Shown piece by piece: positions 1-64,000 of a DNA stretch of 64,000 nt; position 1 is the stretch's first letter; each line of letters begins with the position of its first letter. The stretch is from an archaeon. Its GTDB lineage: Archaea; Nanobdellota; Nanobdellia; Woesearchaeales; GCA-2686295. A program made the translations under genes and the position numbers. The stretch lies in contig JBDRCD010000003.1 of assembly GCA_043822105.1 (NCBI GenBank), positions 870-64,869 of the forward strand, given 5' to 3'. The notes under the pieces were generated by a model. It worked only from the letters and a program-made list of their open reading frames with translations. It was not told where the DNA came from and did no database searches.

Positions 1-859
1 CCCTTTTTATTGTTGAAGTTGTATGAGCATCATCTTCTTTAAACAAAGTAAATAATTCTTTTCTCTTAAACTCTATTTTTTTGTTATTTACTAACCAGCT
101 CTTAATGTCTTCAATACAACTAACTAATGCGGAGGTGGTTTTTGACTTTGAATCTTTTTGAATTTCTCTTAATTCAATAAGTATGCCTTGTTCATCTTTA
201 GTATCAATAACTTTAATACCAATTGGATATATTGGAGTTCCATCTCTGGATTTAACTTGCTCGAAGCGATATAAATTATCTTCACTATTTTCCTTTCTGA
301 TTCTAAAAACATTGTCTGCCATCCCTGTAAAATCACCACTCCCCCTAATAACATCAAGTGGATCTACACCCTTGCTTCCTTTCTTTGCATGATGTAGAAA
401 AATAAATGAACAGCTAAACTTTTCCATCAACGGTTTAATGTTATCAAAGATTCTTCTTACTTCTTCTACCCTGTCCTCATTTCCAATCATAAATCTAGTA
501 AGAGAATCAATAATGACTACTTTAGGTCTATGAATTTCTATTATTGAAACAAATTCTGCCCATTTTTTTTTATTTATTGTTCCACTCAAAACAAGATTAA
601 TTTTATGGGCTTCATTGTTAATATAAACTAGACTCATATCTTCTTCAAATCCCATCCCTACAATAAGTTTTCTTAATCTTTTTTTCATAAGTCTTGGGTT
701 GTTCTCTTCATCAATATAGACCACTTTACATCTCTTTTTTGTTTCAAATTCATTTAGAAAATCCCTTCCTGTGGATATACAACAACTAGTATATAGAGCT
801 AAATATGTTTTCAAATCTCCTGGCTTACCACCATATACAATGATTCCTTGTTCAGGCAA
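1..859 (-). CDS. RecA-fold AAA_25/RepA-like ATPase. C-terminus runs off the left edge. Probably one gene with 852..1085, interrupted by a frameshift.
   Basis: My own minus-strand translation (absent from the ORF track because it is open at the edge). It reads ...KKILPEQGIIVYGGKPGDLKTYLAL (P-loop-like), KVVIIDSLTRF (Walker B-like) and FIFLHHAKKGSKG (the HHxxK signature typical of plasmid/virus AAA_25 ATPases). There is no in-frame ATG, only TTG at 859..857 directly after a TAA. Confidence 0.65.
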   Translation of the reverse strand, partial: MPEQGIIVYGGKPGDLKTYLALYTSCCISTGRDFLNEFETKKRCKVVYIDEENNPRLMKKRLRKLIVGMGFEEDMSLVYINNEAHKINLVLSGTINKKKWAEFVSIIEIHRPKVVIIDSLTRFMIGNEDRVEEVRRIFDNIKPLMEKFSCSFIFLHHAKKGSKGVDPLDVIRGSGDFTGMADNVFRIRKENSEDNLYRFEQVKSRDGTPIYPIGIKVIDTKDEQGILIELREIQKDSKSKTTSALVSCIEDIKSWLVNNKKIEFKRKELFTLFKEDDAHTTSTIKR

Positions 860-1085
860 TATTTTTTTTTATAATGTAATTTGGTTCTTCAATATCTGAA
901 TTTAAAAGTTCATAACAAGACCATCTTGTCCTGTTTCCTATACTAATTATTTCTTGATTTCTCAGAATATCTGCTTCTTTTTGAGGAATATATTGTGTTT
1001 CTCCTTGTTTGAATGTTTGATAATCTTTAAGATAAGTTACTTTAATTTCCGTTGTAAAACTATTTGTTGTTTTTAGTTTATTCAT
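852..1085 (-). CDS. Hypothetical 77-aa ORF, likely the N-terminal part of the downstream ATPase
   Basis: ORF track. It ends ...EEPNYIIKKNIA* inside an A9 run (T9 on plus, 862..870). Removing one A gives ...NYIIKKILPEQGIIVYGGKPG, the usual lead-in to a P-loop. Confidence 0.5.
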   Translation of the reverse strand: MNKLKTTNSFTTEIKVTYLKDYQTFKQGETQYIPQKEADILRNQEIISIGNRTRWSCYELLNSDIEEPNYIIKKNIA

Positions 1086-1305
1086 TTTTTAACTCCTTGC
1101 CAGAATGATTGATTTCATCATAAAACTCAAAAAACTCTCTTATTAATTTGATTTTATGAGGCATACGTTGTTCGAATCTTTCTGGTAGTTCTTTATACAT
1201 TAAATCACCAATATCTATTAAAAACAGAAATTGAACTTTATAACTTTCATGGACAAAAAGAAGACCAGAACAGGGTAATTTTGAGAAAAATTTAAATATT
1301 AACAA
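1078..1305 (-). CDS. Small hypothetical protein
   Basis: ORF track. Its stop overlaps the start of 852..1085, which suggests an operon. An internal start at MYKELPERF is plausible. Confidence 0.35.
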   Translation of the reverse strand: MLIFKFFSKLPCSGLLFVHESYKVQFLFLIDIGDLMYKELPERFEQRMPHKIKLIREFFEFYDEINHSGKELKNE

Positions 1306-1321
1306 TCATTTATGTTGATAG

Positions 1322-2089
1322 TTGAATATAAAAATGATGAATGTTCCTGAGATAAATCTTAAAAAAATAGATGCGGAGATAGTTTCAAGGCTTGTTTATT
1401 ACAAAGGTTATGATGACAATCATATTAAAATTAAAGGATTCGAACAGACTATGAATATAGTTCGCAAGAAACGGATACCAAAAAACAAAAATTTAAACTC
1501 AGAAAATGGTTGGTTGCGTAAAGAACAAATAGAACAAATAAAAAAGAAAGAATCAAAGCAACAAGCGCCCTACATAGATATTAAAAAAGGAAGACAAAGA
1601 CATCTTAATGAAAGATTGTTGAACAAGTACGAATTAATTGAAAGAAAAGAAGAATATTATATTGAAAGAAGTAGAGAATTAGGCGATAGAACATATGTTT
1701 ATAAACTAAAAACTAGATTTTGGGAGTTTGCACAAATATTTCTTTGGTTCTATAAAAAGGATATTTACTACTTTATGGAATCAGACTATTACAAAGATAA
1801 TCCTTTCATAAAGAAAAGCTATAAGTTTATAAGGGAAGAGATTGATAAAGGAGACATAGAATCTATTACTCTGCCTCCAACACTAATAAAACATATGATT
1901 GAACGAAAAAATTGGTTTTTCTCAAAATCCTTTTATGATATGATTTTAGAGTTTGACTTCGTTGATTTTATTGAGTCATATCTCATAGTTGATTTTGTTC
2001 AATGTGATAATGAAGTGTATAGAAAAAAGTTCAGGGATACTTATGAACTAATAGGAGATGGAAAACTTGAAGCACTTTTTAAAAAATAA
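1322..2089 (+). CDS. Hypothetical protein (255 aa), Lys/Glu/Tyr-rich
   Basis: Long ORF divergent from the ATPase module. I recognise no motif. Confidence 0.45.
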   Translation: MNIKMMNVPEINLKKIDAEIVSRLVYYKGYDDNHIKIKGFEQTMNIVRKKRIPKNKNLNSENGWLRKEQIEQIKKKESKQQAPYIDIKKGRQRHLNERLLNKYELIERKEEYYIERSRELGDRTYVYKLKTRFWEFAQIFLWFYKKDIYYFMESDYYKDNPFIKKSYKFIREEIDKGDIESITLPPTLIKHMIERKNWFFSKSFYDMILEFDFVDFIESYLIVDFVQCDNEVYRKKFRDTYELIGDGKLEALFKK

Positions 2090-2171
2090 ACACAAGGAGG
2101 AATTGAATGGAAAGATTAATGGCGTATACTTGCCTTAATAGAATCAATCCCGCTCGGGGCACTCTATTTTT

Positions 2172-3131
2172 CTATCCTAACATTCCCTGTATCATATTAA
2201 GCAAAAACCCTGTGATTATTATTCCCAATGTCACAACTCCAAAGAATATCAGAATTAGTCTTAGCTTCATTGCTCTTCTTAGTATTATTGCTTCTGGCAA
2301 ACTCAAGGCGGATGTTGCCATCATGAATGCTAATGCAATTCCCAGTGGTATTCCTTTTTCAAATAATACTACTGCTATTGGAACTATTGCTGCGCAGCTT
2401 CCGTACATTGGGACTCCGAGAATGACTGCTAATGGAACTCCAAATACTCCGATGCTTCCTATTGTGTTTGTCAACCATTCTGCAGGAACGTAATTGTGAA
2501 TTATTGCTCCAACACCCACTCCTACTAAAATCCACACCCATATTTTTTTGATTATGTCTTTTGCTTCTTTCCATCCAAAGTGTAATCTTTCTTTTATTGT
2601 TTTGAAAACTTTTTCAGAAGAGTTTGAATCATTAACAATAAAGTCTTTGACCAAATAATTCTTCAGATTCATCTTTCCTAGAATCATTCCTCCAATTGTT
2701 CCAAGCAGTATTCCTGAAACAACATAAGCAAGTGTTATTTTCCATCCAAAGAATCCCAGCATTAGAACAACCAGATATTCATTTACCAATGGAGATGTGA
2801 TAATAAATGAGAATGCAGTACCCAGAGGCACTCCTGCTTCGAGAAAGCCAATGAATATTGGTATTGAGGAACAAGAACAAAAAGGTGTCAGAGCTCCAAA
2901 TATTGAAGCAACAAAGTTACTCCAGCCAGCACCTTTTTTTGTGAGCCAGGTTTTTATCTTTGTTTGGGAAATGTATGTCCTTAAAAAACCTATAATTGTT
3001 ATTAAAACAATTATTAGAAGAATTATTTTTATTGAATCATATAAAAAGAAGTTTATGGACTGTGAAACTCTTGAAGCAGAGTCCATTTGAAATAATCCGT
3101 ATAGTATCCAATTGATTATTTCTTGCAGCAT
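2172..3131 (-). CDS. Predicted permease (COG0701 / ArsP-like, UPF0718)
   Basis: Multi-TM protein with the family-typical segment ALTPFCSCSSIPIFIGFLEAGVPLG. Confidence 0.75.
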   Translation of the reverse strand: MLQEIINWILYGLFQMDSASRVSQSINFFLYDSIKIILLIIVLITIIGFLRTYISQTKIKTWLTKKGAGWSNFVASIFGALTPFCSCSSIPIFIGFLEAGVPLGTAFSFIITSPLVNEYLVVLMLGFFGWKITLAYVVSGILLGTIGGMILGKMNLKNYLVKDFIVNDSNSSEKVFKTIKERLHFGWKEAKDIIKKIWVWILVGVGVGAIIHNYVPAEWLTNTIGSIGVFGVPLAVILGVPMYGSCAAIVPIAVVLFEKGIPLGIALAFMMATSALSLPEAIILRRAMKLRLILIFFGVVTLGIIITGFLLNMIQGMLG

Positions 3132-3235
3132 GAGTCTTCCTCATCTGAGCAGTAGCATTTTTTCTTCTTTGATTTCTTTTCAAGCTTTGAATCAAGATTA
3201 TCAATCAATTTTCCAAAAAAACTTTTTTCAGCCAT
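3116..3235 (-). CDS. Small Cys-rich peptide translationally coupled to the permease
   Basis: MAEKSFFGKLIDNLDSKLEKKSKKKKCYCSDEEDSCCKK. A TATA-like ctatataaag lies about 27 nt upstream of this ATG. Its stop overlaps the permease start. The ORF-track version (3116..3337) starts further upstream. Confidence 0.45.
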   Translation of the reverse strand: MAEKSFFGKLIDNLDSKLEKKSKKKKCYCSDEEDSCCKK

Positions 3236-3360
3236 GTTCACTTTGAAAAACTCGGACTCTTTATATAGTTTGTTTTTAAGTTTGGTTACTATTTGCCCGA
3301 AACATTCATTCTTTTCAATCGAATACTTTAATAACAACCTATTCTTTTTTTTCTATAACC

Positions 3361-3645
3361 ATGAACTATAAAATTAAGTGTGGTAAATGTAAAAAAAATT
3401 ATCAACTTGTTAGCAGATCTGTTCCTTTTGTTGTGTGCTATGAATGTCAAAAGCCTGAAATGCAGAGTGAGATTACTGACCCTAAGATGAAAAAATTATT
3501 TGACATTCCTGAATCCTTCTATAGAGACAATGTGTTTTTGAGAGACATTAAGATTAAATATTTGAAATATGGTGAGTTGTCTGAAAACCAGATAGCTGCC
3601 TTTGAGAAAGTTGTTCTCAAAATGAAGAATAAAGTTGATTCTTAA
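3361..3645 (+). CDS. Zinc-ribbon protein, hypothetical
   Basis: Two CxxC pairs near the N-terminus (CGKC ... CYEC). Confidence 0.5.
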   Translation: MNYKIKCGKCKKNYQLVSRSVPFVVCYECQKPEMQSEITDPKMKKLFDIPESFYRDNVFLRDIKIKYLKYGELSENQIAAFEKVVLKMKNKVDS

Positions 3646-3659
3646 ATAATTAATAGTTA

Positions 3660-4028
3660 TTATCCTCTCGATGAAGTTCCTGAGCCGTAGTTTGCAACGT
3701 GTCCTGGCTGTATGTGACAGGTTCCATAGTCATCGCAGTCATGATATTCATCACAGGTGTAGCCTTTACAGCAGGGTTCCCATTCTCCTCCGCAATTACG
3801 ACAGTCTCCTGCATCGCAGATTAAACCTTCTTCGCATTTATTTCCTTCACAGCATACTCGTCCGTCTGCGTTTCCACAAACATGGCATTTTTCATCAGTG
3901 TCACAGGCATATCCTTCTTTGCATTCACCGTGGGGTCCACAATCTGACGCTTCAGGTATCATACTACACCCAGTCAAAGCAACCATCAATAGAATTCCTA
4001 GAATTGCATAAACTATTTTTAATTTCAT
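3660..4028 (-). CDS. Secreted Cys-rich lipoprotein
   Basis: Signal peptide plus lipobox-like LTGC, followed by a dense repeated Cys pattern (CxxGxxC, CC pairs). Confidence 0.6.
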   Translation of the reverse strand: MKLKIVYAILGILLMVALTGCSMIPEASDCGPHGECKEGYACDTDEKCHVCGNADGRVCCEGNKCEEGLICDAGDCRNCGGEWEPCCKGYTCDEYHDCDDYGTCHIQPGHVANYGSGTSSRG

Positions 4029-4289
4029 TTTTTGTTATACTATTGGATTATAATATAAACTTTTCGCTCGTAACATTTTTTTATGGTTAAATACACAAAA
4101 ATGTTCTTAAAACCCTAAGTAAATAGTAAGCTTTAAATACTTGATTAAATCTCAAATCAAAAATAATGTTTGAGAGGAATGGTACATATCGTAATCAATA
4201 ATAAAGAATGTATAAAAACATCCACCAAACCATCTACAACGTCTTTTCTTATTTTAACTTTATAGTCTTAGATAATAATTCTCTAAAAT

Positions 4290-4862
4290 GTGTGGACTTT
4301 GAAAATGAATAAAGATAGGTTGCAAACTACAAAAAATCTGTTGATTGGGTGCAGAATTCCCAAAGACTATTTCATCACAAAGGGAGTTGGTGAAAGTGAC
4401 ATAACAGTGCATGCAGGTTCTTATCATCTGGCATTGAAGGATGCAGGAATTGAAATATGTAACATTATGACTTATTCTTCAATTCTGCCTGGCATTGCTA
4501 AGAAAATAGAACAGCCAAAAACCTTTACTCATGGTGCAGTCATGGAGGCCATCATGGCTGTTGCGAATGTTAACAAAGGTGAGAGAGCTACTGTTGGAAT
4601 AATACATGGTTGGTTGTACGATAAAAAAACTAACAAGCGATATGGTGGTTTAGTTTGTGAGTACAATGGTCATTTTCCTAGAAGCAAGGCTTTAGCTCAA
4701 TTAAGAGAAAGTCTTAATGAACTCTATAGTAATGGTTTCTCTAGAAAATATGATTTAAGAAATATTTCCAGTGTTTCTGAAAGTTTTATTCCAAAGAAAA
4801 AATTCGGAACTGCATTAGTTGCACTTTGTTTTGTCAATTATGAAATTCCAATTATAAAATAA
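4290..4862 (+). CDS. pdaD: Pyruvoyl-dependent arginine decarboxylase
   Basis: FITKGVGESD...HAGSYHLALKDAGI...NIMTYSSILP is typical of PdaD. The likely start is the ATG at 4305. Confidence 0.8.
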   Translation: MWTLKMNKDRLQTTKNLLIGCRIPKDYFITKGVGESDITVHAGSYHLALKDAGIEICNIMTYSSILPGIAKKIEQPKTFTHGAVMEAIMAVANVNKGERATVGIIHGWLYDKKTNKRYGGLVCEYNGHFPRSKALAQLRESLNELYSNGFSRKYDLRNISSVSESFIPKKKFGTALVALCFVNYEIPIIK

Positions 4863-4865
4863 AAA

Positions 4866-5726
4866 ATGACTAAAAAGAATAATTTTGGAGAACTGCCATC
4901 TGCATACTCGACTTATGAAAATTCTAAAATAGTAATTCTGCCTGTTCCCTATGATGGAACCAGTACTTGGATAAAAGGGGCTGATAAAGGTCCGGATGCA
5001 ATCATCGAAGCGTCTTGTAACATGGAATTATATGATATTAGCACTGATTCAGAGGTTTGTGAAAAAGGAATTTTCACAGACAAACCAGTTGATGGTAATT
5101 CAAAACCAGAAAAAATGGTTGATGCTGTCACTAGGAGAGTTGAAAAACACTTAGGGAATGAAAAATTTACAATAGTCATAGGTGGTGAACATTCTGTTAG
5201 TTTAGGAACAATATTTGCTCATGCGAATAAGTACAAAAATATGTGCGTCCTACAGTTGGATGCGCATTTGGACACTCGTGATTCTTATGAAGGTTCAAAA
5301 TTTAATCATGCATGTGTTATGGCTCGTGCAAAAGAGCTGTGTCCGGTCATACAGGTTGGCATAAGAAGCATGGACTATTGTGAAAAGGAAAACATCAATA
5401 AAAATAATGTTTTCTTTGCAGAAGATATTCAAAGTAATAAAAAATGGATTGATAAGGTTGTTTCAAGATTATCAGATAATGTTTATTTAACCATTGATCT
5501 GGATGTTTTTGATCCTTCAATAATGCCTTCAACAGGCACACCTGAACCAGGCGGACTTCTATGGTATGAAGTGTTAGAACTTTTAACAAGGGTTATGAAA
5601 AGTAAGAATGTTGTAGGATTTGATGTTGTTGAACTTTGTCCAACTGATAATAACAAAGCACCAGATTTTTTGGCTGCAAAATTGATTTACAAACTATTAA
5701 GCTATAAATTTTCAGGAGGAAAATAA
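4866..5726 (+). CDS. speB: Agmatinase (ureohydrolase family)
   Basis: GGEHSVS, LDAHLDTRD, IDLDVFDPS, TGTPEPGG metal-binding motifs. Confidence 0.85.
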   Translation: MTKKNNFGELPSAYSTYENSKIVILPVPYDGTSTWIKGADKGPDAIIEASCNMELYDISTDSEVCEKGIFTDKPVDGNSKPEKMVDAVTRRVEKHLGNEKFTIVIGGEHSVSLGTIFAHANKYKNMCVLQLDAHLDTRDSYEGSKFNHACVMARAKELCPVIQVGIRSMDYCEKENINKNNVFFAEDIQSNKKWIDKVVSRLSDNVYLTIDLDVFDPSIMPSTGTPEPGGLLWYEVLELLTRVMKSKNVVGFDVVELCPTDNNKAPDFLAAKLIYKLLSYKFSGGK

Positions 5727-5728
5727 CG

Positions 5729-6748
5729 ATGAATAAAAAAGACTTATTAAAAAAAGAAATTAAACATATTGATATAAAATCTTTTGATTCAACAAAAATA
5801 ATTGAGTCCATGAAAGATATGTCCTTTACCAGTAGAGAGATTGCGAGAGCGTCTGAAATTCTTAAAAAAATGATTGAAGATAAGAATTGCACCATAATCT
5901 TAACTTTGGCAGGAAGCACAAGTGCTGCTGGTTGCATGCAAATTTATGTTGATATGGTTAAACACAAAATGATTGATGCAATTGTTGCAACGGGCGCATC
6001 AATTGTTGATATGGACTTTTTTGAAGCTCTTGGATTCAAACATTACAAAGGCAGTCAATTTGTGGATGATAAACAGCTAAGAGAACAATATATTGACAGA
6101 ATATATGATACTTATATTGATGAAGAAGAATTGCAATCCTGTGATAGCGCGATTAAAAAAATTGCAGATGGTCTTAAAGCAAAACCTTATTCTTCAAGAG
6201 AGTTCATAAAAGAAATGGGTCGCTATCTTGTAAAAAATTCAAAGAAAAAAGATTCGCTAGTACAGGCGGCTTTTGAAAATGATGTACCAATATTTTGTCC
6301 TGCATTCTCAGATTCAAGTGCAGGTTTTGGTTTAGTAAAGCACCAAATAGAAAACAAAGATTCCCATGTGTCTATTGATTCAGTTAAAGACTTTCGAGAA
6401 TTAACTGATATAAAAATAAAAGCGAATGTTACTGGACTATTCATGATAGGTGGTGGAGTTCCTAAGAATTTTGCTCAGGACACAGTTGTCTGTGCGGAAA
6501 TACTTGGCTTTGATGTTCCAGTCCACAAATATGCTGTGCAGATAACTGTTGCAGATGTAAGGGATGGTGCCTGTTCAAGTTCTACGCTAAAAGAAGCTGC
6601 ATCATGGGGTAAGGTTGACACTGTTTATGAGCAAATGGTTTATGCAGAAGCAACAAGTGTGCTGCCTTTAATTATTAGCTATGTTTTTCACAACTCAAAC
6701 TGGAAGGACAGAAAAAAAATGTCTTGGAGCAAAATATTTCCTGATTGA
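5729..6748 (+). CDS. dys: Deoxyhypusine synthase
   Basis: Length and motifs (LAGSTSAAG, GGGVPKNF) fit the family. It lies immediately downstream of speB. Confidence 0.85.
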   Translation: MNKKDLLKKEIKHIDIKSFDSTKIIESMKDMSFTSREIARASEILKKMIEDKNCTIILTLAGSTSAAGCMQIYVDMVKHKMIDAIVATGASIVDMDFFEALGFKHYKGSQFVDDKQLREQYIDRIYDTYIDEEELQSCDSAIKKIADGLKAKPYSSREFIKEMGRYLVKNSKKKDSLVQAAFENDVPIFCPAFSDSSAGFGLVKHQIENKDSHVSIDSVKDFRELTDIKIKANVTGLFMIGGGVPKNFAQDTVVCAEILGFDVPVHKYAVQITVADVRDGACSSSTLKEAASWGKVDTVYEQMVYAEATSVLPLIISYVFHNSNWKDRKKMSWSKIFPD

Positions 6749-7419
6749 ATAGTTGTTTTCATAACTTTTTTATATTCAACATTTTTCTTTTATTTAACAT
6801 GAATTTATCAGATAAAGAATTTTTAAAAGTGATTAATGGTCTTAATAATCCTTTCAAACTTCAGGATTTTATTCTTTCGCTTTCCTATAATGCTGGTGAA
6901 AGATTATCTGTTCATGATGTTGCAGAATTTCGAAAAGGTGACTGTCTGGAAGCCGCTGTTTTCGCTGTCCTTGTTCTGAAGCATCATGGATACGATGCAT
7001 TTCTGGTTGACCTGGAGGCTGTCAGGGATGAGGATCATGTGCTGGCAGTCTATAGACTTAATGGAAAATATGGTTCAATTGCCCAGAGTAAATTCATGAA
7101 TCTGAGGCAGCGGATGCCTGTTTATTTTTCAATCAAAGAGCTGGTCATGAGTTACTTTAACAGCTATTTCAATTTCTTTGGAGAACTGTCTCTCAGAAAA
7201 TATTCTGAGGCCTTCAGGATTGATGGATTTTTTAAAAGGTTCTCTCTTGAAGATGTCAATTTAATAATGGAAATAGAAAAACAACTTCTGAAAATACCTC
7301 ATAAGGATTTGGGTCTGAATGTTAACCTTCCGAGAGTCAGCAAAGAGAAGTTTTGGTCAGAACTTGAAAAACTTCCTGATAATGTCAGAGTTGGGAAGAG
7401 GTATATTGGTAAAATATAA
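6745..7419 (+). CDS. Transglutaminase-like cysteine protease-fold protein (tentative)
   Basis: FRKGDCLEAAVFAVLVLKHHGYDAF...DEDHVLAVY resembles a Cys-His core. The likely start is the ATG at 6799. Confidence 0.4.
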   Translation: MNSCFHNFFIFNIFLLFNMNLSDKEFLKVINGLNNPFKLQDFILSLSYNAGERLSVHDVAEFRKGDCLEAAVFAVLVLKHHGYDAFLVDLEAVRDEDHVLAVYRLNGKYGSIAQSKFMNLRQRMPVYFSIKELVMSYFNSYFNFFGELSLRKYSEAFRIDGFFKRFSLEDVNLIMEIEKQLLKIPHKDLGLNVNLPRVSKEKFWSELEKLPDNVRVGKRYIGKI

Positions 7420-7533
7420 GCCTTTTTTTCATAAAATTTAAATAATAGTGAATGTATGTTGCGTTAAAATTCAAATCATTATTGAATTGTATTTGAAATG
7501 GTTTGAATAATATAATGTTGGAGGGGATGTGAA

Positions 7534-7596
7534 ATGAGAAAATTCCGATATTCTGGCGACGATGACGATGATGAGAATGATGACGATAACTGGTAG
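7534..7596 (+). CDS. Tiny acidic ORF, MRKFRYSGDDDDDENDDDNW
   Basis: A GGAGGGG Shine-Dalgarno-like sequence lies 7-8 nt upstream, and oligo-T runs follow the stop. Not in the ORF track because it is under 60 aa. Confidence 0.3.
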   Translation: MRKFRYSGDDDDDENDDDNW

Positions 7597-7775
7597 TTAG
7601 AGTTTAATAATTCATAGCTAATTTTTTTATTTTTTGTTTTCTTTTCAACTTCTTTTAAGGTGTTTTTGCAGGTCTATTCAATCATAAAGTTTATATATAA
7701 GAACATCAACAATAGTAGCTTTGGGGTATTTTAGTATATACTTTTGTATTCCAACATATATTTTGTGCTACAAAG

Positions 7776-9551
7776 ATGATTGAAAACCAACTAACCATAA
7801 TCGGAATTTTAATGATATTCTCAATAATAGCAGGATTATTGTCTGCGAAGTTCAAACAACCGCTGGTGCTGGGACTATTGATAATTGGAATGTTCATAGG
7901 ACCAAGTGGATTTGGACTAGTCGGAGATGCCAACATGATTAACTTCATGATAGAGCTGGGTGCAATACTATTTCTATTTGTAATTGGAATGGAATTTTCT
8001 ATAAAACGACTATCAAGAATAGGTTTGAAAGCAATAACAGTAACACTATTCAAAGTTGGAATAATGTTCTTCACCATATTTGTAACAACTGTTCTTTTAG
8101 GGTTTAATACTACAACGGCAGCATTTACAGGAGTAATATTTTCATTTTCAAGCACAGCCATAATAACAAGTATTCTTAGACAAAAACAACTAATAAAAAG
8201 AAGTGAAGTGCCATTGCTGGTTGCAATCTTGGTATTGGAAGACGCTTTTGGAATATTTGCACTAACCTTTTTCAATTCATTAAACAAGGCGGGTGCGGCA
8301 GGGTTGATCACAGCAATACAGCATTTGGTAATAAGCCTCACAATACTTGTCGCAGTTTACCTTCTGGTTGCAAAATTCGCAGAAAGAGTTGTCACATGGG
8401 TTACTAAAAATGCAGGTGAAGAATTCATAATGTTCATAAGCCTGGTATTGTGTGTGGCATTTGCATACTTCAGTTATCTACTCCATCTAAGTCCCAGTGC
8501 AGGTGCATTTTTGGCAGGAAGTGTGATATCAACATTTGCAGAGTCAAAGAAATTTGAGCACTCAATAAAGCCATATTCACTGATGTTCACATCATTTTTT
8601 TTCATAGCAATAGGAACACTGATAGATTTAACTGCCATATCTGAAAATCTGATTTCAATACTTGTTTTGATGACTGTATCGATTGTTAGTTTATTTATAG
8701 CGGTTGGAGTTACAACAAAAGTCTTTGCAAACTTTTCAAATGAAGGTGCAATTTTTAGCACAATAGCAATGCTTCCGCCGGGGGCATTTTCGCTACTGGT
8801 GGCAAGAGAAAGCATGAGTCTTGGATCACAAACAGATCTTGTAACCATAACCTCCGTTGTAATTTTGTTGAGCTCAATATTTATGTCAATAGGAATTGGA
8901 AGCCACAGAAAATTATCAGACCTAATATCAGTAAAAAATGGTTTTCATAAAACCACTAGTTCATTATCGAACTACACAAAAACCTTGTTTGAAGAAATAG
9001 AAATAGAAAATCATCATACAAGAAAACTCAAGTCTTTAATGGGCAGATATCTAAAAACCAGTTTTATATCATTACTGATTGTAGTTATAGCTTCTGAAAT
9101 ATCATCCTACTTCCATACAAATGTTCCGAAATATTTTATATTTGGAGTTGGTCTGCTTGGTGCTGTAATGTTTTTCATAAGGGCCGCTGATTTATTCAAA
9201 AAAGTGATTGAACAGCTGGTACACATATTAACCACTCTTGAAGGAGGCACCAGAATAATGAAAACTCGTAAAATATTAAAAGCAATGATTTACGGTTTGA
9301 TGTTGTCTTTGATTGGTTTGTTTTCTCCGCTGCTGATATATGCTCTTGGATTGAGCGCATGGTTCTTGATAATTTCAGTGGTTGTAATTATTGCAAGTTT
9401 AATCTTGATATCAACTGCCTATAATATACTTGTTAAGGTTTCCTACCAACATAAGTATATAATTCCAAGCTATAAGAAAGTTGACTTCAAAAAGGAATTC
9501 AACAGAAAGATATCGCTGATTAAACAAGGACACGAAAAAAACATTGAATAG
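7776..9551 (+). CDS. Cation:proton antiporter (CPA2/Kef-type) with an extra C-terminal membrane domain
   Basis: About 12 TM segments typical of the Na+/H+ exchanger family, then a further TM-rich tail. Confidence 0.7.
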   Translation: MIENQLTIIGILMIFSIIAGLLSAKFKQPLVLGLLIIGMFIGPSGFGLVGDANMINFMIELGAILFLFVIGMEFSIKRLSRIGLKAITVTLFKVGIMFFTIFVTTVLLGFNTTTAAFTGVIFSFSSTAIITSILRQKQLIKRSEVPLLVAILVLEDAFGIFALTFFNSLNKAGAAGLITAIQHLVISLTILVAVYLLVAKFAERVVTWVTKNAGEEFIMFISLVLCVAFAYFSYLLHLSPSAGAFLAGSVISTFAESKKFEHSIKPYSLMFTSFFFIAIGTLIDLTAISENLISILVLMTVSIVSLFIAVGVTTKVFANFSNEGAIFSTIAMLPPGAFSLLVARESMSLGSQTDLVTITSVVILLSSIFMSIGIGSHRKLSDLISVKNGFHKTTSSLSNYTKTLFEEIEIENHHTRKLKSLMGRYLKTSFISLLIVVIASEISSYFHTNVPKYFIFGVGLLGAVMFFIRAADLFKKVIEQLVHILTTLEGGTRIMKTRKILKAMIYGLMLSLIGLFSPLLIYALGLSAWFLIISVVVIIASLILISTAYNILVKVSYQHKYIIPSYKKVDFKKEFNRKISLIKQGHEKNIE

Positions 9552-9636
9552 AAATCAGTCATAAAATTTATAACAAATATACTATTTTGTATACTGAAAT
9601 ACAAATATTTATAAAAGTATAATTATCTATATATAT

Positions 9637-10770
9637 ATGAATGAGTCTCCCGCTAGAGCTAGTAATAAATCCTTATTTGTAGTTGGAGGAATATTGCTTG
9701 CAATAGTTCTGGGCTGTGCAGCATGGTTCTCCTGCAGAGAATACTGTGTAACCTATTTTTATACCAACTATGCTCTTATTCTAGCAAAAACATTTCTCTA
9801 TGCCAGAAAACTTGTTATAATACTGTTACTATTCATAATCTTTAAGATACTGCAAAGGTTTCTGCTTGAGAAACTAATCAGGTCAATCGCCATTAAAACA
9901 AAAATATCCAATAACTATGAAGGAGTTCTTAAATTGTTGCGATTTGGTTTGTGGGTGGTATTCTCACTAATAGTGTTGGCAATACTGATTGGTAATTTCA
10001 CAACAATATTTGCCTCTTTGGGTTTATTTGCATTTGGTTTGACATTTGCACTTCAAAAACCGATACTGAACTTTGTTGGATGGCTGACAATTATTTCAAA
10101 AAGAATGTATGTTGAAGGTGATAGAATTAAGGTTGGAGCCGTTGTTGGAGATGTTGTGGACATCCAAGTAATGAACACCATTCTTGACGGGATACTTGAT
10201 AATTCCAATGTTTCAAGCGGAAAAAAAGTAATACTTCCAAACGAGCTAATATTATCAACTGATGTTCAGAACTATACGATGGACAGCAACTACATTGTTC
10301 AGGAACTATTGATATCCATAACCTATGAAAGCAACTATCACGAAGCAATCAAGATTTTGAAAAATATAATTCGAGAACAAATTGCAAAGAATAAATCCAA
10401 GTATGTTGATAAGATGATTAAGAATCAGCAGACCGTTGACAAGTTTATCAAACAATTGCTCTCAAAAAAGAACGTCACTGTTGACAAACTGAAAAAAGAC
10501 GTTGAACTGGAAAAACTAAACGAAGAAAAAGAACACATTGAACAGATGATTGATGAATTGGGAGAGCGATTCCAGCCAAAGATACGAGTCGAGATGCTTG
10601 ACTCTGCAATTCAATTGATTGGACAGTTCAAGTGTCCATACGATGAGATTAAAAAGTATAGAACTGCGATAAACCTGAAGTTTATGGATGTAATCAATGA
10701 GCGAGACGACATTTCAATAGCATATCCACATATGCAGCTTGTTCAAACCGATAAGACCAAGAAAAAATGA
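9637..10770 (+). CDS. Mechanosensitive ion channel (MscS family)
   Basis: TM segments followed by GDRIKVGAVVGDVVDIQVMNTIL, the MscS beta-domain signature. Confidence 0.75.
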   Translation: MNESPARASNKSLFVVGGILLAIVLGCAAWFSCREYCVTYFYTNYALILAKTFLYARKLVIILLLFIIFKILQRFLLEKLIRSIAIKTKISNNYEGVLKLLRFGLWVVFSLIVLAILIGNFTTIFASLGLFAFGLTFALQKPILNFVGWLTIISKRMYVEGDRIKVGAVVGDVVDIQVMNTILDGILDNSNVSSGKKVILPNELILSTDVQNYTMDSNYIVQELLISITYESNYHEAIKILKNIIREQIAKNKSKYVDKMIKNQQTVDKFIKQLLSKKNVTVDKLKKDVELEKLNEEKEHIEQMIDELGERFQPKIRVEMLDSAIQLIGQFKCPYDEIKKYRTAINLKFMDVINERDDISIAYPHMQLVQTDKTKKK

Positions 10771-10775
10771 TTATT

Positions 10776-11726
10776 CTAGAACCACTTTCTTTTCTTAAAG
10801 TAGAGTAGCATTCCTGCTATCATTAGAAACATGAGAAGCATCATTATCCAGAAACCATAATGTGCTGTTGAACCCGGCAGGTTTGTGAAGTTGGTTCCGT
10901 ATATTCCTGAAATAACCGTCAGTGGAAGTGCAATTGTAGCAATTATACTAAGAACCTTCATTACTTCGTTCATATTGTTTGAGACCGCAGACATGTAGGC
11001 GTCAAATGTTCCGCCTATGGCTTCTCGATAGTTCTCTATTAAGTCGGAAACTCTAATTGAATGGTCATGTATATCTCTGAAGTACGGCTTTGTTTTACTT
11101 GACAGAAATTTATTGTCTTCCTTTACCAAGAAAGCTATTTTCTCTCTCTGTGGAAGAACAACTTTTTTTATGAATATTATCTGTCTCTTCAAAGCTATTA
11201 TTTTAGCAAGTGATTTTGGGTCAGGTTTTTGTGTAACCTCTTCTTCAATGTCTTCCAGTTCATCATCAATTGTTTCCAGAACAGGAGAATAATTGTCTAT
11301 TTCCTGATCCAACAGAGTGTGAAACAAAAAGTCAACTCCCTTTTGAAATAATCCTATTAATTTGACTTCGTTTTGTTTCAGGTTTTCAAATGTCTCCAGT
11401 TTTATTTTATGGTTTGTTATCAGAAAATTTTTTCCTATTATGAAATTTAATTCTATCAAATCTATTTTTTTTGTTTTTTTAATGCCAAAAAAGATTGAGA
11501 ACAAATAGTTTGGAAACTGTTCATTTTTTATTCTTGTTCCGTTGATTACCAAGTCTTCTGTAGTCAAATGGTGCAGTTCAAACTCACTTTCTAATTTTTT
11601 AGATTCTTCAATGGTTATGTTTGTCACATCAACCCACAGAGGATAATCTCTGAAATTATGTAATTTATCCACAGAACCCTTTTTTAGACCTTCATTGTAA
11701 TAGGTTATTTCAATCAAAAAAATCAC
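10776..11726 (-). CDS. corA: CorA-family magnesium transporter
   Basis: Two C-terminal TM helices with GIYGTNF (a GMN-type motif). GTG start. Confidence 0.8.
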   Translation of the reverse strand: MIFLIEITYYNEGLKKGSVDKLHNFRDYPLWVDVTNITIEESKKLESEFELHHLTTEDLVINGTRIKNEQFPNYLFSIFFGIKKTKKIDLIELNFIIGKNFLITNHKIKLETFENLKQNEVKLIGLFQKGVDFLFHTLLDQEIDNYSPVLETIDDELEDIEEEVTQKPDPKSLAKIIALKRQIIFIKKVVLPQREKIAFLVKEDNKFLSSKTKPYFRDIHDHSIRVSDLIENYREAIGGTFDAYMSAVSNNMNEVMKVLSIIATIALPLTVISGIYGTNFTNLPGSTAHYGFWIMMLLMFLMIAGMLLYFKKRKWF

Positions 11727-11747
11727 CTTGAATTATTTTTATTTTTT

Positions 11748-11785
11748 TGAGGTCCCAAAAATTTTCAATTTTTGATACAATCATT
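11748..11785. repeat. 38-nt intergenic repeat, copy 1 (contains palindrome CAAAAAT-N5-ATTTTTG)
   Basis: tgaggtcccaaaaattttcaatttttgatacaatcatt. It matches 63482..63519 at 37 of 38 positions. It lies between the MscS stop and the corA start. Confidence 0.85.
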
Positions 11786-12707
11786 TCCTAGTAAACCTCT
11801 TATTTTTATCTTTGAACACAATTGTTCTATATGGAAAGGGTATTTCAACTCCTTCCCTATCAAATCTTTTCTTTATGCTTTCGTTAAGGTCACAGCTCAT
11901 AGACCATGCTTTTGCAGGATTTTCACACCATACATAGGCTCTTAGATTAACCGATGAATCTCCAAAACCAATTACTTTGACCTTTACAATGGAATCTTTA
12001 TTTAATTTTTCTTCTTCTGTTCGGTTGTCAATGTGATTTGGATGCTTTAATGATTCCTCTAACATTATTTTCTTTGCTTTGTCAACGTCCGAGTCATAGC
12101 TTATCCCAAATTCAATCCAATTACAGATTTTTTCATCTCCGATTGTTGAGTTTTCTAGCACTTCATTGTTTATGACTGAGTTAGGTATAATTATTCTTTT
12201 GTTCTCAAAATTTTTTATTACTGTGTGTCTTAATGTAATGTCTTCAACTATTCCTCTTACCTCGGTGCCTATTTTCAAACGGTCACCTATTCTAAAAGGT
12301 TTGAATATAACAATGAAAATTCCACTTATGATGTTTGAGAATGCTTGTTGGGAAGCAAATCCAATTATAATTGCGAGAATTCCTGCACCTGCAAGTAGAG
12401 AAACTGCCAAAGTTCTCAGAGAAGGAATCATGTAAATTGCAATGCCAATTCCAATCAAGTAAATGCTTGCTGAAACAAGATACCTGATAAAAGTATATCT
12501 TGTGGGATCAACATGAAGTATTTTAGATGATCTCTTGAAAGCTTTCTTTAGAATAAAACCAACTATTCTAACAACTAAAAAAGTAATTACAAATATTGAA
12601 ACAATCAATAGTATTCTTCCAAAACCATCAATAAGAATTTGTTTTATATCAGGAAAAGCCATGATAAATATATCCTGATGTTCTTTATAAATATTGCGAA
12701 TCCACAA
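11781..12707 (-). CDS. Small-conductance mechanosensitive channel (MscS family)
   Basis: FKPFRIGDRLKIGTEVRGIVEDITLRHT signature. The likely start is MAFPDIK at 12662. Confidence 0.8.
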   Translation of the reverse strand: MWIRNIYKEHQDIFIMAFPDIKQILIDGFGRILLIVSIFVITFLVVRIVGFILKKAFKRSSKILHVDPTRYTFIRYLVSASIYLIGIGIAIYMIPSLRTLAVSLLAGAGILAIIIGFASQQAFSNIISGIFIVIFKPFRIGDRLKIGTEVRGIVEDITLRHTVIKNFENKRIIIPNSVINNEVLENSTIGDEKICNWIEFGISYDSDVDKAKKIMLEESLKHPNHIDNRTEEEKLNKDSIVKVKVIGFGDSSVNLRAYVWCENPAKAWSMSCDLNESIKKRFDREGVEIPFPYRTIVFKDKNKRFTRK

Positions 12708-12754
12708 AATTTAAATAACTCCTGCTTAATCAAATATTAAACTTATAGGGAGGA

Positions 12755-13318
12755 ATGCACAAAATGGTTTCAACATTATGGATTGTTATAATTATAGTAG
12801 CTGTTATAGTTCTATTAATTATAGGATTATTCAACAGACTTATTAGATTGAAGAACCAAGTCAAGAACTCTTTTGCTCAGATTGATGTTCAGCTTAAGAG
12901 ACGAAATGATTTGATTCCAAATTTGGTTAATGCTGTCAAGGGTTATATGAAGCATGAAAAGTCAACTCTTGAAAATATTACTAAGGCCAGAGCGGCTGTT
13001 ATGCAAGCTACTACTCCTGGTGAAAAAGGAAAAGCAAGTAATATGTTGAGTCAAACTTTGAAAAGCTTGTTTGCAGTTTCAGAGAATTACCCTGATTTGA
13101 AGGCTAATCAAAACTTCTTACAATTACAGGAAGAATTGGCTGGAACAGAGAATAAGATTGCTTATTCAAGACAACACTACAACGACATTGTTATGGTCTT
13201 CAACACCAAGATAGAAACTTTCCCAAACAATACAATTGCAGGAATGCTTGGTTTTAAGAAAGAAGCATCTTTCGAAGCATCAGCTGAAGAAAGAAAGAAT
13301 GTTAAAGTAGAATTCTGA
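12755..13318 (+). CDS. lemA: LemA family protein
   Basis: N-terminal TM segment plus NRLIRLKNQV...QLKRRNDLIPNLV, typical of LemA. Confidence 0.8.
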   Translation: MHKMVSTLWIVIIIVAVIVLLIIGLFNRLIRLKNQVKNSFAQIDVQLKRRNDLIPNLVNAVKGYMKHEKSTLENITKARAAVMQATTPGEKGKASNMLSQTLKSLFAVSENYPDLKANQNFLQLQEELAGTENKIAYSRQHYNDIVMVFNTKIETFPNNTIAGMLGFKKEASFEASAEERKNVKVEF

Positions 13319-14217
13319 TGCGAATAGCTTTTGATGATATAAGAAGGAACAATGTGAAAACATGGTTCCTCATTTTTTTATTTTTCATACTTGTATCTCT
13401 GTTTGGTGTTGCTTTTGGTTTGTACATGGGCAGTATTGTCTTTGGTTTGATTATAACAACTATTTTTGGAGTAATCTATACTTTAGTTGTTTTTTCTTCA
13501 GGCGACAAGATGATTATGAGCATTTCTGGTGCTAAAGAAGTTACTAAGCAAGAATATCCTCACTTGTTTCACACTGTTGAAGGATTGGCATTGGCTGCAG
13601 GCTTGCCTACACCCAAATGCTATGTTATTAAAGATACTGCTTTGAATGCTTTTGCAACCGGAAGAAAGCCTGAATCTGCTTCTATAGCTGTTACAACTGG
13701 TTTATTGGAAAAGTTGAATAGACAGGAGTTAGAAGGAGTTGTTGCTCATGAGATGAGTCATATAAAAAACAATGATATCAAAGTTATGATGCTCGCTGCT
13801 GTTCTCGTTGGTGTTATTTTGTTATTAAGTCAATTTTTGTTAAGAAGCTTCTTATGGGGTGGAAAAGGCGGTGGTAAGAAAGGTAGTGGTAATGCTGCTC
13901 TTGTTATGATAGTTGTAGGATTAGTTCTTGCTATATTGGCGCCTATTATTTCTGAACTGATTAAAATGTCTATTAGCAGAAAGAGAGAGTACATGGCAGA
14001 TGCATCTGGTGCAATGTTGACCAGGTATCCTCCTGGCTTGGCTAGCGCTTTGAAGAAGATTTCTAAAGATCCAGACCCATTGGTTGACACTGCGAATAAA
14101 GCAACCGCACACTTGTTTATCAGCTCGCCATTTAGAAGGAAGAAAAGTGGTCGTAGTAGATTGTTTTCTACGCACCCGCCAATAGAAGAAAGAATTAAAA
14201 GATTGAAGGAGATGTAA
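13318..14217 (+). CDS. htpX: HtpX-like M48 zinc metalloprotease
   Basis: HEMSHIKNND (HExxH) with TM helices. Start overlaps the lemA stop. Confidence 0.85.
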   Translation: MRIAFDDIRRNNVKTWFLIFLFFILVSLFGVAFGLYMGSIVFGLIITTIFGVIYTLVVFSSGDKMIMSISGAKEVTKQEYPHLFHTVEGLALAAGLPTPKCYVIKDTALNAFATGRKPESASIAVTTGLLEKLNRQELEGVVAHEMSHIKNNDIKVMMLAAVLVGVILLLSQFLLRSFLWGGKGGGKKGSGNAALVMIVVGLVLAILAPIISELIKMSISRKREYMADASGAMLTRYPPGLASALKKISKDPDPLVDTANKATAHLFISSPFRRKKSGRSRLFSTHPPIEERIKRLKEM

Positions 14218-14257
14218 TTGCAAAAACTTATAAATAGTTGCTGTTTTTGTTCCAATC

Positions 14258-14455
14258 ATGCCAAGAATGCCAACATATGACAGACGAAGGAGAACTTCAG
14301 ACAGATTATCCAGAGACAGGGCTAAAAGACCTAAAACATTCATATCTGAAGAATCTGCAAAGAAATATGCTGAAGCTCACAACCTGAAAAACTATAAAAT
14401 GGTTAACATTTCAACCATTAACAGCAAACTAAAAATCAAACTTGTTCTGAAATAA
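14258..14455 (+). CDS. Small basic hypothetical protein
   Basis: ORF track only. Arg/Lys-rich N-terminus. Confidence 0.3.
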   Translation: MPRMPTYDRRRRTSDRLSRDRAKRPKTFISEESAKKYAEAHNLKNYKMVNISTINSKLKIKLVLK

Positions 14456-14473
14456 ACATTAATAAACTCTAAA

Positions 14474-15487
14474 TTGTTTTCTAAAGTAATGATAAACACA
14501 ATCTCCATCGAGAAAGCATTGAAACTCAAAGACGCTGTATTTATTGATACTCGTTCTCCAAAGGAGTTTGCAGAAGATAATATTCTCGGTGCCATCAGCT
14601 GCCCTATTTTTTCTGATGAAGAAAGAAAAGAAATAGGAATTTTGTATAAGAAGGACCAAGGTAAAGCTTTTGAAAAAGGAAAAGCGATTTATGAAAGCAA
14701 AGTTGATAACTTCATCAAGAAGTACAAGAAGTTTGATAAAAACAAGCCAATAGTTGTCTATTGCTGGAGAGGTGGAATCCGTTCTGAAACCATAACTAAG
14801 CTTATAGAAAGTCTTGGTTACAACGCTTTTCAACTTGTAGGAGGTCATAAAGCTTTCAGAGGTTTTATCAGAGATAAACTGGAGAATTACAAGCTTCCTT
14901 TCAAACTCGTTGTTTTGCAGGGACTTGCCGGCTGTGGAAAAACCGATCTGATTAAAGAGTTGAAACCGTCCATTGATCTGGAAGAACTTGCAGGGCATAG
15001 AAGCTCTCTTTTTGGTGCCATTGGGCTTGAACCAAAATCTCAGAAAATGTTTGAGAGCAGATTATGGTTCAAACTGGAAGAGTTAAAGCAAGAAAAAACA
15101 GTTTTCATCGAAGGCGAAGCAAAGAAGATTGGAAATATATTTGTTCCTGACTTTTTATTTGGTGCAATGCAGAAAGCAATGACAGTCTATGTGAATACTT
15201 CTCTAAAAGAGCGTGTTAAAAGAATTGTTAGGGATTATTTCTCGCATGGAGAAGACGAGGAAATTAAGAATATTATTTCAAAGCTTAAGGTTTCTTTAAG
15301 CAATAAAGTTGTTGAAGAAATGCATAAACAAGTAGATAACAAAGAATATGAGAAAGTTGCAGAGCATTTGCTTGTAAAATACTACGATGATAGATATGTA
15401 CATGCAAATAAAGATATAAAATATTCTTTTGAAGTTAACAATGATTCTGTAGAAAAAGTAGTTAAGGAATTAGTTAAACTCCTATAA
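14474..15487 (+). CDS. selU: tRNA 2-selenouridine synthase-like (rhodanese + P-loop)
   Basis: VVYCWRGGIRSE rhodanese active site followed by LQGLAGCGKTDLI P-loop. Confidence 0.75.
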   Translation: MFSKVMINTISIEKALKLKDAVFIDTRSPKEFAEDNILGAISCPIFSDEERKEIGILYKKDQGKAFEKGKAIYESKVDNFIKKYKKFDKNKPIVVYCWRGGIRSETITKLIESLGYNAFQLVGGHKAFRGFIRDKLENYKLPFKLVVLQGLAGCGKTDLIKELKPSIDLEELAGHRSSLFGAIGLEPKSQKMFESRLWFKLEELKQEKTVFIEGEAKKIGNIFVPDFLFGAMQKAMTVYVNTSLKERVKRIVRDYFSHGEDEEIKNIISKLKVSLSNKVVEEMHKQVDNKEYEKVAEHLLVKYYDDRYVHANKDIKYSFEVNNDSVEKVVKELVKLL

Positions 15488-16301
15488 TTCCAGGATTTAC
15501 AAGAAGAATAATCCCCAGTAGTAGCATTATTGCTCCGCCTATGAACTTTATTAGAGCCATTGTCTCTTTCTTTATTTGTTTACCTTTGAATGTAAGTCCG
15601 AATACTGTTACGATAACTACTAGGGGTGTTACATAGAATAAATTATAGAGTGCTAAATACAAGTAATGGCTGAACCCTGTTATTGAATGCCCTGTCAGTA
15701 TTCCAGTGTATATTATTGGAAAGCCTGCAGTACACGGCAGTTCAACTAAAGAAGAAAAAATAGCTAGGATTATTGATGCACCAATCAGCGTTGGTATTGA
15801 CCCTCTTTTTATCAAATCGGCGACTTTCTGTATTCTTTCTTTTAATGGTCCTACAAAACTATCTTGGACCATCAGAGTTATTCCTTTTCTGTAGAAGAAT
15901 AACTCCTTAACATTGATTAGTCCTGCTATTATTGCGAGCAACGCTATTGTTATTCTCAGAGGTGTTATGAACCCAACGTATTTGAACACGTTTAGCCATG
16001 CAGCCATGAATAGGAAATAAAAAATGTAAACCACAACTATAAAGCTATATCCTACTGCAAATATTCTTTTTCTTGATTGAGATTCTGTCAGTATTAAACT
16101 TAAAAGCATTGTAAGAATGAATAAATTGCAGGGATTAAATCCGTCAACCATTGAAATTATTATTGTGAACAGAGGTAATGGTAGTTTGTTTCCAAACTCT
16201 GTTAATGCGTAGGGATCAACTTTTTGAAGAAAAATGTATGCTAGAATAATTATACCTGTTGTAATTCCAATAATTAATAGTTTTTTGTAACTCTCTTTCA
16301 T
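15474..16301 (-). CDS. CcdA/DsbD-like membrane thiol-disulfide transporter (tentative)
   Basis: Polytopic membrane protein with Cys in TM segments (GFNPCNLF, ELPCTAGFP). Confidence 0.45.
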   Translation of the reverse strand: MKESYKKLLIIGITTGIIILAYIFLQKVDPYALTEFGNKLPLPLFTIIISMVDGFNPCNLFILTMLLSLILTESQSRKRIFAVGYSFIVVVYIFYFLFMAAWLNVFKYVGFITPLRITIALLAIIAGLINVKELFFYRKGITLMVQDSFVGPLKERIQKVADLIKRGSIPTLIGASIILAIFSSLVELPCTAGFPIIYTGILTGHSITGFSHYLYLALYNLFYVTPLVVIVTVFGLTFKGKQIKKETMALIKFIGGAIMLLLGIILLVNPGIIGV

Positions 16302-16594
16302 TTTAGCTTGTAGTTGCCACCTTCTATTTTTATTGCTTTTCCATTTACTATGGCATCTGCTATTTTCTTTCTTGCAGAAATTATTAATCTGTGAAACGTT
16401 GGTTGTGAAATATCCATTTTCTTAGCTGCTTCTCCTTGTTCTATTCCTTCTAGATCCTTTAATCTTATTGCTTCAAATTCGCTTACAGAAACTATTGATT
16501 CGTTTAATTCAGATAAGGGTACACCTCGTGGTTTAAAATAGGTAATATTCGGCTCAGAGTGTACCCTTCTATGTCTTCTTGGTCTGGGAGACAT
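16298..16594 (-). CDS. DUF134 (UPF0251) predicted DNA-binding protein
   Basis: MSPRPRRHRRV...FKPRGVP...EFEAIRLKDLEGIEQGEAAKKMDISQPTFHRL. Start refined to the ATG that overlaps the upstream TAA. Confidence 0.75.
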   Translation of the reverse strand: MSPRPRRHRRVHSEPNITYFKPRGVPLSELNESIVSVSEFEAIRLKDLEGIEQGEAAKKMDISQPTFHRLIISARKKIADAIVNGKAIKIEGGNYKLK

Positions 16595-16737
16595 TATCTT
16601 CTTCCTCTTCTGCAACCGCAGCCTCTTCTTAAGGATCTTGCTTTATCTAGGTTTTCATCGCTTCCTTTGCAGTTTCCCATTCCTCTTCCAGTTCTTGGTC
16701 CTTTTCCTTCAGGTCCTGTTCCGTCTTTATTTGACAT
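16594..16737 (-). CDS. DUF5320-like small Gly/Arg-rich protein
   Basis: Not in the ORF track (47 aa): MSNKDGTGPEGKGPRTGRGMGNCKGSDENLDKARSLRRGCGCRRGRR. GGAGG lies upstream. This family is the usual partner of DUF134 genes. Confidence 0.65.
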   Translation of the reverse strand: MSNKDGTGPEGKGPRTGRGMGNCKGSDENLDKARSLRRGCGCRRGRR

Positions 16738-16770
16738 TTTTTTACCTCCAATGTTTATTTTGGATGGTTC

Positions 16771-16788
16771 CAAAAATCATGATTTTTG
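16771..16788. repeat. Perfect 18-bp palindrome CAAAAATCATGATTTTTG
   Basis: Its flanks (ggttc...atac) resemble the 38-nt repeat. It lies between the 16875..17348 gene and the DUF5320 operon. Confidence 0.7.
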
Positions 16789-16874
16789 ATACCTCCATTA
16801 TGAATATATATTCATTAATTATATATAAATGTTTCTATTTTTTGTAAAAAATAAAGAGAAAAAGAACTGAAAAA

Positions 16875-17348
16875 TTAGTACAGCATAACTACATCTGCGT
16901 ATCTCTGTATCTCTGTTCCCGGATAATTGAACTGTATGAACAAAGGTTTTCTGTTGGTTGTTTCCAAATCGCTGCAGACAAGCTCTGCTTCAATCTCTTC
17001 ACCGCTTGCAAAATCCTTTCCGATTAACAGTTCATCGCAGTTGTCTCCGTAAATCTTGGTCACATAAACATAGTTTTCAGAACTTACGATGAGTCTTATT
17101 TTCTCATCTGTTACTCCGTACTTCTCGCATGTGAATGGTGCGCCTATTTCACATTCTGCATCTAACCAGATTGTTCCAAGTTCGCCTTCAATAGTTTCCT
17201 GTTTAGGCTCATCTAGAGTGGTTTCTTCTACAACATTTATTGAATCAGTGGATTCAGATTCGGTTGTTGTGATTGTGTCAGCCTGCTCAACACAGGATAC
17301 CAGCAACAAAGTCAATATTAATCCCAAAATTATAGTTATTGTTTTCAT
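16875..17348 (-). CDS. Secreted lipoprotein, hypothetical
   Basis: Signal peptide with LLVSC lipobox, acidic mature part. Confidence 0.55.
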   Translation of the reverse strand: MKTITIILGLILTLLLVSCVEQADTITTTESESTDSINVVEETTLDEPKQETIEGELGTIWLDAECEIGAPFTCEKYGVTDEKIRLIVSSENYVYVTKIYGDNCDELLIGKDFASGEEIEAELVCSDLETTNRKPLFIQFNYPGTEIQRYADVVMLY

Positions 17349-17440
17349 TTTAGATAGAGTTCTTGGTTTTCAATTAAAAAGTTTTTGATTTCACAAACTT
17401 TAAATAGTCTAATTAACAGCGTTTAATTCAAGGTGATAAT

Positions 17441-18010
17441 ATGATAAAAAAACTATTAATTATGTTGGTTGCACTGTTTTTGGTCAGCTCATTTGTTGTG
17501 GCTGAACAACAGCAGGGACAGCCGGAAGTAACTGCAACAGGTGCTCCTGAAGATGCAGGTATGCCTGAAGAACCACAAGGTGCTCCTGAAGACGCTGGAG
17601 AAGGACAAGGAGAAGGCGAACCTGAACTAATTATGGCTCAGGAAGAAAACCAAGCCCAGAACCAAGGTGAAGAAAAAGGTCTAAAAGAGCAAAACAAAGA
17701 AATGCTTCAAACAGGTCTTGAAAACGCTTTAGGAAACGTTAAAAACGAAAACGCCAAGCAGATGCTGCAGCAGAACATGGAGAAATTCCAGGAAATGTAT
17801 CAACAAAGACTAGAAAAAATGGAAGGTCTTGAGATAACTGAAGTTGATGAAGAAACTGGTGCTGTTAAGATGAAAGCAAAAGAACAGGTAAAGTTCCTGG
17901 GTTTCATCAAAGGAACAGCCACCCAGAAATTCGAGATGGACGGCGAAGGCAACATGGTTGAGAAGAAGCCATGGTACAGATTCATGTACAAAGAGGCTTT
18001 CGAAGAATAA
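17441..18010 (+). CDS. Secreted acidic low-complexity protein
   Basis: N-terminal signal peptide with Glu/Gln/Gly-rich repeats. Confidence 0.5.
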   Translation: MIKKLLIMLVALFLVSSFVVAEQQQGQPEVTATGAPEDAGMPEEPQGAPEDAGEGQGEGEPELIMAQEENQAQNQGEEKGLKEQNKEMLQTGLENALGNVKNENAKQMLQQNMEKFQEMYQQRLEKMEGLEITEVDEETGAVKMKAKEQVKFLGFIKGTATQKFEMDGEGNMVEKKPWYRFMYKEAFEE

Positions 18011-18082
18011 ACCTAATTTTTTTCTTTTTTTTTCATTAATTTTTTATACTACTTCTCTTTTTATTTTTTACAGGTGATATGA

Positions 18083-18370
18083 ATGATGCAAGAGGAAATG
18101 TTAAAGTTAAGTTCTAAAACAAAGGATATGCGAAGAGCTATTGACTCTCTGAGAGAAGAATTGGAAGCTGTTGATTACTACAATCAAAGAGCTGATTCCT
18201 GTAGTAACAAAGAGTTAAAAAAGATTCTGCTCCACAATGCAAAGGAAGAGAAAGAGCACGCTGCAATGCTCATTGAATGGATAAGGCAGAATGATAAAGA
18301 GTTTGCTTACGAGCTAAAGGATTATCTGTTCATGAAAAATAAAGATATAACTGCTCACGAGAATCATTGA
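18083..18370 (+). CDS. Encapsulated-ferritin-like (EncFtn family) protein
   Basis: LREELEAVDYYNQRAD...LLHNAKEEKEHAAMLIEWIRQND matches the EncFtn signature as I recall it. Confidence 0.65.
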   Translation: MMQEEMLKLSSKTKDMRRAIDSLREELEAVDYYNQRADSCSNKELKKILLHNAKEEKEHAAMLIEWIRQNDKEFAYELKDYLFMKNKDITAHENH

Positions 18371-18996
18371 TTATATTTTTTGAATTCTTCTTGTATATAT
18401 ATTCTTCCTCTGTTTATCCTGGATTTTACAGTTCCAAGAGGTATGTCTAATATGTTTGACATGGTGTTGTAATCCAAATCCTGTATGTCACGCATAATTA
18501 TTGCTGTTCGGAATTGTCTTGGTGTATTCTCTAATATTTTATAGATTCTGTGTTCATTTAATCTTTTTTCTAATAGTTCGTCTGAACCCAATTCGCCATT
18601 GCCAACTGCTTCTTCCAGTTTAACATCACCGTCAAATTCTCCTGTTTTGGTTTTCACATTACTCATTGGCGTCTCATTTCTTCTTTTCATCTTTCTTAGT
18701 TCAGTAAACGCCAGGTTTTGGGCCAATGTATAAATCCATGTTGATATATTTCCTTTTTTTCTCGTATACTTGTGTATTTTTGTATAAGTGTTTCTAAATG
18801 CTTCCTGAACTATGTCTTCAGAAGTTTTTACAGTACTATAATTCTTGAGAATTTTTCCAATAAAGTCAGATAATTTATCAAAATATCTTATGTATAGTTC
18901 TTCAAAGGCTTTATCGTCGCCATTTTTTAGTTTTATGGCTAGATTATCATTGCTTTCCTGTTCATATATTCTCATTGCTGCCGGAAATCTGTTCAC
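18364..18996 (-). CDS. Sigma-70 family (ECF-type) sigma factor-like protein
   Basis: Region 2-like: FEELYIRYFDKL...DIVQEAFRNTY...STWIYTLAQNLAFTELRK. Region 4-like: FRTAIIMRDIQDLDYNTMSNILDIPLGTVKSRINRGR. Confidence 0.75.
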   Translation of the reverse strand: MNRFPAAMRIYEQESNDNLAIKLKNGDDKAFEELYIRYFDKLSDFIGKILKNYSTVKTSEDIVQEAFRNTYTKIHKYTRKKGNISTWIYTLAQNLAFTELRKMKRRNETPMSNVKTKTGEFDGDVKLEEAVGNGELGSDELLEKRLNEHRIYKILENTPRQFRTAIIMRDIQDLDYNTMSNILDIPLGTVKSRINRGRIYIQEEFKKYNQ

Positions 18997-19020
18997 ATTT
19001 ATATATATTGTTTGAAAAAC

Positions 19021-19296
19021 CTAGAAATATTGTACTTTGAAATCTTTGAAATCTCCTTTGAAATCACTCCATTTCTCATCAACTTTTACAACGTTTGCAA
19101 ACCAAGGTCCTTCTCTGCAATATTCTAACAGCTGTTTGAGAGTATCTTCTTCTCCTTCTGCAACAGCTTCAACTGTCTTGTCAGGTAGGTTTCTCACAAA
19201 GCCTGTCAATCCCAGTTTATTTGCACTCCTTGATGTGAAAAACCGGAAACCAACTTTCTGTACCCGTCCATGTATTATCAAATGAAGCCTTTTCAT
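19021..19296 (-). CDS. acyP: Acylphosphatase
   Basis: IHGRVQKVGFRFF...GLTGFVRNLPDKTVEAVAEG signature. Confidence 0.85.
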   Translation of the reverse strand: MKRLHLIIHGRVQKVGFRFFTSRSANKLGLTGFVRNLPDKTVEAVAEGEEDTLKQLLEYCREGPWFANVVKVDEKWSDFKGDFKDFKVQYF

Positions 19297-19430
19297 GATT
19301 TCATGATGCTTCTTGTATTTTTATAGTTTTTCAAAACAACAAAAATTAGGAATTTTTGAGCTATTGTCTTTTGAGAACAAAAACCTTTTTATACAACCTG
19401 CTTAAACATTGTTAACTATAACAAAAATAT

Positions 19431-20009
19431 ATGTATATTTTTGAACATTTAAAACAAAAAAAGGTTTCAAATATGATTACAAAAGATACATTAATCGGAG
19501 AAGTTGTTGACAAGTTTCCAGCAGCAGTTGATATTCTTTTGGAAGAAGGAGTTCATTGTGTAGGCTGTGGAGCAGCAAATTTTGAAAGCGTTGAGCAGGG
19601 TCTTGAGGTCCATGGAAAAACCAAAGAAGAAATAGCTGATGTTGTTAAAAGAATGAATGTGGCAGTAAAAGAAGCTGAAAAAAACAAAGATACAATTACA
19701 ATTACAAAAATAGCAGCTGAGAAAGTTAAAGAAATTATGAAGAAGGATAAAAAACAAGGACAGCATCTTAGAATTTCTATTTCAGAAAGTTGCTGTGGAG
19801 CAGAGTATGGTTTGGAATTTGTAAAAGAAGAAAACAAAGACGATAAAGTATTTGTTGTAGAAGGAGTAAAATTTTTGGTTGATAAGAAAAGCTTTGCTTT
19901 GATGAAAGGATCAAAGGTTGATTTCATAGACAATATTCAGGGAACAGGTTTTAAGATAACCAATCCAAATGAGAAATCAGGTTGTGCCTGCGATGATTCT
20001 TCTTGTTAA
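19431..20009 (+). CDS. DUF1858 domain fused to an IscA/HesB-type Fe-S assembly domain
   Basis: N-terminal part: GEVVDKFPAAVDILLEEGVHCVGCG. C-terminal part: LRISISESCCGAEYGLEF...FKITNPNEKSGCAC. The likely start is MITKDT at 19473. Confidence 0.65.
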   Translation: MYIFEHLKQKKVSNMITKDTLIGEVVDKFPAAVDILLEEGVHCVGCGAANFESVEQGLEVHGKTKEEIADVVKRMNVAVKEAEKNKDTITITKIAAEKVKEIMKKDKKQGQHLRISISESCCGAEYGLEFVKEENKDDKVFVVEGVKFLVDKKSFALMKGSKVDFIDNIQGTGFKITNPNEKSGCACDDSSC

Positions 20010-20954
20010 TTTATTTGAAACTTTTACTTTAAACAAATCATAGTTTCTATTTTCCATTAGAATTCTAGATTCTTCTCCGCCTTCTAAAATCATTTTTACA
20101 AATCTAAATTGTCTATTCCAGTTGTAAAGAGCATCTTCAAAATTTCCATGATGAGCAATTAAATGCGATAAATAATTAGCACCAGACCTTTTCCAATCAT
20201 CACTATTGTTAAAATCTCCAACGCCATATTTTTGCCAAGTACTGGCAAGGAATTGAAATTCTCCCATTGCTCCAAAATCATTGGATGCTATTTGAAAAAT
20301 GTCCATATTACTTTTCTCTGCTATTTTAAATAATGCAGGAATTTGAGGGTAAACCAGTTCGTCAACTCTATGATTAAGAATGTACAATGTTAAAAGAGCA
20401 TTTATTGCAAGCTTATCGCCTGTAACTGTTCCAAAGACTGTTTCAAAAGCTGACAGAGAAGGAATCAATTGAGTTGGAACATTTGTATAGTCTCTATTAA
20501 TCTCTCTTAAAACAGAGTCATTTTCTGCAATATACTCAGGCATTGCTTCAACTCTTTTATCAAAACTATGTCTTTTCTTATACACCTCGTACTTTGCAGG
20601 CTTCTTCTCTTCATCTAGGACAACATATTTTGCAGTGCTTGTATAAATTTCAAATCTAGGATCAAATAGTATTGGTGTGATGTCAATACCATAATTCGCT
20701 TTCATTTTGTCCACTAAAGGTTGAAATGGCTCTGTAATAACTTTTTCAACAGAATCTTTCGTAGAAATTAAATCAGCTAACTTTATTTGCATATCAAGAA
20801 TTGTGGAATCTAAAGTGCTTTTTTGAATTGCTGCGGTTATATGCTGATCATTTAATAAGTTTATAGAATCATTCTTTGCGTTCACAATATCTGCTTTTGA
20901 TTGAGCATATACAACTGCAGAACAGAGTAATACTATTGAGGCGAGTCCCTTCAT
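19977..20954 (-). CDS. Secreted MltB/SLT_2-like lytic transglycosylase domain protein
   Basis: Signal peptide. The C-terminal GAMGEFQFLASTWQKYGVGDFNNSDD resembles the GAMGQxQFMPST signature of MltB-type enzymes. Confidence 0.6.
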   Translation of the reverse strand: MKGLASIVLLCSAVVYAQSKADIVNAKNDSINLLNDQHITAAIQKSTLDSTILDMQIKLADLISTKDSVEKVITEPFQPLVDKMKANYGIDITPILFDPRFEIYTSTAKYVVLDEEKKPAKYEVYKKRHSFDKRVEAMPEYIAENDSVLREINRDYTNVPTQLIPSLSAFETVFGTVTGDKLAINALLTLYILNHRVDELVYPQIPALFKIAEKSNMDIFQIASNDFGAMGEFQFLASTWQKYGVGDFNNSDDWKRSGANYLSHLIAHHGNFEDALYNWNRQFRFVKMILEGGEESRILMENRNYDLFKVKVSNKLTRRIIAGTT

Positions 20955-20984
20955 AAAACAACAGAAAAAACTTCTTCTTTATAT

Positions 20985-21248
20985 TTATTTGGAAAAAATC
21001 TCTTTTAGTTTTTCAATTATTTTAAGAGATTCTATCATTGGCTCACCATCAATAGTAAGCAGCGGAACTCTTCTTTCAATCCTGTTGAAGGTCAAATCTT
21101 TGTATTCTTTCTGGTTTTCTTCGTTGCTCCAGATTTCTTTAATGAGTATTTTTAGATTGTTTTTCTCCAGAAAGTCAGTAACCCTCTTACAATATGGGCA
21201 GCCTTCTCCGATGTAAAGAACAAGTTTTGGCTTAGTCATCCTATACAA
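20985..21248 (-). CDS. Glutaredoxin-like protein
   Basis: CPYC active site within a thioredoxin-fold-length protein. Confidence 0.75.
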   Translation of the reverse strand: MYRMTKPKLVLYIGEGCPYCKRVTDFLEKNNLKILIKEIWSNEENQKEYKDLTFNRIERRVPLLTIDGEPMIESLKIIEKLKEIFSK

Positions 21249-21489
21249 GGTCTTTTTTATTCTCTAAGTCCTTGATTTTGATTACATTCACAGGACAACT
21301 CTGGGCTGCATCTTTGGCTTCACCAAGATTGTTTACTTCCAGTTCGAAAAGTCCTGGTTTTACTTCTTTTCCACCGATAAGATCTGCTTTGCCGTCTGCA
21401 TTCATTTTGAAAAGTTTAGGATCTAAAGCTGCGCAGGCTGCTGCTCCAATGCATGCATCCCTGTCATATATGATTTTGAACTTTGCCAT
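21241..21489 (-). CDS. Small ferredoxin
   Basis: MAKFKIIYDRDACIGAAACAA...AQSCPVNVI. The ORF-track N-terminal extension to 21906 is antisense to the ROK gene and is rejected. Confidence 0.7.
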   Translation of the reverse strand: MAKFKIIYDRDACIGAAACAALDPKLFKMNADGKADLIGGKEVKPGLFELEVNNLGEAKDAAQSCPVNVIKIKDLENKKDLV

Positions 21490-21571
21490 TTTCGGTACCT
21501 CAACTTGAACTATCTTTGAACTTGTTTTTATATTTTTTGGTGGAATGGTTGAAGAAAGATTTAAATAAGTA

Positions 21572-22426
21572 ATGGTCAATAGTATTCTTATGAGATTGGG
21601 TATTGATGTTGGCGGAACTAAAATTGAGGGAGCATTAGTAAACGACAACGGACAAATAATTGACAGCATCAGGAAACCAACAGAAGCTGATAAGGGAAAA
21701 AAACAGGTTCTAAAGAATATTTTGTTTGTGATACAGGCACTAAATAGCGATGATGTTAAGTCTATTGGAATTGGACTTCCTGGAACAATAGGTGAAGATG
21801 GAAAACTGCTCTTTGCAACACACATTTCTTGTATTAATGGTTTAAACGTTGCTAAGGAGATAGAAAAAAATATTGGTAAAAAAGTTAAGCAGGAAAACGA
21901 TGCCAATTGTTTTGCACTTGCAGAAAGAAGATTTGGTGCTGCAAAAGGTTACAGAAATGTAGTGGGTGTAATCCTGGGGACTGGCATTGGTGCAGGGGTC
22001 ATAATTAATAGCGAACTTTACAAAGGATTCTCCGGTTCTGCAGGAGAGTTTGGATTTATGAGGTTCTCTGAGAAAGAAAGTTTTGAACAAATATGTTCTG
22101 GTATAGGAATTGTCAAGAGATACAAAGAAAAAAGAGGCAGAATAGAAAATCCTGATCCAGCCAATATTTTTGCTTCAGGAGAATTAATTGCAAGAGAAGT
22201 TGTTGAAGAAACCTATAACTATCTGGGAAGATTTTTTGTGAACATAATTTGTGCGGTTAATCCGGAGATAATTGTTCTTGGAGGAGGTCTGAGCAATCTT
22301 CCAATGACTGGAAGAATAGTTCAGGAACTCAAGAAATACCCTTTTCCAGTGTTATTAAAGAATGTAAACATCGTGAAAAACAAACTTGGTGATAGCTCAG
22401 GTGTTATTGGTGCTGCTTTTTTATAG
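21572..22426 (+). CDS. ROK-family sugar kinase
   Basis: GIDVGGTKIEGALV plus ROK-type Gly-rich motifs. Confidence 0.8.
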   Translation: MVNSILMRLGIDVGGTKIEGALVNDNGQIIDSIRKPTEADKGKKQVLKNILFVIQALNSDDVKSIGIGLPGTIGEDGKLLFATHISCINGLNVAKEIEKNIGKKVKQENDANCFALAERRFGAAKGYRNVVGVILGTGIGAGVIINSELYKGFSGSAGEFGFMRFSEKESFEQICSGIGIVKRYKEKRGRIENPDPANIFASGELIAREVVEETYNYLGRFFVNIICAVNPEIIVLGGGLSNLPMTGRIVQELKKYPFPVLLKNVNIVKNKLGDSSGVIGAAFL

Positions 22427-22495
22427 ATGAACCGAAATCTTTATATACTTGTATAGCAAATTAACTATTAATCACACTCTAGGAGGGACTATACC

Positions 22496-22885
22496 ATGAA
22501 AAGCCTTTTTTCATTGAAGAAATTTGCAAGAAAAGTGCCAGCAGATGAAGATGACGCTGCTGGAGACGAGTATGTAGAGATTGACACAGATTCGGAGCGT
22601 GAAAAATCATCCAAAATCATTGTCAGACCATTTGTAATGGAAGATTTCTCAGATATTAAGGATATTCTTGATACTATTAGAGAAGGTTACACAATTGCTC
22701 TTATTAATATCAAACCTTTGAAAGATAAGGATCTTGTTGAGCTGAAAAGAGCCATAAACAAGCTGAAAAAGACCTGTGACGCAATCAAAGGAGACATTGC
22801 TGGTTTTGGTGATGATTACATTGTTGTAACGCCTCAGTTTGCAGAGATCTACAGAAGCAAGACAACAAATAATATAGAAGAATAA
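22496..22885 (+). CDS. sepF: Cell division protein SepF homolog (DUF552)
   Basis: IVRPFVMEDFSDIKDILDTIREGYTIALINI...GDIAGFGDDYIVVTP. Confidence 0.8.
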   Translation: MKSLFSLKKFARKVPADEDDAAGDEYVEIDTDSEREKSSKIIVRPFVMEDFSDIKDILDTIREGYTIALINIKPLKDKDLVELKRAINKLKKTCDAIKGDIAGFGDDYIVVTPQFAEIYRSKTTNNIEE

Positions 22886-22936
22886 GCAATCAATTCTTTC
22901 TCTTTTTGATATTAGAACTATTTATTTAATTTCGTT

Positions 22937-23027
22937 CAAAAATCAAAGATTTTTGGCGCAACAGAAACAAAGTTTCTGAGCTTCAAAAAACTTGTTTTTT
23001 GGCGCGCCAACAGATATTTTTCTGTTG
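22937..23027. repeat. Series of four short hairpins/palindromes in the sepF-ZPR1 spacer
   Basis: The four are CAAAAATC-aaa-GATTTTTG, CAGAAAC-aaa-GTTTCTG, CAAAAAAC-tt-GTTTTTTG and CAACAGA-tattttt-TCTGTTG. TTGGCGC follows the first and third. A 12-bp palindrome TTGGCGCGCCAA is also present. Confidence 0.75.
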
Positions 23028-23114
23028 AGCGTTTTTAATTACCTCTTTTTAAATTTTATTGGTTTACATTATAGAACTTCTTGAGTATATGTTGAAAAAC
23101 AACAATATATTTAA

Positions 23115-23675
23115 ATGAAATTTTTCAGTAAAGAACACATGGTCGAGAAAGAAGAAACCAATGGAGCCCCAAGTGTTATAGAGGGTGAAATGTGTCCTTT
23201 TTGTCATGAAAAAAAGTTGGCTTTAAGAGAGATGGAAAGAGACATTCCCTACTTTGGTCTGGTCTATGTTTTTTCCATGGACTGCGCTGGATGTGGGTAT
23301 CACAAAGCAGACGTTGAAGCAGCAGAGAACCATGGGAAAGTTAAATACACTCTTGAGATTGATTCTGAAGAAGATATGAAAATAAGAGTTGTGAAGTCAA
23401 GCACTGCAACTATAAAAATAGCTCACGTTGGAAGCATTGAACCGGGTGACGCTTCAAATGGATATGTTACAAACGTTGAAGGTATTCTTAACAGAATGAA
23501 AAAACAGGTTGAAAACATCAGAGATGAGTCCGATGATAAAGCAGATGTTAAGAAAGCCAAGAATATTATCAAAAAACTTACAAAAGTCATGTGGGGTCAA
23601 GAAAAGATAAAAATGACTTTGGAAGATCCTAATGGTAATTCTTCGATAATTTCAGAAAAAGCAGTGAAAAATTAA
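23115..23675 (+). CDS. ZPR1-type zinc finger protein
   Basis: CPFC...CAGCGY zinc ribbon followed by a ZPR1-like beta domain. Confidence 0.7.
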   Translation: MKFFSKEHMVEKEETNGAPSVIEGEMCPFCHEKKLALREMERDIPYFGLVYVFSMDCAGCGYHKADVEAAENHGKVKYTLEIDSEEDMKIRVVKSSTATIKIAHVGSIEPGDASNGYVTNVEGILNRMKKQVENIRDESDDKADVKKAKNIIKKLTKVMWGQEKIKMTLEDPNGNSSIISEKAVKN

Positions 23676-23733
23676 CTACTTTTTCTGGACTTTCAAGAAA
23701 TTGAAAATATCTGAGAAAGCTGTTAAAGGGTAA

Positions 23734-25308
23734 TTATTTACTATAACCTATTATTCTATCACTATCTTCAGATATTTGATGTCTTCTGTTTTTAACAAGA
23801 TTAAATAGGAATGAGTAAGGTTTATCAATGTATGAATTTATTGCAGCTGTTAAACCATTTATTTCTTTTGAACAATCCGGATTATCTCTTTGTTGAGGAT
23901 CACCAGTTACAATGCATTTGCTTCCTGGTCCTATTCTTTGAAGGATGGTTTTCATCTCGTATGGTGTGAAATTTTGTGCTTCATCTACTATTACAATTTT
24001 ATCTGTAGCTGTTATTCCTCTAATGTAACCTGATGCTAGTACTTCTATAATTTCATTCTTAGGATTAAGATGGGCTGATTCTGAAAAAACTCTTTTTGAA
24101 ATATCACTATCTCTTTTTAATCCATATTTAGTGTCCATTTTTGGATGAACAAATAAACTTTCAAAGGGTATAATTTTTCCCATAGATGTTTCTTTAAATG
24201 AATATTCAAATGGTTTTAGATGTTTCATAATCTTATCAAGTAAATGTCCTGGTTCTGTTCCTTCATCTCTTTTTGGTCCGCCTATAACATCATTAGGTTT
24301 CAGAATAATTATTTGGTTGAAATATCCTCCTTTATCTTCTGAATCAGGCATTCCTCTTAAAGCTCTTGTTTTATCATTATACCATAATGTTAAATCCAAT
24401 GCTGTAGCCAAAGCAAGTAAAGTTTTTCCAGAACTATGGCCTCCGCAGATAAATGATAAGTTCACATTTGGATTTAATAAGCCATATTGGAATGCAATAT
24501 ATTGTTCCATATCTAATGGTGTTACTCCAACAACTGACTTCATATGATGATTTCCTATGTGCATAATTCTGCTTTTTTCTTGTTCTGAGAACAATCGAAG
24601 TCTTTTATTATCTGCACCTATAATCTTTGTTCCTGAATTATTCCTTTTCAAATCTCCTTCAACAATTGCCCAACGTGTTTGGTTAGGATCTGGAGATAAG
24701 TGCTGAACTATTTGGTTAAGATATAATTTATCATTTAACAACTCCATTGCGTCTTCTAAAGGCAGAGGTCTGTTAGGATGTTTGTAAAGTTCTTCAAATA
24801 ACTTATTAGTACCTATTACTTTTCCTTTATTAACTATGTCTGCATTTATTGTTAAAAAATCAGGGCCTGCTACAGACAATCCTGCTGATTTATATTTTAA
24901 ACGGGATTTTGGACTGGTAGTAATAATTTCAGGAGTCTTTTCTTGTAACTTCCATTGAGTTTTTATTTTTTCTTCTAATGCTTCTATGGATTTGCCTGTC
25001 TCAAACTTTTCTGTATTTACAACTGCTACATCTAATTTATCAGAATAATTATACCTTGCGATGGCACCATCTACGTTTATTAGTTCTAATTTCTCTGTAC
25101 TGTTTACAGCTTCAGTTCCTCCATCACTATATTCTCCTTTGCGTTTGTTGTCTGGATAAAGTATATCAAGAAAATAGGAAGGAATTATCAGAATGTTTTT
25201 TAACTTAGCATTATCTGGTCTTCCTAAATTTTTAAACACTTCTGGGCCTGCGTTTATATATACGTCAGGTAATGGTATTTTAATTCCATGATATTGATTT
25301 TCAGTCAT
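23734..25308 (-). CDS. PhoH-like ATPase with a long N-terminal extension (YlaK-like)
   Basis: GGHSSGKTLLALA (Walker A) and IVIVDEAQNFTPYEMKTILQRIGPGSKCIVTGDPQQ. Confidence 0.75.
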   Translation of the reverse strand: MTENQYHGIKIPLPDVYINAGPEVFKNLGRPDNAKLKNILIIPSYFLDILYPDNKRKGEYSDGGTEAVNSTEKLELINVDGAIARYNYSDKLDVAVVNTEKFETGKSIEALEEKIKTQWKLQEKTPEIITTSPKSRLKYKSAGLSVAGPDFLTINADIVNKGKVIGTNKLFEELYKHPNRPLPLEDAMELLNDKLYLNQIVQHLSPDPNQTRWAIVEGDLKRNNSGTKIIGADNKRLRLFSEQEKSRIMHIGNHHMKSVVGVTPLDMEQYIAFQYGLLNPNVNLSFICGGHSSGKTLLALATALDLTLWYNDKTRALRGMPDSEDKGGYFNQIIILKPNDVIGGPKRDEGTEPGHLLDKIMKHLKPFEYSFKETSMGKIIPFESLFVHPKMDTKYGLKRDSDISKRVFSESAHLNPKNEIIEVLASGYIRGITATDKIVIVDEAQNFTPYEMKTILQRIGPGSKCIVTGDPQQRDNPDCSKEINGLTAAINSYIDKPYSFLFNLVKNRRHQISEDSDRIIGYSK

Positions 25309-25322
25309 CTCGCTTCAACTTT

Positions 25323-25832
25323 TTATCTCTGTGTAAATATTCTTTCAACTAGATTATAATCTTGTATCATACTATATTTGCCTATTAATTCTCCAATATT
25401 TCTTACTTCATGATATATTTCAACGCCTTTTCTTCTTAGTTTGTCGTTAATGTTTCTGTCAAGAATGTCTGTATTTTTTATAATTCCATGCAACAACTTG
25501 CTTTTCTTTTGTGGGTCTTTATTTTCTAGTTGTTTTTGGAATTTGGATATTACGTCATAAGAATCATCAACAATATTATCGATTGCATAATTCAATTTGA
25601 TATATATAGATTTCATCTCTCTAAATTTATTTTCTATAGGGGATTGCGATGGATTTTTAAAAGATGAAATTGCTGCAACTATTGCATATCCTATAACCAC
25701 TCCAAGTTCGTCTTGATTCTCTATATTATAAGAAAGTTCATTAAAAAGATTATACAACTGTACTTTGGTTTTTTTCTTCTTTTTCATGTTAGATGCTAAA
25801 CGTTGCCAACCCCCTAGATTATTGAATACCAA
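25323..25832 (-). CDS. Hypothetical protein upstream of the PhoH-like gene
   Basis: ORF track. The likely start is MKKKKKT at 25787. Confidence 0.4.
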   Translation of the reverse strand: MVFNNLGGWQRLASNMKKKKKTKVQLYNLFNELSYNIENQDELGVVIGYAIVAAISSFKNPSQSPIENKFREMKSIYIKLNYAIDNIVDDSYDVISKFQKQLENKDPQKKSKLLHGIIKNTDILDRNINDKLRRKGVEIYHEVRNIGELIGKYSMIQDYNLVERIFTQR

Positions 25833-25923
25833 TTTACTATTTAAAAGTTTCTATTCGAGAATGGTTACATACTCTCGTTTTCTCCAAAACCTTTATATAT
25901 CATAATAATTCACAATCGTTAAG

Positions 25924-26058
25924 ATGTACAAATCAAAAGAAAATGAATATCACAGCAATGATTATGATAGTTCAGAATCTTTATACGTTGTAAACAATCA
26001 TTCCAGAGGCGCTTGCAAAGGAACCTGCAGGTCAATGGGAGTTTGTACCTGTTCTTAA
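25924..26058 (+). CDS. Small ORF with a Cys-rich C-terminus (44 aa)
   Basis: MYKSKENEYHSNDYDSSESLYVVNNHSRGACKGTCRSMGVCTCS. A TATA-like ctttatatatc lies upstream. Its stop abuts the argS stop. Not in the ORF track. Confidence 0.3.
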   Translation: MYKSKENEYHSNDYDSSESLYVVNNHSRGACKGTCRSMGVCTCS

Positions 26059-27756
26059 TCACATCTCATTAGGTGCTTCAATCCCTAATAATTCTAAACC
26101 ATTCTTTAGAACCTGTTTAACAGCCAGAATCAAAGCAAGCCTTGCACTTCTAACATCCTTATCAGCTTTCAGTACCTGATGTTTATGATAGAACTCATTA
26201 AAACTCTGAGCAAGTTCTAAAACATATCTTGCAACCATTGAAGGTCTGTAATTCCTAGAAACGCTTTCTACAATTGAAGGATATGCTGCTAGTTTATTTA
26301 TCAAATCAGTTTCTTCTTTTGATTTCAAAAATGAATAATCTACAATTCCAAGCTTTGTAAAACCTTTTTTCAAAATAGAATTAATCCTTGCGTGGGCATA
26401 TTGAACATAAGGACCTGTTTCGCCTTCAAAAGACAGCCATTCATTAAGATTAAAGACAATTACTCTGTTACTATCTTGGTTGAGCATTCCAAATTTCAAA
26501 GCCCCAAGACCAATCATTTTAGCAGTGTCATCAACTTTTTTCTTTGACCAATCAATATGTCTTTTCTTAACTTCTTGTTCTAAAGAATTCATTAGTTTAC
26601 TTTGAAGTTCAGAGAATAAAATTATGTTTCCTTCTCTTGAACTCATCTTTCCTTCAGGAAGCATCACAAGCTCATAGCTTACGTGGTGGCAGTTCTTAGC
26701 GTTTCTGAAGCCCATTAGCTCCAATGTCTTAAAGACCTGCTTAAAATACATTTTCTGTTCGCTACCAACAACATAGAGTGACCTGTCAATCTTATACTCT
26801 CTAAACTTCTTGGCAGCAAGAGCAAGATCCTTTGTGGAATAAAGAGAAGTTCCATCACTTTTCAAAACAAGGAACACATCAAGACCATACTTTTTCAAAT
26901 CAATAATAAGTGCTCCTTCACTTTTCTTAAAAAGACCTTTTTTTGAATATTCTTCAATTAGCTTCTTTCCTGGCTTTTCAACATCACTCTCATAGAAAAA
27001 CTTGTCAAACTTCACCCCGAGCCAATTGTAAATATCATTGAATTCATCAAGGCTCCACTTTCTTGTTTTTTTCCAAAGCTTGATTTCACTGTTCTCTTTC
27101 TTTGCTTCAAGCTTTTGAAGCATTTCTGAAACTTCATTTTTATAGGACTCTTTTTCTTCAAGCTTTTTAACAGCCTTTGAATACAGCTCTCCAAGCCATT
27201 CTCCTCTGTTTTTTGCAGGAACCTTTCCTTTGAAGAAATTCTTGTAATACCAGAGACATTTAGCAATGTGAGCGCCGACATCACCCATGTAGTTGGCTGC
27301 GACAACATTATAACCATTGGCTCTCATGATTCTCACCAAAGAATCTCCAACTGCAACGTTTCTCAGATGCCCCACATGAAAAGCCTTGTGGGTGTTGGGC
27401 TGTGAATATTCAATCATGACTTTTTCTTTTTTCTTGCTTCCTCTTCCATAAGCATCTTTTTTCTTGAGAACTTCACCGATGACTTGCTTGCTGATGACTC
27501 CTCGGTTTATGAAGAAGTTAAGATATGGTCCTGCAACTTCAATTCTGCTAATATTTTTTGTAAGCTTAACCTTTTTTGCAAGATATTCAGATATGACGTG
27601 AGGATTCTTTTTCATATCCTTTGAAAGCACAAAGCAGGGAAACGCGAAGTCTCCATACTTTAGATCAGGAGGAATCTCCAGTTGATCATCTATCTGCTTA
27701 GGAGTTAATGTAGTTTCTTTCTGCAGAATCTTAATAACTTCGTTTCGATAGCTCAT
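26059..27756 (-). CDS. argS: Arginyl-tRNA synthetase
   Basis: Class I motifs (SQPNTHKAFHVGHLRN) with ArgRS length and domain order. Confidence 0.9.
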   Translation of the reverse strand: MSYRNEVIKILQKETTLTPKQIDDQLEIPPDLKYGDFAFPCFVLSKDMKKNPHVISEYLAKKVKLTKNISRIEVAGPYLNFFINRGVISKQVIGEVLKKKDAYGRGSKKKEKVMIEYSQPNTHKAFHVGHLRNVAVGDSLVRIMRANGYNVVAANYMGDVGAHIAKCLWYYKNFFKGKVPAKNRGEWLGELYSKAVKKLEEKESYKNEVSEMLQKLEAKKENSEIKLWKKTRKWSLDEFNDIYNWLGVKFDKFFYESDVEKPGKKLIEEYSKKGLFKKSEGALIIDLKKYGLDVFLVLKSDGTSLYSTKDLALAAKKFREYKIDRSLYVVGSEQKMYFKQVFKTLELMGFRNAKNCHHVSYELVMLPEGKMSSREGNIILFSELQSKLMNSLEQEVKKRHIDWSKKKVDDTAKMIGLGALKFGMLNQDSNRVIVFNLNEWLSFEGETGPYVQYAHARINSILKKGFTKLGIVDYSFLKSKEETDLINKLAAYPSIVESVSRNYRPSMVARYVLELAQSFNEFYHKHQVLKADKDVRSARLALILAVKQVLKNGLELLGIEAPNEM

Positions 27757-28880
27757 TTTAAGGTTTTATTGAATGGCCAATACCAGTTCTTTCTTGTAAA
27801 TAGGTAGTGCTTCTCTATAAACTTTTTGATTATTATGACAGGAAATCCTCTTCTGACACGTTTTTTTCTGAGCATAATACCTCTGTTTTTGCCAATTGAT
27901 ATAAGATAAGGAACATCCTTTGGTTTATGAACTTTCTTTTCTCCGCCTTTAATATCTGCAATGATATTTTTTGCAACGGTCTCTGCTTCCTGAATTGCAG
28001 TAAGAGCTGTTTGTGGTTGAGGATTATGATATATGTATGCGCAGTCACCGACGGCATAGATGTAGGGTCTCGCGGTCTGCAAGTACTCATTGGTTATTAT
28101 TGCTCCTCTTTCATTGGTTCTCAGTCCCATCTTATGAACTATTAGAGGAGGCTTTATTCCGCAGCACCAAACAATTGTGTTGGTGAATATCTCTTTTTTA
28201 TTGTCAAGTATTATTTTTCCTTTCTCTGCTTTCTTGACTCTGCTGCCTGTCCTTATTTCAACAGCTTTTTTCTTCAGAACTTTTATTGCATAATCAATGG
28301 CTTTTTTAGGAAAACTCTTCATGATGGTCTTGCCTGATTCTACTATGATTACTTTTGCTTTTCCCTTGCTCATATCTGCAATTTCACCGGCAACTTCCAC
28401 ACCCGTAAGGCCACCACCACATACGACAATGTTGATGGGTTCCTTGTAGAACTTTGCTTTGTCAAGGTCATTTTGCACTTGTCTGTATATCTTCTCTGCG
28501 TCGAAGACATTCTTCAGTTCAAAGGCATACTCTTTGATGCCCTGTGTTCCGAAGTAGTTTGTGACCCCGCCAACGGCTATTACCAAATAATCAAACTCCA
28601 GATGTCTTGATCCTGTAACAACTATTTTATCCCAGGGTCGTACCTGAATAATCTCGTCTTTGTAGAATATTATTCTCTCTTTGCGATAGAGATTTTCAAG
28701 ATTAATCATAATATCGCTTCTTTTTAAGTTCCCAACCATTACTTTGTGAAGAGAAACCTGATAAGTGAAGTATGCGCTCTTGTCAATCACTCTGATGTCA
28801 AGACTATGATTCATCTCTCGAAGTCTAAGAGCAGATTCCATGCCTCCGAAACCAGAACCCAGAATAACTACTTTAGTCAT
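27753..28880 (-). CDS. NDH-2-like FAD-dependent pyridine nucleotide-disulfide oxidoreductase
   Basis: KVVILGSGFGG and VCGGGLTGVE dinucleotide-binding motifs. Confidence 0.75.
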   Translation of the reverse strand: MTKVVILGSGFGGMESALRLREMNHSLDIRVIDKSAYFTYQVSLHKVMVGNLKRSDIMINLENLYRKERIIFYKDEIIQVRPWDKIVVTGSRHLEFDYLVIAVGGVTNYFGTQGIKEYAFELKNVFDAEKIYRQVQNDLDKAKFYKEPINIVVCGGGLTGVEVAGEIADMSKGKAKVIIVESGKTIMKSFPKKAIDYAIKVLKKKAVEIRTGSRVKKAEKGKIILDNKKEIFTNTIVWCCGIKPPLIVHKMGLRTNERGAIITNEYLQTARPYIYAVGDCAYIYHNPQPQTALTAIQEAETVAKNIIADIKGGEKKVHKPKDVPYLISIGKNRGIMLRKKRVRRGFPVIIIKKFIEKHYLFTRKNWYWPFNKTLK

Positions 28881-28929
28881 AATATGAAAAAGATAAGAGA
28901 TTGTTTAAAAATTTTGCTTTTAGAAACAA

Positions 28930-28952
28930 TGAGCCCAGGAGGATTGGCGAAC
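28930..28952. repeat. Degenerate duplicate of the tRNA-Arg 3-prime end
   Basis: tgagcccaggaggatt matches tgagcctaggaggatt (29025..29040) at 15 of 16 positions, followed by a related cgaac. Confidence 0.7.
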
Positions 28953-29013
28953 AACGAATACTTGTTGATAGCTAACGTCCGTAGGATATTCACTGCGTGA
29001 AATCCCACATAGT
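28951..29013 (+). repeat. tRNA-adjacent conserved structured element, copy 1
   Basis: ACAACGAATACTTGTTGATAGCTAACGTCC, then hairpin (GTAGGATATTCAC/GTGAAATCCCAC), then ATAGT. Homologous to 37389..37442. Confidence 0.7.
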
Positions 29014-29024
29014 AAAAAGAAAAG

Positions 29025-29180
29025 TGAGCCTAGGAGGATTCGAACCCCCGTCTATCGGTATCCACACAACCTTTCTCTGAGAGCTTGACGAGTTTACGAG
29101 GAAACTCTCGGTTTTCCCCAGGCTTTTCTTAAAAGGCTGTTCCGAAGCCGATTGCACTATCCAGGCTATGCTATAGGCCC
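29025..29180 (-). tRNA. tRNA-Arg(TCG) with an ~82-nt intron in the anticodon loop
   Basis: Hand-folded cloverleaf. Acceptor GGGCCTA/TAGGCTC, D arm GCAT/GTGC, anticodon stem ATCGG/CCGAT with loop CTTCGG...A, T arm GGGGG-TTCGAAT-CCTCC. Confidence 0.8.
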
Positions 29181-29244
29181 ACAAAGTTTCATAGAACTAC
29201 ATATATTAAATATCTTACGGATTTTTTTTATAAGAATGAAAAAT

Positions 29245-29535
29245 CTATTTTTTCTTTCGCTTCAGTGTAATTTCAATGGTTGAAACTCTTACGTCTTTTC
29301 CTTCCTGATTCTTGAACTCTTCTGAATCAATTGCTATTCCTTTGGTTTCTATCTGGTCTTTCAAAAATCTGTTCAATGCCACTTGTGCAACGTCTACAGC
29401 TCTGCTAATAAATTTTCCCCTTGCCTTTATTATTACTTCTGTCGCTTCTTTAGTTGTAAACTGTATGACGACGCTAGTCACGTAGTTCATAAACGGTTTT
29501 CCGCCTATAAATATAGAGTTGTCTTTGTCTACCAT
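29245..29535 (-). CDS. albA: Chromatin protein Alba
   Basis: IFIGGKPFMNYVTSVV...IKARGKFISRAVDVAQV...VSTIEITL. Confidence 0.9.
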   Translation of the reverse strand: MVDKDNSIFIGGKPFMNYVTSVVIQFTTKEATEVIIKARGKFISRAVDVAQVALNRFLKDQIETKGIAIDSEEFKNQEGKDVRVSTIEITLKRKKK

Positions 29536-29547
29536 GTTTATCCCCCA

Positions 29548-29727
29548 CTATTTCTTAAGTCTGGTAATGTACCCTGCGATTGTATTCTTTATCTTTTTGG
29601 ATGGTATATTGGCAAATCCATCCACCAGTTTCTTGTTCTGTTCGAAGTTGTTGGTTAATTCTTCCCCATGAATCTCTACAATCTGATGAGTCACTCTCTT
29701 TACTTGTTGTGTCTTAATTCTTCCCAT
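29548..29727 (-). CDS. rps17e: 30S ribosomal protein S17e
   Basis: MGRIKTQQVKRVTHQIVE...NIPSKKIKNTIAGYITRLKK. Start refined relative to the ORF track. Confidence 0.85.
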   Translation of the reverse strand: MGRIKTQQVKRVTHQIVEIHGEELTNNFEQNKKLVDGFANIPSKKIKNTIAGYITRLKK

Positions 29728-29846
29728 TTTACCTTTGAAAAACTCCAATCTCTTTATAAAGATTATGAAAATCAACAACATTTTCGAAAATTATATAAAC
29801 TCACAGACCAAAAACAGCATTAAATAAATTTTTAGGGGGTAATAGT

Positions 29847-30011
29847 ATGAAACACGAATGTTCTGGTTGGATTGGCTGGTTAGTTCTTCTTGTGGGTCTT
29901 TTCTACCTATTGGTTGACTACGGCGTAGGATGGATGGGCTGGTGGAAATTAAGCTGGTTCACAACAGTACTTATTTTATTTGGATTGCACAAAATAACCA
30001 AAAAGAAATAG
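29847..30011 (+). CDS. Small Trp-rich membrane protein (54 aa)
   Basis: MKHECSGWIGWLVLLVGLFYLLVDYGVGWMGWWKLSWFTTVLILFGLHKITKKK. AGGGGG lies 7 nt upstream. Not in the ORF track. Confidence 0.5.
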   Translation: MKHECSGWIGWLVLLVGLFYLLVDYGVGWMGWWKLSWFTTVLILFGLHKITKKK

Positions 30012-30083
30012 GTTCAAAAATTTTTTATTTTTATTTAATTTTTTTTTCTTATTCTCAGAATTAGTATAAAAAAAGGAAATAAA

Positions 30084-30326
30084 TTATTCTGCTTCTTGTA
30101 CTATCTTTATTGCACTAACCAGCCCCCATATCCATATTCCTATAACCAAAGGTATTCCTATCAGTATTAATGACAGAACCATTCCTACTATGGATAAAAT
30201 CAACTGGGTAACTCCAGTTTTTGTATCTCCACCAACTATTGTTCCAATGCCTGTTGGGAAAATAAATATGTTCAAAAGAAGCGCTGCAATAGCGATTCCC
30301 TGTGTTGTTTTCTTCTTCTTGGCCAT
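30084..30326 (-). CDS. Small two-TM membrane protein
   Basis: ORF track. Two hydrophobic helices after a Lys-rich N-terminus. Confidence 0.5.
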   Translation of the reverse strand: MAKKKKTTQGIAIAALLLNIFIFPTGIGTIVGGDTKTGVTQLILSIVGMVLSLILIGIPLVIGIWIWGLVSAIKIVQEAE

Positions 30327-30338
30327 AAATAAAACCCC

Positions 30339-31745
30339 CTAACCAGATACCATAACCCTATTGGAATAGATAGTTCTTTCTTTCTTTTTATCGAGGAAAG
30401 TTGCTCTGCTTCCAGGCAGTGATATGTTTCCAATTATCTTGAGTTTTGACTTGATTTCATAGGTGATTATCCTTTCTTCGAAAGGTTCAAGATTTTCAAG
30501 ATTCCACTTGATTATTGTTCCTTTCTTTTCCTGCTTTGTTATTTTCTCAGGATGGATTGTTCCAAGAGTTTTTGTTTTCAGAACTTCAGCGATTCCAGGA
30601 ACCCTGTCAAAAACAGTGACTCTGTCAATTGGGTTTTTGGATCTGTTCTTTACAAACAATCTGAGCTTTAAATGCTCAACTCCCTCTTCTGCTGATATGA
30701 CTGTTACAATTGCTTCTTTGGTCATCAGAACAGGACTTCTGAAAGAGTAGTACAATATCAGTATCACAATTGCCAGTATTATAATTCCAATTGGAATTCT
30801 GTAGTTAGTTGTGACATTAATTGTAACCAACTCCTGTGGTTCAATTGTAACATCCCACTGAAGAACAGGTTCTCCGCCAATCTTTGCAGAGGTTCCTTTT
30901 ATATCAGAGTATGTGAATATCCTCTTAATCAGAGGCATTGGGATGCTGATTGTTTCTGTTTTCTTTGTATTTCCATCATTTTCAACTGTTATAACCTGGG
31001 TTGTCTTGAAAAAGAAACTTTCAGGAACAAGTTTGCTGGAAACATCTGAATAGGCTATAACTTCATAGTTCTGAGTTGACTGACTGATTGTGACATTTTT
31101 TACTATCAACTGAACATTCAATGGGTAAAGTCCTGGTTCCTGCGTTGAATCAATTTCAAACAGGTACTCGGTTCTTTTCTCTTCCAAAGGACCCAGGGAG
31201 GCTGCAAATTCTTTGTAAAAAAGTTTTCCATCGATAAGAACCTGCATTTCAGAAATATCAAGTGCATTTCTGTTTTTCATGAAAACTGAAATAGGAACCT
31301 TATTTCTTGGGTCAACCTGTTTGTCTATGGTTGCACTGAACTGTATTGAAGGTCTGTATTCTCCAAATATAGGATCATATGGTCTGATGTTTATCTGGAA
31401 TAGTTCGTTTTTGAATTCTCCTGATTTTGCAGATTTTATTTTGACATTGACAACATATATTCCAAGAGGGATTTGGGAACCAGGGTCTATTTTGAGAGTT
31501 ACATGATCAACTCCTGTAGTGATTGCTGCCTGTTGAGTTAATAGTATCCATGATGGATCCTGTGTTGAAAATGTCAGCACATCTGGAGTTGTAAGCATGT
31601 TGGTAATTGTAAGGTCGAATTCTGCAACCTCGCTGATGAAAATATTCTCTTTTATCGGTTCTTGCGAAACATAGAAACTGGTTGCAGAAACTGAAAAAGC
31701 TGCCATTATTAGCAAAATTGGTAAAATTATAAGTTTGGTCCTCAT
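30339..31745 (-). CDS. Membrane-anchored cell-surface protein, hypothetical
   Basis: Signal peptide, beta-rich ectodomain, one TM helix (IPIGIIILAIVILILYY) and a C-terminal domain. Confidence 0.5.
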   Translation of the reverse strand: MRTKLIILPILLIMAAFSVSATSFYVSQEPIKENIFISEVAEFDLTITNMLTTPDVLTFSTQDPSWILLTQQAAITTGVDHVTLKIDPGSQIPLGIYVVNVKIKSAKSGEFKNELFQINIRPYDPIFGEYRPSIQFSATIDKQVDPRNKVPISVFMKNRNALDISEMQVLIDGKLFYKEFAASLGPLEEKRTEYLFEIDSTQEPGLYPLNVQLIVKNVTISQSTQNYEVIAYSDVSSKLVPESFFFKTTQVITVENDGNTKKTETISIPMPLIKRIFTYSDIKGTSAKIGGEPVLQWDVTIEPQELVTINVTTNYRIPIGIIILAIVILILYYSFRSPVLMTKEAIVTVISAEEGVEHLKLRLFVKNRSKNPIDRVTVFDRVPGIAEVLKTKTLGTIHPEKITKQEKKGTIIKWNLENLEPFEERIITYEIKSKLKIIGNISLPGSRATFLDKKKERTIYSNRVMVSG

Positions 31746-31853
31746 ATTATCCCTCGAATGTAGTTATAATTATACTCATATTTAAACTTTTCCATAGGCT
31801 ATAGTTAAGTATAAAAGCATGACTGGATTTCTTGAGCGTCAAATAACTATAAA

Positions 31854-32519
31854 ATGACTTCAGAAGCACTAACAAACGGGAAGATAACAGAGAAATTTTT
31901 GAATGATTACTATATTAATCCAAAAAATGAATCTTTAAAGAAAATTATTGATGAAAGGAAAGATAATCCTAGGCTAGGATGTATAAAAGGAATTCCTATT
32001 GAACTTGAACGGGTAATCAAAAGTTCTGTTCAATCACTAAATGATGGGGATGGCGTTGATTCTGTTGTTGGCTGGGTTAGTAGAACAACTAGAACTCAAG
32101 GACATCATTTTTATAATATGAAAACTCTATTACATGCAATAGAAATTGCAGAAGAAATCTATGGTATTAAACTGGAAGTTTATAACAAAACAGCGAAGGA
32201 CTTGTCTGTTAGAGACTTAAAAAGAATAAAAAAAGATTGTGACAGTTCAAAAAGCACTGCTCAAATTCTTATAGATAATCAATTGAAAAATAGAACTGTA
32301 ATAACTTATGCTCTAAAGAAGCTTGTGAAGTATAACCTGGAACAAGAAAAGAAAAATGTGACTCCTTCTGTTCCAGAAACAATAGTTCTAAAAAAAACTG
32401 TTAAAGATGAAGTTAACATTCCACTATATGAAAGAAATAAAGAAACTATTCCTGTTGCGTCTGCTAAAAGAGTAGTAAAATATGTTGTAGTTGCAAGTAT
32501 ATTCAAAACTTCTAGTTAA
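31854..32519 (+). CDS. Hypothetical protein
   Basis: ORF track only. Confidence 0.4.
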   Translation: MTSEALTNGKITEKFLNDYYINPKNESLKKIIDERKDNPRLGCIKGIPIELERVIKSSVQSLNDGDGVDSVVGWVSRTTRTQGHHFYNMKTLLHAIEIAEEIYGIKLEVYNKTAKDLSVRDLKRIKKDCDSSKSTAQILIDNQLKNRTVITYALKKLVKYNLEQEKKNVTPSVPETIVLKKTVKDEVNIPLYERNKETIPVASAKRVVKYVVVASIFKTSS

Positions 32520-33768
32520 CAATGTAGTATTCTACAGGATAATAAGAATAGGTGTCTCCGCCGTAGATGTGTATAGGACAGCAGGCCTGTTCATCATAGG
32601 TTGGTTGTGATATGAAACAATCTGTATTGTCTGGTCCTCCAAAGACAACTGAATCTGTTAGCCAGTTATCAAAATCCGATGTGTAATCCTTTTGGCATGC
32701 TGAAGTCACTTCTCCATAGCATTGTTCTGCAACTTCGCAGTCAAGGGTTGCAGGATCCCAATAGCTTCCTGCAGGACAGCAATGTCTTGCATCATTTATA
32801 TCAGGAGCATAGGCAGGTAATGGATCAATAAATTCAAGCTCTCCTTTTGAACAGTAATAGTCGGTTCCGCTGTATGTATCTTCGGTTGTGCTTACACCGC
32901 ATGGCTGCATAGTTGCATGGCACTCTGTATCTCCGCAGTCTGTGTATACATCAATGTCATCGTCAATGTCATTTGTGCAATCCTCGGAAAGTGCACAGCA
33001 CTCTTTATTAGCATAATTTCCAGAACAGTTTGCAACATGGCTTCCGCCTGGTAAAACATCGTTAGGATAGAACTCATAAATGCACTCTGCATTGCAGCTT
33101 CCACTGGTTATTACTTCACACTGGGCTCCACTTCCGCCAAGATTTCCAACCTGATAATATTTTAGATTTACATCAACTTCTGATTTGTGTCCGCCTTCAA
33201 CAACTGTGCTTGAATCATTCTGTAAAACAGCATAGACTGCTCCTCCGGGAGGAGCCTGATAAACTTTTGCTGTTAGGTCTGTGTTGCAGCATACAGCGTA
33301 TGGATAAAGTACTTTGTTTGAATCTTCAAATCCGCGAGCATGAGCGTTTGTAAGATGGGAAAGTCTTATCATCTCTATTTCATTTGCAATGCAGTTGCCC
33401 AGTCTTAACTGGCAGGAAAAGTTTCCTATCGGAGGAGGTATGATTGCATTTATATTAATTGAATCAGTGTCAATCTCAGCACCATCATCAACTGTCAAAA
33501 GAACATTGTAGGTTCTGTTTGCAGTGTATTGTACAACCGGATTCTGAAGGTTAATCTGGGATGAGAAACGAAGGTTAACAGCAGGACTGCCAAAATCCCA
33601 GGTATAGGATGCTCCAGGAAGACCGGCAGTATAGTTTCCGCGAAAGAAAACATTTTCATTTGTAGCCCAGCCTGTTCCGTCTGCAGGTGTTTCGATTATT
33701 GCAACTAGAGCGCTGACACTAATGGTCGTTAGAATAAATATAATAAATATTGAAAAAATCTTTCTCAT
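32512..33768 (-). CDS. Secreted PKD-domain, Cys-rich surface protein
   Basis: Signal peptide, a PKD-like WDFGSP...YNVLLTVDDG segment, and a very Cys-rich C-terminal half. Confidence 0.6.
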   Translation of the reverse strand: MRKIFSIFIIFILTTISVSALVAIIETPADGTGWATNENVFFRGNYTAGLPGASYTWDFGSPAVNLRFSSQINLQNPVVQYTANRTYNVLLTVDDGAEIDTDSININAIIPPPIGNFSCQLRLGNCIANEIEMIRLSHLTNAHARGFEDSNKVLYPYAVCCNTDLTAKVYQAPPGGAVYAVLQNDSSTVVEGGHKSEVDVNLKYYQVGNLGGSGAQCEVITSGSCNAECIYEFYPNDVLPGGSHVANCSGNYANKECCALSEDCTNDIDDDIDVYTDCGDTECHATMQPCGVSTTEDTYSGTDYYCSKGELEFIDPLPAYAPDINDARHCCPAGSYWDPATLDCEVAEQCYGEVTSACQKDYTSDFDNWLTDSVVFGGPDNTDCFISQPTYDEQACCPIHIYGGDTYSYYPVEYYIVN

Positions 33769-33822
33769 ACCAACTTCCTCTTTTAGAATATTCTACGAAG
33801 TATTGATATATAAATTTTGTTA

Positions 33823-34227
33823 CTATTTCTTCAGCTTAGAACTCTTATAAACTTCAGGCTTGAAAGCTTTTGCTCTGACAATCTTAAAATTACTTAACCC
33901 TCTTTTTTTAAGTTCTTCTTCAAGCTCATCTTCTTTTGCGAACTGATCATAGCCAATGCAAAGAATAGCTGGTTTCTCGTCGATGACAACTTTCAGAATA
34001 TCATTTTTATTACCAAGAACTGCTTTGTCAACGTATTTGCACTCAGATACTGCTTTTAGTCTTTCTTCTTCTGAATTCCACTGTTCTCTTTCTTTGAATT
34101 TGTTAAGATTGTTTTCCCTGCTGACAACTACCACAAGATAGTCTCCTAATGCTTTTGCCTGCTTGAAATAATTCTCGTGTCCTTTGTGAAACGCGTCGAA
34201 GGAGCCGAAGGCCATGACTTTAATCAT
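33823..34227 (-). CDS. Cytidylyltransferase-family nucleotidyltransferase (RibL / FAD synthetase-like)
   Basis: AFGSFDAFHKGHENYFKQAKALGDYLVVVVSRE resembles the archaeal RibL layout. Confidence 0.6.
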   Translation of the reverse strand: MIKVMAFGSFDAFHKGHENYFKQAKALGDYLVVVVSRENNLNKFKEREQWNSEEERLKAVSECKYVDKAVLGNKNDILKVVIDEKPAILCIGYDQFAKEDELEEELKKRGLSNFKIVRAKAFKPEVYKSSKLKK

Positions 34228-34322
34228 AACCTAAGAATGAAAACTATTCTTTTAAATATTTGCAAAAATTAAGTAAAATTTATATAGTCTGAATGTTTTA
34301 AAAGTTAAAAGAGGTGTAGCTA

Positions 34323-34781
34323 ATGGTTGACGATTATGAACTTCTTCCCCATGAAGAACTGGAAAGACTTAGAAGGGAAGTTGAGCATCTAAAGAAAAAT
34401 CCCTATTCCGGCAATAAAAAGAACCAAAACCTTCTAGATTCAATGGACAGTTTAACTTCTTCAATAAACAGACTGATAGCAATATTTGAAGGCACACAGG
34501 AAGGATTGATAAAAGAGTATAAAGATGCAAGTCCTACAAAATTGCTTGTAAAAATATCTGAGGAAAACGCTAAGATTGCAGAAGGCATAGTGGCTGTTGC
34601 TGAGATGCTGAAAGGTGATAGGCCGATGCAGTCCAGAAGACCTATGACTTCAAATATGCCGCCTCCTCCAACGCGAAGTTCAGAACAGATGCCTTCGCCT
34701 CCAGGAATGGGTGAATTGAGGGTTCCGGATGTGGATTTTGAACCTGAGAAAAAAGGATTATTTGGTAAATTCAGAAAATGA
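34323..34781 (+). CDS. Coiled-coil protein with a Pro-rich C-terminus, hypothetical
   Basis: ORF track. Its stop overlaps the next gene. Confidence 0.45.
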   Translation: MVDDYELLPHEELERLRREVEHLKKNPYSGNKKNQNLLDSMDSLTSSINRLIAIFEGTQEGLIKEYKDASPTKLLVKISEENAKIAEGIVAVAEMLKGDRPMQSRRPMTSNMPPPPTRSSEQMPSPPGMGELRVPDVDFEPEKKGLFGKFRK

Positions 34782-35230
34782 GTATTCCATCAAGAGATTT
34801 CTTAATTGCTTCAGGAGATTCATTTAGGACTACTGTTAAAGTCAAAAAAGACGGAAAAATAGACTCTTTTAGCTTTGAAACAACCGATTCCAAGGAAGAG
34901 CTAAACATGGAATTGGAAAAAGCAGAGAAGATTCTGAAAACCTTAAAAGGTAAACTCAGTAAAAATAAGCTGAAAATCATAACCGGAAAAATAAGATTCT
35001 TGAGAACTCAGATTGGTGAGTATAAGGAGGAACTGCGTAATCATCCTCTGGAACATAAAGGAGAAGTTATAACGCCACCAATATTTGAAGATTTATATCA
35101 TGAACTGGATGAACTCGATGCAGAACTTAATATTCCTACAAGAAAAAAAGAGAAAGAGATTTCTGAAATGGATGAACTTCCAATGCCTCCATCAAGCCTT
35201 CTGGATATACCGCCACCTCCTGAGAAGTAG
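34778..35230 (+). CDS. Coiled-coil protein with a Pro-rich C-terminus, hypothetical
   Basis: ORF track. Ends ...LPMPPSSLLDIPPPPEK. Confidence 0.45.
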   Translation: MSIPSRDFLIASGDSFRTTVKVKKDGKIDSFSFETTDSKEELNMELEKAEKILKTLKGKLSKNKLKIITGKIRFLRTQIGEYKEELRNHPLEHKGEVITPPIFEDLYHELDELDAELNIPTRKKEKEISEMDELPMPPSSLLDIPPPPEK

Positions 35231-35282
35231 CAGTATTACAAAACAAAAATAAGAATATTTTTGAATATAATTTTATACCAAA

Positions 35283-35454
35283 ATTATAAATCTTTAGCCA
35301 TCAACGTTCTTCTACCGTTGGCTTTTGCACGTTCAATTGATTCGAGAATCAGTGCTTTTACTTTTTCGTTCAAAGCAACTGAGAAATCACCTGCAATGTT
35401 CATTTCACCGGCTATTTCTTTCACTTTTGCTTTAACGATGAACAGATCTGACAT
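35283..35454 (-). pseudogene. Small DUF1931/histone-fold-like ORF with an apparent 1-nt frameshift
   Basis: The frame from the ATG at 35454 gives MSDLFIVKAKVKEIAGEM, then stops. The next frame gives NIAGDFSVALNEKVKALILESIERAKANGRRTLMAKDL*. Removing one G near 35395 joins them into a 56-aa protein. Confidence 0.4.
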
Positions 35455-35466
35455 GTTTGCATCCTC

Positions 35467-37134
35467 CTATTTATGTGTATAAATAAAATATAATATATTA
35501 TTAGCTTTCTTTTCCAGTCTGCAGAATCCAAACCTTTCAAACTGGATTATTTCTCCTATTTTCAGATTTGAAACCATTGGTTCAGCAATGCCTTTTATTA
35601 CTTTTTTGTCAGGCATCAGAACATTTACATCGACAAGGTCTTTTGTGAACGGAAGCCAGTGCATTATCAGCTTTCCTTCTTTTTTGTAATCATCATAGCT
35701 CTTTCCTTTGTATATGAAATATCCGTTCTTCTTGACAAAATTCATGCAGTCCATCAGCCTGTATAGCTGTTTATCCTTGAATTTTTTGATATCATTTTGT
35801 GACAGGTAGAACAAATCAGATGTTTTGAAGCTTCTCATACCTCTCTTTGGAAAATCAGGATGTAATTGCAGCTCTATCTTCATCTTTGGAGCGTCCTGCA
35901 TTCTTACCCTTACAGGTTTTTCTATGAAGAAATAACGATTGCAGTTTGCATCCAGAAGTCTTTTATTGTGAACTATCAGGTCGTCCCAAGTCTTGGTTGA
36001 CTCTGCCTTTGTTATTCCGGTGCTTAAAACAAAGTTCTTGACTGCTTCCGGCAGGAAACCTCTTCTTTTCAGGGCCACAAGGGTGGTGAGTGACGGATCG
36101 TCCCAACCGGTTAGTTTTTTGGAATCAACGAGCTCCCTTATTTTTCTGCCTGAACTTTCCACTCCCTCCATGTTGAAACGTGCAAATTCATAGATTGAGG
36201 TTTCGTTGAGACCTAGAAGTTTTTGAATGTATCTCTGTAGTTCATTTCTAAGCTCAAACTCTTTCGATCTAAATCTGTAGGTTACTCCTTCAATGCCGTC
36301 CATTACAGCGTTTTCAAAATCATAGTTTGGCCAGACAGTAAATTTATCTCCGAGTCTGCAGTGTGGTTTTTTTATTATTCTGAATATTGTTGGGTCCCGC
36401 ATGGAGCTGTTTTTGTGCTTCATATCAATTTTTAACCTCATAATTGCTTTACCTTCGGCAAAAGTAGGCATTTTTCTCCACATCAAAAGGTTCTCTTTGA
36501 TATGTTTGTATCTGCAGTCACAGGCTTTACCTTTCATTCTACCTTCCTTGATTTTCTCCTGATTGCAGGTACATATGTATGCTTTTCCAAGGTTGATTAG
36601 TTTGTCTGCGTGTCTGTAGAATTCCATCATGTGATCCGATGCGTAGTCGATTAAATCGGGTTTTATGCCCAGCCATTTGTAGTTATCCAGATGTATTTTG
36701 TAAAAATTGGTCTTTGCCAGCTCAGGATTGGTATCTTCAAATCTTAGTATGAATTTTCCGTTATGGCTCTTTGCAAATTCATAGTTTATGAACAAAGACT
36801 TTGCATGTCCAATGTGTGGATATTTGCTTGGTTCTGGTGGAAATGCAGTTACAACTTTTCCTTCAGTTTTGAAAGGCTCAAAAATTCCTCTTTTTATCTT
36901 TTCTTTCTTTTCTAGAAGTTCAGGTGCAAGCTCTCTAAGCCTTTTTTCCTGCTCTGCCGGCTTCATGGCATTGACTTTTTTTATGATTTCAGAAACTTTC
37001 TTGCTGAGATTTTTCATGTCTTTTTTGACAGAAGGATCGGCCTTGAAAACACAACCGATGACTGCTCCAGGGTTTGCCTTGCCCTTGAACTTCACAGCGT
37101 TCTCCAGAGCGTATTTTTCTATGAGTTTATCCAT
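35467..37134 (-). CDS. gltX: Glutamyl-tRNA synthetase (archaeal type)
   Basis: PSKYPHIGHAKS (HIGH motif) with archaeal/eukaryotic GluRS length and domain order. Confidence 0.9.
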   Translation of the reverse strand: MDKLIEKYALENAVKFKGKANPGAVIGCVFKADPSVKKDMKNLSKKVSEIIKKVNAMKPAEQEKRLRELAPELLEKKEKIKRGIFEPFKTEGKVVTAFPPEPSKYPHIGHAKSLFINYEFAKSHNGKFILRFEDTNPELAKTNFYKIHLDNYKWLGIKPDLIDYASDHMMEFYRHADKLINLGKAYICTCNQEKIKEGRMKGKACDCRYKHIKENLLMWRKMPTFAEGKAIMRLKIDMKHKNSSMRDPTIFRIIKKPHCRLGDKFTVWPNYDFENAVMDGIEGVTYRFRSKEFELRNELQRYIQKLLGLNETSIYEFARFNMEGVESSGRKIRELVDSKKLTGWDDPSLTTLVALKRRGFLPEAVKNFVLSTGITKAESTKTWDDLIVHNKRLLDANCNRYFFIEKPVRVRMQDAPKMKIELQLHPDFPKRGMRSFKTSDLFYLSQNDIKKFKDKQLYRLMDCMNFVKKNGYFIYKGKSYDDYKKEGKLIMHWLPFTKDLVDVNVLMPDKKVIKGIAEPMVSNLKIGEIIQFERFGFCRLEKKANNILYFIYTHK

Positions 37135-37186
37135 GTGTTAAGAAGTGGTTATATGGTTTATATAGTTTGTGAAAATTACGAAAATA

Positions 37187-37267
37187 AGATTTTTGGAATT
37201 ACAGAAAGAAAATCTTTCTGGAATGCAAAATCAGAGAGTTTTGCATATTCAAAGCCCAGAAGCTTTG
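37187..37267. repeat. Hairpin series upstream of tRNA-Ala, related to 22937..23027
   Basis: aagatttttgg, then CAGAAAG-aaaat-CTTTCTG, ATGCAAAA-tcagagag-TTTTGCAT and CAAAGC-ccagaa-GCTTTG. Confidence 0.65.
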
Positions 37268-37313
37268 AAAATAGAAAGCATTAAAAGAAATAGATAATTT
37301 TAGAATATTGTTT

Positions 37314-37387
37314 GGGCTCTTAGCTCAGTCCAGTAGAGCGCTTCGTTCGCAACGAAGAGGCCGTGGGTGCGAATCCCACAGAGTCCA
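37314..37387 (+). tRNA. tRNA-Ala(CGC), no intron
   Basis: Acceptor GGGCTCT/AGAGTCC with G3:U70, anticodon loop TTCGCAA, T arm GTGGG-TGCGAAT-CCCAC. Confidence 0.85.
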
Positions 37388-37388
37388 T

Positions 37389-37442
37389 ACAACTAATACT
37401 AGTTGACGGCTAACGTCCGTACGACATAAAGTCGTACATAGT
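37389..37442 (+). repeat. tRNA-adjacent conserved structured element, copy 2
   Basis: ACAACTAATACTAGTTGACGGCTAACGTCC, then hairpin (GTACGAC-ataaa-GTCGTAC), then ATAGT. Confidence 0.7.
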
Positions 37443-37467
37443 GGTTTTTGAGAACCACAGAGTCCAT
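37441..37467 (+). repeat. Degenerate duplicate of the tRNA-Ala 3-prime end
   Basis: T-arm-like GTGGTT...AACCAC followed by ccacagagtccat, which is identical to 37376..37388. Confidence 0.75.
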
Positions 37468-37535
37468 TAATTAACACTACTAGTTAGTAGTAAATAATCG
37501 AAACATTTAAATAAGAGTTCTGCCTATAATCACCT

Positions 37536-38204
37536 ATGAATGCATTTGAAGAATTTTTAAAGAATCAGGAACGAATTTATACTAAATTCAAAAACTCTGA
37601 AAATGATGTAAAAACAAATGGAATAGAAAGAAATTTTCGTTTGGATATGCAAGGATTTGTAATATCGATAATACATCCAGATTACGTAAATGAAAGTGTT
37701 CTGAATTTTTCAGAAAGAATAAAAGATGTTTCTCCAGCAATAATCTATCCTGCAGACGGACTGCATACAACACTGTCAACCTATCAAAACAAAGAATATG
37801 ATGGAACAGACTATGATAAGGATTTGGCAGATAAGTTATGTGATTCTGTCAGATCTGTACCAAACAAACAGCAATTTGCAATTAACTTTCCTATGTGGTT
37901 ATACAATACAAATTCTGTTTTTGTTGCAGGTTATTCCGATAAAATATTTTTTGAACTAGGTAATCAAATTCATAATAATGCTTTTAAAAAAAACATTACT
38001 CTAAATAAACAATGGGGCAGTCATATTACCGCAGCAAGATTTTTAGAAGAAAAAAATGGCAATGAGCTAACAGATTTTTTTAAACTAATGGAAGAAGCAC
38101 CTGTTATCGGAAAAAGCATTCCAACGCATATAAAAGTTGGATATCAGAGAATTACTGATGACGGATTTACCTATGAACCAATTGAATTGTTTCCTCTTGG
38201 TTGA
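37536..38204 (+). CDS. 2H phosphoesterase superfamily protein (LigT / cyclic phosphodiesterase-like)
   Basis: Two HxT/Sx motifs at the expected spacing: GLHTTLS and GSHITAARF. Confidence 0.6.
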   Translation: MNAFEEFLKNQERIYTKFKNSENDVKTNGIERNFRLDMQGFVISIIHPDYVNESVLNFSERIKDVSPAIIYPADGLHTTLSTYQNKEYDGTDYDKDLADKLCDSVRSVPNKQQFAINFPMWLYNTNSVFVAGYSDKIFFELGNQIHNNAFKKNITLNKQWGSHITAARFLEEKNGNELTDFFKLMEEAPVIGKSIPTHIKVGYQRITDDGFTYEPIELFPLG

Positions 38205-38373
38205 TTATTGTTCTCTAGTATATCAACCATTATGGGAGTTATTTTTTCAAATAGTGTCTTTATCTTGCTTTTCTTTGCCAAAAGAATCCACCTTGCTTAC
38301 CTTGTTCTTGTATTTGGTTTTATTTATAGTTTTCGTTATATTTTTAAACAAAGGCTTGATTTCTCTGTTAGTC

Positions 38374-38447
38374 GGGCGGATAGCTCAGTCCAGTAGAGCG
38401 CTTCGTTCGCAACGAAGAGGCCGTGGGTGCGAATCCCACAGAGTCCA
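38374..38447 (+). tRNA. tRNA-Ala(CGC)-like second copy with a mispaired acceptor stem (possible pseudo-tRNA)
   Basis: Nucleotides 8-74 (38381..38447) are identical to 37321..37387. The 5-prime strand is GGGCGGA, as in tRNA-Ala(GGC), so pairs 5-68, 6-67 and 7-66 are mismatched. Confidence 0.6.
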
Positions 38448-38457
38448 CTATTTTAGT

Positions 38458-38985
38458 TTAAAATAATAAATGTTTAGGACTTCTATCAAAATATGCTTGG
38501 TCTGGAATTAGAACTCTAGAAAATACATACATAAGTTTGTAAAAGGATTGAAGTTTTTCTGCAGGCATAGAAATAGTTCCATTAACATGATATATTATTT
38601 CAGATAACTCGCTTGAAACACCTGCGATGCTTTTTTTTTCTTTAGGATTCTCTGCTAAGACTGCTGCTTTTCCCAGAATTTTGGGATAATATATCTCTTC
38701 AAAAGTCAAATCAGTAATAGAATTAATCGGAGGCCTTGTTTTTGGGTCTGGGGGAACATATGCCAGTGCTTCTTTTAAATTTCTAGAAAAATCTCTCATA
38801 GAATTTACTCCTTTGCCATATTTATCATAGAGGCTCTTAATATCATCAGGATTTCTCCAAATACCCTTTAAAAACTTTGATAATAATTCCATTTCGTAAG
38901 AAAAACTTTTATCTTTCCAATCAAAAGGTTCTTTTCTCTTAAAAACTTCTTTTGGTGTTGCAGTTTTATAAGGCCAGTTAGTCAT
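38458..38985 (-). CDS. Hypothetical protein
   Basis: ORF track only. Confidence 0.4.
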   Translation of the reverse strand: MTNWPYKTATPKEVFKRKEPFDWKDKSFSYEMELLSKFLKGIWRNPDDIKSLYDKYGKGVNSMRDFSRNLKEALAYVPPDPKTRPPINSITDLTFEEIYYPKILGKAAVLAENPKEKKSIAGVSSELSEIIYHVNGTISMPAEKLQSFYKLMYVFSRVLIPDQAYFDRSPKHLLF

Positions 38986-39067
38986 TTCAATTAGGAATTA
39001 AGAGAAGTATTTATGTCTTTTTGAATATCTGTTTTCAGTTTAATTTATAAACAAACTTCTCATCCTT

Positions 39068-40261
39068 TTGGCTATGACTCAAAGCTACGAATCCAACATA
39101 TGGAAATATTACCTATTTAGATTTGTGAGTGCACTAGAATTAACAATCTCAATCTTTGTGCTCTTTTTGCTGGCCAATGATCTTTCAATGGTTCAAATAA
39201 TGCTATTGGAAAGTATTTTCATGATAACAATTTTGCTTCTCGAGGTTCCAAGTGGAGTTTTTGCAGACATATTTGGTCGGAAAAAAGCTTTGGTTTTATC
39301 CCTGCTATCTGCATCTGTGGGTTTCATTGTGTTTGGAATTGGAAACACTTTTTGGGTGTTTCTAATTGCTCAACTATTGGTTGCTTTGGGCTGGTCATTG
39401 GAATCAGGAGCTGATTCGGCTTTGGTCTATGATTCTCTAAAAGAAATCAACAAGGAAAAAGACTATGCAAAAGTGTTTGGCAGGTCAACATTCATTGCTC
39501 ATTTTACATGGGCTGGTTCAGCCTTACTAAGTGGTTTTCTGGCAATTTATCTGGGCTATAAAAATCTCTTCTTTATGACTGCTTTTTTATTTTTTCTTGG
39601 TTCTTTGATGGCTCTGTGGTTTAAAGAACCTCCAATTCATAAAAAAGTAGCTGGAAAGAACTATCTGGCTCATTTAATTGATGCAGTCAAATTTACCTAT
39701 AATCATAAAATTGTTAGAAACCTAATAATCTTTTATGGAATGTTTGCAGCCATAACTCATCTTGCATGGTTTGTGATTCAACCTTTCTATGACTCCAGTG
39801 CTTTGCCAAAGTATTTCGTTGGAATAGCAGTATCCATCTATTGTTTATTTGCAGGAATGGGTAGTTTGATAGGATACTATTTTATGGCCAAAATAAAAGT
39901 AGAAAAATTACCTTTTTTACTGCTGTTAATTGCCAGCATTTCATTTATAGGATTATTTTTTATCGGTCCACTATATGGTTTGATACTAATAGCAATAATG
40001 TCTCTTGCAAGTGGAGTTAGAGATATCTATGTAAGCAAAGGAGTGCAGGAGAATACCGATTCACACCATAGAGCAACCGTTGGTTCAATACAAAGTTTTT
40101 CCAAAAGCATAATGTATGCAATATTTGCTCCAATTTTAGGATATTTAGTTGATGTATTTACGCCGGGAGCAGCGTTCTTGTTAATGGGAATAGGATTACT
40201 GTTATTTTGTATATATTATCTAATTATGGTGAAATTAAGTAGAAACAAAGCAGTTCTTTAG
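39068..40261 (+). CDS. MFS transporter
   Basis: Twelve predicted TM helices with a GVFADIFGRKK-type loop motif. Confidence 0.75.
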   Translation: MAMTQSYESNIWKYYLFRFVSALELTISIFVLFLLANDLSMVQIMLLESIFMITILLLEVPSGVFADIFGRKKALVLSLLSASVGFIVFGIGNTFWVFLIAQLLVALGWSLESGADSALVYDSLKEINKEKDYAKVFGRSTFIAHFTWAGSALLSGFLAIYLGYKNLFFMTAFLFFLGSLMALWFKEPPIHKKVAGKNYLAHLIDAVKFTYNHKIVRNLIIFYGMFAAITHLAWFVIQPFYDSSALPKYFVGIAVSIYCLFAGMGSLIGYYFMAKIKVEKLPFLLLLIASISFIGLFFIGPLYGLILIAIMSLASGVRDIYVSKGVQENTDSHHRATVGSIQSFSKSIMYAIFAPILGYLVDVFTPGAAFLLMGIGLLLFCIYYLIMVKLSRNKAVL

Positions 40262-40299
40262 ATAATTTTTTAAACCACTGTTGAATTTCTCTGACTTAT

Positions 40300-40412
40300 G
40301 GGCGGATAGTTCAGTCTGGTAGAACGCTTGGTTGGCATACAAAGAGCCGGCTCTTTGAGTTTGGCTTGTTCCAAAAATCAAGAGGCCCCGGGTTCAAATC
40401 CCGGTTCGTCCA
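40300..40412 (+). tRNA. tRNA-Ala(GGC) with a ~39-nt intron
   Basis: Acceptor GGGCGGA/TTCGTCC with G3:U70, anticodon stem CTTGG/TCAAG, loop TTGGCA plus an intron containing the palindrome AAAGAGCCGGCTCTTT, T arm CCGGG-TTCAAAT-CCCGG. Confidence 0.8.
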
Positions 40413-40503
40413 TACTTTTAATTTTTCTTAACACCGTTTTATTCTTATAAGAATATTTTTGTCAGGAGTGTTTATATACTATTAGACGAGAAAATAATAT
40501 ATC

Positions 40504-40788
40504 ATGGATATTTCACTGGTTAAAAGGATGATTGCAGAGCAAAGGCCCTTCAGATCATGTGATATTTCTCTGTTGTTGGGACTTGACCTGACAAAACATG
40601 TTTTAGAAACTGCGCCTGAGGGCTATGGTATACCAAAAGAAGATGCAGGAACAAAAGAAGGAGAAAGAATTGTTTACCTGCAAAATGCAGGTCCTGAAAT
40701 TGTTCAAACAGCAGTATCTCAAAAACAATGGGCAAACCAAAAGTACTTTTATTACAGACCATTAAAAGTATATGAACCTACTTCTTAA
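40504..40788 (+). CDS. Hypothetical protein
   Basis: ORF track only. Confidence 0.35.
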   Translation: MDISLVKRMIAEQRPFRSCDISLLLGLDLTKHVLETAPEGYGIPKEDAGTKEGERIVYLQNAGPEIVQTAVSQKQWANQKYFYYRPLKVYEPTS

Positions 40789-40836
40789 CAGCAATCTTTT
40801 TAAACAGTTCAGTTATTCTTGAGAGTAAAGGGTGGT

Positions 40837-41593
40837 ATGAATAGCAAAAGCAAAAAAAACAGAAACAAGTGTTTCTAAGGTTCGGACAAAATCCAAACAG
40901 CCAAAAGCAAAAGCTGTTGGAGTTCAGACAAAATCCAAACCTTCTAAAAAATACAAGGCAATATTTTTTGACTTCTGGGGAACAGTAGTAGAGAACGGAA
41001 TATTTCCCAGTCCGGTAAGGCAGGCACAACGAATTCTAAGAATAAATGTTCCTTTTCCAGAATACATACAGAAGTTTGAAAGTTCATTCATGACCAAGAA
41101 ATTTGACACACTAACAGAGTATTTTCGCAATGTAACAAAGGAGTTTGGAACAAATCCGCCTGAATTTGTCTATGAGAAACTTGTAGGTATGTGGAATAAG
41201 AACACTATTCTTTGCAAACCATTTCCAGAGACAATTGAAGTGTTGGATGAATTAAAGAAAGATTACAAGCTGGTATTGATTTCAAACACAGACTGTTTGT
41301 CTGTTCCACAGCTGCTTGAAAAGTTTGACCTTAACAAGTATTTTGATGAAGTGGTCCTTTCATGTGATATTGGCTCTTTGAAAACAGACAAGGAGATATT
41401 TGAGATGCCACTTAAAAAACTGAAGCTGAAAAAAACAGAAGTTATAATGGTAGGCGACTCTATTCCAACAGACATTGAAGGCGCTGCAAAAGCAGGAATT
41501 GCAGGAATTCTTGTCGACAGACGTGGAACAAGAGAGTTTGAGAACAAGATTTCTAGCTTAACTGAACTTAAAGAAAAACTTGAAAATGAATGA
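40837..41593 (+). CDS. HAD-superfamily hydrolase with an apparent frameshift in an A8 run near the 5-prime end
   Basis: Motif I (KAIFFDFWGT) lies upstream of the ORF-track start at 41090 and in the same frame. The only SD-preceded ATG (40837) is one frame off. An A8 run at 40852..40859 separates them. C-terminal part: LISNTD...MVGDSIPTDIEGAAKAG. Confidence 0.6.
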
Positions 41594-41996
41594 TTGTATT
41601 TTTTGCAAGATTGTGAATACAGGTGAGATTCCCTCATCTAAGATATACGAAGATAATGAGTTCTATGCTTTTCTAGATATTAACCCAATAAACAAAGGAC
41701 ATGTACTTGTAGTTCCAAAAACTCATTGTAGAAATTTGCTTGATTTTCCAAGAAACCAGGAAGCTGATGCTATGGAAGTTCTGAAAAAAGTTGCAAAAGC
41801 AGTAGTAAAAGCTACAAATGCAGATGGATTTAACATGGGAATGAATAACGAACCAGCTGCAGGGCAAGTAATATTTCACGCTCACTTTCACATAATCCCT
41901 AGATTTAAAGACGATGGCCTTCATTCTTGGCCTGATAAGAATTATGATGAAGGGGAGATGGAGAAATACAGACAAGAAATAGTTAAATATATATAG
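41580..41996 (+). CDS. HIT-family (histidine triad) protein
   Basis: HAHFHIIPR histidine triad. Confidence 0.85.
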   Translation: MKMNDCIFCKIVNTGEIPSSKIYEDNEFYAFLDINPINKGHVLVVPKTHCRNLLDFPRNQEADAMEVLKKVAKAVVKATNADGFNMGMNNEPAAGQVIFHAHFHIIPRFKDDGLHSWPDKNYDEGEMEKYRQEIVKYI

Positions 41997-42020
41997 GAAA
42001 CTTTTTTCTTTTTAGTCGTT

Positions 42021-42142
42021 GTCGGCGTAGTATAGCCTGGTTAATGCCCCAGACTCATATATTTGAGTGTTGAGCTGAAAAGCGATGATAATAACTTGAT
42101 GGGGATATCTGGTGATCGGGGGCTCAAATCCCCCCGCCGACA
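42021..42142 (+). tRNA. tRNA(CAT) with a ~47-nt intron. Elongator Met or Ile2 cannot be distinguished by eye.
   Basis: Acceptor GTCGGCG/CGCCGAC (G1:C72, so not an initiator), anticodon stem CCAGA/TCTGG, loop CTCATA plus intron, T arm GGGGG-CTCAAAT-CCCCC. Confidence 0.75.
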
Positions 42143-42196
42143 CTATTTTCTTTTTTCTTCAAAAAGTTTATAAAGTTTAGTTTCTAGTGAAGTAAT

Positions 42197-43477
42197 ATGT
42201 TAGATATTAAGAATATAAGAGAAAACCCAAAAGAAGTAAGGAAAAACCTTGCAAAAAGAAAAGACCCTGCTCTTCTAAAGATATTTGACAACATTCTAAG
42301 TATTGATGAAAAGTACAGAAAAATTTTATACTCTGTTGAACAATTGAAAGCTCAAAGAAATAAAAGTAGTCTTCAGATTAACGAGCTGAAAAAAGCAAAG
42401 AAAGATTTCAAAAAAGTAATAGTGCAGGTTCAAAACATTAACAAAGAAATGGCCAGGAAAGAAGGAGAATTGGTAAATATAAGGGCAAAGTTAAATGGGG
42501 ATTTGATGCGCCTACCTAATCTACTGCATGAAAGCGTTCCTGTGGGAAAGGACGATTCCGACAATGTGGAAGTGAAAAAAGTTGGAAAACTTCCAAAGTT
42601 TGGTTTCAAGCCAAAGAATCACTTGGAACTGTTGGAGAATATAAAACTTATTGATTCGGAGCGAGCAAGTAAGAATACAGGCAGTGGATTTTTTTATCTA
42701 AAAGGAGATCTTGCTTTGCTGGACTACGCTCTTCAAATGTTTACAATAGATTTTCTGTTAAAAAGAGGATTTACACTTGTAGAACCACCACATATGATGC
42801 GAAGAAAACCCTATGAAGGAGTAACTGACCTCGCAGACTTTGAAAACGTGATGTATAAAATTGAAGGTGATGATTTATATCTAATTGCAACTTCAGAGCA
42901 TCCAATGGCTGCGATGCATATGAACGAAATACTCAACGCAGAGAATATGCCTATAAAACTCTGTGGAATAAGTCCATGCTATAGACGAGAAGTTGGTTCC
43001 CATGGAAAGTATACTAAAGGTCTCTTTAGAATGCATCAGTTTAACAAAATAGAACAGTTTGTTTTCTGTCACCCAAAGGATTCATGGAAAATGCATACAG
43101 AACTACAGAAAAACTCTGAAGATATATGCAAAGAACTGGGCATTCCCTATCGCGTTGTAAACGTATGCACAGGGGATTTAGGAACACTTGCAGCAAAGAA
43201 ATTTGACACAGAAATGCTCATGGCAGATGGAAACTATAGAGAAGTTGGTTCAAACTCTAACTGCACAGATTATCAGGCAAGAAGACTTGGAATAAGATAC
43301 CAGGAAAGCGAAGGAAAACCAGTGGCAGGATATGTTCATACATTAAACAACACAGCCGTTGCAACAAGTCGAATAATGATTGCCATAATTGAGAACAATC
43401 AGAACAGAGATGGTTCTATAAATATTCCTAAAGTTCTACAGAAGTATATGGGGAAAAAGTTTATTAAGAAGAATTAG
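42197..43477 (+). CDS. serS: Seryl-tRNA synthetase
   Basis: N-terminal coiled coil and class II motifs (YRREVGSHG..., TLNNTAVATSR). Confidence 0.9.
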   Translation: MLDIKNIRENPKEVRKNLAKRKDPALLKIFDNILSIDEKYRKILYSVEQLKAQRNKSSLQINELKKAKKDFKKVIVQVQNINKEMARKEGELVNIRAKLNGDLMRLPNLLHESVPVGKDDSDNVEVKKVGKLPKFGFKPKNHLELLENIKLIDSERASKNTGSGFFYLKGDLALLDYALQMFTIDFLLKRGFTLVEPPHMMRRKPYEGVTDLADFENVMYKIEGDDLYLIATSEHPMAAMHMNEILNAENMPIKLCGISPCYRREVGSHGKYTKGLFRMHQFNKIEQFVFCHPKDSWKMHTELQKNSEDICKELGIPYRVVNVCTGDLGTLAAKKFDTEMLMADGNYREVGSNSNCTDYQARRLGIRYQESEGKPVAGYVHTLNNTAVATSRIMIAIIENNQNRDGSINIPKVLQKYMGKKFIKKN

Positions 43478-43959
43478 AATATTCTGTTGAAATAATTCAT
43501 AACTTTCTTTGGAACGCTTTTTTCTGTTTTGAAAATATCTGGACTGACTTTAAGAGTGTCGTTCTCATGGGCAATGTACATGCTTCCTTTGTTCATAATG
43601 AAATAAACATCATTGAATTTTGCTGTTTCTGAATAACCATTATTGGCTCTTTTTTCAAGGCCAGAAAACATATCTTGGTTGGTTGGTAGCATGTCATAAT
43701 ATATTGGTAGTTTTTTTTTAGATTCGGAGTTGAGAAGATAGGTCTCGTTCTTTCCATAATCATTTGTTTCCCAATTAACTTCCAGTCCAGAAGGATTATT
43801 GAAGAAGTTTTTCTCAATTGGTTGTCCTCCGTCGAAAAGATTATAGTCTAACTTTCTTAGTTCTGAATGATTTACATATGCTATAAGAGCAACCGTGAAC
43901 AGACTAAGCTTAGCAAACACAGCCCAACTAAAGTTTCCAAGTTTTCCCATTTTTTTCAC
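43474..43959 (-). CDS. Membrane-anchored hypothetical protein
   Basis: ORF track. One N-terminal TM helix. Confidence 0.4.
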   Translation of the reverse strand: MKKMGKLGNFSWAVFAKLSLFTVALIAYVNHSELRKLDYNLFDGGQPIEKNFFNNPSGLEVNWETNDYGKNETYLLNSESKKKLPIYYDMLPTNQDMFSGLEKRANNGYSETAKFNDVYFIMNKGSMYIAHENDTLKVSPDIFKTEKSVPKKVMNYFNRIF

Positions 43960-43975
43960 CTTGTGTGATGGGATT

Positions 43976-43993
43976 CAAAAATATCAATTTTTG
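43976..43993. repeat. Palindrome CAAAAAT-atca-ATTTTTG (same family as the 38-nt repeat core), possible bidirectional terminator
   Basis: Flanked by GGGA...TCCC. It lies just downstream of the last gene of the long minus-strand operon. Confidence 0.6.
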
Positions 43994-44115
43994 TTTTCCC
44001 ATTTTAGAAAGACTTAGAAGAAAATGTTTAATAAGTTTTTTTGGGGAAATTTCGGAGAATTTGCGGTGGTGAGAAGGACGACAGGGGTTATTTCTATGTC
44101 TTCTTAAGTTATTTT

Positions 44116-44760
44116 CTATCTTTTATATTTGAGTTCTCGTAATCTTCTTTCTGTCTCTTCTTTTACTGCTCTCATACCTGCTCCATCATCATTTTTTTGA
44201 TTGAATGAATCCCTTACTTGTCTAAGAGATTTTCCATTGTGATAACGTGCGCTAGGATTTATCGCCAATGCTTCATCGAAGACTTTTATTGTAGTAGCCC
44301 AGTCACCTTGCAATCTAAATGAATCACCCAGTATCATATACCAGTAGTCATCCTTTGGGTATCTTTGTGTTCCCATGAAAAAAAATAACTGTCTGTTTTT
44401 TCTTTCTTTTTTTGTTCTTCCAAAACTATCTGTAGTCTTTTTTACTTTGTTCATGTAGGATTCATCTATATTTATTGCTTTCTCGAAATAATCCCAAGCT
44501 ACATTTTGTAATCCAAAGTATTTTTTGTTTAGCTCTTTTATTCCTTTATTATAGAGTTCTTCTGCTTCTTTTATTTTATCTTCGCTTAAGATAGTGGGTT
44601 TTGTTATTTTCTTTGGTTTAGTTTCCATATTATCTTTTTGTTGGATTGTATTTTCTTCTTTTGTTGGCTTTCTGTCTTTTATCTTGTTTTCTATTCCGCC
44701 AGATATTATCTCTGTTTCCCTGTCTTTGATTTTCTTCTCTATCCCGCCTTGTTCTACCAT
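44116..44760 (-). CDS. TPR-like protein, paralog 4, with a duplicated GGIE(K/N)KIKDR N-terminal motif
   Basis: MVEQGGIEKKIKDRETEIISGGIENKIKDRK... with TPR-like helices in the C-terminal half. Confidence 0.65.
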   Translation of the reverse strand: MVEQGGIEKKIKDRETEIISGGIENKIKDRKPTKEENTIQQKDNMETKPKKITKPTILSEDKIKEAEELYNKGIKELNKKYFGLQNVAWDYFEKAINIDESYMNKVKKTTDSFGRTKKERKNRQLFFFMGTQRYPKDDYWYMILGDSFRLQGDWATTIKVFDEALAINPSARYHNGKSLRQVRDSFNQKNDDGAGMRAVKEETERRLRELKYKR

Positions 44761-44761
44761 T

Positions 44762-45340
44762 TTACATGCTCAATATTTCATTTAAAGTTATATTTCTGTG
44801 GCGTATCTCTTCTGCTCTTCTTTTGTACTGCTCAAAAGGAACGCTGTACTCAGCTTCCTTGTCTGCCTCATTCCATCCTTGCTTGAATGCTTTAATGACA
44901 TTCCAATTGGTGTCTATATTATTGTTCAGATTGCTCTGCTTTACTGCTTGCCATCTATCAAAGTAGTCTTCCATCTTTTCCTTGTAAATCCTGAAAAGGA
45001 TATCTCTTGAATCTCTGTTATGTGGATTTATAAACAAAGATATCTTCAGCAGCTTCTCCTCTACTTCATCATTACCTTGACTTTCTGCGTTGGCCATAAT
45101 GTACTTTGAGAATCCTGAATCATGATAGAGCGTGGTTCTTCCTTGTTGGAGCAATTTCACTATTTTGACATATCGGTCAACTACTGAAGGAAAATCATCA
45201 GCAAGCAATTTATCTGCGATTGAATACTCCTCTTTTTGTATATGATATTTTATCTTTTGCTCTCTTGTCAGATTCTCATAACTAATTTCTCTCTTTCTGT
45301 TTTTGATTTTCTTTTCTATCCCGCCTGGTTCTGATATCAT
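44762..45340 (-). CDS. TPR-like protein, paralog 3, with the GGIEKKIKNR N-terminal motif
   Basis: MISEPGGIEKKIKNRKREISY... Confidence 0.6.
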   Translation of the reverse strand: MISEPGGIEKKIKNRKREISYENLTREQKIKYHIQKEEYSIADKLLADDFPSVVDRYVKIVKLLQQGRTTLYHDSGFSKYIMANAESQGNDEVEEKLLKISLFINPHNRDSRDILFRIYKEKMEDYFDRWQAVKQSNLNNNIDTNWNVIKAFKQGWNEADKEAEYSVPFEQYKRRAEEIRHRNITLNEILSM

Positions 45341-46251
45341 ATTTTATCCATCCCGTATCCTTTCATTATGGCTTTGTTTGCTTCTTCTTCATTCTTTCCT
45401 TGATCTCTTAACAAGTGTCCAAGGGCTCTTTGATTTGTTATATTTTTAGGATTAATCATTGTTGCAATTCTGTAACTATGCTCAGCTGTTTCTAAGTCAT
45501 TTAAGTATAGTTTTGAAATTAAACCTTTCAATCCCCAAGCTCTTCCGCTGTTTGGGTTTCTCAGTAAAATTCTGTTTAAAACCTTCATAGCTTTCTGATA
45601 ATCTTCTTTTTTGTAATATTCATTCATTTCACTGAACATTTCTTCTTCTCTTTCTGGTGATAATTTTTCAGCTCTTTTTGTTTCTGTTTTGAGTAATATT
45701 TTGTCAATTGAATCGAACAGATTTTTTCTATAATTCACAAATTCTTTTTTGAGTTCATCTCTTTTCATTCCTATTGTGTATTCTGTGTTGCTATCAGCTA
45801 TTGCTTTCTTATTCCCATAACTATCTTCTATTTCCAGAATTTCTTTGTATTGATCTTCTGGAACAGAGAATTGCTCCATTAAAATTCTTTTTCCTATAAG
45901 GTCATATGCTTGATCAGCTAATTTTTTTGCTTCTTGCACAGTCAATTCCTGATTTGTCTGTGGCACTGCAGGCATATCATCTCTATATTTTATGGCGTCT
46001 GCAACAACGCCTTTCAGCACAATTTCTAGACCTTTATCTGGTATTTGTCCTTCTTTGAATACAAATGAAATATTCTTTTCAAGACTAGCTAATGAATACT
46101 TTTCTTTGTTTTTTAAAGCAGCAACTATCTCTTCATCTTCTGAAAGTGGTTCTTCTATTGTTCTTCCTTTTATCTTCTCTTCTATTGCACCTGGAACTAC
46201 TTCTTTGTCTCTGTTTTTGATTTTTTTTTCTATCCTGCCTTGTTCTATCAT
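45337..46251 (-). CDS. TPR protein, paralog 2, with a duplicated motif
   Basis: MIEQGRIEKKIKNRDKEVVPGAIEEKIKGRT... with C-terminal TPR repeats (YQKAMKVLNRILLRNPNSGRAW...). Confidence 0.65.
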   Translation of the reverse strand: MIEQGRIEKKIKNRDKEVVPGAIEEKIKGRTIEEPLSEDEEIVAALKNKEKYSLASLEKNISFVFKEGQIPDKGLEIVLKGVVADAIKYRDDMPAVPQTNQELTVQEAKKLADQAYDLIGKRILMEQFSVPEDQYKEILEIEDSYGNKKAIADSNTEYTIGMKRDELKKEFVNYRKNLFDSIDKILLKTETKRAEKLSPEREEEMFSEMNEYYKKEDYQKAMKVLNRILLRNPNSGRAWGLKGLISKLYLNDLETAEHSYRIATMINPKNITNQRALGHLLRDQGKNEEEANKAIMKGYGMDKI

Positions 46252-46252
46252 T

Positions 46253-47143
46253 TTAAAAACCCATTTTCACTTTCATTATCTTCATGGAAGTTTTTATGCT
46301 TTCAACACCATGTCCTGCCTGGTCTTCAACAAGTCTCTTTTCCTTGAGTGCTGGAAGGTAGCTTGGTATCTGTTCTAATGCCATGTTGACATGCTGTATT
46401 GCCTTGTCAACTCTTCCGTTTTCTCTGTATATTTGGCTTAAACCAATATGAGCATCGATGTGTTCCGGATCCAATTCTAGGGCTTTTTTCAGTTCTCTCA
46501 ACGCAGCTGTTTTATTTTTCCATTTGAGATATGTAAAACCTATACCATATTGTGCTTTGATGTTTTCAGGATCTAATTTTAATGCTTTCTTGAAATAGCT
46601 TATAGCTTCAGTATGTCTGTTATTTATCTCAAGAGCAACACCTGTGAAGTATTGCATATGGACATTCTTTGGAGCTAGTTTAGCCGCTTTTTTTAGATTG
46701 GAAATTCCTTTGCTGTAGAAATCACTCTTTTTTTTCCGAACTCGTTTCTCCAGTATCTGATGCATGCCAAGATTGAACAGAGCGACGCTGTTGTTATCAT
46801 TTATCTTCAATGCTTTCTCATAAATCCTTATCTTGTTTTTAGAAACTCCTGCCCATTCAAAGACAACAGCATAATTGTTCCAACTCATAGAATCATAGCT
46901 ATCTTCTTTTACTTTTCCAAGATAATACTTTCTGGCTAACTGATAGTTATCATCACACATGTGTTTTATGCCCTCACTCTCATCTTTGTCTTTAATAATT
47001 CTAATATTCTCAAAACCTTTTACTTTTGGTAGAGGAATTATAATCTCATCCAATCCAGTACTGTTCTTAATAATAGTTCTCTCTACTTCTATTTCTCTGT
47101 TTTTGATTTTCTTCTCTATCCCACCACTTTCTACTTGTGCCAT
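46253..47143 (-). CDS. TPR protein, paralog 1, with the GGIEKKIKNR N-terminal motif
   Basis: MAQVESGGIEKKIKNREIEVE... with several canonical TPRs (EAISYFKKALKLDPENIKAQYGIG...). Confidence 0.7.
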   Translation of the reverse strand: MAQVESGGIEKKIKNREIEVERTIIKNSTGLDEIIIPLPKVKGFENIRIIKDKDESEGIKHMCDDNYQLARKYYLGKVKEDSYDSMSWNNYAVVFEWAGVSKNKIRIYEKALKINDNNSVALFNLGMHQILEKRVRKKKSDFYSKGISNLKKAAKLAPKNVHMQYFTGVALEINNRHTEAISYFKKALKLDPENIKAQYGIGFTYLKWKNKTAALRELKKALELDPEHIDAHIGLSQIYRENGRVDKAIQHVNMALEQIPSYLPALKEKRLVEDQAGHGVESIKTSMKIMKVKMGF

Positions 47144-48495
47144 GGCTTCACCTGATACTTTTCATAGAAATCTGCTTTTCCGCTTGTTATCTCATCAAGT
47201 GTGTATCTGGACTTTTTAGCATAGGCGCTGTCTTTTGCTCGTTCTCCCTGCTCAACTGTCATAGGTGGACCCCATAAGAATGCTTTCTCACAAATCATGT
47301 CTTCAGTGTTTTTAAAATCATTGGTAAGCACACTATTGAGAAGTTTATATTCATCTTCAGTAACTTTCTCGAATTGATTCATGGTATCTGTCGCTAACAA
47401 ATCCTTTTTTGGCATTGAAACGACATTTTTTTTCCTTCCCTGTTTGAGGAATGCATTATACGTGCTCACAATTTCAGCTATGGTCTCATGACTTATCAAA
47501 TTATAATTATTGTCTCCTCTGTATTTGTGAGTATTCTTTAGAATATCATCAAGCTTATTTTTCATTCTTAAAAATGTTTGATAATCTTCATTCTGATCAA
47601 CAGGCAAAGTCTTTGTCATCTTTGGTCCTTCACTTACATCTCTATAGAAGTCCTCTGTAGACTGGTAAGCAAAGTCTTCAAGATACTTTCCTTTTGGGAG
47701 TGTTTCAGGAGCCACTTTTGCGATGGCTCTCATCAAGATGTATTTAGTACCATCATCAACATCCAGTTTGTTGATTTCCTGCATTGCAAATTCAAAGTAG
47801 TCATATTTATCATCCCATAATGCATGAGGTGTTTGATGACTTGGATGCAATAACTGGAAGTACACAACTCCAATTGCAAATCTATCTGTCTGTGGTGTGA
47901 AAAGTTTTCCTTTTTGCTTTCCCGAGTTCTCCATTAGTTCGAAACTTCTATATCCTTCTGTGCTCTGATAACTGTATGTCATTTCTTCATTTGTTGCAGT
48001 ACCAAAATCAGATACCTTGTAGATTTTTCCTACACGAAGTATATTTGATGATTTTCCATCTCTGTGAAAAAGTCCCTTCTTATGTAAAGCTACATACCCT
48101 CTCAGTGTATGTCTTATTATTTTCTTTGCAGTTGCAGGGTCCATTACTTTTCCTTCTGTAATTAAATCATCAAGAATATCATCAACACTTTCATCTGCTT
48201 TCTCCATTAGAACTCCATAATATTTGCCAAATCTCAAAGGTTCATCGTCAAATATCCTTATTATATGTTCATGAGGTCCTACAATTCTTTTTACTCTGTA
48301 AGCTCTCTCACACTCTTCTTTTCCTGTTGGTCTTGTTGGAATCTTAAGAAAAAGTTCCATATTAGTGCTTGTTTCATAGACTTCTACAAGTGCTGTTCGA
48401 TTCCAGATGGTGATATCTATATCGTTTTTTGAGAATCTTTCACTCTTCTTGATAAGACTCCTGATATTCATTTCAAGCTTTCTTTTCGAACTCAC
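47131..48495 (-). CDS. Eukaryotic-like Ser/Thr protein kinase with a ~160-aa C-terminal extension
   Basis: Catalytic loop LFHRDGKSSNIL and SDFGTA (DFG). No clear Gly-rich loop. Confidence 0.75.
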   Translation of the reverse strand: MSSKRKLEMNIRSLIKKSERFSKNDIDITIWNRTALVEVYETSTNMELFLKIPTRPTGKEECERAYRVKRIVGPHEHIIRIFDDEPLRFGKYYGVLMEKADESVDDILDDLITEGKVMDPATAKKIIRHTLRGYVALHKKGLFHRDGKSSNILRVGKIYKVSDFGTATNEEMTYSYQSTEGYRSFELMENSGKQKGKLFTPQTDRFAIGVVYFQLLHPSHQTPHALWDDKYDYFEFAMQEINKLDVDDGTKYILMRAIAKVAPETLPKGKYLEDFAYQSTEDFYRDVSEGPKMTKTLPVDQNEDYQTFLRMKNKLDDILKNTHKYRGDNNYNLISHETIAEIVSTYNAFLKQGRKKNVVSMPKKDLLATDTMNQFEKVTEDEYKLLNSVLTNDFKNTEDMICEKAFLWGPPMTVEQGERAKDSAYAKKSRYTLDEITSGKADFYEKYQVKPWHK

Positions 48496-49379
48496 TTTGG
48501 AATCACCCCGTATAATAGTCCTGTTGCATTATCTCCTTTCATACTGTTCATGCTTACGTCATAGTCTTCTTTCTCCATTGTTTCTACTATCTTTTTTATC
48601 TCCACAGGATTGTTTATCCTGTCTATGAAGGTTTTTTCTATGTCTTCCAACCTGTTCGAACTGATAATATCAAGCATCTCTCTCTGTGTTACTGTCTTTG
48701 TGACTCCATCTGTGAATAGTCCAATTACCTGATTTTGTTTTGGTCTTATTTTATGCATATCAATTTTTAATCCAGAACCTTTTCCCAAATAACTTGTAAG
48801 TCCAAGTATTGAGCCTATTACTTGTTTTTTTGTAGGTGATAGCTTTTCTGCATATTCTGGGTAATGATGATGCTCATCTGTTACTTTTTCTACATATCTT
48901 TCTCCTTCCAAATTGAAAAGTGCAACCATTCCATCACCGACATGTGCTATGTAGCCTGTTTTTTTTGGAATAAAAAGGATGTCAATTGTGGTTCCTCCTT
49001 TATCCTCAAGAAAACTAACTTTTTTGTTTTCCATCATTGCATGTAGAGCATAGTTTGTATCGCTTATGGTTTCTTCAAGAATTGAAGGTATATTTTCTAA
49101 ACTCAGCTCTTTATTTTGAATATTTTCATAAGTTTCATTTAGTTCATTCACTATCATATCTACTGCGAACTTACTGCAGAATTTGCCACCTTCATATCCA
49201 CCCATTCCGTCTGCAACAACATAGATTCCTTTATCAACATCATAATAATAATTATCTTGATTTTCTTCTCTGTTTCCAATCTCAGAGAATGCAATGACAT
49301 GAGGAACTGCTTCTCGTTGTATAATTTTTGGTGTTCCCAACAATTCTATAATATTCTTTGCGTTTTTAATGAAGTTCAT
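48492..49379 (-). CDS. PP2C-family Ser/Thr phosphatase
   Basis: NQDNYY, VADGMGGYEGG, LFTDGV and GDNATGLL motifs. ATGA overlaps on both sides. Confidence 0.8.
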   Translation of the reverse strand: MNFIKNAKNIIELLGTPKIIQREAVPHVIAFSEIGNREENQDNYYYDVDKGIYVVADGMGGYEGGKFCSKFAVDMIVNELNETYENIQNKELSLENIPSILEETISDTNYALHAMMENKKVSFLEDKGGTTIDILFIPKKTGYIAHVGDGMVALFNLEGERYVEKVTDEHHHYPEYAEKLSPTKKQVIGSILGLTSYLGKGSGLKIDMHKIRPKQNQVIGLFTDGVTKTVTQREMLDIISSNRLEDIEKTFIDRINNPVEIKKIVETMEKEDYDVSMNSMKGDNATGLLYGVIPK

Positions 49380-51820
49380 TTTTTTATTACCTCTGCATCA
49401 AAAGTACTGAATTCTTTCATTCCTTCTACCTGTTCCATATGCATTTCTCCTTTTTCATGGAATATTGCATAGAGCTTATCTGGCTCTTGCGCTGCCATTA
49501 TGACATTCTTGTTAGGCATCCATATATTTGCATCTTGAAGATCAGAGTCTTTAAGTTCATAGTAGATAGAAGGCTTTTCTGCAAACAAATTCTTTTTGTT
49601 CTTGAAATTCTCTACTTTTATCCCTTCTTCAGTAAGGGTTGCTACTTGAAATCCTCTGTTGTCTATGTGAATAAAATCAAATGAATCATATCTTGTTTCA
49701 AATGATACTGGGTTAAACTTTCCTTCCAAGTCGACAGCTACAACGCCTTCTCCATTTTCGGTTGTGTAAAACAACACTTTTTCTATCTCAGAAGTTTTTT
49801 GTACAGCACCAATGTTTTCTTCTGAAGTGTAGATTTCTTCCATTATCTCATCGTCGAAAAGACTGACTTTGTTGTTGGAAGTTACTAGTATTTTTCCCTG
49901 ATAGGGTGTGAGTGAAATTATATCATCTTCAACTCTTTGGAGATCAAAGAATTCATTTGAGTCCCTGTTATACTTTGAGATGGTAGTCTCTCCATTTTCT
50001 TTTTTCAGGAAATAGATTTCATTATTGTTCACAACCATCTCTTCAAGCCTAAAATCAACATCCTCACTTGTTATAGGCTTTGACACATATGTAGGTGTTG
50101 AGTCATTGTTAATATCAAAAGTGAATATTCTGTACTCCATTGTCTTGTTACCATGTGGTCTTTCTGCGACAACAAATATTTCTTTATCAGATACTTTAAA
50201 TTCTCCGATTCCCATTTTTTGATGCTCTCTTTCTCTCCAGTCATATTCTCCTTCTTCTCGTGGGATACTTACTGTATATTCGAGAGCTCTGTGTATGAGA
50301 TTATTCTTTAATGGAGTACCCAGAATAACTCTTTTCTGTTCGCTAGAAGGTAGGTATATTTCTGTGTCGATTGATTTTGCGAGTTTTGTTTTTAGTTTCT
50401 CTTCTTTATTACCTATCAATTCTTTCACAATATTCTTTGCACCTTCAATTATCACTTCGACTAAAGTTTCTTGCTCTTTCTTTTCAGGTATTTCAGGTAA
50501 TCCATCTGTTCTTGGATTTAATTCTTGTATATATCCTTTTTCAGCGAGTAAACTTGTAAGCTCTTGAACTATTTTTGTTCCCTTTCTAAAGTCTTTTTCA
50601 CATTCAGAACTTAAACTCTCCATAATTGCTACTTCAGGAGTTATTACTGTTCCTCCTTTTATTTCAAAATTAAGTCCTGCAAAACCATTAAATTCTTTGT
50701 GATAAATGCTTCCTCTGAAAGTTTTTTCTGGTTTTTCTGAGACTATTGCAGCAGTCAATGGTAGAAGAGTATTTCTAATTGTGTCAATGGAAGTAACTTC
50801 ATTTTTTTCTTTGAAATCAATACCATATTTTTTGACTTTGTCTAATAATAGATTTCCTATGTTTTCACTTTCTTCACCAAAAATGACTTGAAATGAAATA
50901 CTTCCAAACTTAATTTTTGTGTATTCAAAGGCCATGAATTCTCCGTGACTTCCATATATTGGTGGAGATTCTATTTCTCCTTTGTATACTTCCCCTGTGA
51001 AATCAAAATAAACGTCCTTTATTGCAGTCTTTAATCTTGCGACATCCGTATCTGCAGGTCCTATTATTCTGTTTACAGGAATATCTGCTTCTGCGGCGAA
51101 TACATAATTTGTGATATCAATGTCATTAACTAAATTAACAACTGTTCCTTGATAGCCTTTCAGGACACTGCCTAAATGTTTTAATCCAACTATGTTTCCC
51201 GGGAGAAGATTGAATCTGCTTATGTTAATTCCTGTTTCTTGCTGGAATCCGGTTATTATGGCTTCCAAATCTAGACTTTGTTTCAGAGCTGTATTCAAAT
51301 AAATCAACGCGTCTTGATAACTTTTTGGATTGCCTTTTATGGTTGTTCTGATTTTATTAACTACTTCTTGTTTACTTAGATTTTCGAGATTTTTTGCAAT
51401 ATTTTTGAAATTATATCTTGAAAACAAAACTAACATATCTGATTCTTCGCTGTTGTCTTTTGCATTCTCTGTTATTTCAGTCAAATCCTCTATTTGCCAA
51501 AATCTCTTAAATTTGACTTTTTCTACTATTTTGTCATAATCTTTCCATTCTAAAGAATTGAAGTCATTGTGAAACTCTATTGCTGCATCTTCAACACTAT
51601 TTCTAATCCAAACATTGACTTGTTTTATATTGGAATCTGGTTCTAGAATTAATGGCTCTAATCCTCTGACATAGTTTTTTCCGATATTGCCATAGCCTAT
51701 GACGTTTATTGTGTAATCTCTCCAAGAATCCTTTGTCTGAGCAGTACCTCTTTTAACCTGTTTTTCAAGAAATTCTAAAAACTCCTTTCTTTCTGTTTTG
51801 TCTTCTTCTTCGGCTCCCAA
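49376..51820 (-). CDS. LDH/MDH-like Rossmann domain fused to a ~380-aa beta-rich (propeller-like) C-terminal domain
   Basis: INVIGYGNIGKNY, NLVNDIDITN...NRIIGPADTDVARLK and GSHGEFMAFEY parallel the LDH/MDH motifs (GxGxxG, NPVD...RVIG..T.LD..R, GEHG). TTG start. Confidence 0.55.
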   Translation of the reverse strand: MGAEEEDKTERKEFLEFLEKQVKRGTAQTKDSWRDYTINVIGYGNIGKNYVRGLEPLILEPDSNIKQVNVWIRNSVEDAAIEFHNDFNSLEWKDYDKIVEKVKFKRFWQIEDLTEITENAKDNSEESDMLVLFSRYNFKNIAKNLENLSKQEVVNKIRTTIKGNPKSYQDALIYLNTALKQSLDLEAIITGFQQETGINISRFNLLPGNIVGLKHLGSVLKGYQGTVVNLVNDIDITNYVFAAEADIPVNRIIGPADTDVARLKTAIKDVYFDFTGEVYKGEIESPPIYGSHGEFMAFEYTKIKFGSISFQVIFGEESENIGNLLLDKVKKYGIDFKEKNEVTSIDTIRNTLLPLTAAIVSEKPEKTFRGSIYHKEFNGFAGLNFEIKGGTVITPEVAIMESLSSECEKDFRKGTKIVQELTSLLAEKGYIQELNPRTDGLPEIPEKKEQETLVEVIIEGAKNIVKELIGNKEEKLKTKLAKSIDTEIYLPSSEQKRVILGTPLKNNLIHRALEYTVSIPREEGEYDWREREHQKMGIGEFKVSDKEIFVVAERPHGNKTMEYRIFTFDINNDSTPTYVSKPITSEDVDFRLEEMVVNNNEIYFLKKENGETTISKYNRDSNEFFDLQRVEDDIISLTPYQGKILVTSNNKVSLFDDEIMEEIYTSEENIGAVQKTSEIEKVLFYTTENGEGVVAVDLEGKFNPVSFETRYDSFDFIHIDNRGFQVATLTEEGIKVENFKNKKNLFAEKPSIYYELKDSDLQDANIWMPNKNVIMAAQEPDKLYAIFHEKGEMHMEQVEGMKEFSTFDAEVIKK

Positions 51821-51854
51821 TGCTCACACCGAACCTGTAATCTTGTCGACATTT

Positions 51855-51870
51855 AAATAGTTAACTATTT
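51855..51870. promoter_or_regulatory. Perfect 16-bp palindrome AAATAGTTAACTATTT in the 67-bp spacer between the 813-aa and 814-aa genes
   Basis: Overlaps a TATA-like tttaaata on the minus strand, about 35 nt upstream of the TTG start. Confidence 0.5.
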
Positions 51871-51887
51871 TTTAGTGACAAAAACTC

Positions 51888-54329
51888 TTAATCTACTCTT
51901 TGCCCTTCTAAAACAGCCATTAAGTCTATTTCATTCTCTAGAGAGTAAGCGCAGACCTGATTATCTTCAAAGAAGCAGTCTTTTGCACAGTATTTTCCTG
52001 TCTTTTTTTCCATCTCTTTCTTGATATCAAGTGATAACTGCAGGTCACCATTCATAATTCTTTCCTTAAATTCAACTGTTTTGTAAACTTCGTGCATGAC
52101 TTCACGTCTGTACCATTCGTGAGGTTCGATGATTGAAATCCCTTCATATTCTTGTTTTCTATAAGAATTTATATTGAGAAACTTTGGCTGATCTTCTTCA
52201 AAGTTAAGGAACTGGTCGTTGAAAGAGTTCTTATCCAGCATGACTATGATATTTCCTGTTTTATAGCCTTGTTCTTTCATGAATTTCTCAACCATCATTC
52301 CGTAGAATGTGACTTGTTTTTTGTAGTAAGTCTCCATTGTACTAATTTTTCTGTTTGTTTTTTTGTCGATAATAACTATATCATAAACATTATTATCATC
52401 TTTCAGAAAAAACAATGTATCTGGGTGAAAAGATATGGTAAAATCTTTATCTGTTATTGGATTATGTAGAGTATCTTCAAACAGTATCTCGCAGTAATGG
52501 TCAGAAGGAACCGGCTCGTCAACTCCCGGAATTAAGGTTAATGTCTCATAATGTACTAGTCCATCAAATGGTTGATAGGTAAGCTCATGTAATTTTGTAC
52601 CTCTGTGAGCTGCAATAGGTTCTCTTAGTATGTGGTCTAAAAATCTGTGAAACTCTCCTTCTCTACCCTTTTGTACAATTGGTTTTAGAATATCATAAGT
52701 ATCTAATCTCATTCCTCTGGCTATGACTCTTTGTCTAGCACAGTTGACATGTGCTGAAAGTTCAGAACCTCTGAAATCTGCCGAAAGATCCAGTTTCTCG
52801 GATTGTTCTGATAAGAAAGTTGCTTTCCTTCCAAAGAAATTCTCTGATTTCAAATCAAATATTGGTGTTTTTCCAGCAATGTATTCTTGCCATGGAATAA
52901 CTCTCTTATCTTCACTAGTTATATTGGCTTTTATGGTTCCTTCGAAGAACATTAGTTCGACAAGTCTAGGCTCAACTCTTATGTTACCTGAAGTTGTTCT
53001 TACCATGTATTTATTGACTATTTCAAGACCTCTTTTTGTTATGAATTTCGGAACAAGATCTGTCTGGTTAGGATGTCTTCCTTTTATGTTTTCTTCCAAT
53101 AGCACCCAAGGATATTCTTTTGATTGCTTGTATCTTATGATGTTTGCTTTTGGTACTTTTATTCTTGTATATTTCTTTGCATGATTTCCAGTCCATATCG
53201 ATTCGGCTGTCTGCAGAAATCCAGTAAGCTTATTTATTGCTATCCCAGAATGAATGCCGTGGGCTTCTTGTTTTCCTGAAAGAATGCCTTCGAATCCTCC
53301 AATGTACTGAATTGGAATGTTGAGGCCGGAAAACTTAATGGCCTGTTTTATTATGTCAGAAGAGGCGCTGGTCTTTTCCATGTATAGAGGCAGTCCTTCC
53401 AGGTCATAATTGTTAATCATGTTCTTTATACTTGGCTCCAGAATCTCAAGGTATTTTTTCCATTTTACGGCCATCACCATCTTTCCGAGTTTTACAAGTC
53501 GGGCATGATGTTTTACAAACTCATCAACAGTTGTTAGTTTAGGTCTGTACACATCTTTTTTGAAATCAGCAGGACTCTTTGTGACTGATTTTTTTATGGG
53601 CTTAACATCTAACAGCCTTTCCCGATACCTGAATGTGGGGATAGAATTATCAGCGGGCTTTGTCAGTGATCCTATGGCGACCGCTCCAACTTTCTCAATA
53701 ATTTCTTTATACTCATTATATAGTACTTCATCTTCCTTTAACTCATACAATGATAATCTTTTGAAATCATTATGAGCATACAAATTTTCGAAAGTATATT
53801 TTTTCAGATCTTCAGCCAGAATATCTTCCAGTTTTATATTTCCTTCATTATCTCTTTTAATCAGTGGAACAAAGGTCCATGGTTGCATGAACATCAGAAC
53901 TATTTTATCAAGAAATTCAGGATCGAGTGTTTTAGCGATATCCAGAAGAGAATTTGTGAATCTGAATTCAGGTGAATAAGGGTCCAATCCGTCCCTTAGG
54001 CCATGTTCATCGATACTCAAGCCATTGGTTGGTATTATTATTTTATCTTCAAAGAATTTTTGTTCATTTTTCAGTTTTTCATACAACTTTCTCTCTGCGA
54101 ACCTAAACTTTTTCATTCGCCCGATTACTTGGGGCTCGAATGCTTTTACAATAATCATTTCCAGCAGGTTTATCATCTCTGCATTTTCCTTTGGATCGGC
54201 AGCAAAGGTGTTTAGATATGGCAGGAAATCTATGGATGTCCAAATGTTTTCCTTATCAAAAACATCAGAAAGCATATTGAACAGTGTATACTGTTGTTTA
54301 ACTATGTGAATGTTGTCAACACTTGGCAT
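51888..54329 (-). CDS. Large protein: ~530-aa unknown N-terminal region plus a Cas4/RecB-like PD-(D/E)xK nuclease C-terminal domain with Cys residues suggestive of an Fe-S cluster
   Basis: LSAHVNCARQ (N-terminal Cys), GTKLHEL, ISFHPD, YDIVIIDKK (D/ExK), KQVTFY (QxxxY) and KYCAKDCFFEDNQVCAY (three C-terminal Cys). No P-loop seen. Confidence 0.55.
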   Translation of the reverse strand: MPSVDNIHIVKQQYTLFNMLSDVFDKENIWTSIDFLPYLNTFAADPKENAEMINLLEMIIVKAFEPQVIGRMKKFRFAERKLYEKLKNEQKFFEDKIIIPTNGLSIDEHGLRDGLDPYSPEFRFTNSLLDIAKTLDPEFLDKIVLMFMQPWTFVPLIKRDNEGNIKLEDILAEDLKKYTFENLYAHNDFKRLSLYELKEDEVLYNEYKEIIEKVGAVAIGSLTKPADNSIPTFRYRERLLDVKPIKKSVTKSPADFKKDVYRPKLTTVDEFVKHHARLVKLGKMVMAVKWKKYLEILEPSIKNMINNYDLEGLPLYMEKTSASSDIIKQAIKFSGLNIPIQYIGGFEGILSGKQEAHGIHSGIAINKLTGFLQTAESIWTGNHAKKYTRIKVPKANIIRYKQSKEYPWVLLEENIKGRHPNQTDLVPKFITKRGLEIVNKYMVRTTSGNIRVEPRLVELMFFEGTIKANITSEDKRVIPWQEYIAGKTPIFDLKSENFFGRKATFLSEQSEKLDLSADFRGSELSAHVNCARQRVIARGMRLDTYDILKPIVQKGREGEFHRFLDHILREPIAAHRGTKLHELTYQPFDGLVHYETLTLIPGVDEPVPSDHYCEILFEDTLHNPITDKDFTISFHPDTLFFLKDDNNVYDIVIIDKKTNRKISTMETYYKKQVTFYGMMVEKFMKEQGYKTGNIIVMLDKNSFNDQFLNFEEDQPKFLNINSYRKQEYEGISIIEPHEWYRREVMHEVYKTVEFKERIMNGDLQLSLDIKKEMEKKTGKYCAKDCFFEDNQVCAYSLENEIDLMAVLEGQRVD

Positions 54330-54381
54330 AACTACTTGAGAATAAGAAAAAGTATAAAAAGTTTGCCTTATTCTGCAAAAC
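54330..54381. promoter_or_regulatory. 52-bp divergent promoter region with an inverted repeat AGAATAAG-N19-CTTATTCT around a TATA-like gtataaaaag
   Basis: Inverted-repeat arms lie at 54340..54347 and 54367..54374. This is the only spacer between the two divergent operons. Confidence 0.6.
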
Positions 54382-57300
54382 GTGAAAGAGAATAATTCAT
54401 CAGAGGAGATTAGAGTAGTAACTCATTTAGCTACAGATAGAAGTTTGATTGGTTCTTTGAATTCTAATGTAAAGATTGCTTCTTGGGCTGTAGATACAGA
54501 AAATAACAGATTTGTTGATCCACGAACAGATGTTCTAAGCATACCTTTGAGATTTCCGACAGACCATTTTAAGGAGGAAGGTAGACCAGAAGCACAGGAT
54601 CTTATAAGAGCGAGAATTACTGAATTTAGAGACATGACAAAGAAGGATCTTCAGACAATAATTGACAAGAAGAATGCTATGCTTGAACAAAGAAATCCTG
54701 GAACAAAGGCTGCAAAGAAGATAGAAGATGAGATAAAAGAGATAAGAAAAGTACAATACAGAATTAATAGATTGATAAAAAGAGGTGAAACAGCGAGGAA
54801 TAAATACGGGGACTGGGTTTATGTTATTCAATCTCCTCACTTGAGCAATATTCAGCTGACGACAGTAAACGATCTTTATCATAACAATAAACACTACACC
54901 AAAACAACTGATCTCATAAAACTTGATGTTGGATTTCCATACAATGAAATGTTATTTGTAGATGGGAAGAGTAATACTATAGGGAAACACTTTGCAACAC
55001 TATCAGATAAAAAACACTACAATCTTGATACATTTGTCAACAGCTCTATGATGGCAAGCGATTTGGAAACAACCGAATGGCAAAAACTTATCTACTCTCC
55101 AGAAGACAAGCTGAAAAGCACTCTGGAACTGATAAAAGAGTACAAGCTTGCAGAGAATGAAGAGAATCTGACAGAACTTATGGAAAACACAAAGTCTCAG
55201 ATTCTTGAATTGGTGAGAAAGAAAAAAGATAGTGTAAGAGAAGAACAGATTGTTATTGGCACTATAGCTTATGCTGAGAATCCTCTCAAGTTTTGGCAGG
55301 AAAAGGACCTGTCGCAGTTAAAGACTTTCCTGATAACGGATATGCCTGTTGAAGATTCCCTTGATGTTGATATACCTTTAATTGGGGGAACCATAAACCC
55401 AGAGATATACAAAGTCAGCAACCATGAAGAAATAATGAAAGTCATGAGCGATATAACTCAGGAATACAATCCCTTCTCAATGACTGGGCATTTCTACTTT
55501 AAATTTGACAATGGAAAACCAGGGGAACTTGGTTTGGAATATAATACCGGAATAGATGGTGAAAAACCAGAATATCAATGGGGGTTGCTTAACAAATTTG
55601 TACAGATAAGAATTGCAAGAGGAAGGCTTGATCTTGACCCGGCGCTGTATTACCAACATTATGCTCCATGGACTGTGAATAATAAGCTAGATACTGTTTT
55701 TGAAGACCTAACAGGTGTGTTTGAGAAGAAAGAGATGACTCATACAGAGCTAGAGGAAAGAATACAGACAATACTTAAAGGGGGTATTTCCGAGAAAGAG
55801 AAACTTGAATTTGGAAGGCTTCTGCATAAGTATGCTGTAAGGGATTCAATAAAATCTCTGATAAATGGGGTGATTCTTCTTCCTGAAGTGGCTGCATTGT
55901 CTATGCTTTATAGGACTCCATTTCACAGAGTATGCTCAACTGACAAGAAAAGACTTTCTGAAGAATACTGGAATAAGAGAAGTCTGGAAGATACACTGAC
56001 TTTCCGTTATGAACATCCAAGGAATGAGAAACTTACTATGAGTTTTCAACTGTCAAAAACCTACAAGAAAGCAAAGTCTGGATTCATTGAATGGGAGGAT
56101 TTCAAGATATCGGATTGGCATGAAAGAATTTTAAAACACTACGGAAACTTTGGTAATTATAAAAAAGGATTCCAGAAAGCAAGGCTGATATATCTTCATC
56201 CTCATGTCAAAGCTCTCAAAGATTTCTTTGCTGATGATGAGAATGCCATGCGAATATTTAATTTGAATTTTGACGATAGAAAAAGCAGGATAAGAATGTA
56301 CAAAGGACTGGAAGCGATAGTAGAATATCCTTTGTTTAAACTATTGGATCTTTCAACTCAGAAACTTTACAATTATATGACTAACAATGGGCATCCAGAT
56401 TTGGAAGAGAAATTCAGCAGGGAATTTGGGCTTGATCTCACGGAATCCAACATAAGGAAGTATCATAATGATATAGTGAGATATTTCAGAAACATTGGTA
56501 AGGGCTTGAAGAATGAAGAAGTTCTCAACACCTACAAGAATTTCATACTGGTAAAAGAAAGCGATACTATAGATGATTTCTGCAATAGAATAGAGGAATT
56601 CAACTTTGGGACTGTTATGGGAAAGATGGATGCTATATCAATTGGAAACCATAAGTTTGGAGGAGTGATTGACGGCCAGATGATGAATTTTGGATTTTCA
56701 GACCCTAAATCCAATAAAGGCAAGAAGAATGAAGCTGCAAAAGAGATTCTCCAACTAGTTATGGACAAGGTATTGAGAGAGAAAGATTATGCTTCTGCAT
56801 TAAAGGCTGTTAGAGACATTTCTTGGGGGATACAGAACAGTATGATAGAAGAAGACGCTCTACAGTACAAGATAGAAGCGAAGAGGAATTTTTCAGAGTA
56901 TTCTTCAGCGGCTACGCTATGGGCAAAAGATGAATATGTTAAGAGGAGAATAAAGAAGGGAGAGATTATGATATACCATGCAGACACTAATGAACTGCTT
57001 GCAGATATGCTAGGAATCGCAGTTGATTTCTCGTCTGGACAGCCAATGTATTTTTCTACAGATAATGGCAAAAATATGCTAGAGAAAGATTTTGAAGATG
57101 AGTTGGAAGATAACTATAAGATGAAAAAGAAAGGCAAAATAAGAGAGTTGGTAGAATGCGTTGTGCCAACGACTCTAAAGCAATACCCTATTCTTTTTGA
57201 AGAGATGTCGGACATGGAGTTTGACTATGATGAACAGATAAGAGAACAGCAGGTAATGAACAGGGTTATATGTGGTGTAGCCACCGATGAACATATAGAT

Positions 57301-57405
57301 ATGCTGGTGAAACTATACAAAAAAATATCTCTTAATTATGAGCCTCCGAAGAAACAACCCAAACAAAAAATAGAGAATCCTGCTCAGATAACCATTGGTT
57401 TCTAA
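54382..57405 (+). CDS. Highly diverged family-B DNA polymerase-like protein. Exonuclease motifs are present. Canonical polymerase motifs are not recognisable.
   Basis: MASDLETTEW (Exo I, DxE), FYFKFDNG (Exo II-like), KYAVRDSIKSL (Exo III, YxxxD) and LLPEVAALSMLYRTPFHRV (like ...ELSRLSG...). In the motif A, B and C positions I find LIYLHPHV, YKGLEAIVEYPLF and VKESDTIDDF. GTG start. Confidence 0.6.
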   Translation: MKENNSSEEIRVVTHLATDRSLIGSLNSNVKIASWAVDTENNRFVDPRTDVLSIPLRFPTDHFKEEGRPEAQDLIRARITEFRDMTKKDLQTIIDKKNAMLEQRNPGTKAAKKIEDEIKEIRKVQYRINRLIKRGETARNKYGDWVYVIQSPHLSNIQLTTVNDLYHNNKHYTKTTDLIKLDVGFPYNEMLFVDGKSNTIGKHFATLSDKKHYNLDTFVNSSMMASDLETTEWQKLIYSPEDKLKSTLELIKEYKLAENEENLTELMENTKSQILELVRKKKDSVREEQIVIGTIAYAENPLKFWQEKDLSQLKTFLITDMPVEDSLDVDIPLIGGTINPEIYKVSNHEEIMKVMSDITQEYNPFSMTGHFYFKFDNGKPGELGLEYNTGIDGEKPEYQWGLLNKFVQIRIARGRLDLDPALYYQHYAPWTVNNKLDTVFEDLTGVFEKKEMTHTELEERIQTILKGGISEKEKLEFGRLLHKYAVRDSIKSLINGVILLPEVAALSMLYRTPFHRVCSTDKKRLSEEYWNKRSLEDTLTFRYEHPRNEKLTMSFQLSKTYKKAKSGFIEWEDFKISDWHERILKHYGNFGNYKKGFQKARLIYLHPHVKALKDFFADDENAMRIFNLNFDDRKSRIRMYKGLEAIVEYPLFKLLDLSTQKLYNYMTNNGHPDLEEKFSREFGLDLTESNIRKYHNDIVRYFRNIGKGLKNEEVLNTYKNFILVKESDTIDDFCNRIEEFNFGTVMGKMDAISIGNHKFGGVIDGQMMNFGFSDPKSNKGKKNEAAKEILQLVMDKVLREKDYASALKAVRDISWGIQNSMIEEDALQYKIEAKRNFSEYSSAATLWAKDEYVKRRIKKGEIMIYHADTNELLADMLGIAVDFSSGQPMYFSTDNGKNMLEKDFEDELEDNYKMKKKGKIRELVECVVPTTLKQYPILFEEMSDMEFDYDEQIREQQVMNRVICGVATDEHIDMLVKLYKKISLNYEPPKKQPKQKIENPAQITIGF

Positions 57406-57445
57406 TCTCGCAAAACATATAAACCATTGAATTTTACAATTGCTC

Positions 57446-59512
57446 ATGATTATAAATTCTCTCAAGCTGAAAAACATCCGTTCCTACAAAAAAGAAGAAA
57501 TAGTTTTTCCAGAAGGGTCAATAATGCTTTCAGGTGACATTGGTGCCGGGAAAACAACAATTCTTTTATCCATAGAGTTTGCTCTTTTTGGCATAATGAG
57601 GGGACAGCTAACAGGCGGAAGTCTTCTGAGGCATGGTACAAGTGAAGGATACGTTGAGCTGACATTTACCATCGACGATAAAAAAATAGTCATTAAAAGA
57701 TATCTTAAGAGAAAAAATAAAACCGTTGCACAGGATTCAGGTCACATTATTATTGGCGAAGAAAAATATGAACTGACACCCGTTGAGTTGAAGTCAAAAA
57801 TACTTGAACTGATAGGCTACCCAGACGAGCTTCTGACAAAGTCAAAATCTCTAATATTCAGATACACAGTTTACACGCCTCAGGAGGAGATGAAGCAGAT
57901 ACTTCTGGAAAGTCAGGACGAAAGACTTGAAGTTATCAGAAGGATATTCAACATTGATAAATACAAGCGCATAAAAGACAACACTTTGAATTATCTCAAG
58001 CATTTGAGAATAAAAAAAACTGAGTTTGAAACCAGAATTGAAGACTTGGAAGAGAAAAAGAAAGAGTATTCCAACTACAATGAAAAAATAAAGACCATAA
58101 AAGAAGAAGCTGCAAAAATACAGCTTTTGATTGATGATATTACAAAGAAATTCAATGAACAGCAGTCAAAGGTTAAAGTTCATGAAGAAAAGATAAAAGA
58201 AATAGAATCATTGAAAGGACAGATTGAAATCAAAACCAGCAACATCAGCAACAACAAAACAAATGTCAAAAACAGTGATCAAGAACTGAAAGAACTCAAC
58301 AGTGCAATTCTCAAACTGGATGAAGAACTGAAAGACGTGACAATGATTGACATAAAAAAGCTGAAAAAGCAAAGAGAAGAGTTAGTTAAAGAAAAAGAGA
58401 AACTGTCCGACAACCTTGAAAAAATAAGAGATAGGGAAGCAGAGTTCACAGCAAAAAAGAACAGCTCCAAAGAAATCATGAAAAAACTACTGTCACTCGA
58501 CAAATGTCCTGTCTGCGAACAGATGGTTGATTCTAATCACAAAAAACACGTCAATGAAAGAGAAAATAAAAACATTGTCAATGTTGAAGAACAGCTATTA
58601 AAACTCCAGGATTTGAAAAGAAAGCGAAAAAGTGCTCTTGATGAACTGGAAAAAAAGATAGGTGACCTGACAAACAACATCAACAGGAACGAGCTGATAT
58701 CCATAAAAAAAGAACAGCTTGACAGCAACATAAAAGAAAAAGAACAGATAATGAAGGATCAGATTCTCACAAAGTCCGTCATTGAAAAAGAAGAACAGGA
58801 CGTAATTGACATAAAAAAACAGTTGGAATCACACAGGGACATTGAAAAGATATATTTACAGGAAAAACAGACATTGGAATTGATAAGATCCCAGAAACAG
58901 TCACAGGACATAAGAAGGGCAGAGCAGCTTCGGGAAGTAAAAACTTTGGAAGAAGTAAAACTGAGAGTCAAAGAGGAGATAAACAAAAAAGAAGAGTCAA
59001 AGAAAAGTCTGGTCTATGTCAACGAAGTGCAGAACTGGATACACAAGTTTTTCATGAACGTAATCTACATGATGGAAAAACAAATCATGCTGACAATCTA
59101 TCAGGAATTCAACGAGTATTTTCAGGAATGGTTCAATATTCTAATTGAGGAAGAGACCCTCAATGTGAGGCTTGACGAGACATTCACACCTCTGATAGAA
59201 CAGAACGGCTATGACACATACATTGCAAATCTTTCAGGCGGAGAAAGAACCTCAGTTGCACTGGCCTACAGACTGGCGCTGAACAAAGTTATCAACGATT
59301 TCATGGGACTTATAAAAACAAAGGACCTGCTGATACTGGATGAGCCGACAGACGGATTCTCATCTGACCAGCTGGACAAGATAAGGGATCTTTTGGAGAT
59401 AATAAACATCAGACAGGTAATCCTTGTTAGCCATGAGCCAAAGCTAGAAAGCTACGTTGATCATATTCTAAGAATACATAAAAAAGAACATCTAAGCAAA
59501 GTAATTGCTTGA
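57446..59512 (+). CDS. Rad50/SbcC-like SMC ATPase with a short coiled coil and a CxxC zinc hook
   Basis: GDIGAGKTT (Walker A), YTPQEEM (Q-loop), LDKCPVCEQ (hook), LSGGERTSVALAYRLAL (signature), LLILDEPTDGF (Walker B), ILVSHEP. Confidence 0.8.
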   Translation: MIINSLKLKNIRSYKKEEIVFPEGSIMLSGDIGAGKTTILLSIEFALFGIMRGQLTGGSLLRHGTSEGYVELTFTIDDKKIVIKRYLKRKNKTVAQDSGHIIIGEEKYELTPVELKSKILELIGYPDELLTKSKSLIFRYTVYTPQEEMKQILLESQDERLEVIRRIFNIDKYKRIKDNTLNYLKHLRIKKTEFETRIEDLEEKKKEYSNYNEKIKTIKEEAAKIQLLIDDITKKFNEQQSKVKVHEEKIKEIESLKGQIEIKTSNISNNKTNVKNSDQELKELNSAILKLDEELKDVTMIDIKKLKKQREELVKEKEKLSDNLEKIRDREAEFTAKKNSSKEIMKKLLSLDKCPVCEQMVDSNHKKHVNERENKNIVNVEEQLLKLQDLKRKRKSALDELEKKIGDLTNNINRNELISIKKEQLDSNIKEKEQIMKDQILTKSVIEKEEQDVIDIKKQLESHRDIEKIYLQEKQTLELIRSQKQSQDIRRAEQLREVKTLEEVKLRVKEEINKKEESKKSLVYVNEVQNWIHKFFMNVIYMMEKQIMLTIYQEFNEYFQEWFNILIEEETLNVRLDETFTPLIEQNGYDTYIANLSGGERTSVALAYRLALNKVINDFMGLIKTKDLLILDEPTDGFSSDQLDKIRDLLEIINIRQVILVSHEPKLESYVDHILRIHKKEHLSKVIA

Positions 59513-59857
59513 TTAATCCTGCTTTGGTGTGAACAGCACAAAAGATCCTTCATTATGCTGAGAATTGTTGTCATGAGACAGGATATCATATTCTTTGATA
59601 ATTGCTTGCTTTTCCATATTTGAGATATAGTTCAGAATAGTTGTTTCAACACCATATTTGGCTGCAATATCCTTTGAATCACCTGTAAGGCTGATCGTCC
59701 AAGTATCTCTTGCTATAGAAATCATGTTGGATGGATTTACAAACTGCAGATTTATTCCTGCGGCTCCGTCAACAGCAATATTTGAAATAGAATAGACTTC
59801 CTGTTTTTCATAGTTGTCGATTAACTCTCTTATTGCTTTTCCTATATTATCTTGCAT
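59513..59857 (-). CDS. Hypothetical protein, convergent with and abutting the Rad50-like gene
   Basis: ORF track only. Confidence 0.4.
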   Translation of the reverse strand: MQDNIGKAIRELIDNYEKQEVYSISNIAVDGAAGINLQFVNPSNMISIARDTWTISLTGDSKDIAAKYGVETTILNYISNMEKQAIIKEYDILSHDNNSQHNEGSFVLFTPKQD

Positions 59858-59923
59858 CTTAACTTTTTAGGAAATCTTAATTATTTATAAAACTTTATTA
59901 AACAAAGATAGTTTTCATGTTCT

Positions 59924-60847
59924 ATGGCAGAATTTCCAAAGCTAAAAAACAAGGCAATTCTAAGTCCGATGGCTGGTGTGACTGACGTTGCATTTAGAGC
60001 TCTCGCTAGAAAATATGGTGCAGGTTTGACCTATACGGAGTTTGTAAGCAGCGCAGCAATTGTCAGAGGCAACAAGACAAGCCTTCGGATGCTTGACACT
60101 GACCCTTCTGAAAAACCGGTTGCTGTTCAGCTTTTTGGAAGCAATGTAACAGAGGTTGTTGAAGCTGCAAAACTATTGGAAAAAAGATTTGATGTTATTG
60201 ACATAAACTGCGGTTGTCCGGCCTGGAAAGTTATAAAGACAGGTGCGGGAAGCGAGATGCTGAAGGAGCCGAAAGGCGTTGCAAAGCTTGTCAGTAAACT
60301 AACATCTGTGGTTAGTAAGCCAATAACAATCAAGATACGAATTGGAATCGATGAAAAGAATATCAATGCGGTTGAAGTTGCAAAGGCAGCTGAGAAGGCC
60401 GGTGCAGCAGCAATAGCGGTTCACGGCAGAACACAGGTTCAGGGCTACAGCGCAGAGGCCGACTGGAAAATAATAAAGCAGGTAAAGAAAGCAGTTAGCA
60501 TTCCTGTGATTGGAAACGGAGACGTTGACAGTCCTGAAGTTTTCAAGAAACGACTGGAAGAAAGCGGAGTTGACTACATAATGATTGCCAGAGCAGCAAT
60601 GACAAACCCCTACATTTTCAAGCAGATAAATGATTTTGTGAAAATAGGAAAATACAATAAAAAAAGTAAGGAAGAACAGTTTCTGGAGTATTTAGAGTTT
60701 GCAGAGAAGTACAAAATACCCTATCCTGCTGTGAGACACCACGCAATAAAGTTTTCAAGAGGAATTGTGGGCGGTGCAAAACAAAGGCAGGAAATGCTAA
60801 AATGCAAGACGACGGTTGATTTAAAGTCAACATTTCAAAAGCTTTAA
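59924..60847 (+). CDS. dus: tRNA-dihydrouridine synthase
   Basis: LSPMAGVTDVAFR, DINCGCP and HGRT motifs of Dus TIM-barrel flavoenzymes. Confidence 0.85.
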   Translation: MAEFPKLKNKAILSPMAGVTDVAFRALARKYGAGLTYTEFVSSAAIVRGNKTSLRMLDTDPSEKPVAVQLFGSNVTEVVEAAKLLEKRFDVIDINCGCPAWKVIKTGAGSEMLKEPKGVAKLVSKLTSVVSKPITIKIRIGIDEKNINAVEVAKAAEKAGAAAIAVHGRTQVQGYSAEADWKIIKQVKKAVSIPVIGNGDVDSPEVFKKRLEESGVDYIMIARAAMTNPYIFKQINDFVKIGKYNKKSKEEQFLEYLEFAEKYKIPYPAVRHHAIKFSRGIVGGAKQRQEMLKCKTTVDLKSTFQKL

Positions 60848-60872
60848 ATAAGAAGCTTCTTTTATTATTCTC

Positions 60873-61274
60873 ATGAGGTTTACGAAGATAACCATAATAA
60901 GCTCCAGAAAACCACAGGAGCACGACATAAACGAGCAGCTGCAATGGTTTGGTGGAAGTCTTGGTCTTTTTGGCATAAGAGACAAGGACAAGAGCTGTTT
61001 TCGTGTGTTTATAGTTCTTCTAAAGAATCTAAAAGAAGAAGGGCCCATAAGCTCCGATGAAATAGCAGACAGAACTGGTCTTACCAGAGGAACGGTTGTT
61101 CATCATTTAAACAGGCTGATGAGTTCAGGAATAGTAACTTCTGAAAAAGGCGGTTATCAGCTGAAAGTTGATAAGTTGGAAGACCTTGTAGACATCATAA
61201 AAGACAATGTTGACAGGACATTTGACAATCTGAAGAACATAGGCAAGGATTTGGATAAGAAGTTGGGGTTATGA
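60873..61274 (+). CDS. Winged-helix (ArsR-like) transcriptional regulator
   Basis: ISSDEIADRTGLTRGTVVHHLNRLMSSGIV helix-turn-helix. Confidence 0.65.
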   Translation: MRFTKITIISSRKPQEHDINEQLQWFGGSLGLFGIRDKDKSCFRVFIVLLKNLKEEGPISSDEIADRTGLTRGTVVHHLNRLMSSGIVTSEKGGYQLKVDKLEDLVDIIKDNVDRTFDNLKNIGKDLDKKLGL

Positions 61275-61275
61275 A

Positions 61276-62265
61276 ATGGGAAAGCTGCCTTTTGAAGAGA
61301 AAAAAAAAGATATTCTTGTTAAAAGAGATAGTTCTACGAGCCCAAAGTTCGGAAAAAAGCCTGAAGATAGAGATATCAATGAGCTGATTGAGTATGGTGT
61401 TGTCAATATTGACAAGCCGGATGGACCAAGCAGTCATCAGGTTTCAGCCTATGCAAGAGATATTCTCGAACTGAAAAAGGCAGGTCATTCAGGAACTCTT
61501 GATCCTGGAGTCACGGGTGTGTTGGTTGTTTCTCTTGGAAACGCAACAAGAATATCACAGGCACTTCTGACAGCAGGGAAAGAATATGTATGCCTCATGA
61601 AACTTCACAAAGAAGTCGATGAAAAGACAATCAGGAAAACCATGGCACAGTTTGTCGGAAAGATAAGACAGTTGCCTCCTGTGAAAAGCGCTGTGAAAAG
61701 ACAACTGAGATTCAGAACAATATATTATCTGGATATTTTAGATATTGACAAAAAAGAAATTCTGTTTGTGGCGGGAACCCAGGCAGGAACCTACATCAGG
61801 AAACTCTGTCATGACATCGGAGAAGTGTTGGGTGTTGGAGCCAACATGTTTGAGCTTCGAAGAACAAAAGTAGGTCCATTCAATGAAAGTACATTATGTA
61901 CACTGCAGGATCTGAAGGATGCCTATTATTTCTACAAAAAAGATGAGGATGAAACCATGCTCAGAAAACTAATTCTTCCGGTGGAGTTTGCAGTAGAGCA
62001 TATGCCGAAGATTTGGGTTATGGACACAACCGTTGACACTCTTTGCCATGGAGCAAGCCTGAAAGTTCCTGGAATAGCAAAGCTTCATTCAGGAATTGAA
62101 CCTGACATGAAAGTAGCTGTTATGACACTTAAGGATGAGTTAATAATGACTGCAGTTGCAACACTTAGTTCTCAGGTAATACTTAAGGAGCAAAAAGGAA
62201 TAGCTGCGAAGCCGGAACAGGTATTTATGAATCCAGGAGTTTATCCAAAACTCGAAACTGCATAA
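61276..62265 (+). CDS. cbf5: H/ACA RNP pseudouridine synthase Cbf5 (TruB family with PUA domain)
   Basis: NIDKPDGPSSHQV, GHSGTLDPGVTGVL and a C-terminal PUA-like segment. Confidence 0.9.
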   Translation: MGKLPFEEKKKDILVKRDSSTSPKFGKKPEDRDINELIEYGVVNIDKPDGPSSHQVSAYARDILELKKAGHSGTLDPGVTGVLVVSLGNATRISQALLTAGKEYVCLMKLHKEVDEKTIRKTMAQFVGKIRQLPPVKSAVKRQLRFRTIYYLDILDIDKKEILFVAGTQAGTYIRKLCHDIGEVLGVGANMFELRRTKVGPFNESTLCTLQDLKDAYYFYKKDEDETMLRKLILPVEFAVEHMPKIWVMDTTVDTLCHGASLKVPGIAKLHSGIEPDMKVAVMTLKDELIMTAVATLSSQVILKEQKGIAAKPEQVFMNPGVYPKLETA

Positions 62266-62297
62266 TATTTTTATAATATGAATGCTTTTTTCTTGCC

Positions 62298-62999
62298 ATG
62301 AAGAGGATAATACTGCTTTTTTTGATTGTTCTGTTGCTTGCAGGATGCAGCAGAAAAGAAGTTTTTTTTACAGATCAGGGAATAGAAGAGTTAAATAACT
62401 CATTTAACGGTCAGATAATAGAGAAGGAGGTCAGTATAGAAGATGCGCCTCCGATGTATGATATTGTTTACCATGCCGATGAACAAACCTACAGGAACTA
62501 TTTTAGACCGGAACTGAGGTCTGCTCTTGACTGGATTGTTAACAACACTCCTAAGAATTCTGTTTTTCTGAACTGGTGGGATTATGGACACATGATTCGT
62601 GGATATACGGGAAGGAGTGTTATTGTTTTCAGCCCTTCTGAAGATCTGCTGTGGACTCTTGCCAGCGGTGAATGGGATGAGGAAAGCAGTGGTCCATTTG
62701 CTACTGATGAAGATACCCAGGACGTTTCATTTGCATTGTTTGGGGATGATATTGAAGCCACGAGGCTTATAATGGAGAAGCATGGTGCCTATTACATATT
62801 TGTAACGTCAATTGATAAAGACATATTTGAATACACTCTTTTCTATAAAATGTATTCTGAGGAAGAGTTTTCTGAAGATGAGAAAACTCAAAAGATAGAA
62901 GAAGCAATCATAACTAAACTGTTGAACGGAGAGGCTTTTGAAGGTTTCAATGTTGCATACGCAGACCAGTATGTTAAGATATATCAGCGAATCTATTGA
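62298..62999 (+). CDS. Lipoprotein carrying a WWDYG motif (AglB/STT3 C-terminal-domain-like) without the TM core
   Basis: Signal peptide with LLAGC lipobox. FLNWWDYGHMIRGYTGRSVIV. Confidence 0.5.
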   Translation: MKRIILLFLIVLLLAGCSRKEVFFTDQGIEELNNSFNGQIIEKEVSIEDAPPMYDIVYHADEQTYRNYFRPELRSALDWIVNNTPKNSVFLNWWDYGHMIRGYTGRSVIVFSPSEDLLWTLASGEWDEESSGPFATDEDTQDVSFALFGDDIEATRLIMEKHGAYYIFVTSIDKDIFEYTLFYKMYSEEEFSEDEKTQKIEEAIITKLLNGEAFEGFNVAYADQYVKIYQRIY

Positions 63000-63462
63000 A
63001 AACCTTTACTTCGTATAAATGCAGAAAATTTTCCATCCTTGCATTAAACATATCATGTTTGTCTCTTGTCAGAACATCTGCTCCAACATGAATTGCAGCT
63101 GCTAGAATTACAGCGTCGCTTGGATCATGCTCGTTTGTATTGAGTTCTGGAATTGTAGATTTTGCAAAAGAACGCTCCATTTTCATGTTTCCAGGATGAA
63201 CAGGAACTGTAAGAATAGGAATCTTATTTTTTTTCAGGAACTTTCTAATGGCTATGTTTATGTCATTGTGAACATGATTATGAATAAACAAATATTCTTC
63301 GACGTTGAAAGAGGTGATTGCAAACTTTTTCTTTTTCATGAGTTTCTTTAACTTTTTTTCTTTGTGGTTCTCAAAAGTGTAGATAAGAAAACAAGTGTCG
63401 ATGAGATAATCTACTTTCTCATCCAATGTAATTCTTGGTAGAGAGCGGAATAGTTCAATCAT
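62974..63462 (-). CDS. PIN-domain protein
   Basis: YLIDTCFLI...FNVEEY...DAVILAAAIHVGADVLTRDKH acidic residues. Start refined to the GGAGG-preceded ATG (MIELFRS). Confidence 0.65.
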   Translation of the reverse strand: MIELFRSLPRITLDEKVDYLIDTCFLIYTFENHKEKKLKKLMKKKKFAITSFNVEEYLFIHNHVHNDINIAIRKFLKKNKIPILTVPVHPGNMKMERSFAKSTIPELNTNEHDPSDAVILAAAIHVGADVLTRDKHDMFNARMENFLHLYEVKVFNRFADIS

Positions 63463-63481
63463 AATTTGTTCCTCCAAATTA

Positions 63482-63519
63482 TGAGGTCCCAAAAATTTTT
63501 AATTTTTGATACAATCATT
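63482..63519. repeat. 38-nt intergenic repeat, copy 2
   Basis: tgaggtcccaaaaatttttaatttttgatacaatcatt. Matches 11748..11785 at 37 of 38 positions. It lies between the DUF357 stop and the PIN start. Confidence 0.85.
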
Positions 63520-63802
63520 AATCATCTACAGTGAATAACCTAGAATCACTGACTTTAAACAGACCAATCCTTGCACCTGCATCGAGCCAACCATGGGCAT
63601 AGTTAAGTGCGCCATAGGCAAGAACATAATCTCCTTTCTCCCTAAAATGCTTTGCATCGGAGAAATACCTTGTAGCCATGTCTAAGAAATCCTCAGCCTC
63701 TTTTTTTCTATTTTCATCGAGTTTTCCTTGAACTGCATTTAAAGCTTCTTTTGTTATTGAAAAGTATTTGTCAAGCTTTTCATCAGTAATTTTATTGTTC
63801 AT
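63518..63802 (-). CDS. DUF357 family protein
   Basis: EDFLDMATRYFSDAKHFREKGDYVLAYGALNYAHGWLDAGARIGL. Start refined to MNNKITD. Confidence 0.7.
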   Translation of the reverse strand: MNNKITDEKLDKYFSITKEALNAVQGKLDENRKKEAEDFLDMATRYFSDAKHFREKGDYVLAYGALNYAHGWLDAGARIGLFKVSDSRLFTVDD

Positions 63803-63867
63803 GATGAGAAAGAGGGAGTGAGAGTATAAAAAAGTTTGGAAATTCTTAAACTCTTTCTGTGGTTTCA

Positions 63868-64000
63868 TTAAATAGATTTTGTTATATCAAATTTTTTGTG
63901 TAATCTAGTAACAATTCCTACAATATTAGTTTTTCCTCTATGATCTTGACCGAGACCGGCAATCATTTTATCATATGCTTCATTTTCGCTTATTACGGAT
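63868..64000 (-). CDS. C-terminal end of an unidentified protein (partial, runs off the right edge)
   Basis: My translation reads ...SVISENEAYDKMIAGLGQDHRGKTNIVGIVTRLHKKFDITKSI*. The open frame reaches the window edge. Confidence 0.35.
   Translation of the reverse strand, partial: SVISENEAYDKMIAGLGQDHRGKTNIVGIVTRLHKKFDITKSI

What the first reader, a model, noticed from the sequence alone, without database searches (positions are those of the whole stretch)
51888..54329. 813-aa protein: Cas4/RecB-like Fe-S nuclease domain attached to a ~530-aa region with no recognisable motifs
**C-terminal third**
- It carries, in the right order, the elements of Cas4/AddB-type PD-(D/E)xK nucleases.
- These are an upstream Cys (VNCARQ), GTKLHEL, FHPD, IIDKK, QxxxY (KQVTFY), and three closely spaced C-terminal Cys (C-x3-C-x8-C).

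**N-terminal two-thirds**
- It has no Walker A and no motif I can name.
- Cas4-like nucleases are normally small stand-alone proteins or are fused to helicases or Cas1.

This architecture, as first gene of the kinase/TPR operon and divergent from the PolB-like gene, is unusual.
Basis: partly seen in the sequence, partly recalled or inferred. Interest (0 to 1): 0.62.

Follow-up and report, generated by a model that had tools for sequence, protein, structure and literature searches.

The report
Cas4-like nuclease paired with PolB-like exonuclease
This archaeal gene encodes a Cas4/RecB-type iron-sulfur DNA nuclease joined to a large domain with no known relatives, and it always sits head-to-head with a very divergent DNA-polymerase-B-like exonuclease gene, which suggests an undescribed two-nuclease DNA-processing pair in tiny DPANN archaea.

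Summary
The 813-aa ORF is real but lies on the minus strand (51888-54329). Its C-terminal ~300 residues are a Cas4/RecB-type "iron-staple" PD-(D/E)xK nuclease. H581, E614, D637, D655-x-K657 and Q672 are invariant in 40 homologues sharing 17-50% identity. Y676 is conserved in 39 of 40 and each of the four Cys in 37 of 40. Weak Pfam and PHROG hits, an in-register alignment to SIRV2 gp19, and Foldseek matches of an AlphaFold model to Cas4 SSO0001, ACE1 and viral Cas4-like exonucleases all agree.

The N-terminal ~510 residues are conserved family-wide but match nothing by sequence or fold.

The kinase/PP2C/TPR genes accompany no homologue, and terminator-like and promoter-like signals separate them from the target.

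The conserved unit is the divergent pair. In every testable locus the gene is head-to-head with a homologue of the 1007-aa neighbour, usually across a 52-66-bp spacer with one central TATA-like box. That neighbour is a divergent family-B polymerase homologue (E=4e-9). Its 3'-5' exonuclease motifs are invariant, and its polymerase motifs are unrecognisable.

The family appears restricted to Woesearchaeota-like DPANN archaea. The most likely role is a two-nuclease DNA-end or flap-processing complex. This is inferred, not shown.

The parts
51888..54329 (-). Target gene: 813-aa protein made of an orphan N-terminal region plus a C-terminal Cas4/RecB-like iron-staple nuclease
   Evidence: ORF and translation. 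Family of 68 clusters at 50% identity. N-terminus conserved in homologues.
52800..54329 (-). N-terminal region, about aa 1-510. Conserved across the whole family, with no detectable relative by sequence or fold
   Evidence: Occupancy is above 0.8 along its length except a variable insert at aa 181-210. No hit in Pfam, NCBIfam, PADLOC, PHROGs or PDB. The AF2 model is mostly confident here, yet Foldseek finds no credible match. No internal repeats and no homology to the partner.
51891..52787 (-). C-terminal PD-(D/E)xK (Cas4/RecB-like) nuclease domain, aa 515-813
   Evidence: PHROG 1706 (Cas4-like) at E=6e-4 over aa 573-706. 4 of 40 members hit Pfam PDDEXK_1 and 4 of 40 hit phrog_1706. hhalign to SIRV2 gp19 is in register. 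Foldseek: Cas4 SSO0001 probability 0.96, ACE1 0.84, archaeal-virus Cas4-like exonuclease 1.00.
52740..52742 (-). C530, the first (upstream) cluster-ligand Cys
   Evidence: Conserved in 37 of 40; coordinate verified.
52587..52589 (-). H581 of G-T-x-x-H, invariant
   Evidence: 40 of 40; coordinate verified.
52419..52490 (-). E614 (motif I) to D637 (motif II, FHPD)
   Evidence: Both invariant in 40 of 40; coordinates verified. They align to E and D of SIRV2 gp19.
52302..52367 (-). D655-x-K657 (motif III) and Q672-x3-Y676 (QxxxY helix)
   Evidence: D655, K657 and Q672 in 40 of 40; Y676 in 39 of 40. Coordinates verified. In the model, D655 and K657 lie in strand 648-658, and Q672 and Y676 in helix 667-686.
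51951..51989 (-). C781-x3-C785-x7-C793, the three C-terminal cluster-ligand Cys
   Evidence: Each conserved in 37 of 40. Family mode is C-x2-C-x7-C. All four ligand positions are non-Cys or gapped together in 3 members. Coordinates verified.
54330..54381 (.). 52-bp divergent spacer with a single central TATA-like element (GTATAAAAA, 54352-54360), 26-27 nt from both start codons. Putative shared bidirectional promoter giving leaderless mRNAs
   Evidence: Sequence. The same layout, a 52-66-bp spacer with a central near-palindromic TATA-like box, is seen in L001, L003, L005, L009 and L010. Promoter function is inferred, not shown.
54382..57405 (+). Partner gene: 1007-aa highly divergent family-B-polymerase homologue with intact DEDDy 3'-5' exonuclease motifs and unrecognisable polymerase motifs
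   Evidence: Head-to-head with the target in every testable locus. Profile versus PDB hits Thermococcus and Pyrococcus PolB at E=4e-9. 2 of 10 members hit PF03104. Motif inspection.
55060..55068 (+). Partner ExoI (D227-x-E229)
   Evidence: Invariant in 10 of 10; coordinate verified.
55489..55509 (+). Partner ExoII (H370-[N/F]-x3-F375-D376)
   Evidence: H, F and D invariant in 10 of 10; coordinate verified. Aligns to ExoII of E. coli Pol II.
55831..55845 (+). Partner ExoIII (Y484-x3-D488)
   Evidence: Invariant in 10 of 10; coordinate verified.
51880..51884 (-). T5 run 3 nt after the target's stop codon (archaeal terminator-like)
   Evidence: Sequence. Termination is inferred.
51852..51859 (-). 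TATA-like box (TATTTAAA) about 35 nt upstream of the next gene's TTG start (51820), suggesting a separate promoter for the 814-aa/PP2C/kinase/TPR operon
   Evidence: Sequence. Inferred.
57440..59512 (+). Rad50-like SMC ATPase with a CPVC zinc hook (58505-58516), 34 nt downstream of the partner. Linked to the pair only in this lineage
   Evidence: NCBIfam Rad50 3e-40 (below cut-off), PADLOC LmuB 1e-32. It has only two Cys, forming CPVC at aa 356-359. Present next to the pair only in L001.

Best explanation
The gene encodes the Fe-S 'iron-staple' nuclease subunit of a two-protein DNA-processing module specific to Woesearchaeota-like DPANN archaea.

Shown:
(1) The C-terminal ~300 aa have the catalytic and Cys signature, and the predicted fold, of Cas4/AddB/Exo5-type PD-(D/E)xK nucleases.
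(2) The N-terminal ~510 aa are a conserved, family-specific region with no detectable relatives.
(3) The gene is always head-to-head with a PolB homologue. That homologue's DEDDy 3'-5' exonuclease motifs are invariant, and its polymerase motifs A, B and C are not recognisable.
(4) The two genes diverge in step and faster than their neighbours.

Inferred: both genes are fired from one central TATA box as leaderless mRNAs, and the two proteins form a complex. The orphan N-terminal region serves as the docking or DNA-handling scaffold. The Cas4-like domain degrades or nicks the 5'-ended single strand, which is the known polarity of Cas4 and AddB. The PolB-derived exonuclease trims the 3'-ended strand, with the dead polymerase body acting as a DNA-end or primer-template clamp.

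Together they would resect or trim DNA ends, flaps or gaps during recombinational repair or replication-fork processing. This would be a motor-less functional analogue of the two-nuclease AddAB/RecBCD logic. In the window's own lineage the pair sits beside a Rad50-like zinc-hook ATPase, which fits a double-strand-break context.
For: Nuclease identity:
- Invariant H581, E614, D637, D655-x-K657 and Q672, with Y676 in 39 of 40 and four co-varying Cys, in 40 homologues.
- PHROG Cas4-like hit at E=6e-4 on the window protein; 4 of 40 members hit it, best 1.9e-6.
- Pfam PDDEXK_1 in 4 of 40 members and Exo5 in 1.
- The family profile reaches stand-alone proteins that pass the PDDEXK_1 gathering score.
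- hhalign to SIRV2 gp19 is in register.
- AF2 model with pLDDT 75.7 and a beta-beta-beta-alpha-beta core carrying the motifs.
- Foldseek top hits are ACE1, Cas4 SSO0001 (probability 0.96), MGME1, Exo5, AdnAB and many viral Cas4-like exonucleases.

Pairing:
- The partner is upstream and divergent in all 10 distinct genome loci, in 6 of 6 testable metagenome loci, and in L024.
- Only these two families recur in at least 3 of the loci when flanking ORFs are clustered.
- A spacer of 52-66 bp with one central TATA-like box occurs in six loci.
- Between the window and L001, identities are 48.7% (target) and 48.4% (partner), against 65-93% for neighbours.
- Pairwise identities of target and partner correlate at r=0.88.

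Partner:
- PolB structures are hit at E=4e-9.
- ExoI, II and III are invariant, whereas no Asp is invariant in the palm region.

Context:
- Chromosomal, among tRNA synthetase and ribosomal-protein genes, with native GC content.
- Not found on viral contigs.
- Rad50-like hook protein adjacent in two lineages.
- 5'-3' ssDNA exonuclease activity and Fe-S binding are established for Cas4 and AddB (PMC3466216).
- A Cas4-family nuclease working as a heterodimer with a co-encoded partner has a precedent in ACE1-pAgo (PMC12094033).
Against: - No biochemical, expression or interaction data exist. The only sequencing runs found are DNA.
- Physical interaction is inferred from gene arrangement and co-divergence alone, and the correlation has no phylogenetic control.
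- All Foldseek PDB E-values are weak (at least 0.06) because the query is an 813-aa multidomain model.
- The Cys-cluster region of the model has low confidence (pLDDT 50-63).
- The partner's polymerase inactivity is judged from degenerate motifs in a 10-sequence alignment. Every member keeps some acidic residue near the motif-C position, and 3 of 10 keep 'DTxDD', so residual polymerase activity cannot be excluded.
- No helicase or motor is linked, so how ends would be unwound is unexplained.
- The Rad50-like neighbour is absent from most loci.
- The fast divergence of both genes is also typical of defence genes.
Confidence: 0.45

Rival explanations
1. The pair is a two-gene anti-virus or anti-plasmid defence system. 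The Cas4-like nuclease and the PolB-derived exonuclease together destroy invading DNA, or generate DNA fragments or guides, as solo-Cas4 and ACE1-pAgo are thought to do.
For: - Both genes evolve faster than flanking housekeeping genes.
- Distribution is narrow, with 68 clusters at 50% identity.
- DPANN solo-Cas4 genes have been proposed to act in uncharacterised defence pathways (PMC5704561).
- ACE1, a top structural match, is a defence accessory nuclease.
- In the window, the pair lies between a LmuB/Rad50-like ATPase and a kinase with weak MADS6 and PD-T4-6 hits.
Against: - No PADLOC model hits either protein.
- The pair is embedded among ribosomal-protein and tRNA-synthetase genes, not defence islands, and is syntenic between window and L001.
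- No other defence gene recurs next to it.
- No restriction-modification, CRISPR or toxin partner is conserved.
- No self/non-self discrimination component is evident.
Confidence: 0.2
2. The partner is an active but extremely divergent DNA polymerase. The target is its dedicated flap, primer or end-processing nuclease, in a Dna2/Exo5-like role in lagging-strand maturation or gap repair.
For: - The partner retains the overall PolB length and order, with exonuclease, palm-sized middle and thumb matches.
- The window clade keeps a 'DTxDD' motif-C-like string, and all members keep an acidic residue nearby.
- PolB2 and primer-independent PolBs are active despite degenerate motifs (PMC7544198, PMC8764526).
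- Dna2 and Exo5 are iron-staple nucleases used in replication (PMC3466216).
Against: - No invariant Asp exists at the motif A or motif C positions, although the exonuclease residues are 100% conserved in the same alignment.
- Motif B (KxxxNSxYG) is unrecognisable.
- No Pfam polymerase-domain hit in any of the 10 members, only the exonuclease domain in 2.
Confidence: 0.15
3. The N-terminal region is a degenerate, motif-less helicase-like (RecA-fold) scaffold. The protein would then be an AddB/RecC-style subunit, and the pair a highly derived AddAB/AdnAB-type machine in which a PolB derivative replaces AddA.
For: - Foldseek lists long co-linear but low-probability alignments to AdnA (612 columns), RecB (823 columns) and DinG (156 columns, probability 0.84).
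- The model shows a beta-alpha-beta-alpha segment at aa 313-460.
- AddB has the same order: large N-terminal scaffold, then an iron-staple nuclease (PMC3466216).
Against: - There is no Walker A or B.
- hhalign to RecB finds nothing.
- TM-scores are 0.10-0.13 and probabilities 0.04-0.16 for the long alignments.
- 510 aa is too short for four SF1 subdomains.
- The tool did not report which part of the query matched DinG.
Confidence: 0.1
4. The pair is a domesticated remnant of a mobile element or virus, for example a casposon-like or viral PolB plus Cas4-like nuclease module.
For: - PolB and Cas4-like nucleases are both common in archaeal viruses and mobile elements (PMC5704561).
- The best Foldseek hits come from the viral structure library, including large crAss-like phage proteins aligned over 570-880 columns.
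Against: - No viral contig in IMG/VR encodes a relative.
- No integrase, terminal repeats or other element genes recur.
- GC content is native and flanks are housekeeping genes.
- The crAss alignments have TM-scores of 0.10-0.16 and may be fragments of giant proteins.
- hhalign to crAss001 Gp70 is weak and to Gp45 null.
Confidence: 0.05
5. One reading: the nuclease is the first gene of, and works with, the downstream 814-aa/PP2C/Ser-Thr kinase/TPR operon.
For: Same strand, with only a 67-bp gap to the next gene.
Against: - None of the homologous loci carries these genes.
- A T5 run and a TATA-like box lie in the gap.
Confidence: 0.03

Closest known systems
Cas4 / solo-Cas4 (e.g. Sulfolobus SSO0001, PDB 4IC1; SIRV2 gp19)
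   Same: PD-(D/E)xK RecB-type core with E, D, (D/E)xK and QxxxY motifs. One upstream and three C-terminal Cys form the 'iron staple'. It is a top structural match (probability 0.96) (PMC3466216). Solo-Cas4 is common in DPANN (PMC5704561).
   Different: The target is four times larger, with a 510-aa orphan N-terminal region. It does not reach the Pfam Cas_Cas4 or PDDEXK_1 thresholds. Cys spacing is C-x2/3-C-x7-C rather than the C-x2-C-x5-C I recall for Cas4 and AddB. There is no CRISPR or cas context. It is obligately paired with a PolB-like gene, a link not found when I searched the text of the Cas4 phylogenomics survey.
AddB of AddAB (also AdnAB, RecBCD)
   Same: A large subunit whose C-terminus is an iron-staple RecB nuclease that degrades the 5' strand. 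It is paired with a second subunit carrying the nuclease for the other strand, and it has enzymatically dead scaffold domains (PMC3466216; Foldseek lists AdnAB and RecBCD).
   Different: There is no SF1 helicase-like N-terminus or Walker A. The partner is a PolB-derived DEDDy exonuclease, not a UvrD-type helicase-nuclease. No motor is present. This system is archaeal and DPANN-restricted.
ACE1-pAgo (APACE1) complex
   Same: A Cas4-family nuclease that functions as a heterodimer with a co-encoded, unrelated nucleic-acid enzyme that modulates it (PMC12094033). It is the top PDB structural match.
   Different: ACE1 is about 270 aa without a large N-terminal region. Its partner is an Argonaute, and its role is defence.
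Dna2 / Exo5 / MGME1 iron-staple or related 5'-flap nucleases
   Same: The same nuclease superfamily, used with family-B polymerases in replication and repair. There is an Exo5 Pfam hit in one member, and Exo5 and MGME1 appear among the structural matches.
   Different: There is no SF1B helicase domain, so this is not Dna2. The N-terminal region is unrelated, and no sequence-level family membership is detected.
Inactivated or degenerate family-B polymerases (archaeal PolB2, Pol epsilon C-terminal half)
   Same: The partner is a PolB homologue with degenerate polymerase motifs, retained as a conserved protein (PMC2527604, PMC2669801, PMC7544198).
   Different: In PolB2 and Pol epsilon-C the exonuclease motifs are also lost. 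Here ExoI, II and III are invariant while the polymerase motifs are gone, which is the opposite pattern. No Pfam polymerase-domain hit occurs. The partner is obligately paired with a Cas4-like nuclease.
crAss-like phage PDDEXK nucleases
   Same: PD-(D/E)xK proteins of unknown role that are hallmark genes near replication genes (PMC10136315). The best BFVD hit is an 857-aa crAss-like protein (E=1.4e-4).
   Different: TM-scores are only 0.10-0.16. There is no sequence-level link to crAss001 Gp45, and only a weak one to Gp70. No relative occurs on viral contigs.

Membership tests
PD-(D/E)xK 'iron-staple' nucleases (Cas4/AddB/Exo5/Dna2 type) | Catalytic motifs in order: acidic motif I, D (motif II), (D/E)xK (motif III), QxxxY | tested here: met
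   E614, D637, D655-x-K657 and Q672 are invariant in 40 of 40, and Y676 is in 39 of 40. They are in register with SIRV2 gp19.
PD-(D/E)xK 'iron-staple' nucleases (Cas4/AddB/Exo5/Dna2 type) | One Cys upstream and three clustered Cys downstream of the nuclease core | tested here: met
   C530 plus C781, C785 and C793, each in 37 of 40, and lost together in 3 members. The arrangement is as described in PMC3466216.
PD-(D/E)xK 'iron-staple' nucleases (Cas4/AddB/Exo5/Dna2 type) | alpha-beta-beta-beta-alpha-beta restriction-endonuclease-like fold | tested here: met
   The AF2 model has strands 616-623, 628-634, 638-643 and 648-658, helix 667-686 and strand 690-701, with pLDDT 86-95. Foldseek hits are almost exclusively PD-(D/E)xK proteins: Cas4 at probability 0.96 and a viral Cas4-like protein at 1.00. 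The PDB E-values are individually weak.
PD-(D/E)xK 'iron-staple' nucleases (Cas4/AddB/Exo5/Dna2 type) | Binds a [4Fe-4S] or [2Fe-2S] cluster and has metal-dependent nuclease activity | not testable with these tools
   This requires expression, UV-vis or EPR spectroscopy, and nuclease assays.
Cas4 sensu stricto (Pfam PF01930 / COG1468, CRISPR adaptation) | Scores above the family model threshold | tested here: not met
   No Pfam hit even at E up to 10 for the isolated C-terminal domain of the window protein or for full-length P0002 and P0003. None of the 40 members hits Cas_Cas4; 4 hit PDDEXK_1 weakly.
Cas4 sensu stricto (Pfam PF01930 / COG1468, CRISPR adaptation) | Adjacent to cas1/cas2 or a CRISPR array (CAS-Cas4) | tested here: not met
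   No repeat arrays occur in the window. No cas genes occur in any locus. At best it would be a 'solo' relative.
AddB | N-terminal SF1-helicase-like domains with a Walker A ATP-binding motif | tested here: not met
   No Walker A in 39 of 40 members. No helicase Pfam or NCBIfam hit. hhalign to RecB is null.
AddB | Partnered with an AddA (UvrD-type helicase-nuclease) gene | tested here: not met
   The conserved partner is PolB-like. No helicase recurs.
Dna2 | SF1B helicase domain C-terminal to the nuclease | tested here: not met
   The nuclease domain is at the extreme C-terminus, and there are no P-loop motifs.
Family B DNA polymerase (partner protein) | Homology to PolB, with ExoI (DxE), ExoII (Nx3FD) and ExoIII (Yx3D) | tested here: met
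   Profile versus PDB hits archaeal PolB at E=4e-9. PF03104 is hit in 2 of 10 members. The exonuclease motifs are invariant in 10 of 10.
Family B DNA polymerase (partner protein) | Polymerase motifs A (DxxSLYPS), B (KxxxNSxYG) and C (YxDTD) with invariant catalytic Asp | tested here: not met
   No invariant Asp occurs in residues 560-1007. Motifs A and B are unrecognisable, and 'DTxDD' occurs in only 3 of 10 members. Alignment uncertainty means residual activity is not excluded.
Lamassu (LmuA nuclease + LmuB SMC) | Nuclease effector consistently encoded with the LmuB-type SMC ATPase | tested here: not met
   The LmuB/Rad50-like gene is adjacent only in the window and L001. No PADLOC LmuA hit occurs.
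MADS (methylation-associated defence system) | mad1-8 gene set including a methyltransferase, with model scores above cut-off | tested here: not met
   Only weak kinase (mad6, 35 bits against a cut-off of 460) and SMC (mad3) similarities are seen. No methyltransferase is present, and these genes are not conserved with the target.

The most novel reading that the evidence does not exclude
The target and its partner form a previously undescribed, DPANN-specific, motor-less two-nuclease machine. In it, a family-B DNA polymerase has been exapted as a 3'-5' exonuclease and DNA clamp (polymerase dead, proofreading alive). It is obligately coupled to a Cas4-like Fe-S 5'-3' nuclease through a new-fold 510-aa domain. 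In genome-reduced Woesearchaeota it could stand in for the end-resection or flap-processing functions that other archaea assign to Mre11-Rad50/HerA-NurA or Dna2/Fen1.
Probability: 0.35. Interest if true: 0.72.

Novelty: new variant of a known kind. Interest (0 to 1): 0.6.

Why it matters
Cas4-family nucleases are known as small stand-alone proteins, as Cas1 or helicase fusions, as the AddB, Dna2 and Exo5 nuclease domains, and recently as Argonaute partners. An obligate pairing with a PolB derivative, through a large orphan domain, would add a new architecture and a new partnership to this family.

The partner would be a rare case of a family-B polymerase that kept proofreading but lost recognisable polymerase motifs. 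That is the reverse of PolB2 and the Pol epsilon C-terminal half, and it bears on how polymerases are recycled as scaffolds.

DPANN archaea have drastically reduced genomes, and their DNA repair and replication toolkits are poorly understood. A lineage-specific, conserved nuclease pair among housekeeping genes is a concrete, testable candidate for how they process DNA ends, or alternatively for a compact new defence module.

The N-terminal 510 aa may also be a new fold.

Tried and rejected
- Direct profile searches of the protein against Pfam, NCBIfam, PADLOC and PDB sequences found nothing. Only PHROGs gave a weak hit.
- HMM profiles of the family (A3, A4) against PDB sequences found nothing.
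- The first AF2 model, from a 3-sequence alignment, was unusable at pLDDT 35.
- The word-index homologue search found only 3 proteins with the single query and with the 40-sequence profile. The exhaustive search and a central-member query were needed.
- tblastn of the nuclease domain against phage genomes gave no match.
- The IMG/VR scan found no relative.
- hhalign of target against partner found no homology, and the target has no internal repeats.
- hhalign against E. coli RecB was null. Against crAss001 Gp45 it was null and against Gp70 weak.
- hhalign of the partner against E. coli Pol II aligned only ExoII, so the palm could not be mapped.
- I looked for a third conserved gene. The 332-aa (L001) and 335-aa (L023) genes after the partner are unrelated, and clustering of flank ORFs found none.
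- I looked for CRISPR arrays and tandem repeats and found none.
- I looked for Mre11-like, canonical PolB or HerA motifs elsewhere in the window and found none.
- No RNA-seq runs hold this sequence; only DNA metagenomes from biofilm and groundwater do.
- Literature searches found no description of this pairing. The library is limited to open-access papers.
The script machine was lost.

Full report
**1. Observation**

The ORF listing and translation show an ATG-to-TAA ORF of 813 aa at 51888-54329, on the minus strand. The three C-terminal Cys are C781-x3-C785-x7-C793. There is no Walker A. The protein itself hits nothing in Pfam, NCBIfam, PADLOC or PDB sequences. PHROGs gives one weak but apt hit: phrog_1706, 'CRISPR/Cas system associated', at E=6e-4 over aa 573-706.

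**2. Host and general context**

The window is chromosomal DNA of a low-GC (~35%) archaeon. It carries Cbf5, ArgRS, GluRS and SerRS genes and intron-containing tRNAs. The only named homologues are from Candidatus Woesearchaeota metagenome-assembled genomes. Sequencing runs holding the sequence are biofilm and groundwater metagenomes. The target and partner have the same GC as their surroundings.

**3. The family**

The word-index search found only two homologues, at 49% and 28% identity. The exhaustive profile search found 68 clusters at 50% identity, 43 of them at E<1e-30 and most 700-850 aa long. In a 40-member alignment at 17-50% identity to the window protein, S522, H581, Y612, E614, D637, D655, K657 and Q672 are invariant. 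Y676 is conserved in 39 of 40, and each of the four Cys in 37 of 40. The three members lacking Cys lack all four ligand positions (in one of them three of the positions are gaps).

**4. Nuclease identity**

Several independent lines agree.
- 4 of 40 members reach Pfam PDDEXK_1 (best 1.7e-4) and one reaches Exo5.
- 4 of 40 reach phrog_1706 (best 1.9e-6), and three others reach exonuclease PHROGs.
- The family profile also retrieves short stand-alone proteins, and two of them pass the PDDEXK_1 gathering score.
- hhalign of the C-terminal profile to SIRV2 gp19 aligns E614, D637, D655-x-K657 and Q672-Y676 in register (pairwise E=0.0018). gp19 itself scores as PDDEXK_1 and Cas_Cas4 in Pfam. The Cas4 paper cites it as a Mg2+-dependent nuclease that shares the nuclease and four-Cys motifs (PMC3466216).
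- An AlphaFold2 model from a 15-sequence alignment has mean pLDDT 75.7 and pTM 0.61. D637 lies at the start of strand 638-643. D655 and K657 lie in strand 648-658. Q672 and Y676 lie in helix 667-686, which is the canonical PD-(D/E)xK layout.
- Foldseek against the PDB puts ACE1 first, followed by Cas4 SSO0001 (probability 0.96, TMt 0.38), then MGME1, Exo5 and AdnAB. Further down are other PD-(D/E)xK folds.
- Foldseek against BFVD returns dozens of 'PD-(D/E)XK' or Cas4-like exonucleases. These include an archaeal-virus '5' to 3' Cas4-like exonuclease' at probability 1.00 and TMt 0.47.

There are caveats. The PDB E-values are all at least 0.06. The Cys region of the model has low confidence. I could not measure distances because coordinates were not exposed. 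The 1+3 Cys arrangement around a RecB core defines the 'iron-staple' group of AddB, Cas4, gp19, Exo5 and Dna2, whose characterised members are 5'-3' ssDNA nucleases (PMC3466216).

**5. The N-terminal ~510 aa**

This region is present in every full-length member, with occupancy above 0.8 except a variable insert at aa 181-210. Its conserved blocks include DPYS (116-119), PLYMEKTS (314-321), IGGxxGI (343-349), RxEPR (451-455) and DFRGSE (518-523).

No library matches it in any of the 40 members. It has no internal repeats and no homology to the partner. The model is confident over most of it, with pLDDT 80-95 for aa 10-180 and 270-350. Even so, Foldseek finds no credible match.

There are faint hints of a helicase-like scaffold. 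These are long, low-probability alignments to AdnA and RecB, and a 156-column DinG match at probability 0.84 whose query position was not reported. Sequence comparison with RecB does not back them up. Few polar residues are invariant, so a structural, docking or DNA-handling role is more likely than catalysis. This is an inference.

**6. What is really conserved around it**

The downstream genes on the same strand are an 814-aa protein, a PP2C phosphatase, a Ser/Thr kinase and TPR proteins. They are absent from every homologous locus. The 67-bp gap after the target holds a T5 run 3 nt after the stop codon. It also holds a TATA-like box about 35 nt before the next start codon. The 'first gene of the kinase operon' reading is therefore rejected.

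By contrast, a homologue of the divergent 1007-aa gene lies immediately upstream, head-to-head, wherever upstream sequence exists. This holds in all 10 distinct genome loci, in 6 of 6 testable metagenome loci (some are duplicates of genome loci), and in L024. All-against-all clustering of flank ORFs finds only these two families recurring in at least 3 loci.

In six loci the spacer is 52-66 bp, with one central near-palindromic TATA-like box. In the window this box is at 54352-54360, and its centre is 26-27 nt from both start codons. That fits a shared bidirectional promoter and leaderless mRNAs, which is an inference.

Between the window and its closest relative, Cbf5 is 70% identical, ArsR 93% and the SMC-like protein 65%. 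The target is 48.7% and the partner 48.4%. Across 8 loci, pairwise identities of the two proteins correlate at r=0.88, with no phylogenetic control.

**7. The partner**

A 10-sequence profile hits Thermococcus and Pyrococcus family-B polymerases at E=4e-9. The match covers the exonuclease domain (KOD residues 184-406) and part of the thumb (616-677). Two members hit Pfam DNA_pol_B_exo1. ExoI (D227-x-E229), ExoII (H370...F375-D376) and ExoIII (Y484-x3-D488) are invariant.

The polymerase side differs. No Asp is invariant in residues 560-1007. Motifs A and B cannot be recognised, and a 'DTxDD' string at the motif-C position occurs in only 3 of 10 members.

The partner therefore looks like a PolB that kept proofreading and lost, or radically altered, polymerisation. 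This is the reverse of PolB2 and the Pol epsilon C-terminal half, where the exonuclease motifs are lost as well (PMC2527604, PMC2669801, PMC7544198). Residual polymerase activity cannot be excluded. PolB2 and primer-independent PolBs are precedents for activity with degenerate motifs (PMC7544198, PMC8764526).

**8. Mechanism**

The best-supported reading is a two-subunit nuclease module. In it, the Cas4-like domain handles 5'-ended single strands and the PolB-derived DEDDy site trims 3' ends. The dead polymerase body and the orphan N-terminal region provide DNA-end binding and subunit contacts.

The housekeeping context argues for repair or replication-associated end, flap or gap processing. 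So do the absence of the pair from viral contigs and the lack of any recurring defence partner. A Rad50-like ATPase with a CPVC zinc hook, next to the pair in two lineages, points the same way.

A defence role remains a serious rival. The genes diverge fast, DPANN solo-Cas4 genes have been linked to defence (PMC5704561), and ACE1-pAgo is a precedent (PMC12094033). I give 0.45 to the repair/processing-complex reading and 0.20 to defence. An active polymerase with a dedicated nuclease gets 0.15, and an AddB-like degenerate-helicase architecture gets 0.10. That last reading concerns the N-terminal fold rather than the role. A mobile-element remnant gets 0.05 and the kinase-operon reading 0.03.

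**9. Comparison with known systems and novelty**

The nuclease domain belongs to the iron-staple PD-(D/E)xK group by motifs, Cys pattern and fold. The protein is not Cas4 sensu stricto, because it has no model hit and no CRISPR context, is four times larger, and has x7 Cys spacing. It is not AddB, because it has no helicase-like N-terminus or Walker A and its partner is not AddA. It is not Dna2, because it has no helicase. Lamassu and MADS memberships fail on conservation and on scores.

I found no description of a Cas4-like/PolB-like pair in the Cas4 phylogenomics survey, the PolB diversity survey or the other papers I searched. The library covers only open-access papers. I rate the finding a new variant of a known kind. 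It combines a known nuclease domain with a new architecture and a new obligate partnership, plus an orphan N-terminal region that may be a new fold. Interest is 0.6.

Noticed in passing
window 57440-59512 (+): A 690-aa SMC-like ATPase lies 34 nt downstream of the PolB-like partner. Its only two Cys form 'CPVC' (aa 356-359; nt 58505-58516) in mid coiled coil, which is a Rad50-type zinc hook. It hits Rad50 (3e-40, below cut-off), ASRP, LmuB (1e-32) and mad3. No Mre11-like gene is seen in the window. It is conserved beside the pair only in L001.
   Followed up: partly
window 44116-51820 (-): A window-specific operon encodes an 814-aa protein, a PP2C phosphatase, a Ser/Thr kinase and three or four TPR proteins. 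The 814-aa protein has a weak LDH/MDH-like Rossmann hit at aa 187-383. The kinase has weak MADS6 and PD-T4-6 hits. The operon is absent from the syntenic locus L001, so it is probably an insertion or lineage-specific signalling module unrelated to the nuclease.
   Followed up: partly
window 40300-40412 (+), 42021-42142 (+), 29025-29180 (-): Rfam finds three tRNA genes spanning 113-156 nt, probably intron-containing as is typical of archaea. ARAGORN, run with bacterial settings, missed them and found only tRNA-Ala (37313-37388) and tRNA-Trp (38361-38446).
   Followed up: no
window 59924-60847 (+): A bacterial-type tRNA dihydrouridine synthase DusB (TIGR00737, 315 bits, above the 293 cut-off) lies between the Rad50-like gene and the ArsR-type regulator. 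The syntenic locus L001 has a 121-aa ORF at this position instead, so it may be a horizontally acquired insertion.
   Followed up: no
L010, L011, L012 (CAYRRQ010000009.1, CAZOKS010000005.1, CAYQFL010000025.1): Three loci carrying the pair are labelled 'uncultured Methanosarcinales archaeon' (binchicken TPA assemblies). Their proteins resemble those of Woesearchaeota MAGs; for example, the L011 and L013 (UBA119) partner N-termini are nearly identical. The taxonomic label is probably unreliable.
   Followed up: partly
proteins P0060, P0065-P0068 (alignment A4): Stand-alone 316-442-aa PDDEXK_1-type nucleases are the nearest outgroup of the family's nuclease domain. Some share the C-x2-C-x7-C spacing, and they carry their own Cys-rich N-terminal extension (a possible Zn finger). 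Their genomic context could not be looked up.
   Followed up: no
BFVD hits A0A7M1RXA3_1, A0A7M1RRN3_1, A0A8S5TT56_1, A0A516MIP5_1: Large crAss-like phage proteins or fragments (820-900 aa) align with the model over 570-880 columns. The best has E=1.4e-4, better than any small nuclease, but TM-scores are only 0.10-0.16. It is unresolved whether the N-terminal region has viral counterparts. crAss001 Gp45 and Gp70 gave no support.
   Followed up: partly
L008/L018, L009, L024 (proteins P0004, P0071, P0072; about 941-946 aa): One subclade of the family is about 130 aa longer than the rest. In L008 and L009 the stop-to-stop frames of target and partner overlap, so the true starts and the spacer there are uncertain. 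L009 appears to use a GTG start at 7992.
   Followed up: partly
window 54330-54381 and equivalent spacers in L001, L003, L005, L009, L010: A single near-palindromic TATA-like element is centred about 26 nt from both divergent start codons. This looks like a clean natural example of a shared bidirectional archaeal promoter with leaderless transcripts in both directions, and it is worth 5'-end mapping.
   Followed up: partly

What the first reader, a model, noticed from the sequence alone, without database searches (positions are those of the whole stretch)
54382..59512. PolB-like protein with exonuclease but no canonical polymerase signatures, operonic with a Rad50-like ATPase in place of Mre11
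**PolB-like protein**
- Exo I (DLE), Exo II-like (FKFD) and Exo III (YAVRD) are readable.
- The region after Exo III aligns by eye with the ...ELSRLSG... segment of archaeal PolB.
- Later segments parallel the palm and thumb: HKFGGVIDGQMMNFGF against KKRYAGLI.
- At the positions of DxxSLYPS, KxxxNSxYG and YxDTDS I find LIYLHPHV, YKGLEAIVEYPLF and VKESDTIDDF.
- This suggests an inactivated polymerase that retains a 3-prime to 5-prime exonuclease.

**Rad50-like partner**
- The next gene, 40 nt downstream, is a complete Rad50/SbcC-type ATPase.
- Its coiled coil is shorter than I expect for archaeal Rad50.
- Rad50 normally pairs with the Mre11 nuclease, and none is present here.
- An exonuclease-only PolB relic acting as the nuclease partner of a Rad50-like clamp would be a new arrangement.
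Basis: partly seen in the sequence, partly recalled or inferred. Interest (0 to 1): 0.75.

Follow-up and report, generated by a model that had tools for sequence, protein, structure and literature searches.

The report
Polymerase-dead PolB with nuclease partner
A small-genome (DPANN, Woesearchaeota-like) archaeon encodes a family-B DNA polymerase look-alike that keeps its proofreading exonuclease but has lost the polymerase active site. Its constant genomic partner is not the neighbouring Rad50 but a divergently transcribed ~800-residue protein with a probable Cas4-like nuclease domain, a pairing I could not find described.

Summary
The 1007-aa ORF (54382-57405) is a real, full-length family-B DNA polymerase homologue. 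A family profile hits archaeal PolB structures at E=1e-16, hhalign to Pfu PolB gives 97% probability, and the AlphaFold model (pLDDT 88) matches only PolBs in Foldseek.

It belongs to an unannotated family of about 60 clusters, the named members from Woesearchaeota. The Exo I/II/III residues (D227, E229, D376, Y484, D488) are invariant in 34/34 members. The polymerase motifs are gone: motif C Asp is replaced by Asn716, motif B Lys/Asn by Glu644/Glu648, and the motif A Asp is deleted or unconserved.

The Rad50 idea does not hold. The 690-aa neighbour is this lineage's ordinary short Rad50, with an invariant CPxC hook. Its more distant orthologues sit directly downstream of mre11 (40/80 loci), and none of 80 Rad50 loci carries the PolB-like gene. 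Most PolB-like loci lack Rad50, and the window's rad50 has its own TATA box.

The conserved partner (10/11 loci) is the divergent 813-aa gene (51888-54329). It carries RecB/Cas4-type motifs plus four invariant cysteines and shares a ~52-nt intergenic region with one central TATA box. I propose a two-nuclease DNA-end-processing module; that function is inferred, not shown.

The parts
51888..54329 (-). 'Partner X', 813 aa. The N-terminal ~520 aa have no recognisable family. The C-terminal ~290 aa carry RecB/Cas4-type PD-(D/E)xK motifs (HPD637, D650, D655-x-K657, Q672xxxY676) plus four invariant Cys (C530, C781, C785, C793).
   Evidence: A homologue is adjacent to the PolB-like gene in 10/11 distinct loci. 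Invariant residues are from alignment A4. There is one weak hit to PHROG 1706 'CRISPR/Cas system associated', E=6e-4, residues 573-706. No Pfam, NCBIfam or PDB sequence hit.
54330..54381 (.). 52-nt divergent intergenic region with one central TATA-like box (TATAAAAA, 54353-54360), about 22-28 nt from either start codon. It is a putative shared bidirectional promoter.
   Evidence: The spacer is 52-56 nt in 7 of the 9 head-to-head loci, each with a central TTTAAAAA/TTTATAAAT-type box. Promoter function is inferred, not shown.
54382..57405 (+). PolB-like protein, 1007 aa. It has the full family-B polymerase fold, an intact DEDDy exonuclease site and a degenerate polymerase site.
55024..55881 (+). 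3'-5' exonuclease domain (about residues 215-500). Exo I D227/E229 is at 55060-55068, Exo II D376 at 55507-55509, and Exo III Y484/D488 at 55831-55845.
   Evidence: These residues are invariant in 34/34 members. The domain aligns to Pfu D215, Y311 and D315. It is the most conserved part of the protein.
56167..56214 (+). Structural equivalent of motif A (strand 596-605 plus helix 607-611: GFQKARLIYLHPHVKA). The catalytic Asp is missing.
   Evidence: AF2 secondary structure. Local hhalign to Pfu EKGLWENIVYLDFRALYPS shows a 4-residue gap over LDFR. Position 604 is A/Y/E/S/D. The full hhalign instead pairs D573 with Pfu D405, and D573 is Asp in only 18/34 members.
56287..56340 (+). Finger-helix equivalent of motif B (K/R636-x-R638...L-E644-xxx-E648-Y-P-L-F). 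Pfu K487 and N491 are replaced by Glu/Glu.
56521..56556 (+). Beta-hairpin equivalent of motif C (VLNTYKNFILVK). Pfu D541 aligns to N716 (Asn in 31/34). Pfu D543 aligns to position 718 (N/S/Y/H).
56614..57021 (+). Thumb domain (about residues 745-880), the second most conserved region. It includes the G771-I-A-D774-xx-S-N-K-G780 segment.
   Evidence: The profile matches PolB thumb residues 601-682 and the Pol delta thumb.
57417..57423 (+). TATA-like box (ATATAAA) in the 40-nt gap, about 26 nt upstream of the rad50 ATG. It is a putative independent rad50 promoter.
   Evidence: Function is inferred.
57440..59512 (+). Short archaeal Rad50. The ORF is 690 aa from TTG 57440; the likely true start is ATG 57446. 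Walker A is at about 57530-57559. The zinc hook C356-P-V-C359 is at 58505-58516. I regard it as a neighbour, not part of the PolB-like module.

Best explanation
The 1007-aa protein belongs to a previously unannotated family of family-B DNA polymerase paralogues; every member with a source name or taxon comes from Woesearchaeota. The family keeps the whole PolB architecture (N-terminal, exonuclease, palm, fingers, thumb). Selection has kept the DEDDy 3'-5' exonuclease site and the DNA-binding thumb, while the polymerase catalytic residues have been lost. I read it as a PolB locked into 'editing' function: it binds a primer-template or 3' end through the palm/thumb scaffold and trims the 3' strand, but cannot add nucleotides.

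It works with 'partner X', the gene transcribed divergently from a shared ~52-nt promoter region. Partner X has a C-terminal domain that looks like a Cas4/AddB/Dna2-type iron-sulfur PD-(D/E)xK nuclease. Together they would form a two-nuclease DNA-processing module acting on both strands of a DNA end or fork, for repair, resection or flap/fork processing.

The downstream Rad50 is the lineage's ordinary Rad50, with its own promoter. In this sub-clade mre11 has become unlinked or lost, and Rad50's position next to the PolB-like gene is local synteny.

What is shown: homology, fold, motif status, gene linkage, non-linkage with Rad50. What is inferred: exonuclease activity, loss of polymerase activity, the nuclease nature of partner X, physical interaction, biological role.
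For: **PolB homology**
- Exhaustive HMMER found 63 representative relatives.
- The family profile hits archaeal PolB structures at E=1.3e-16, in two colinear stretches covering the exonuclease and the thumb.
- hhalign to Pfu PolB gives probability 97.1%, E=5.6e-11, over 474 columns. The Pfu sequence was verified as 100% identical to 3a2f_A.
- The AF2 model has pLDDT 88.2 and pTM 0.89.
- The listed top 50 Foldseek matches in PDB and in BFVD are all family-B polymerases, best E=2e-19, about 950 aligned columns.

**Exonuclease kept, polymerase lost**
- D227, E229, D376, Y484 and D488 are invariant in 34/34 members.
- No acidic residue is conserved at the motif A or C positions. N716 (31/34) replaces the first motif C Asp. 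E644 and E648 replace motif B Lys and Asn.
- 13/53 members hit Pfam DNA_pol_B_exo1 and 0/53 hit DNA_pol_B.
- Conservation is highest in the exonuclease domain and thumb and lower across palm and fingers.

**Partner X linkage**
- A homologue is adjacent in 10/11 distinct loci: nine divergent and one tandem in a distant member.
- The genomic context outside the pair differs between loci.
- The spacer is about 52 nt with one central TATA-like box.
- There is one weak Cas4-like PHROG hit.

**Rad50 is ordinary and unlinked**
-.
Against: - No biochemical data exist for any member.
- Partner X's nuclease assignment rests on motif order, invariant residues and one weak profile hit (E=6e-4, 1 of 7 members).
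- The Cys spacing (C-x2/3-C-x7-C) differs from Cas4's C-x2-C-x5-C, which I quote from general knowledge.
- One family member (L095, 751 aa) has no detectable partner X nearby.
- Some PolBs stay active with atypical motif C. Primer-independent PolBs lack the first Asp (PMC7544198), so loss of polymerase activity is likely but not proven.
- D573, a possible motif A Asp, is present in the window's protein and in 18/34 members.
- The biological role is conjecture.
Confidence: 0.6

Rival explanations
1. One reading: the exonuclease-only PolB relic replaces Mre11 as the nuclease partner of the adjacent Rad50-like ATPase, and the two are expressed as an operon.
For: - The genes are on the same strand with a 34-40 nt gap.
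- No Mre11 is found in the window or in L001-L010.
- The ~21 closest Rad50 relatives also lack an adjacent mre11.
Against: - None of 80 Rad50-orthologue loci has the PolB-like gene or partner X.
- 8 of 10 distinct PolB-like loci with downstream sequence have no Rad50.
- In the only other linked case, L001, a 332-aa gene lies between them.
- rad50 has its own TATA-like box, as do its unlinked closest relatives.
- The same Rad50 family pairs with a bona fide Mre11 in 40/80 loci.
Confidence: 0.04
2. The PolB-like protein is a non-catalytic structural or regulatory subunit, like the inactivated C-terminal half of Pol epsilon or archaeal PolB2. It would scaffold the replisome or a repair complex, and the exonuclease would not be its main function.
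For: - Inactivated PolB paralogues with presumed scaffold roles are known (PMC4104785, PMC2669801, PMC7544198).
- The polymerase motifs are lost.
- The gene sits among housekeeping genes.
Against: - All five DEDDy catalytic residues are invariant across 34 members at about 19-32% identity to the window protein (apart from one 50% relative), and the exonuclease domain is the most conserved region.
- Known scaffold-type inactivated PolBs (PolB2, Pol epsilon C-terminal half) have also lost the exonuclease centre (PMC4104785).
Confidence: 0.12
3. The pair is an anti-virus defence or mobile-element-derived module, in which a nuclease pair degrades foreign DNA, rather than a housekeeping repair or replication factor.
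For: - Solo Cas4-family genes are common in DPANN and sometimes sit in defence contexts (PMC5704561).
- The two-gene module appears in varying genomic contexts.
- Sequences diverge quickly, to about 19-32% identity to the window protein.
Against: - No PADLOC hit for either protein.
- No integrase, Cas1, terminal repeats or other MGE genes appear in the neighbourhood gene tables. The neighbours include translation and tRNA genes.
- GC content is uniform.
- There is conserved synteny with Cbf5/HTH in the window and L001, and between L004 and L096.
Confidence: 0.12
4. It is still an active DNA polymerase that uses a non-canonical catalytic centre, for example D573 plus E644/E648.
For: - The full PolB fold with fingers and thumb is retained.
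- D573 aligns to Pfu D405 in the full hhalign.
- Conserved basic residues K/R636 and R638 remain in the finger helix.
- B2 and primer-independent PolBs act with atypical motif C (PMC7544198).
Against: - No acidic residue in the palm is invariant. D573 is Asp in 18/34, and E644 and E648 are each Glu in 24/34.
- Both motif C Asp positions are non-acidic, with N716 in 31/34.
- The motif B Lys that contacts the dNTP is replaced by Glu.
- Palm and fingers are markedly less conserved than the exonuclease domain and thumb.
Confidence: 0.05

Closest known systems
Archaeal replicative family-B DNA polymerase (PolB3; Pfu, KOD, Tgo, 9°N structures)
   Same: - Same overall fold and domain order.
- Best sequence-profile and structural matches.
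- Exo I/II/III DEDDy residues are identical in position.
- The thumb segment is recognisably similar.
   Different: - Motif A Asp is deleted or unconserved.
- Motif B K/N is replaced by E/E.
- Motif C DTD is replaced by N-x-(N/S/Y).
- No Pfam DNA_pol_B match.
- Extra helical insertions: a long hairpin at residues 65-126 and helices at 240-284.
- A constant partner gene.
PolB2, the inactivated archaeal family-B polymerases (Rogozin 2008; Makarova 2014, PMC4104785)
   Same: An archaeal PolB paralogue with a disrupted polymerase centre, presumed to act in repair or regulation as part of a conserved gene module.
   Different: - In most PolB2 members both the exonuclease and polymerase centres are disrupted. 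Here the exonuclease centre is strictly conserved.
- PolB2 is linked to arCOG07300 and an inactivated RadA. This family is linked to an ~800-aa protein with a Cas4-like domain.
C-terminal inactivated PolB module of eukaryotic Pol epsilon (PMC2669801)
   Same: A PolB fold retained without polymerase catalysis, so a precedent for a new use of the scaffold.
   Different: The Pol epsilon C-terminal half has also lost its exonuclease, is fused to an active PolB, and has a scaffold role. This protein is stand-alone with an intact exonuclease site.
Cas4 / AddB / Dna2 family: RecB-type PD-(D/E)xK nucleases with a 4Fe-4S cluster (PMC5704561)
   Same: Partner X's C-terminal domain has the same motif order (D...DxK...QxxxY) flanked by 1+3 invariant cysteines. 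Solo Cas4-like genes are common in DPANN.
   Different: - No significant Pfam or NCBIfam match.
- Different Cys spacing.
- Large insertions.
- A ~520-aa N-terminal region of unknown fold.
- Fixed pairing with a PolB-like gene.
Two-nuclease end-processing machines (AddAB, RecBCD; archaeal Mre11-Rad50 with HerA-NurA)
   Same: The analogy is functional only: two nucleases of presumably opposite polarity encoded together.
   Different: No helicase or ATPase motor is encoded in the pair, the proteins are not homologous as complexes, and no activity has been shown.
Archaeal Mre11-Rad50
   Same: The 690-aa neighbour has all Rad50 hallmarks. Its orthologues sit directly downstream of mre11 in 40/80 loci.
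   Different: It is about 200 aa shorter than Pyrococcus or Sulfolobus Rad50 because of a shorter coiled coil, a trait of this whole metagenomic family (all matched genes about 680-715 aa). In the window's sub-clade mre11 is not adjacent.

Membership tests
Family-B DNA polymerase superfamily (homology / fold) | Colinear N-terminal, exonuclease, palm, fingers and thumb architecture. | tested here: met
   hhalign probability 97.1% over 474 columns. The listed top 50 Foldseek matches in PDB are all PolBs, E down to 2e-19, about 950 aligned columns.
Family-B DNA polymerase superfamily (homology / fold) | Exo I (DxE), Exo II (NxxxFD) and Exo III (YxxxD) motifs. | tested here: met
   D227/E229, GH(N)xxxFD376 and Y484xxxD488 are invariant in 34/34 members. 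They align to Pfu D215, Y311 and D315.
Active family-B DNA polymerase (enzyme) | Motif A DxxSLYPS with the catalytic Asp. | tested here: not met
   Either the Asp is deleted (local hhalign; AF2 strand 596-605) or it maps to D573, which is Asp in only 18/34 members.
Active family-B DNA polymerase (enzyme) | Motif B KxxxNSxYG (dNTP binding). | tested here: not met
   The aligned positions are E644 and E648, within L-E-xxx-E-Y-P-L-F.
Active family-B DNA polymerase (enzyme) | Motif C YxDTDS with catalytic Asp residues. | tested here: not met
   N716 (31/34) and position 718 (N/S/Y/H/K) align to Pfu D541 and D543.
Active family-B DNA polymerase (enzyme) | Match to the Pfam DNA_pol_B (PF00136) polymerase-domain model. 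| tested here: not met
   0 of 53 members match at E<=0.01, while 13/53 match DNA_pol_B_exo1.
PolB2 inactivated archaeal polymerases | Both exonuclease and polymerase catalytic centres disrupted. | tested here: not met
   The exonuclease centre is invariant. The PolB2 definition is from PMC4104785.
PolB2 inactivated archaeal polymerases | Operon with arCOG07300 (~90 aa) and an inactivated RadA. | tested here: inconclusive
   No RadA-like Pfam hit appears in any neighbourhood table. arCOG07300 cannot be recognised with these tools. The conserved neighbour is partner X instead.
Rad50 (Mre11-Rad50 complex ATPase) | ABC-ATPase head motifs: Walker A, signature LSGGE, Walker B, H-loop. | tested here: met
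   Invariant in 77/77 family members. PDB Rad50 hits at E~1e-20. NCBIfam Rad50 models are the top hits but score below their curated cut-offs.
Rad50 (Mre11-Rad50 complex ATPase) | CxxC zinc hook at the apex of the coiled coil. | tested here: met
   C356-P-x-C359-x-Q is invariant in 77/77.
Rad50 (Mre11-Rad50 complex ATPase) | Partnership or linkage with Mre11. | tested here: inconclusive
   Not adjacent in the window or in the ~21 closest relatives. Adjacent in 40/80 orthologous loci. The rest of the genome could not be searched.
Cas4 / RecB-family Fe-S PD-(D/E)xK nuclease (partner X C-terminal domain) | Catalytic motifs D...(D/E)xK and QxxxY in the canonical order. | tested here: met
   HPD637, D650, D655-x-K657 and Q672xxxY676 are invariant in 7/7 members. 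The same pattern appears in the distant L093 homologue. The basis is sequence inspection.
Cas4 / RecB-family Fe-S PD-(D/E)xK nuclease (partner X C-terminal domain) | Four cluster-binding cysteines: one N-terminal and three C-terminal to the core. | tested here: met
   C530, C781, C785 and C793 are invariant. The spacing C-x2/3-C-x7-C differs from the canonical C-x2-C-x5-C.
Cas4 / RecB-family Fe-S PD-(D/E)xK nuclease (partner X C-terminal domain) | Statistically significant profile or structural match to the family. | tested here: inconclusive
   Only PHROG 1706 at E=6e-4, for 1/7 members. Pfam, NCBIfam, PADLOC and the PDB profile search gave nothing.
Lamassu LmuB-type defence SMC | SMC-like ATPase encoded with LmuA effector and LmuC genes. 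| tested here: not met
   The PADLOC LmuB model scores 1e-32. The neighbours are not Lamassu genes, and the family pairs with Mre11 and has a Rad50 hook.

The most novel reading that the evidence does not exclude
The PolB-like exonuclease and partner X form a previously unrecognised two-nuclease DNA-processing complex specific to this DPANN lineage. A family-B polymerase has been converted into a dedicated, template-guided 3'-5' exonuclease and coupled to an Fe-S Cas4/Dna2-like nuclease. The complex would take over an end-resection, trans-proofreading or fork/flap-processing role for which these reduced genomes lack the classical enzymes.
Probability: 0.3. Interest if true: 0.75.

Novelty: new variant of a known kind. 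Interest (0 to 1): 0.6.

Why it matters
Inactivated PolB paralogues are recurring but poorly understood players: PolB2, the C-terminal half of Pol epsilon, poxvirus F12. In the PolB2 and Pol epsilon C-terminal cases, which I checked in the literature, the exonuclease is lost as well.

This family shows the reverse pattern. The exonuclease site and thumb are under strict conservation and the polymerase centre has decayed. That would be a natural 'editing-only' PolB and a new route by which replicative polymerases are reused.

Its near-obligatory linkage to a large protein with a probable Fe-S nuclease domain points to an undescribed DNA-processing module in DPANN archaea, whose replication and repair systems are largely unexplored.

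The family is currently annotated as 'hypothetical protein', or wrongly as 'RNA-binding protein Jag'. It is not mentioned in the main text of the main PolB survey (PMC7544198), as far as my term search shows.

The work also shows that a ~685-aa Rad50 is the normal form across this large metagenomic family, and that mre11-rad50 linkage is absent in one sub-clade of it.

Tried and rejected
- **Single-sequence searches of the 1007-aa protein.** Pfam, NCBIfam, PADLOC, PHROGs and PDB gave no hits. The word-indexed homologue search found only one relative. The family appeared only with the exhaustive HMMER search.
- **AlphaFold with a 2-sequence alignment.** It failed (pLDDT 31). It succeeded with 53 sequences.
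- **My last homologue search.** I used a Thermococcus PolB fragment to collect PolBs for a profile-profile comparison. It returned only short fragments. I used the Pfu sequence instead, after verifying it against PDB 3a2f_A.
- **Firmer support for partner X's nuclease domain.** The PDB profile search, Pfam, PHROGs and NCBIfam on all 7 members, tblastn against phages and a regex hunt for solo Cas4 genes in the fetched loci all added nothing.
- **Rad50-like protein as a Lamassu LmuB or ASRP.** Rejected because of the invariant zinc hook and the Mre11 linkage of its orthologues.
- **Metallophos gene near the PolB-like gene in L096 as a possible Mre11.** Rejected. It does not match the Mre11 HMM and starts with a hydrophobic N-terminal segment.
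- **An MGE or provirus context for the window.** Rejected, given uniform GC and housekeeping neighbours.

Full report
**What is at the coordinates**

The window is AT-rich (about 35% GC). It carries archaeal housekeeping genes: deoxyhypusine synthase, Arg- and Glu-tRNA synthetases, Cbf5-type pseudouridine synthase and Dus.

- ORF 54382-57405 (+) encodes 1007 aa.
- ORF 57440-59512 (+) encodes 690 aa.
- Immediately upstream and divergent lies an 813-aa ORF, 51888-54329 (-).
- The closest relative of the locus is a Candidatus Woesearchaeota MAG (JABMPT010000012). Other family members that carry names are also labelled Woesearchaeota.

**The PolB-like protein is a real PolB homologue**

- As a single sequence it matches nothing in Pfam, NCBIfam, PADLOC, PHROGs or PDB.
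- The word-indexed search found one relative, at 48% identity.
- An exhaustive HMMER search with the two-sequence profile found 63 cluster representatives, 39 of them at E<=1e-10. Most are 750-1060 aa long.
- A profile of 34 full-length members (A3) hits archaeal family-B polymerase structures at E=1.3e-16. There are two colinear stretches: Exo II/III plus the start of the palm (PolB 184-378), and the thumb (PolB 601-682). Pol delta thumbs also match, at E~7e-8.
- hhalign of A3 against Pfu PolB gives 97.1% probability, E=5.6e-11, over 474 columns (residues 344-865 against Pfu 183-702).
- AlphaFold with 53 family sequences gives pLDDT 88.2 and pTM 0.89.
- In Foldseek the listed top 50 matches in PDB are all family-B polymerases, aligned over about 950 columns with best E=2e-19. 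The same holds for the listed top 50 viral predicted structures.

**Exonuclease kept, polymerase lost**

- Exonuclease site:
  - In A3 the invariant residues are D227 and E229 (Exo I), E288, D376 (Exo II), G414, K450, and Y484 and D488 (Exo III).
  - hhalign places D376, Y484 and D488 on Pfu D215, Y311 and D315.
- Motif C. It maps to the beta-hairpin 714-725. Pfu D541 aligns with N716, which is Asn in 31/34 members. Pfu D543 aligns with position 718, which is N/S/Y/H/K.
- Motif B. KxxxN maps to E644 and E648, each Glu in 24/34 members, within a conserved L-E-xxx-E-Y-P-L-F.
- Motif A. There are two candidate alignments, and neither gives a conserved Asp.
  - The full hhalign pairs Pfu D405 with D573, which is Asp in 18/34, Glu in 5, and N, K or A in 9.
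  - The AF2 strand 596-605 plus helix 607-611, together with a local hhalign, pair KKG596...F-P607 with Pfu EKGLWENIVYLDFRALYPS. That alignment has a 4-residue deletion that removes LDFR.
- Pfam. None of 53 members matches the Pfam polymerase-domain model, while 13 match the PolB exonuclease model.
- Conservation by region. The share of columns at >=70% identity is 17% in the exonuclease domain, 16% in the thumb and 7% in palm and fingers. From general knowledge, canonical PolBs are best conserved at palm motifs A, B and C, so this is the reverse pattern.

Its motif A placement is one of the two candidates. Its motif C placement was about 10 residues too far downstream: DTIDD lies in the following helix and is not conserved. 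The conclusion is unaffected.

**The Rad50 neighbour**

- The 690-aa protein has AAA_23 and SbcC Walker B domains. Its best NCBIfam hits are Rad50 models, though they score below the curated cut-offs. It matches PDB Rad50 chains at E~1e-20.
- A metagenome scan found more than 466 relatives. The 80 best (36-59% identity) are nearly all full-length matches of about 680-715 aa.
- In 77 aligned members the C-P-x-C hook, Walker A, LSGGE, Walker B and H-loop are invariant.
- Clustering the neighbours showed a ~393-aa family immediately upstream in 40/80 loci. It is Mre11: Metallophos E=2.6e-12, and PDB Mre11 1ii7 at E=1.7e-20.
- Mre11 linkage tracks similarity. The ~21 closest relatives of the window's Rad50 have no Mre11 in their flanks. 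Most of the more distant ones do; several of the exceptions have the gene at the very start of the contig.
- No Mre11 was found by six-frame HMM search in the window or in L001-L010.
- None of the 80 Rad50 loci contains a PolB-like gene or partner X.
- The 40-nt gap before the window's rad50 contains AAAACATATAAACC about 26 nt upstream of the ATG. The closest relatives, which have unrelated upstream genes, carry a similar TATA-like element at about the same distance. The mre11-linked orthologues lack it.

I conclude that this is the lineage's ordinary, short Rad50, transcribed on its own. Its position after the PolB-like gene is local synteny, shared only with L001, where an extra 332-aa gene is interposed.

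**The real partner**

I examined 11 distinct PolB-like loci: the window, L001, L004, L005-7, L008, L009, L010, L091/92, L093/94, L095 and L096.

- Ten have a homologue of the window's 813-aa protein adjacent, with E values from 1e-19 to 0.
- Nine of these are head-to-head. One distant member (L093) has it upstream in tandem. One member (L095, 751 aa) has none detectable.
- The surrounding genes differ between lineages: Cbf5/HTH; EF-1alpha/S10; eIF2gamma/S6e; Lon/FtsZ; RFC. The pair is therefore what is conserved.
- In 7 of the 9 head-to-head loci the spacer is 52-56 nt, with a single central TTTAAAAA/TTTATAAAT-type box about 22-28 nt from each start codon. I read this as one shared bidirectional TATA element; that is an inference.
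- Partner X has no Pfam, NCBIfam, PADLOC or PDB sequence match.
- Its C-terminal ~290 residues contain, invariant in 7/7 members: C530, RGTxxH581, H593-Y594, Y612-x-E614, H635-P-D637, D650, D655-x-K657, Q672-xxx-Y676, and C781, C785, C793. From general knowledge, this is the motif order of RecB/Cas4/AddB/Dna2-type PD-(D/E)xK nucleases with a four-cysteine iron-sulfur cluster.
- The only statistical support is a weak PHROG 'CRISPR/Cas system associated' hit, E=6e-4.
- The N-terminal ~520 residues are of unknown type.

**Mechanism (inferred)**

The PolB scaffold with its conserved thumb would bind duplex or primer-template DNA and feed the 3' end to the intact DEDDy site, with no possibility of synthesis. 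Partner X would supply a second nuclease, probably Fe-S dependent. The two genes look co-expressed from a shared promoter region.

A two-nuclease machine acting on DNA ends, gaps, flaps or stalled forks is the simplest reading. I put about 0.85 on the identity and linkage statements and about 0.4 on this functional model.

They are weighed in the Rival explanations section.

**Comparison with what is known**

- The closest structures are archaeal PolB3 enzymes.
- The closest concept is the inactivated PolB2 family. [quoted passage not shown]
- The large PolB survey (PMC7544198) lists B7 and B9 for Woesearchaeota. A term search of its main text found no family of this kind.
- The Cas4 phylogenomics paper notes abundant solo Cas4 in DPANN, but its main text does not mention polymerases (PMC5704561).
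- Public annotations for family members are 'hypothetical protein' or 'predicted RNA-binding protein Jag'.

I therefore classify it as a new variant of a known kind: an inactivated PolB paralogue that retains its exonuclease and has a new partner.

**Limits**

- There is no biochemistry for any member.
- The rest of the genome could not be searched for mre11, canonical PolB or PolD.
- No phylogeny of the family against named PolB groups was made.

Noticed in passing
window 44116-47143 (-), continuing to 51820: Four tandem paralogous ORFs (214, 192, 304 and 296 aa) each begin with a (G)GIEKKIK(N/D)R motif. The two that were scanned have TPR repeats. On the same strand they are followed by a Ser/Thr kinase (47131-48495), a PP2C phosphatase (48492-49379) and an 814-aa protein with a weak LDH/MDH-like segment (49376-51820). 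This looks like a signalling cluster just downstream of partner X. It is not present at the corresponding place in L001.
   Followed up: partly
window 19977-20954 (-): A 325-aa protein has an SLT_2 lytic transglycosylase domain (E=6.9e-21) in an archaeal, DPANN-type genome. It may be a murein-degrading enzyme.
   Followed up: no
window 59513-59857 (-); L001 16220-16585 (-): A small ORF (114 and 121 aa) lies convergent with rad50 at the same position in both loci. It has no family assignment apart from a very weak PADLOC PD_DExK hit (E=0.01). Homology between the two copies was not tested.
   Followed up: no
L001 13102-14100 (+): The closest relative has an extra 332-aa gene with no Pfam hit inserted between the PolB-like gene and rad50. 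The window instead has a Dus gene (59924-60847) that L001 lacks. So there is small-scale gene turnover around an otherwise syntenic block.
   Followed up: partly
L011-L090 (rad50 loci): This large metagenomic Rad50 family, presumably DPANN, is uniformly about 685 aa. Members fall into an mre11-linked group and a group without adjacent mre11. The second group is monocistronic-looking, with a TATA-like box about 25-30 nt upstream of the ATG.
   Followed up: partly
L093 131-6100 (+); L095 8001-10256 (+): Distant PolB-like members differ in organisation. L093 (1064 aa) has partner X (897 aa) upstream on the same strand. L095 (751 aa) has no detectable partner X; two uncharacterised ORFs (415 and 200 aa) lie upstream instead.
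   Followed up: partly
L005 519-3689 (+) / L006 566-3736 (+): A 1056-aa Cys-rich protein with no Pfam hit sits next to partner X in the P0006 loci. It was not seen in the other loci.
   Followed up: no
one search hits (P0071, P0072, P0076): Fragments nearly identical to Thermococcus/Pyrococcus PolB are deposited under bacterial names (Acinetobacter baumannii, Brevibacillus laterosporus, Raoultella planticola). They probably come from contamination of sequencing libraries by commercial polymerase expression constructs.
   Followed up: no
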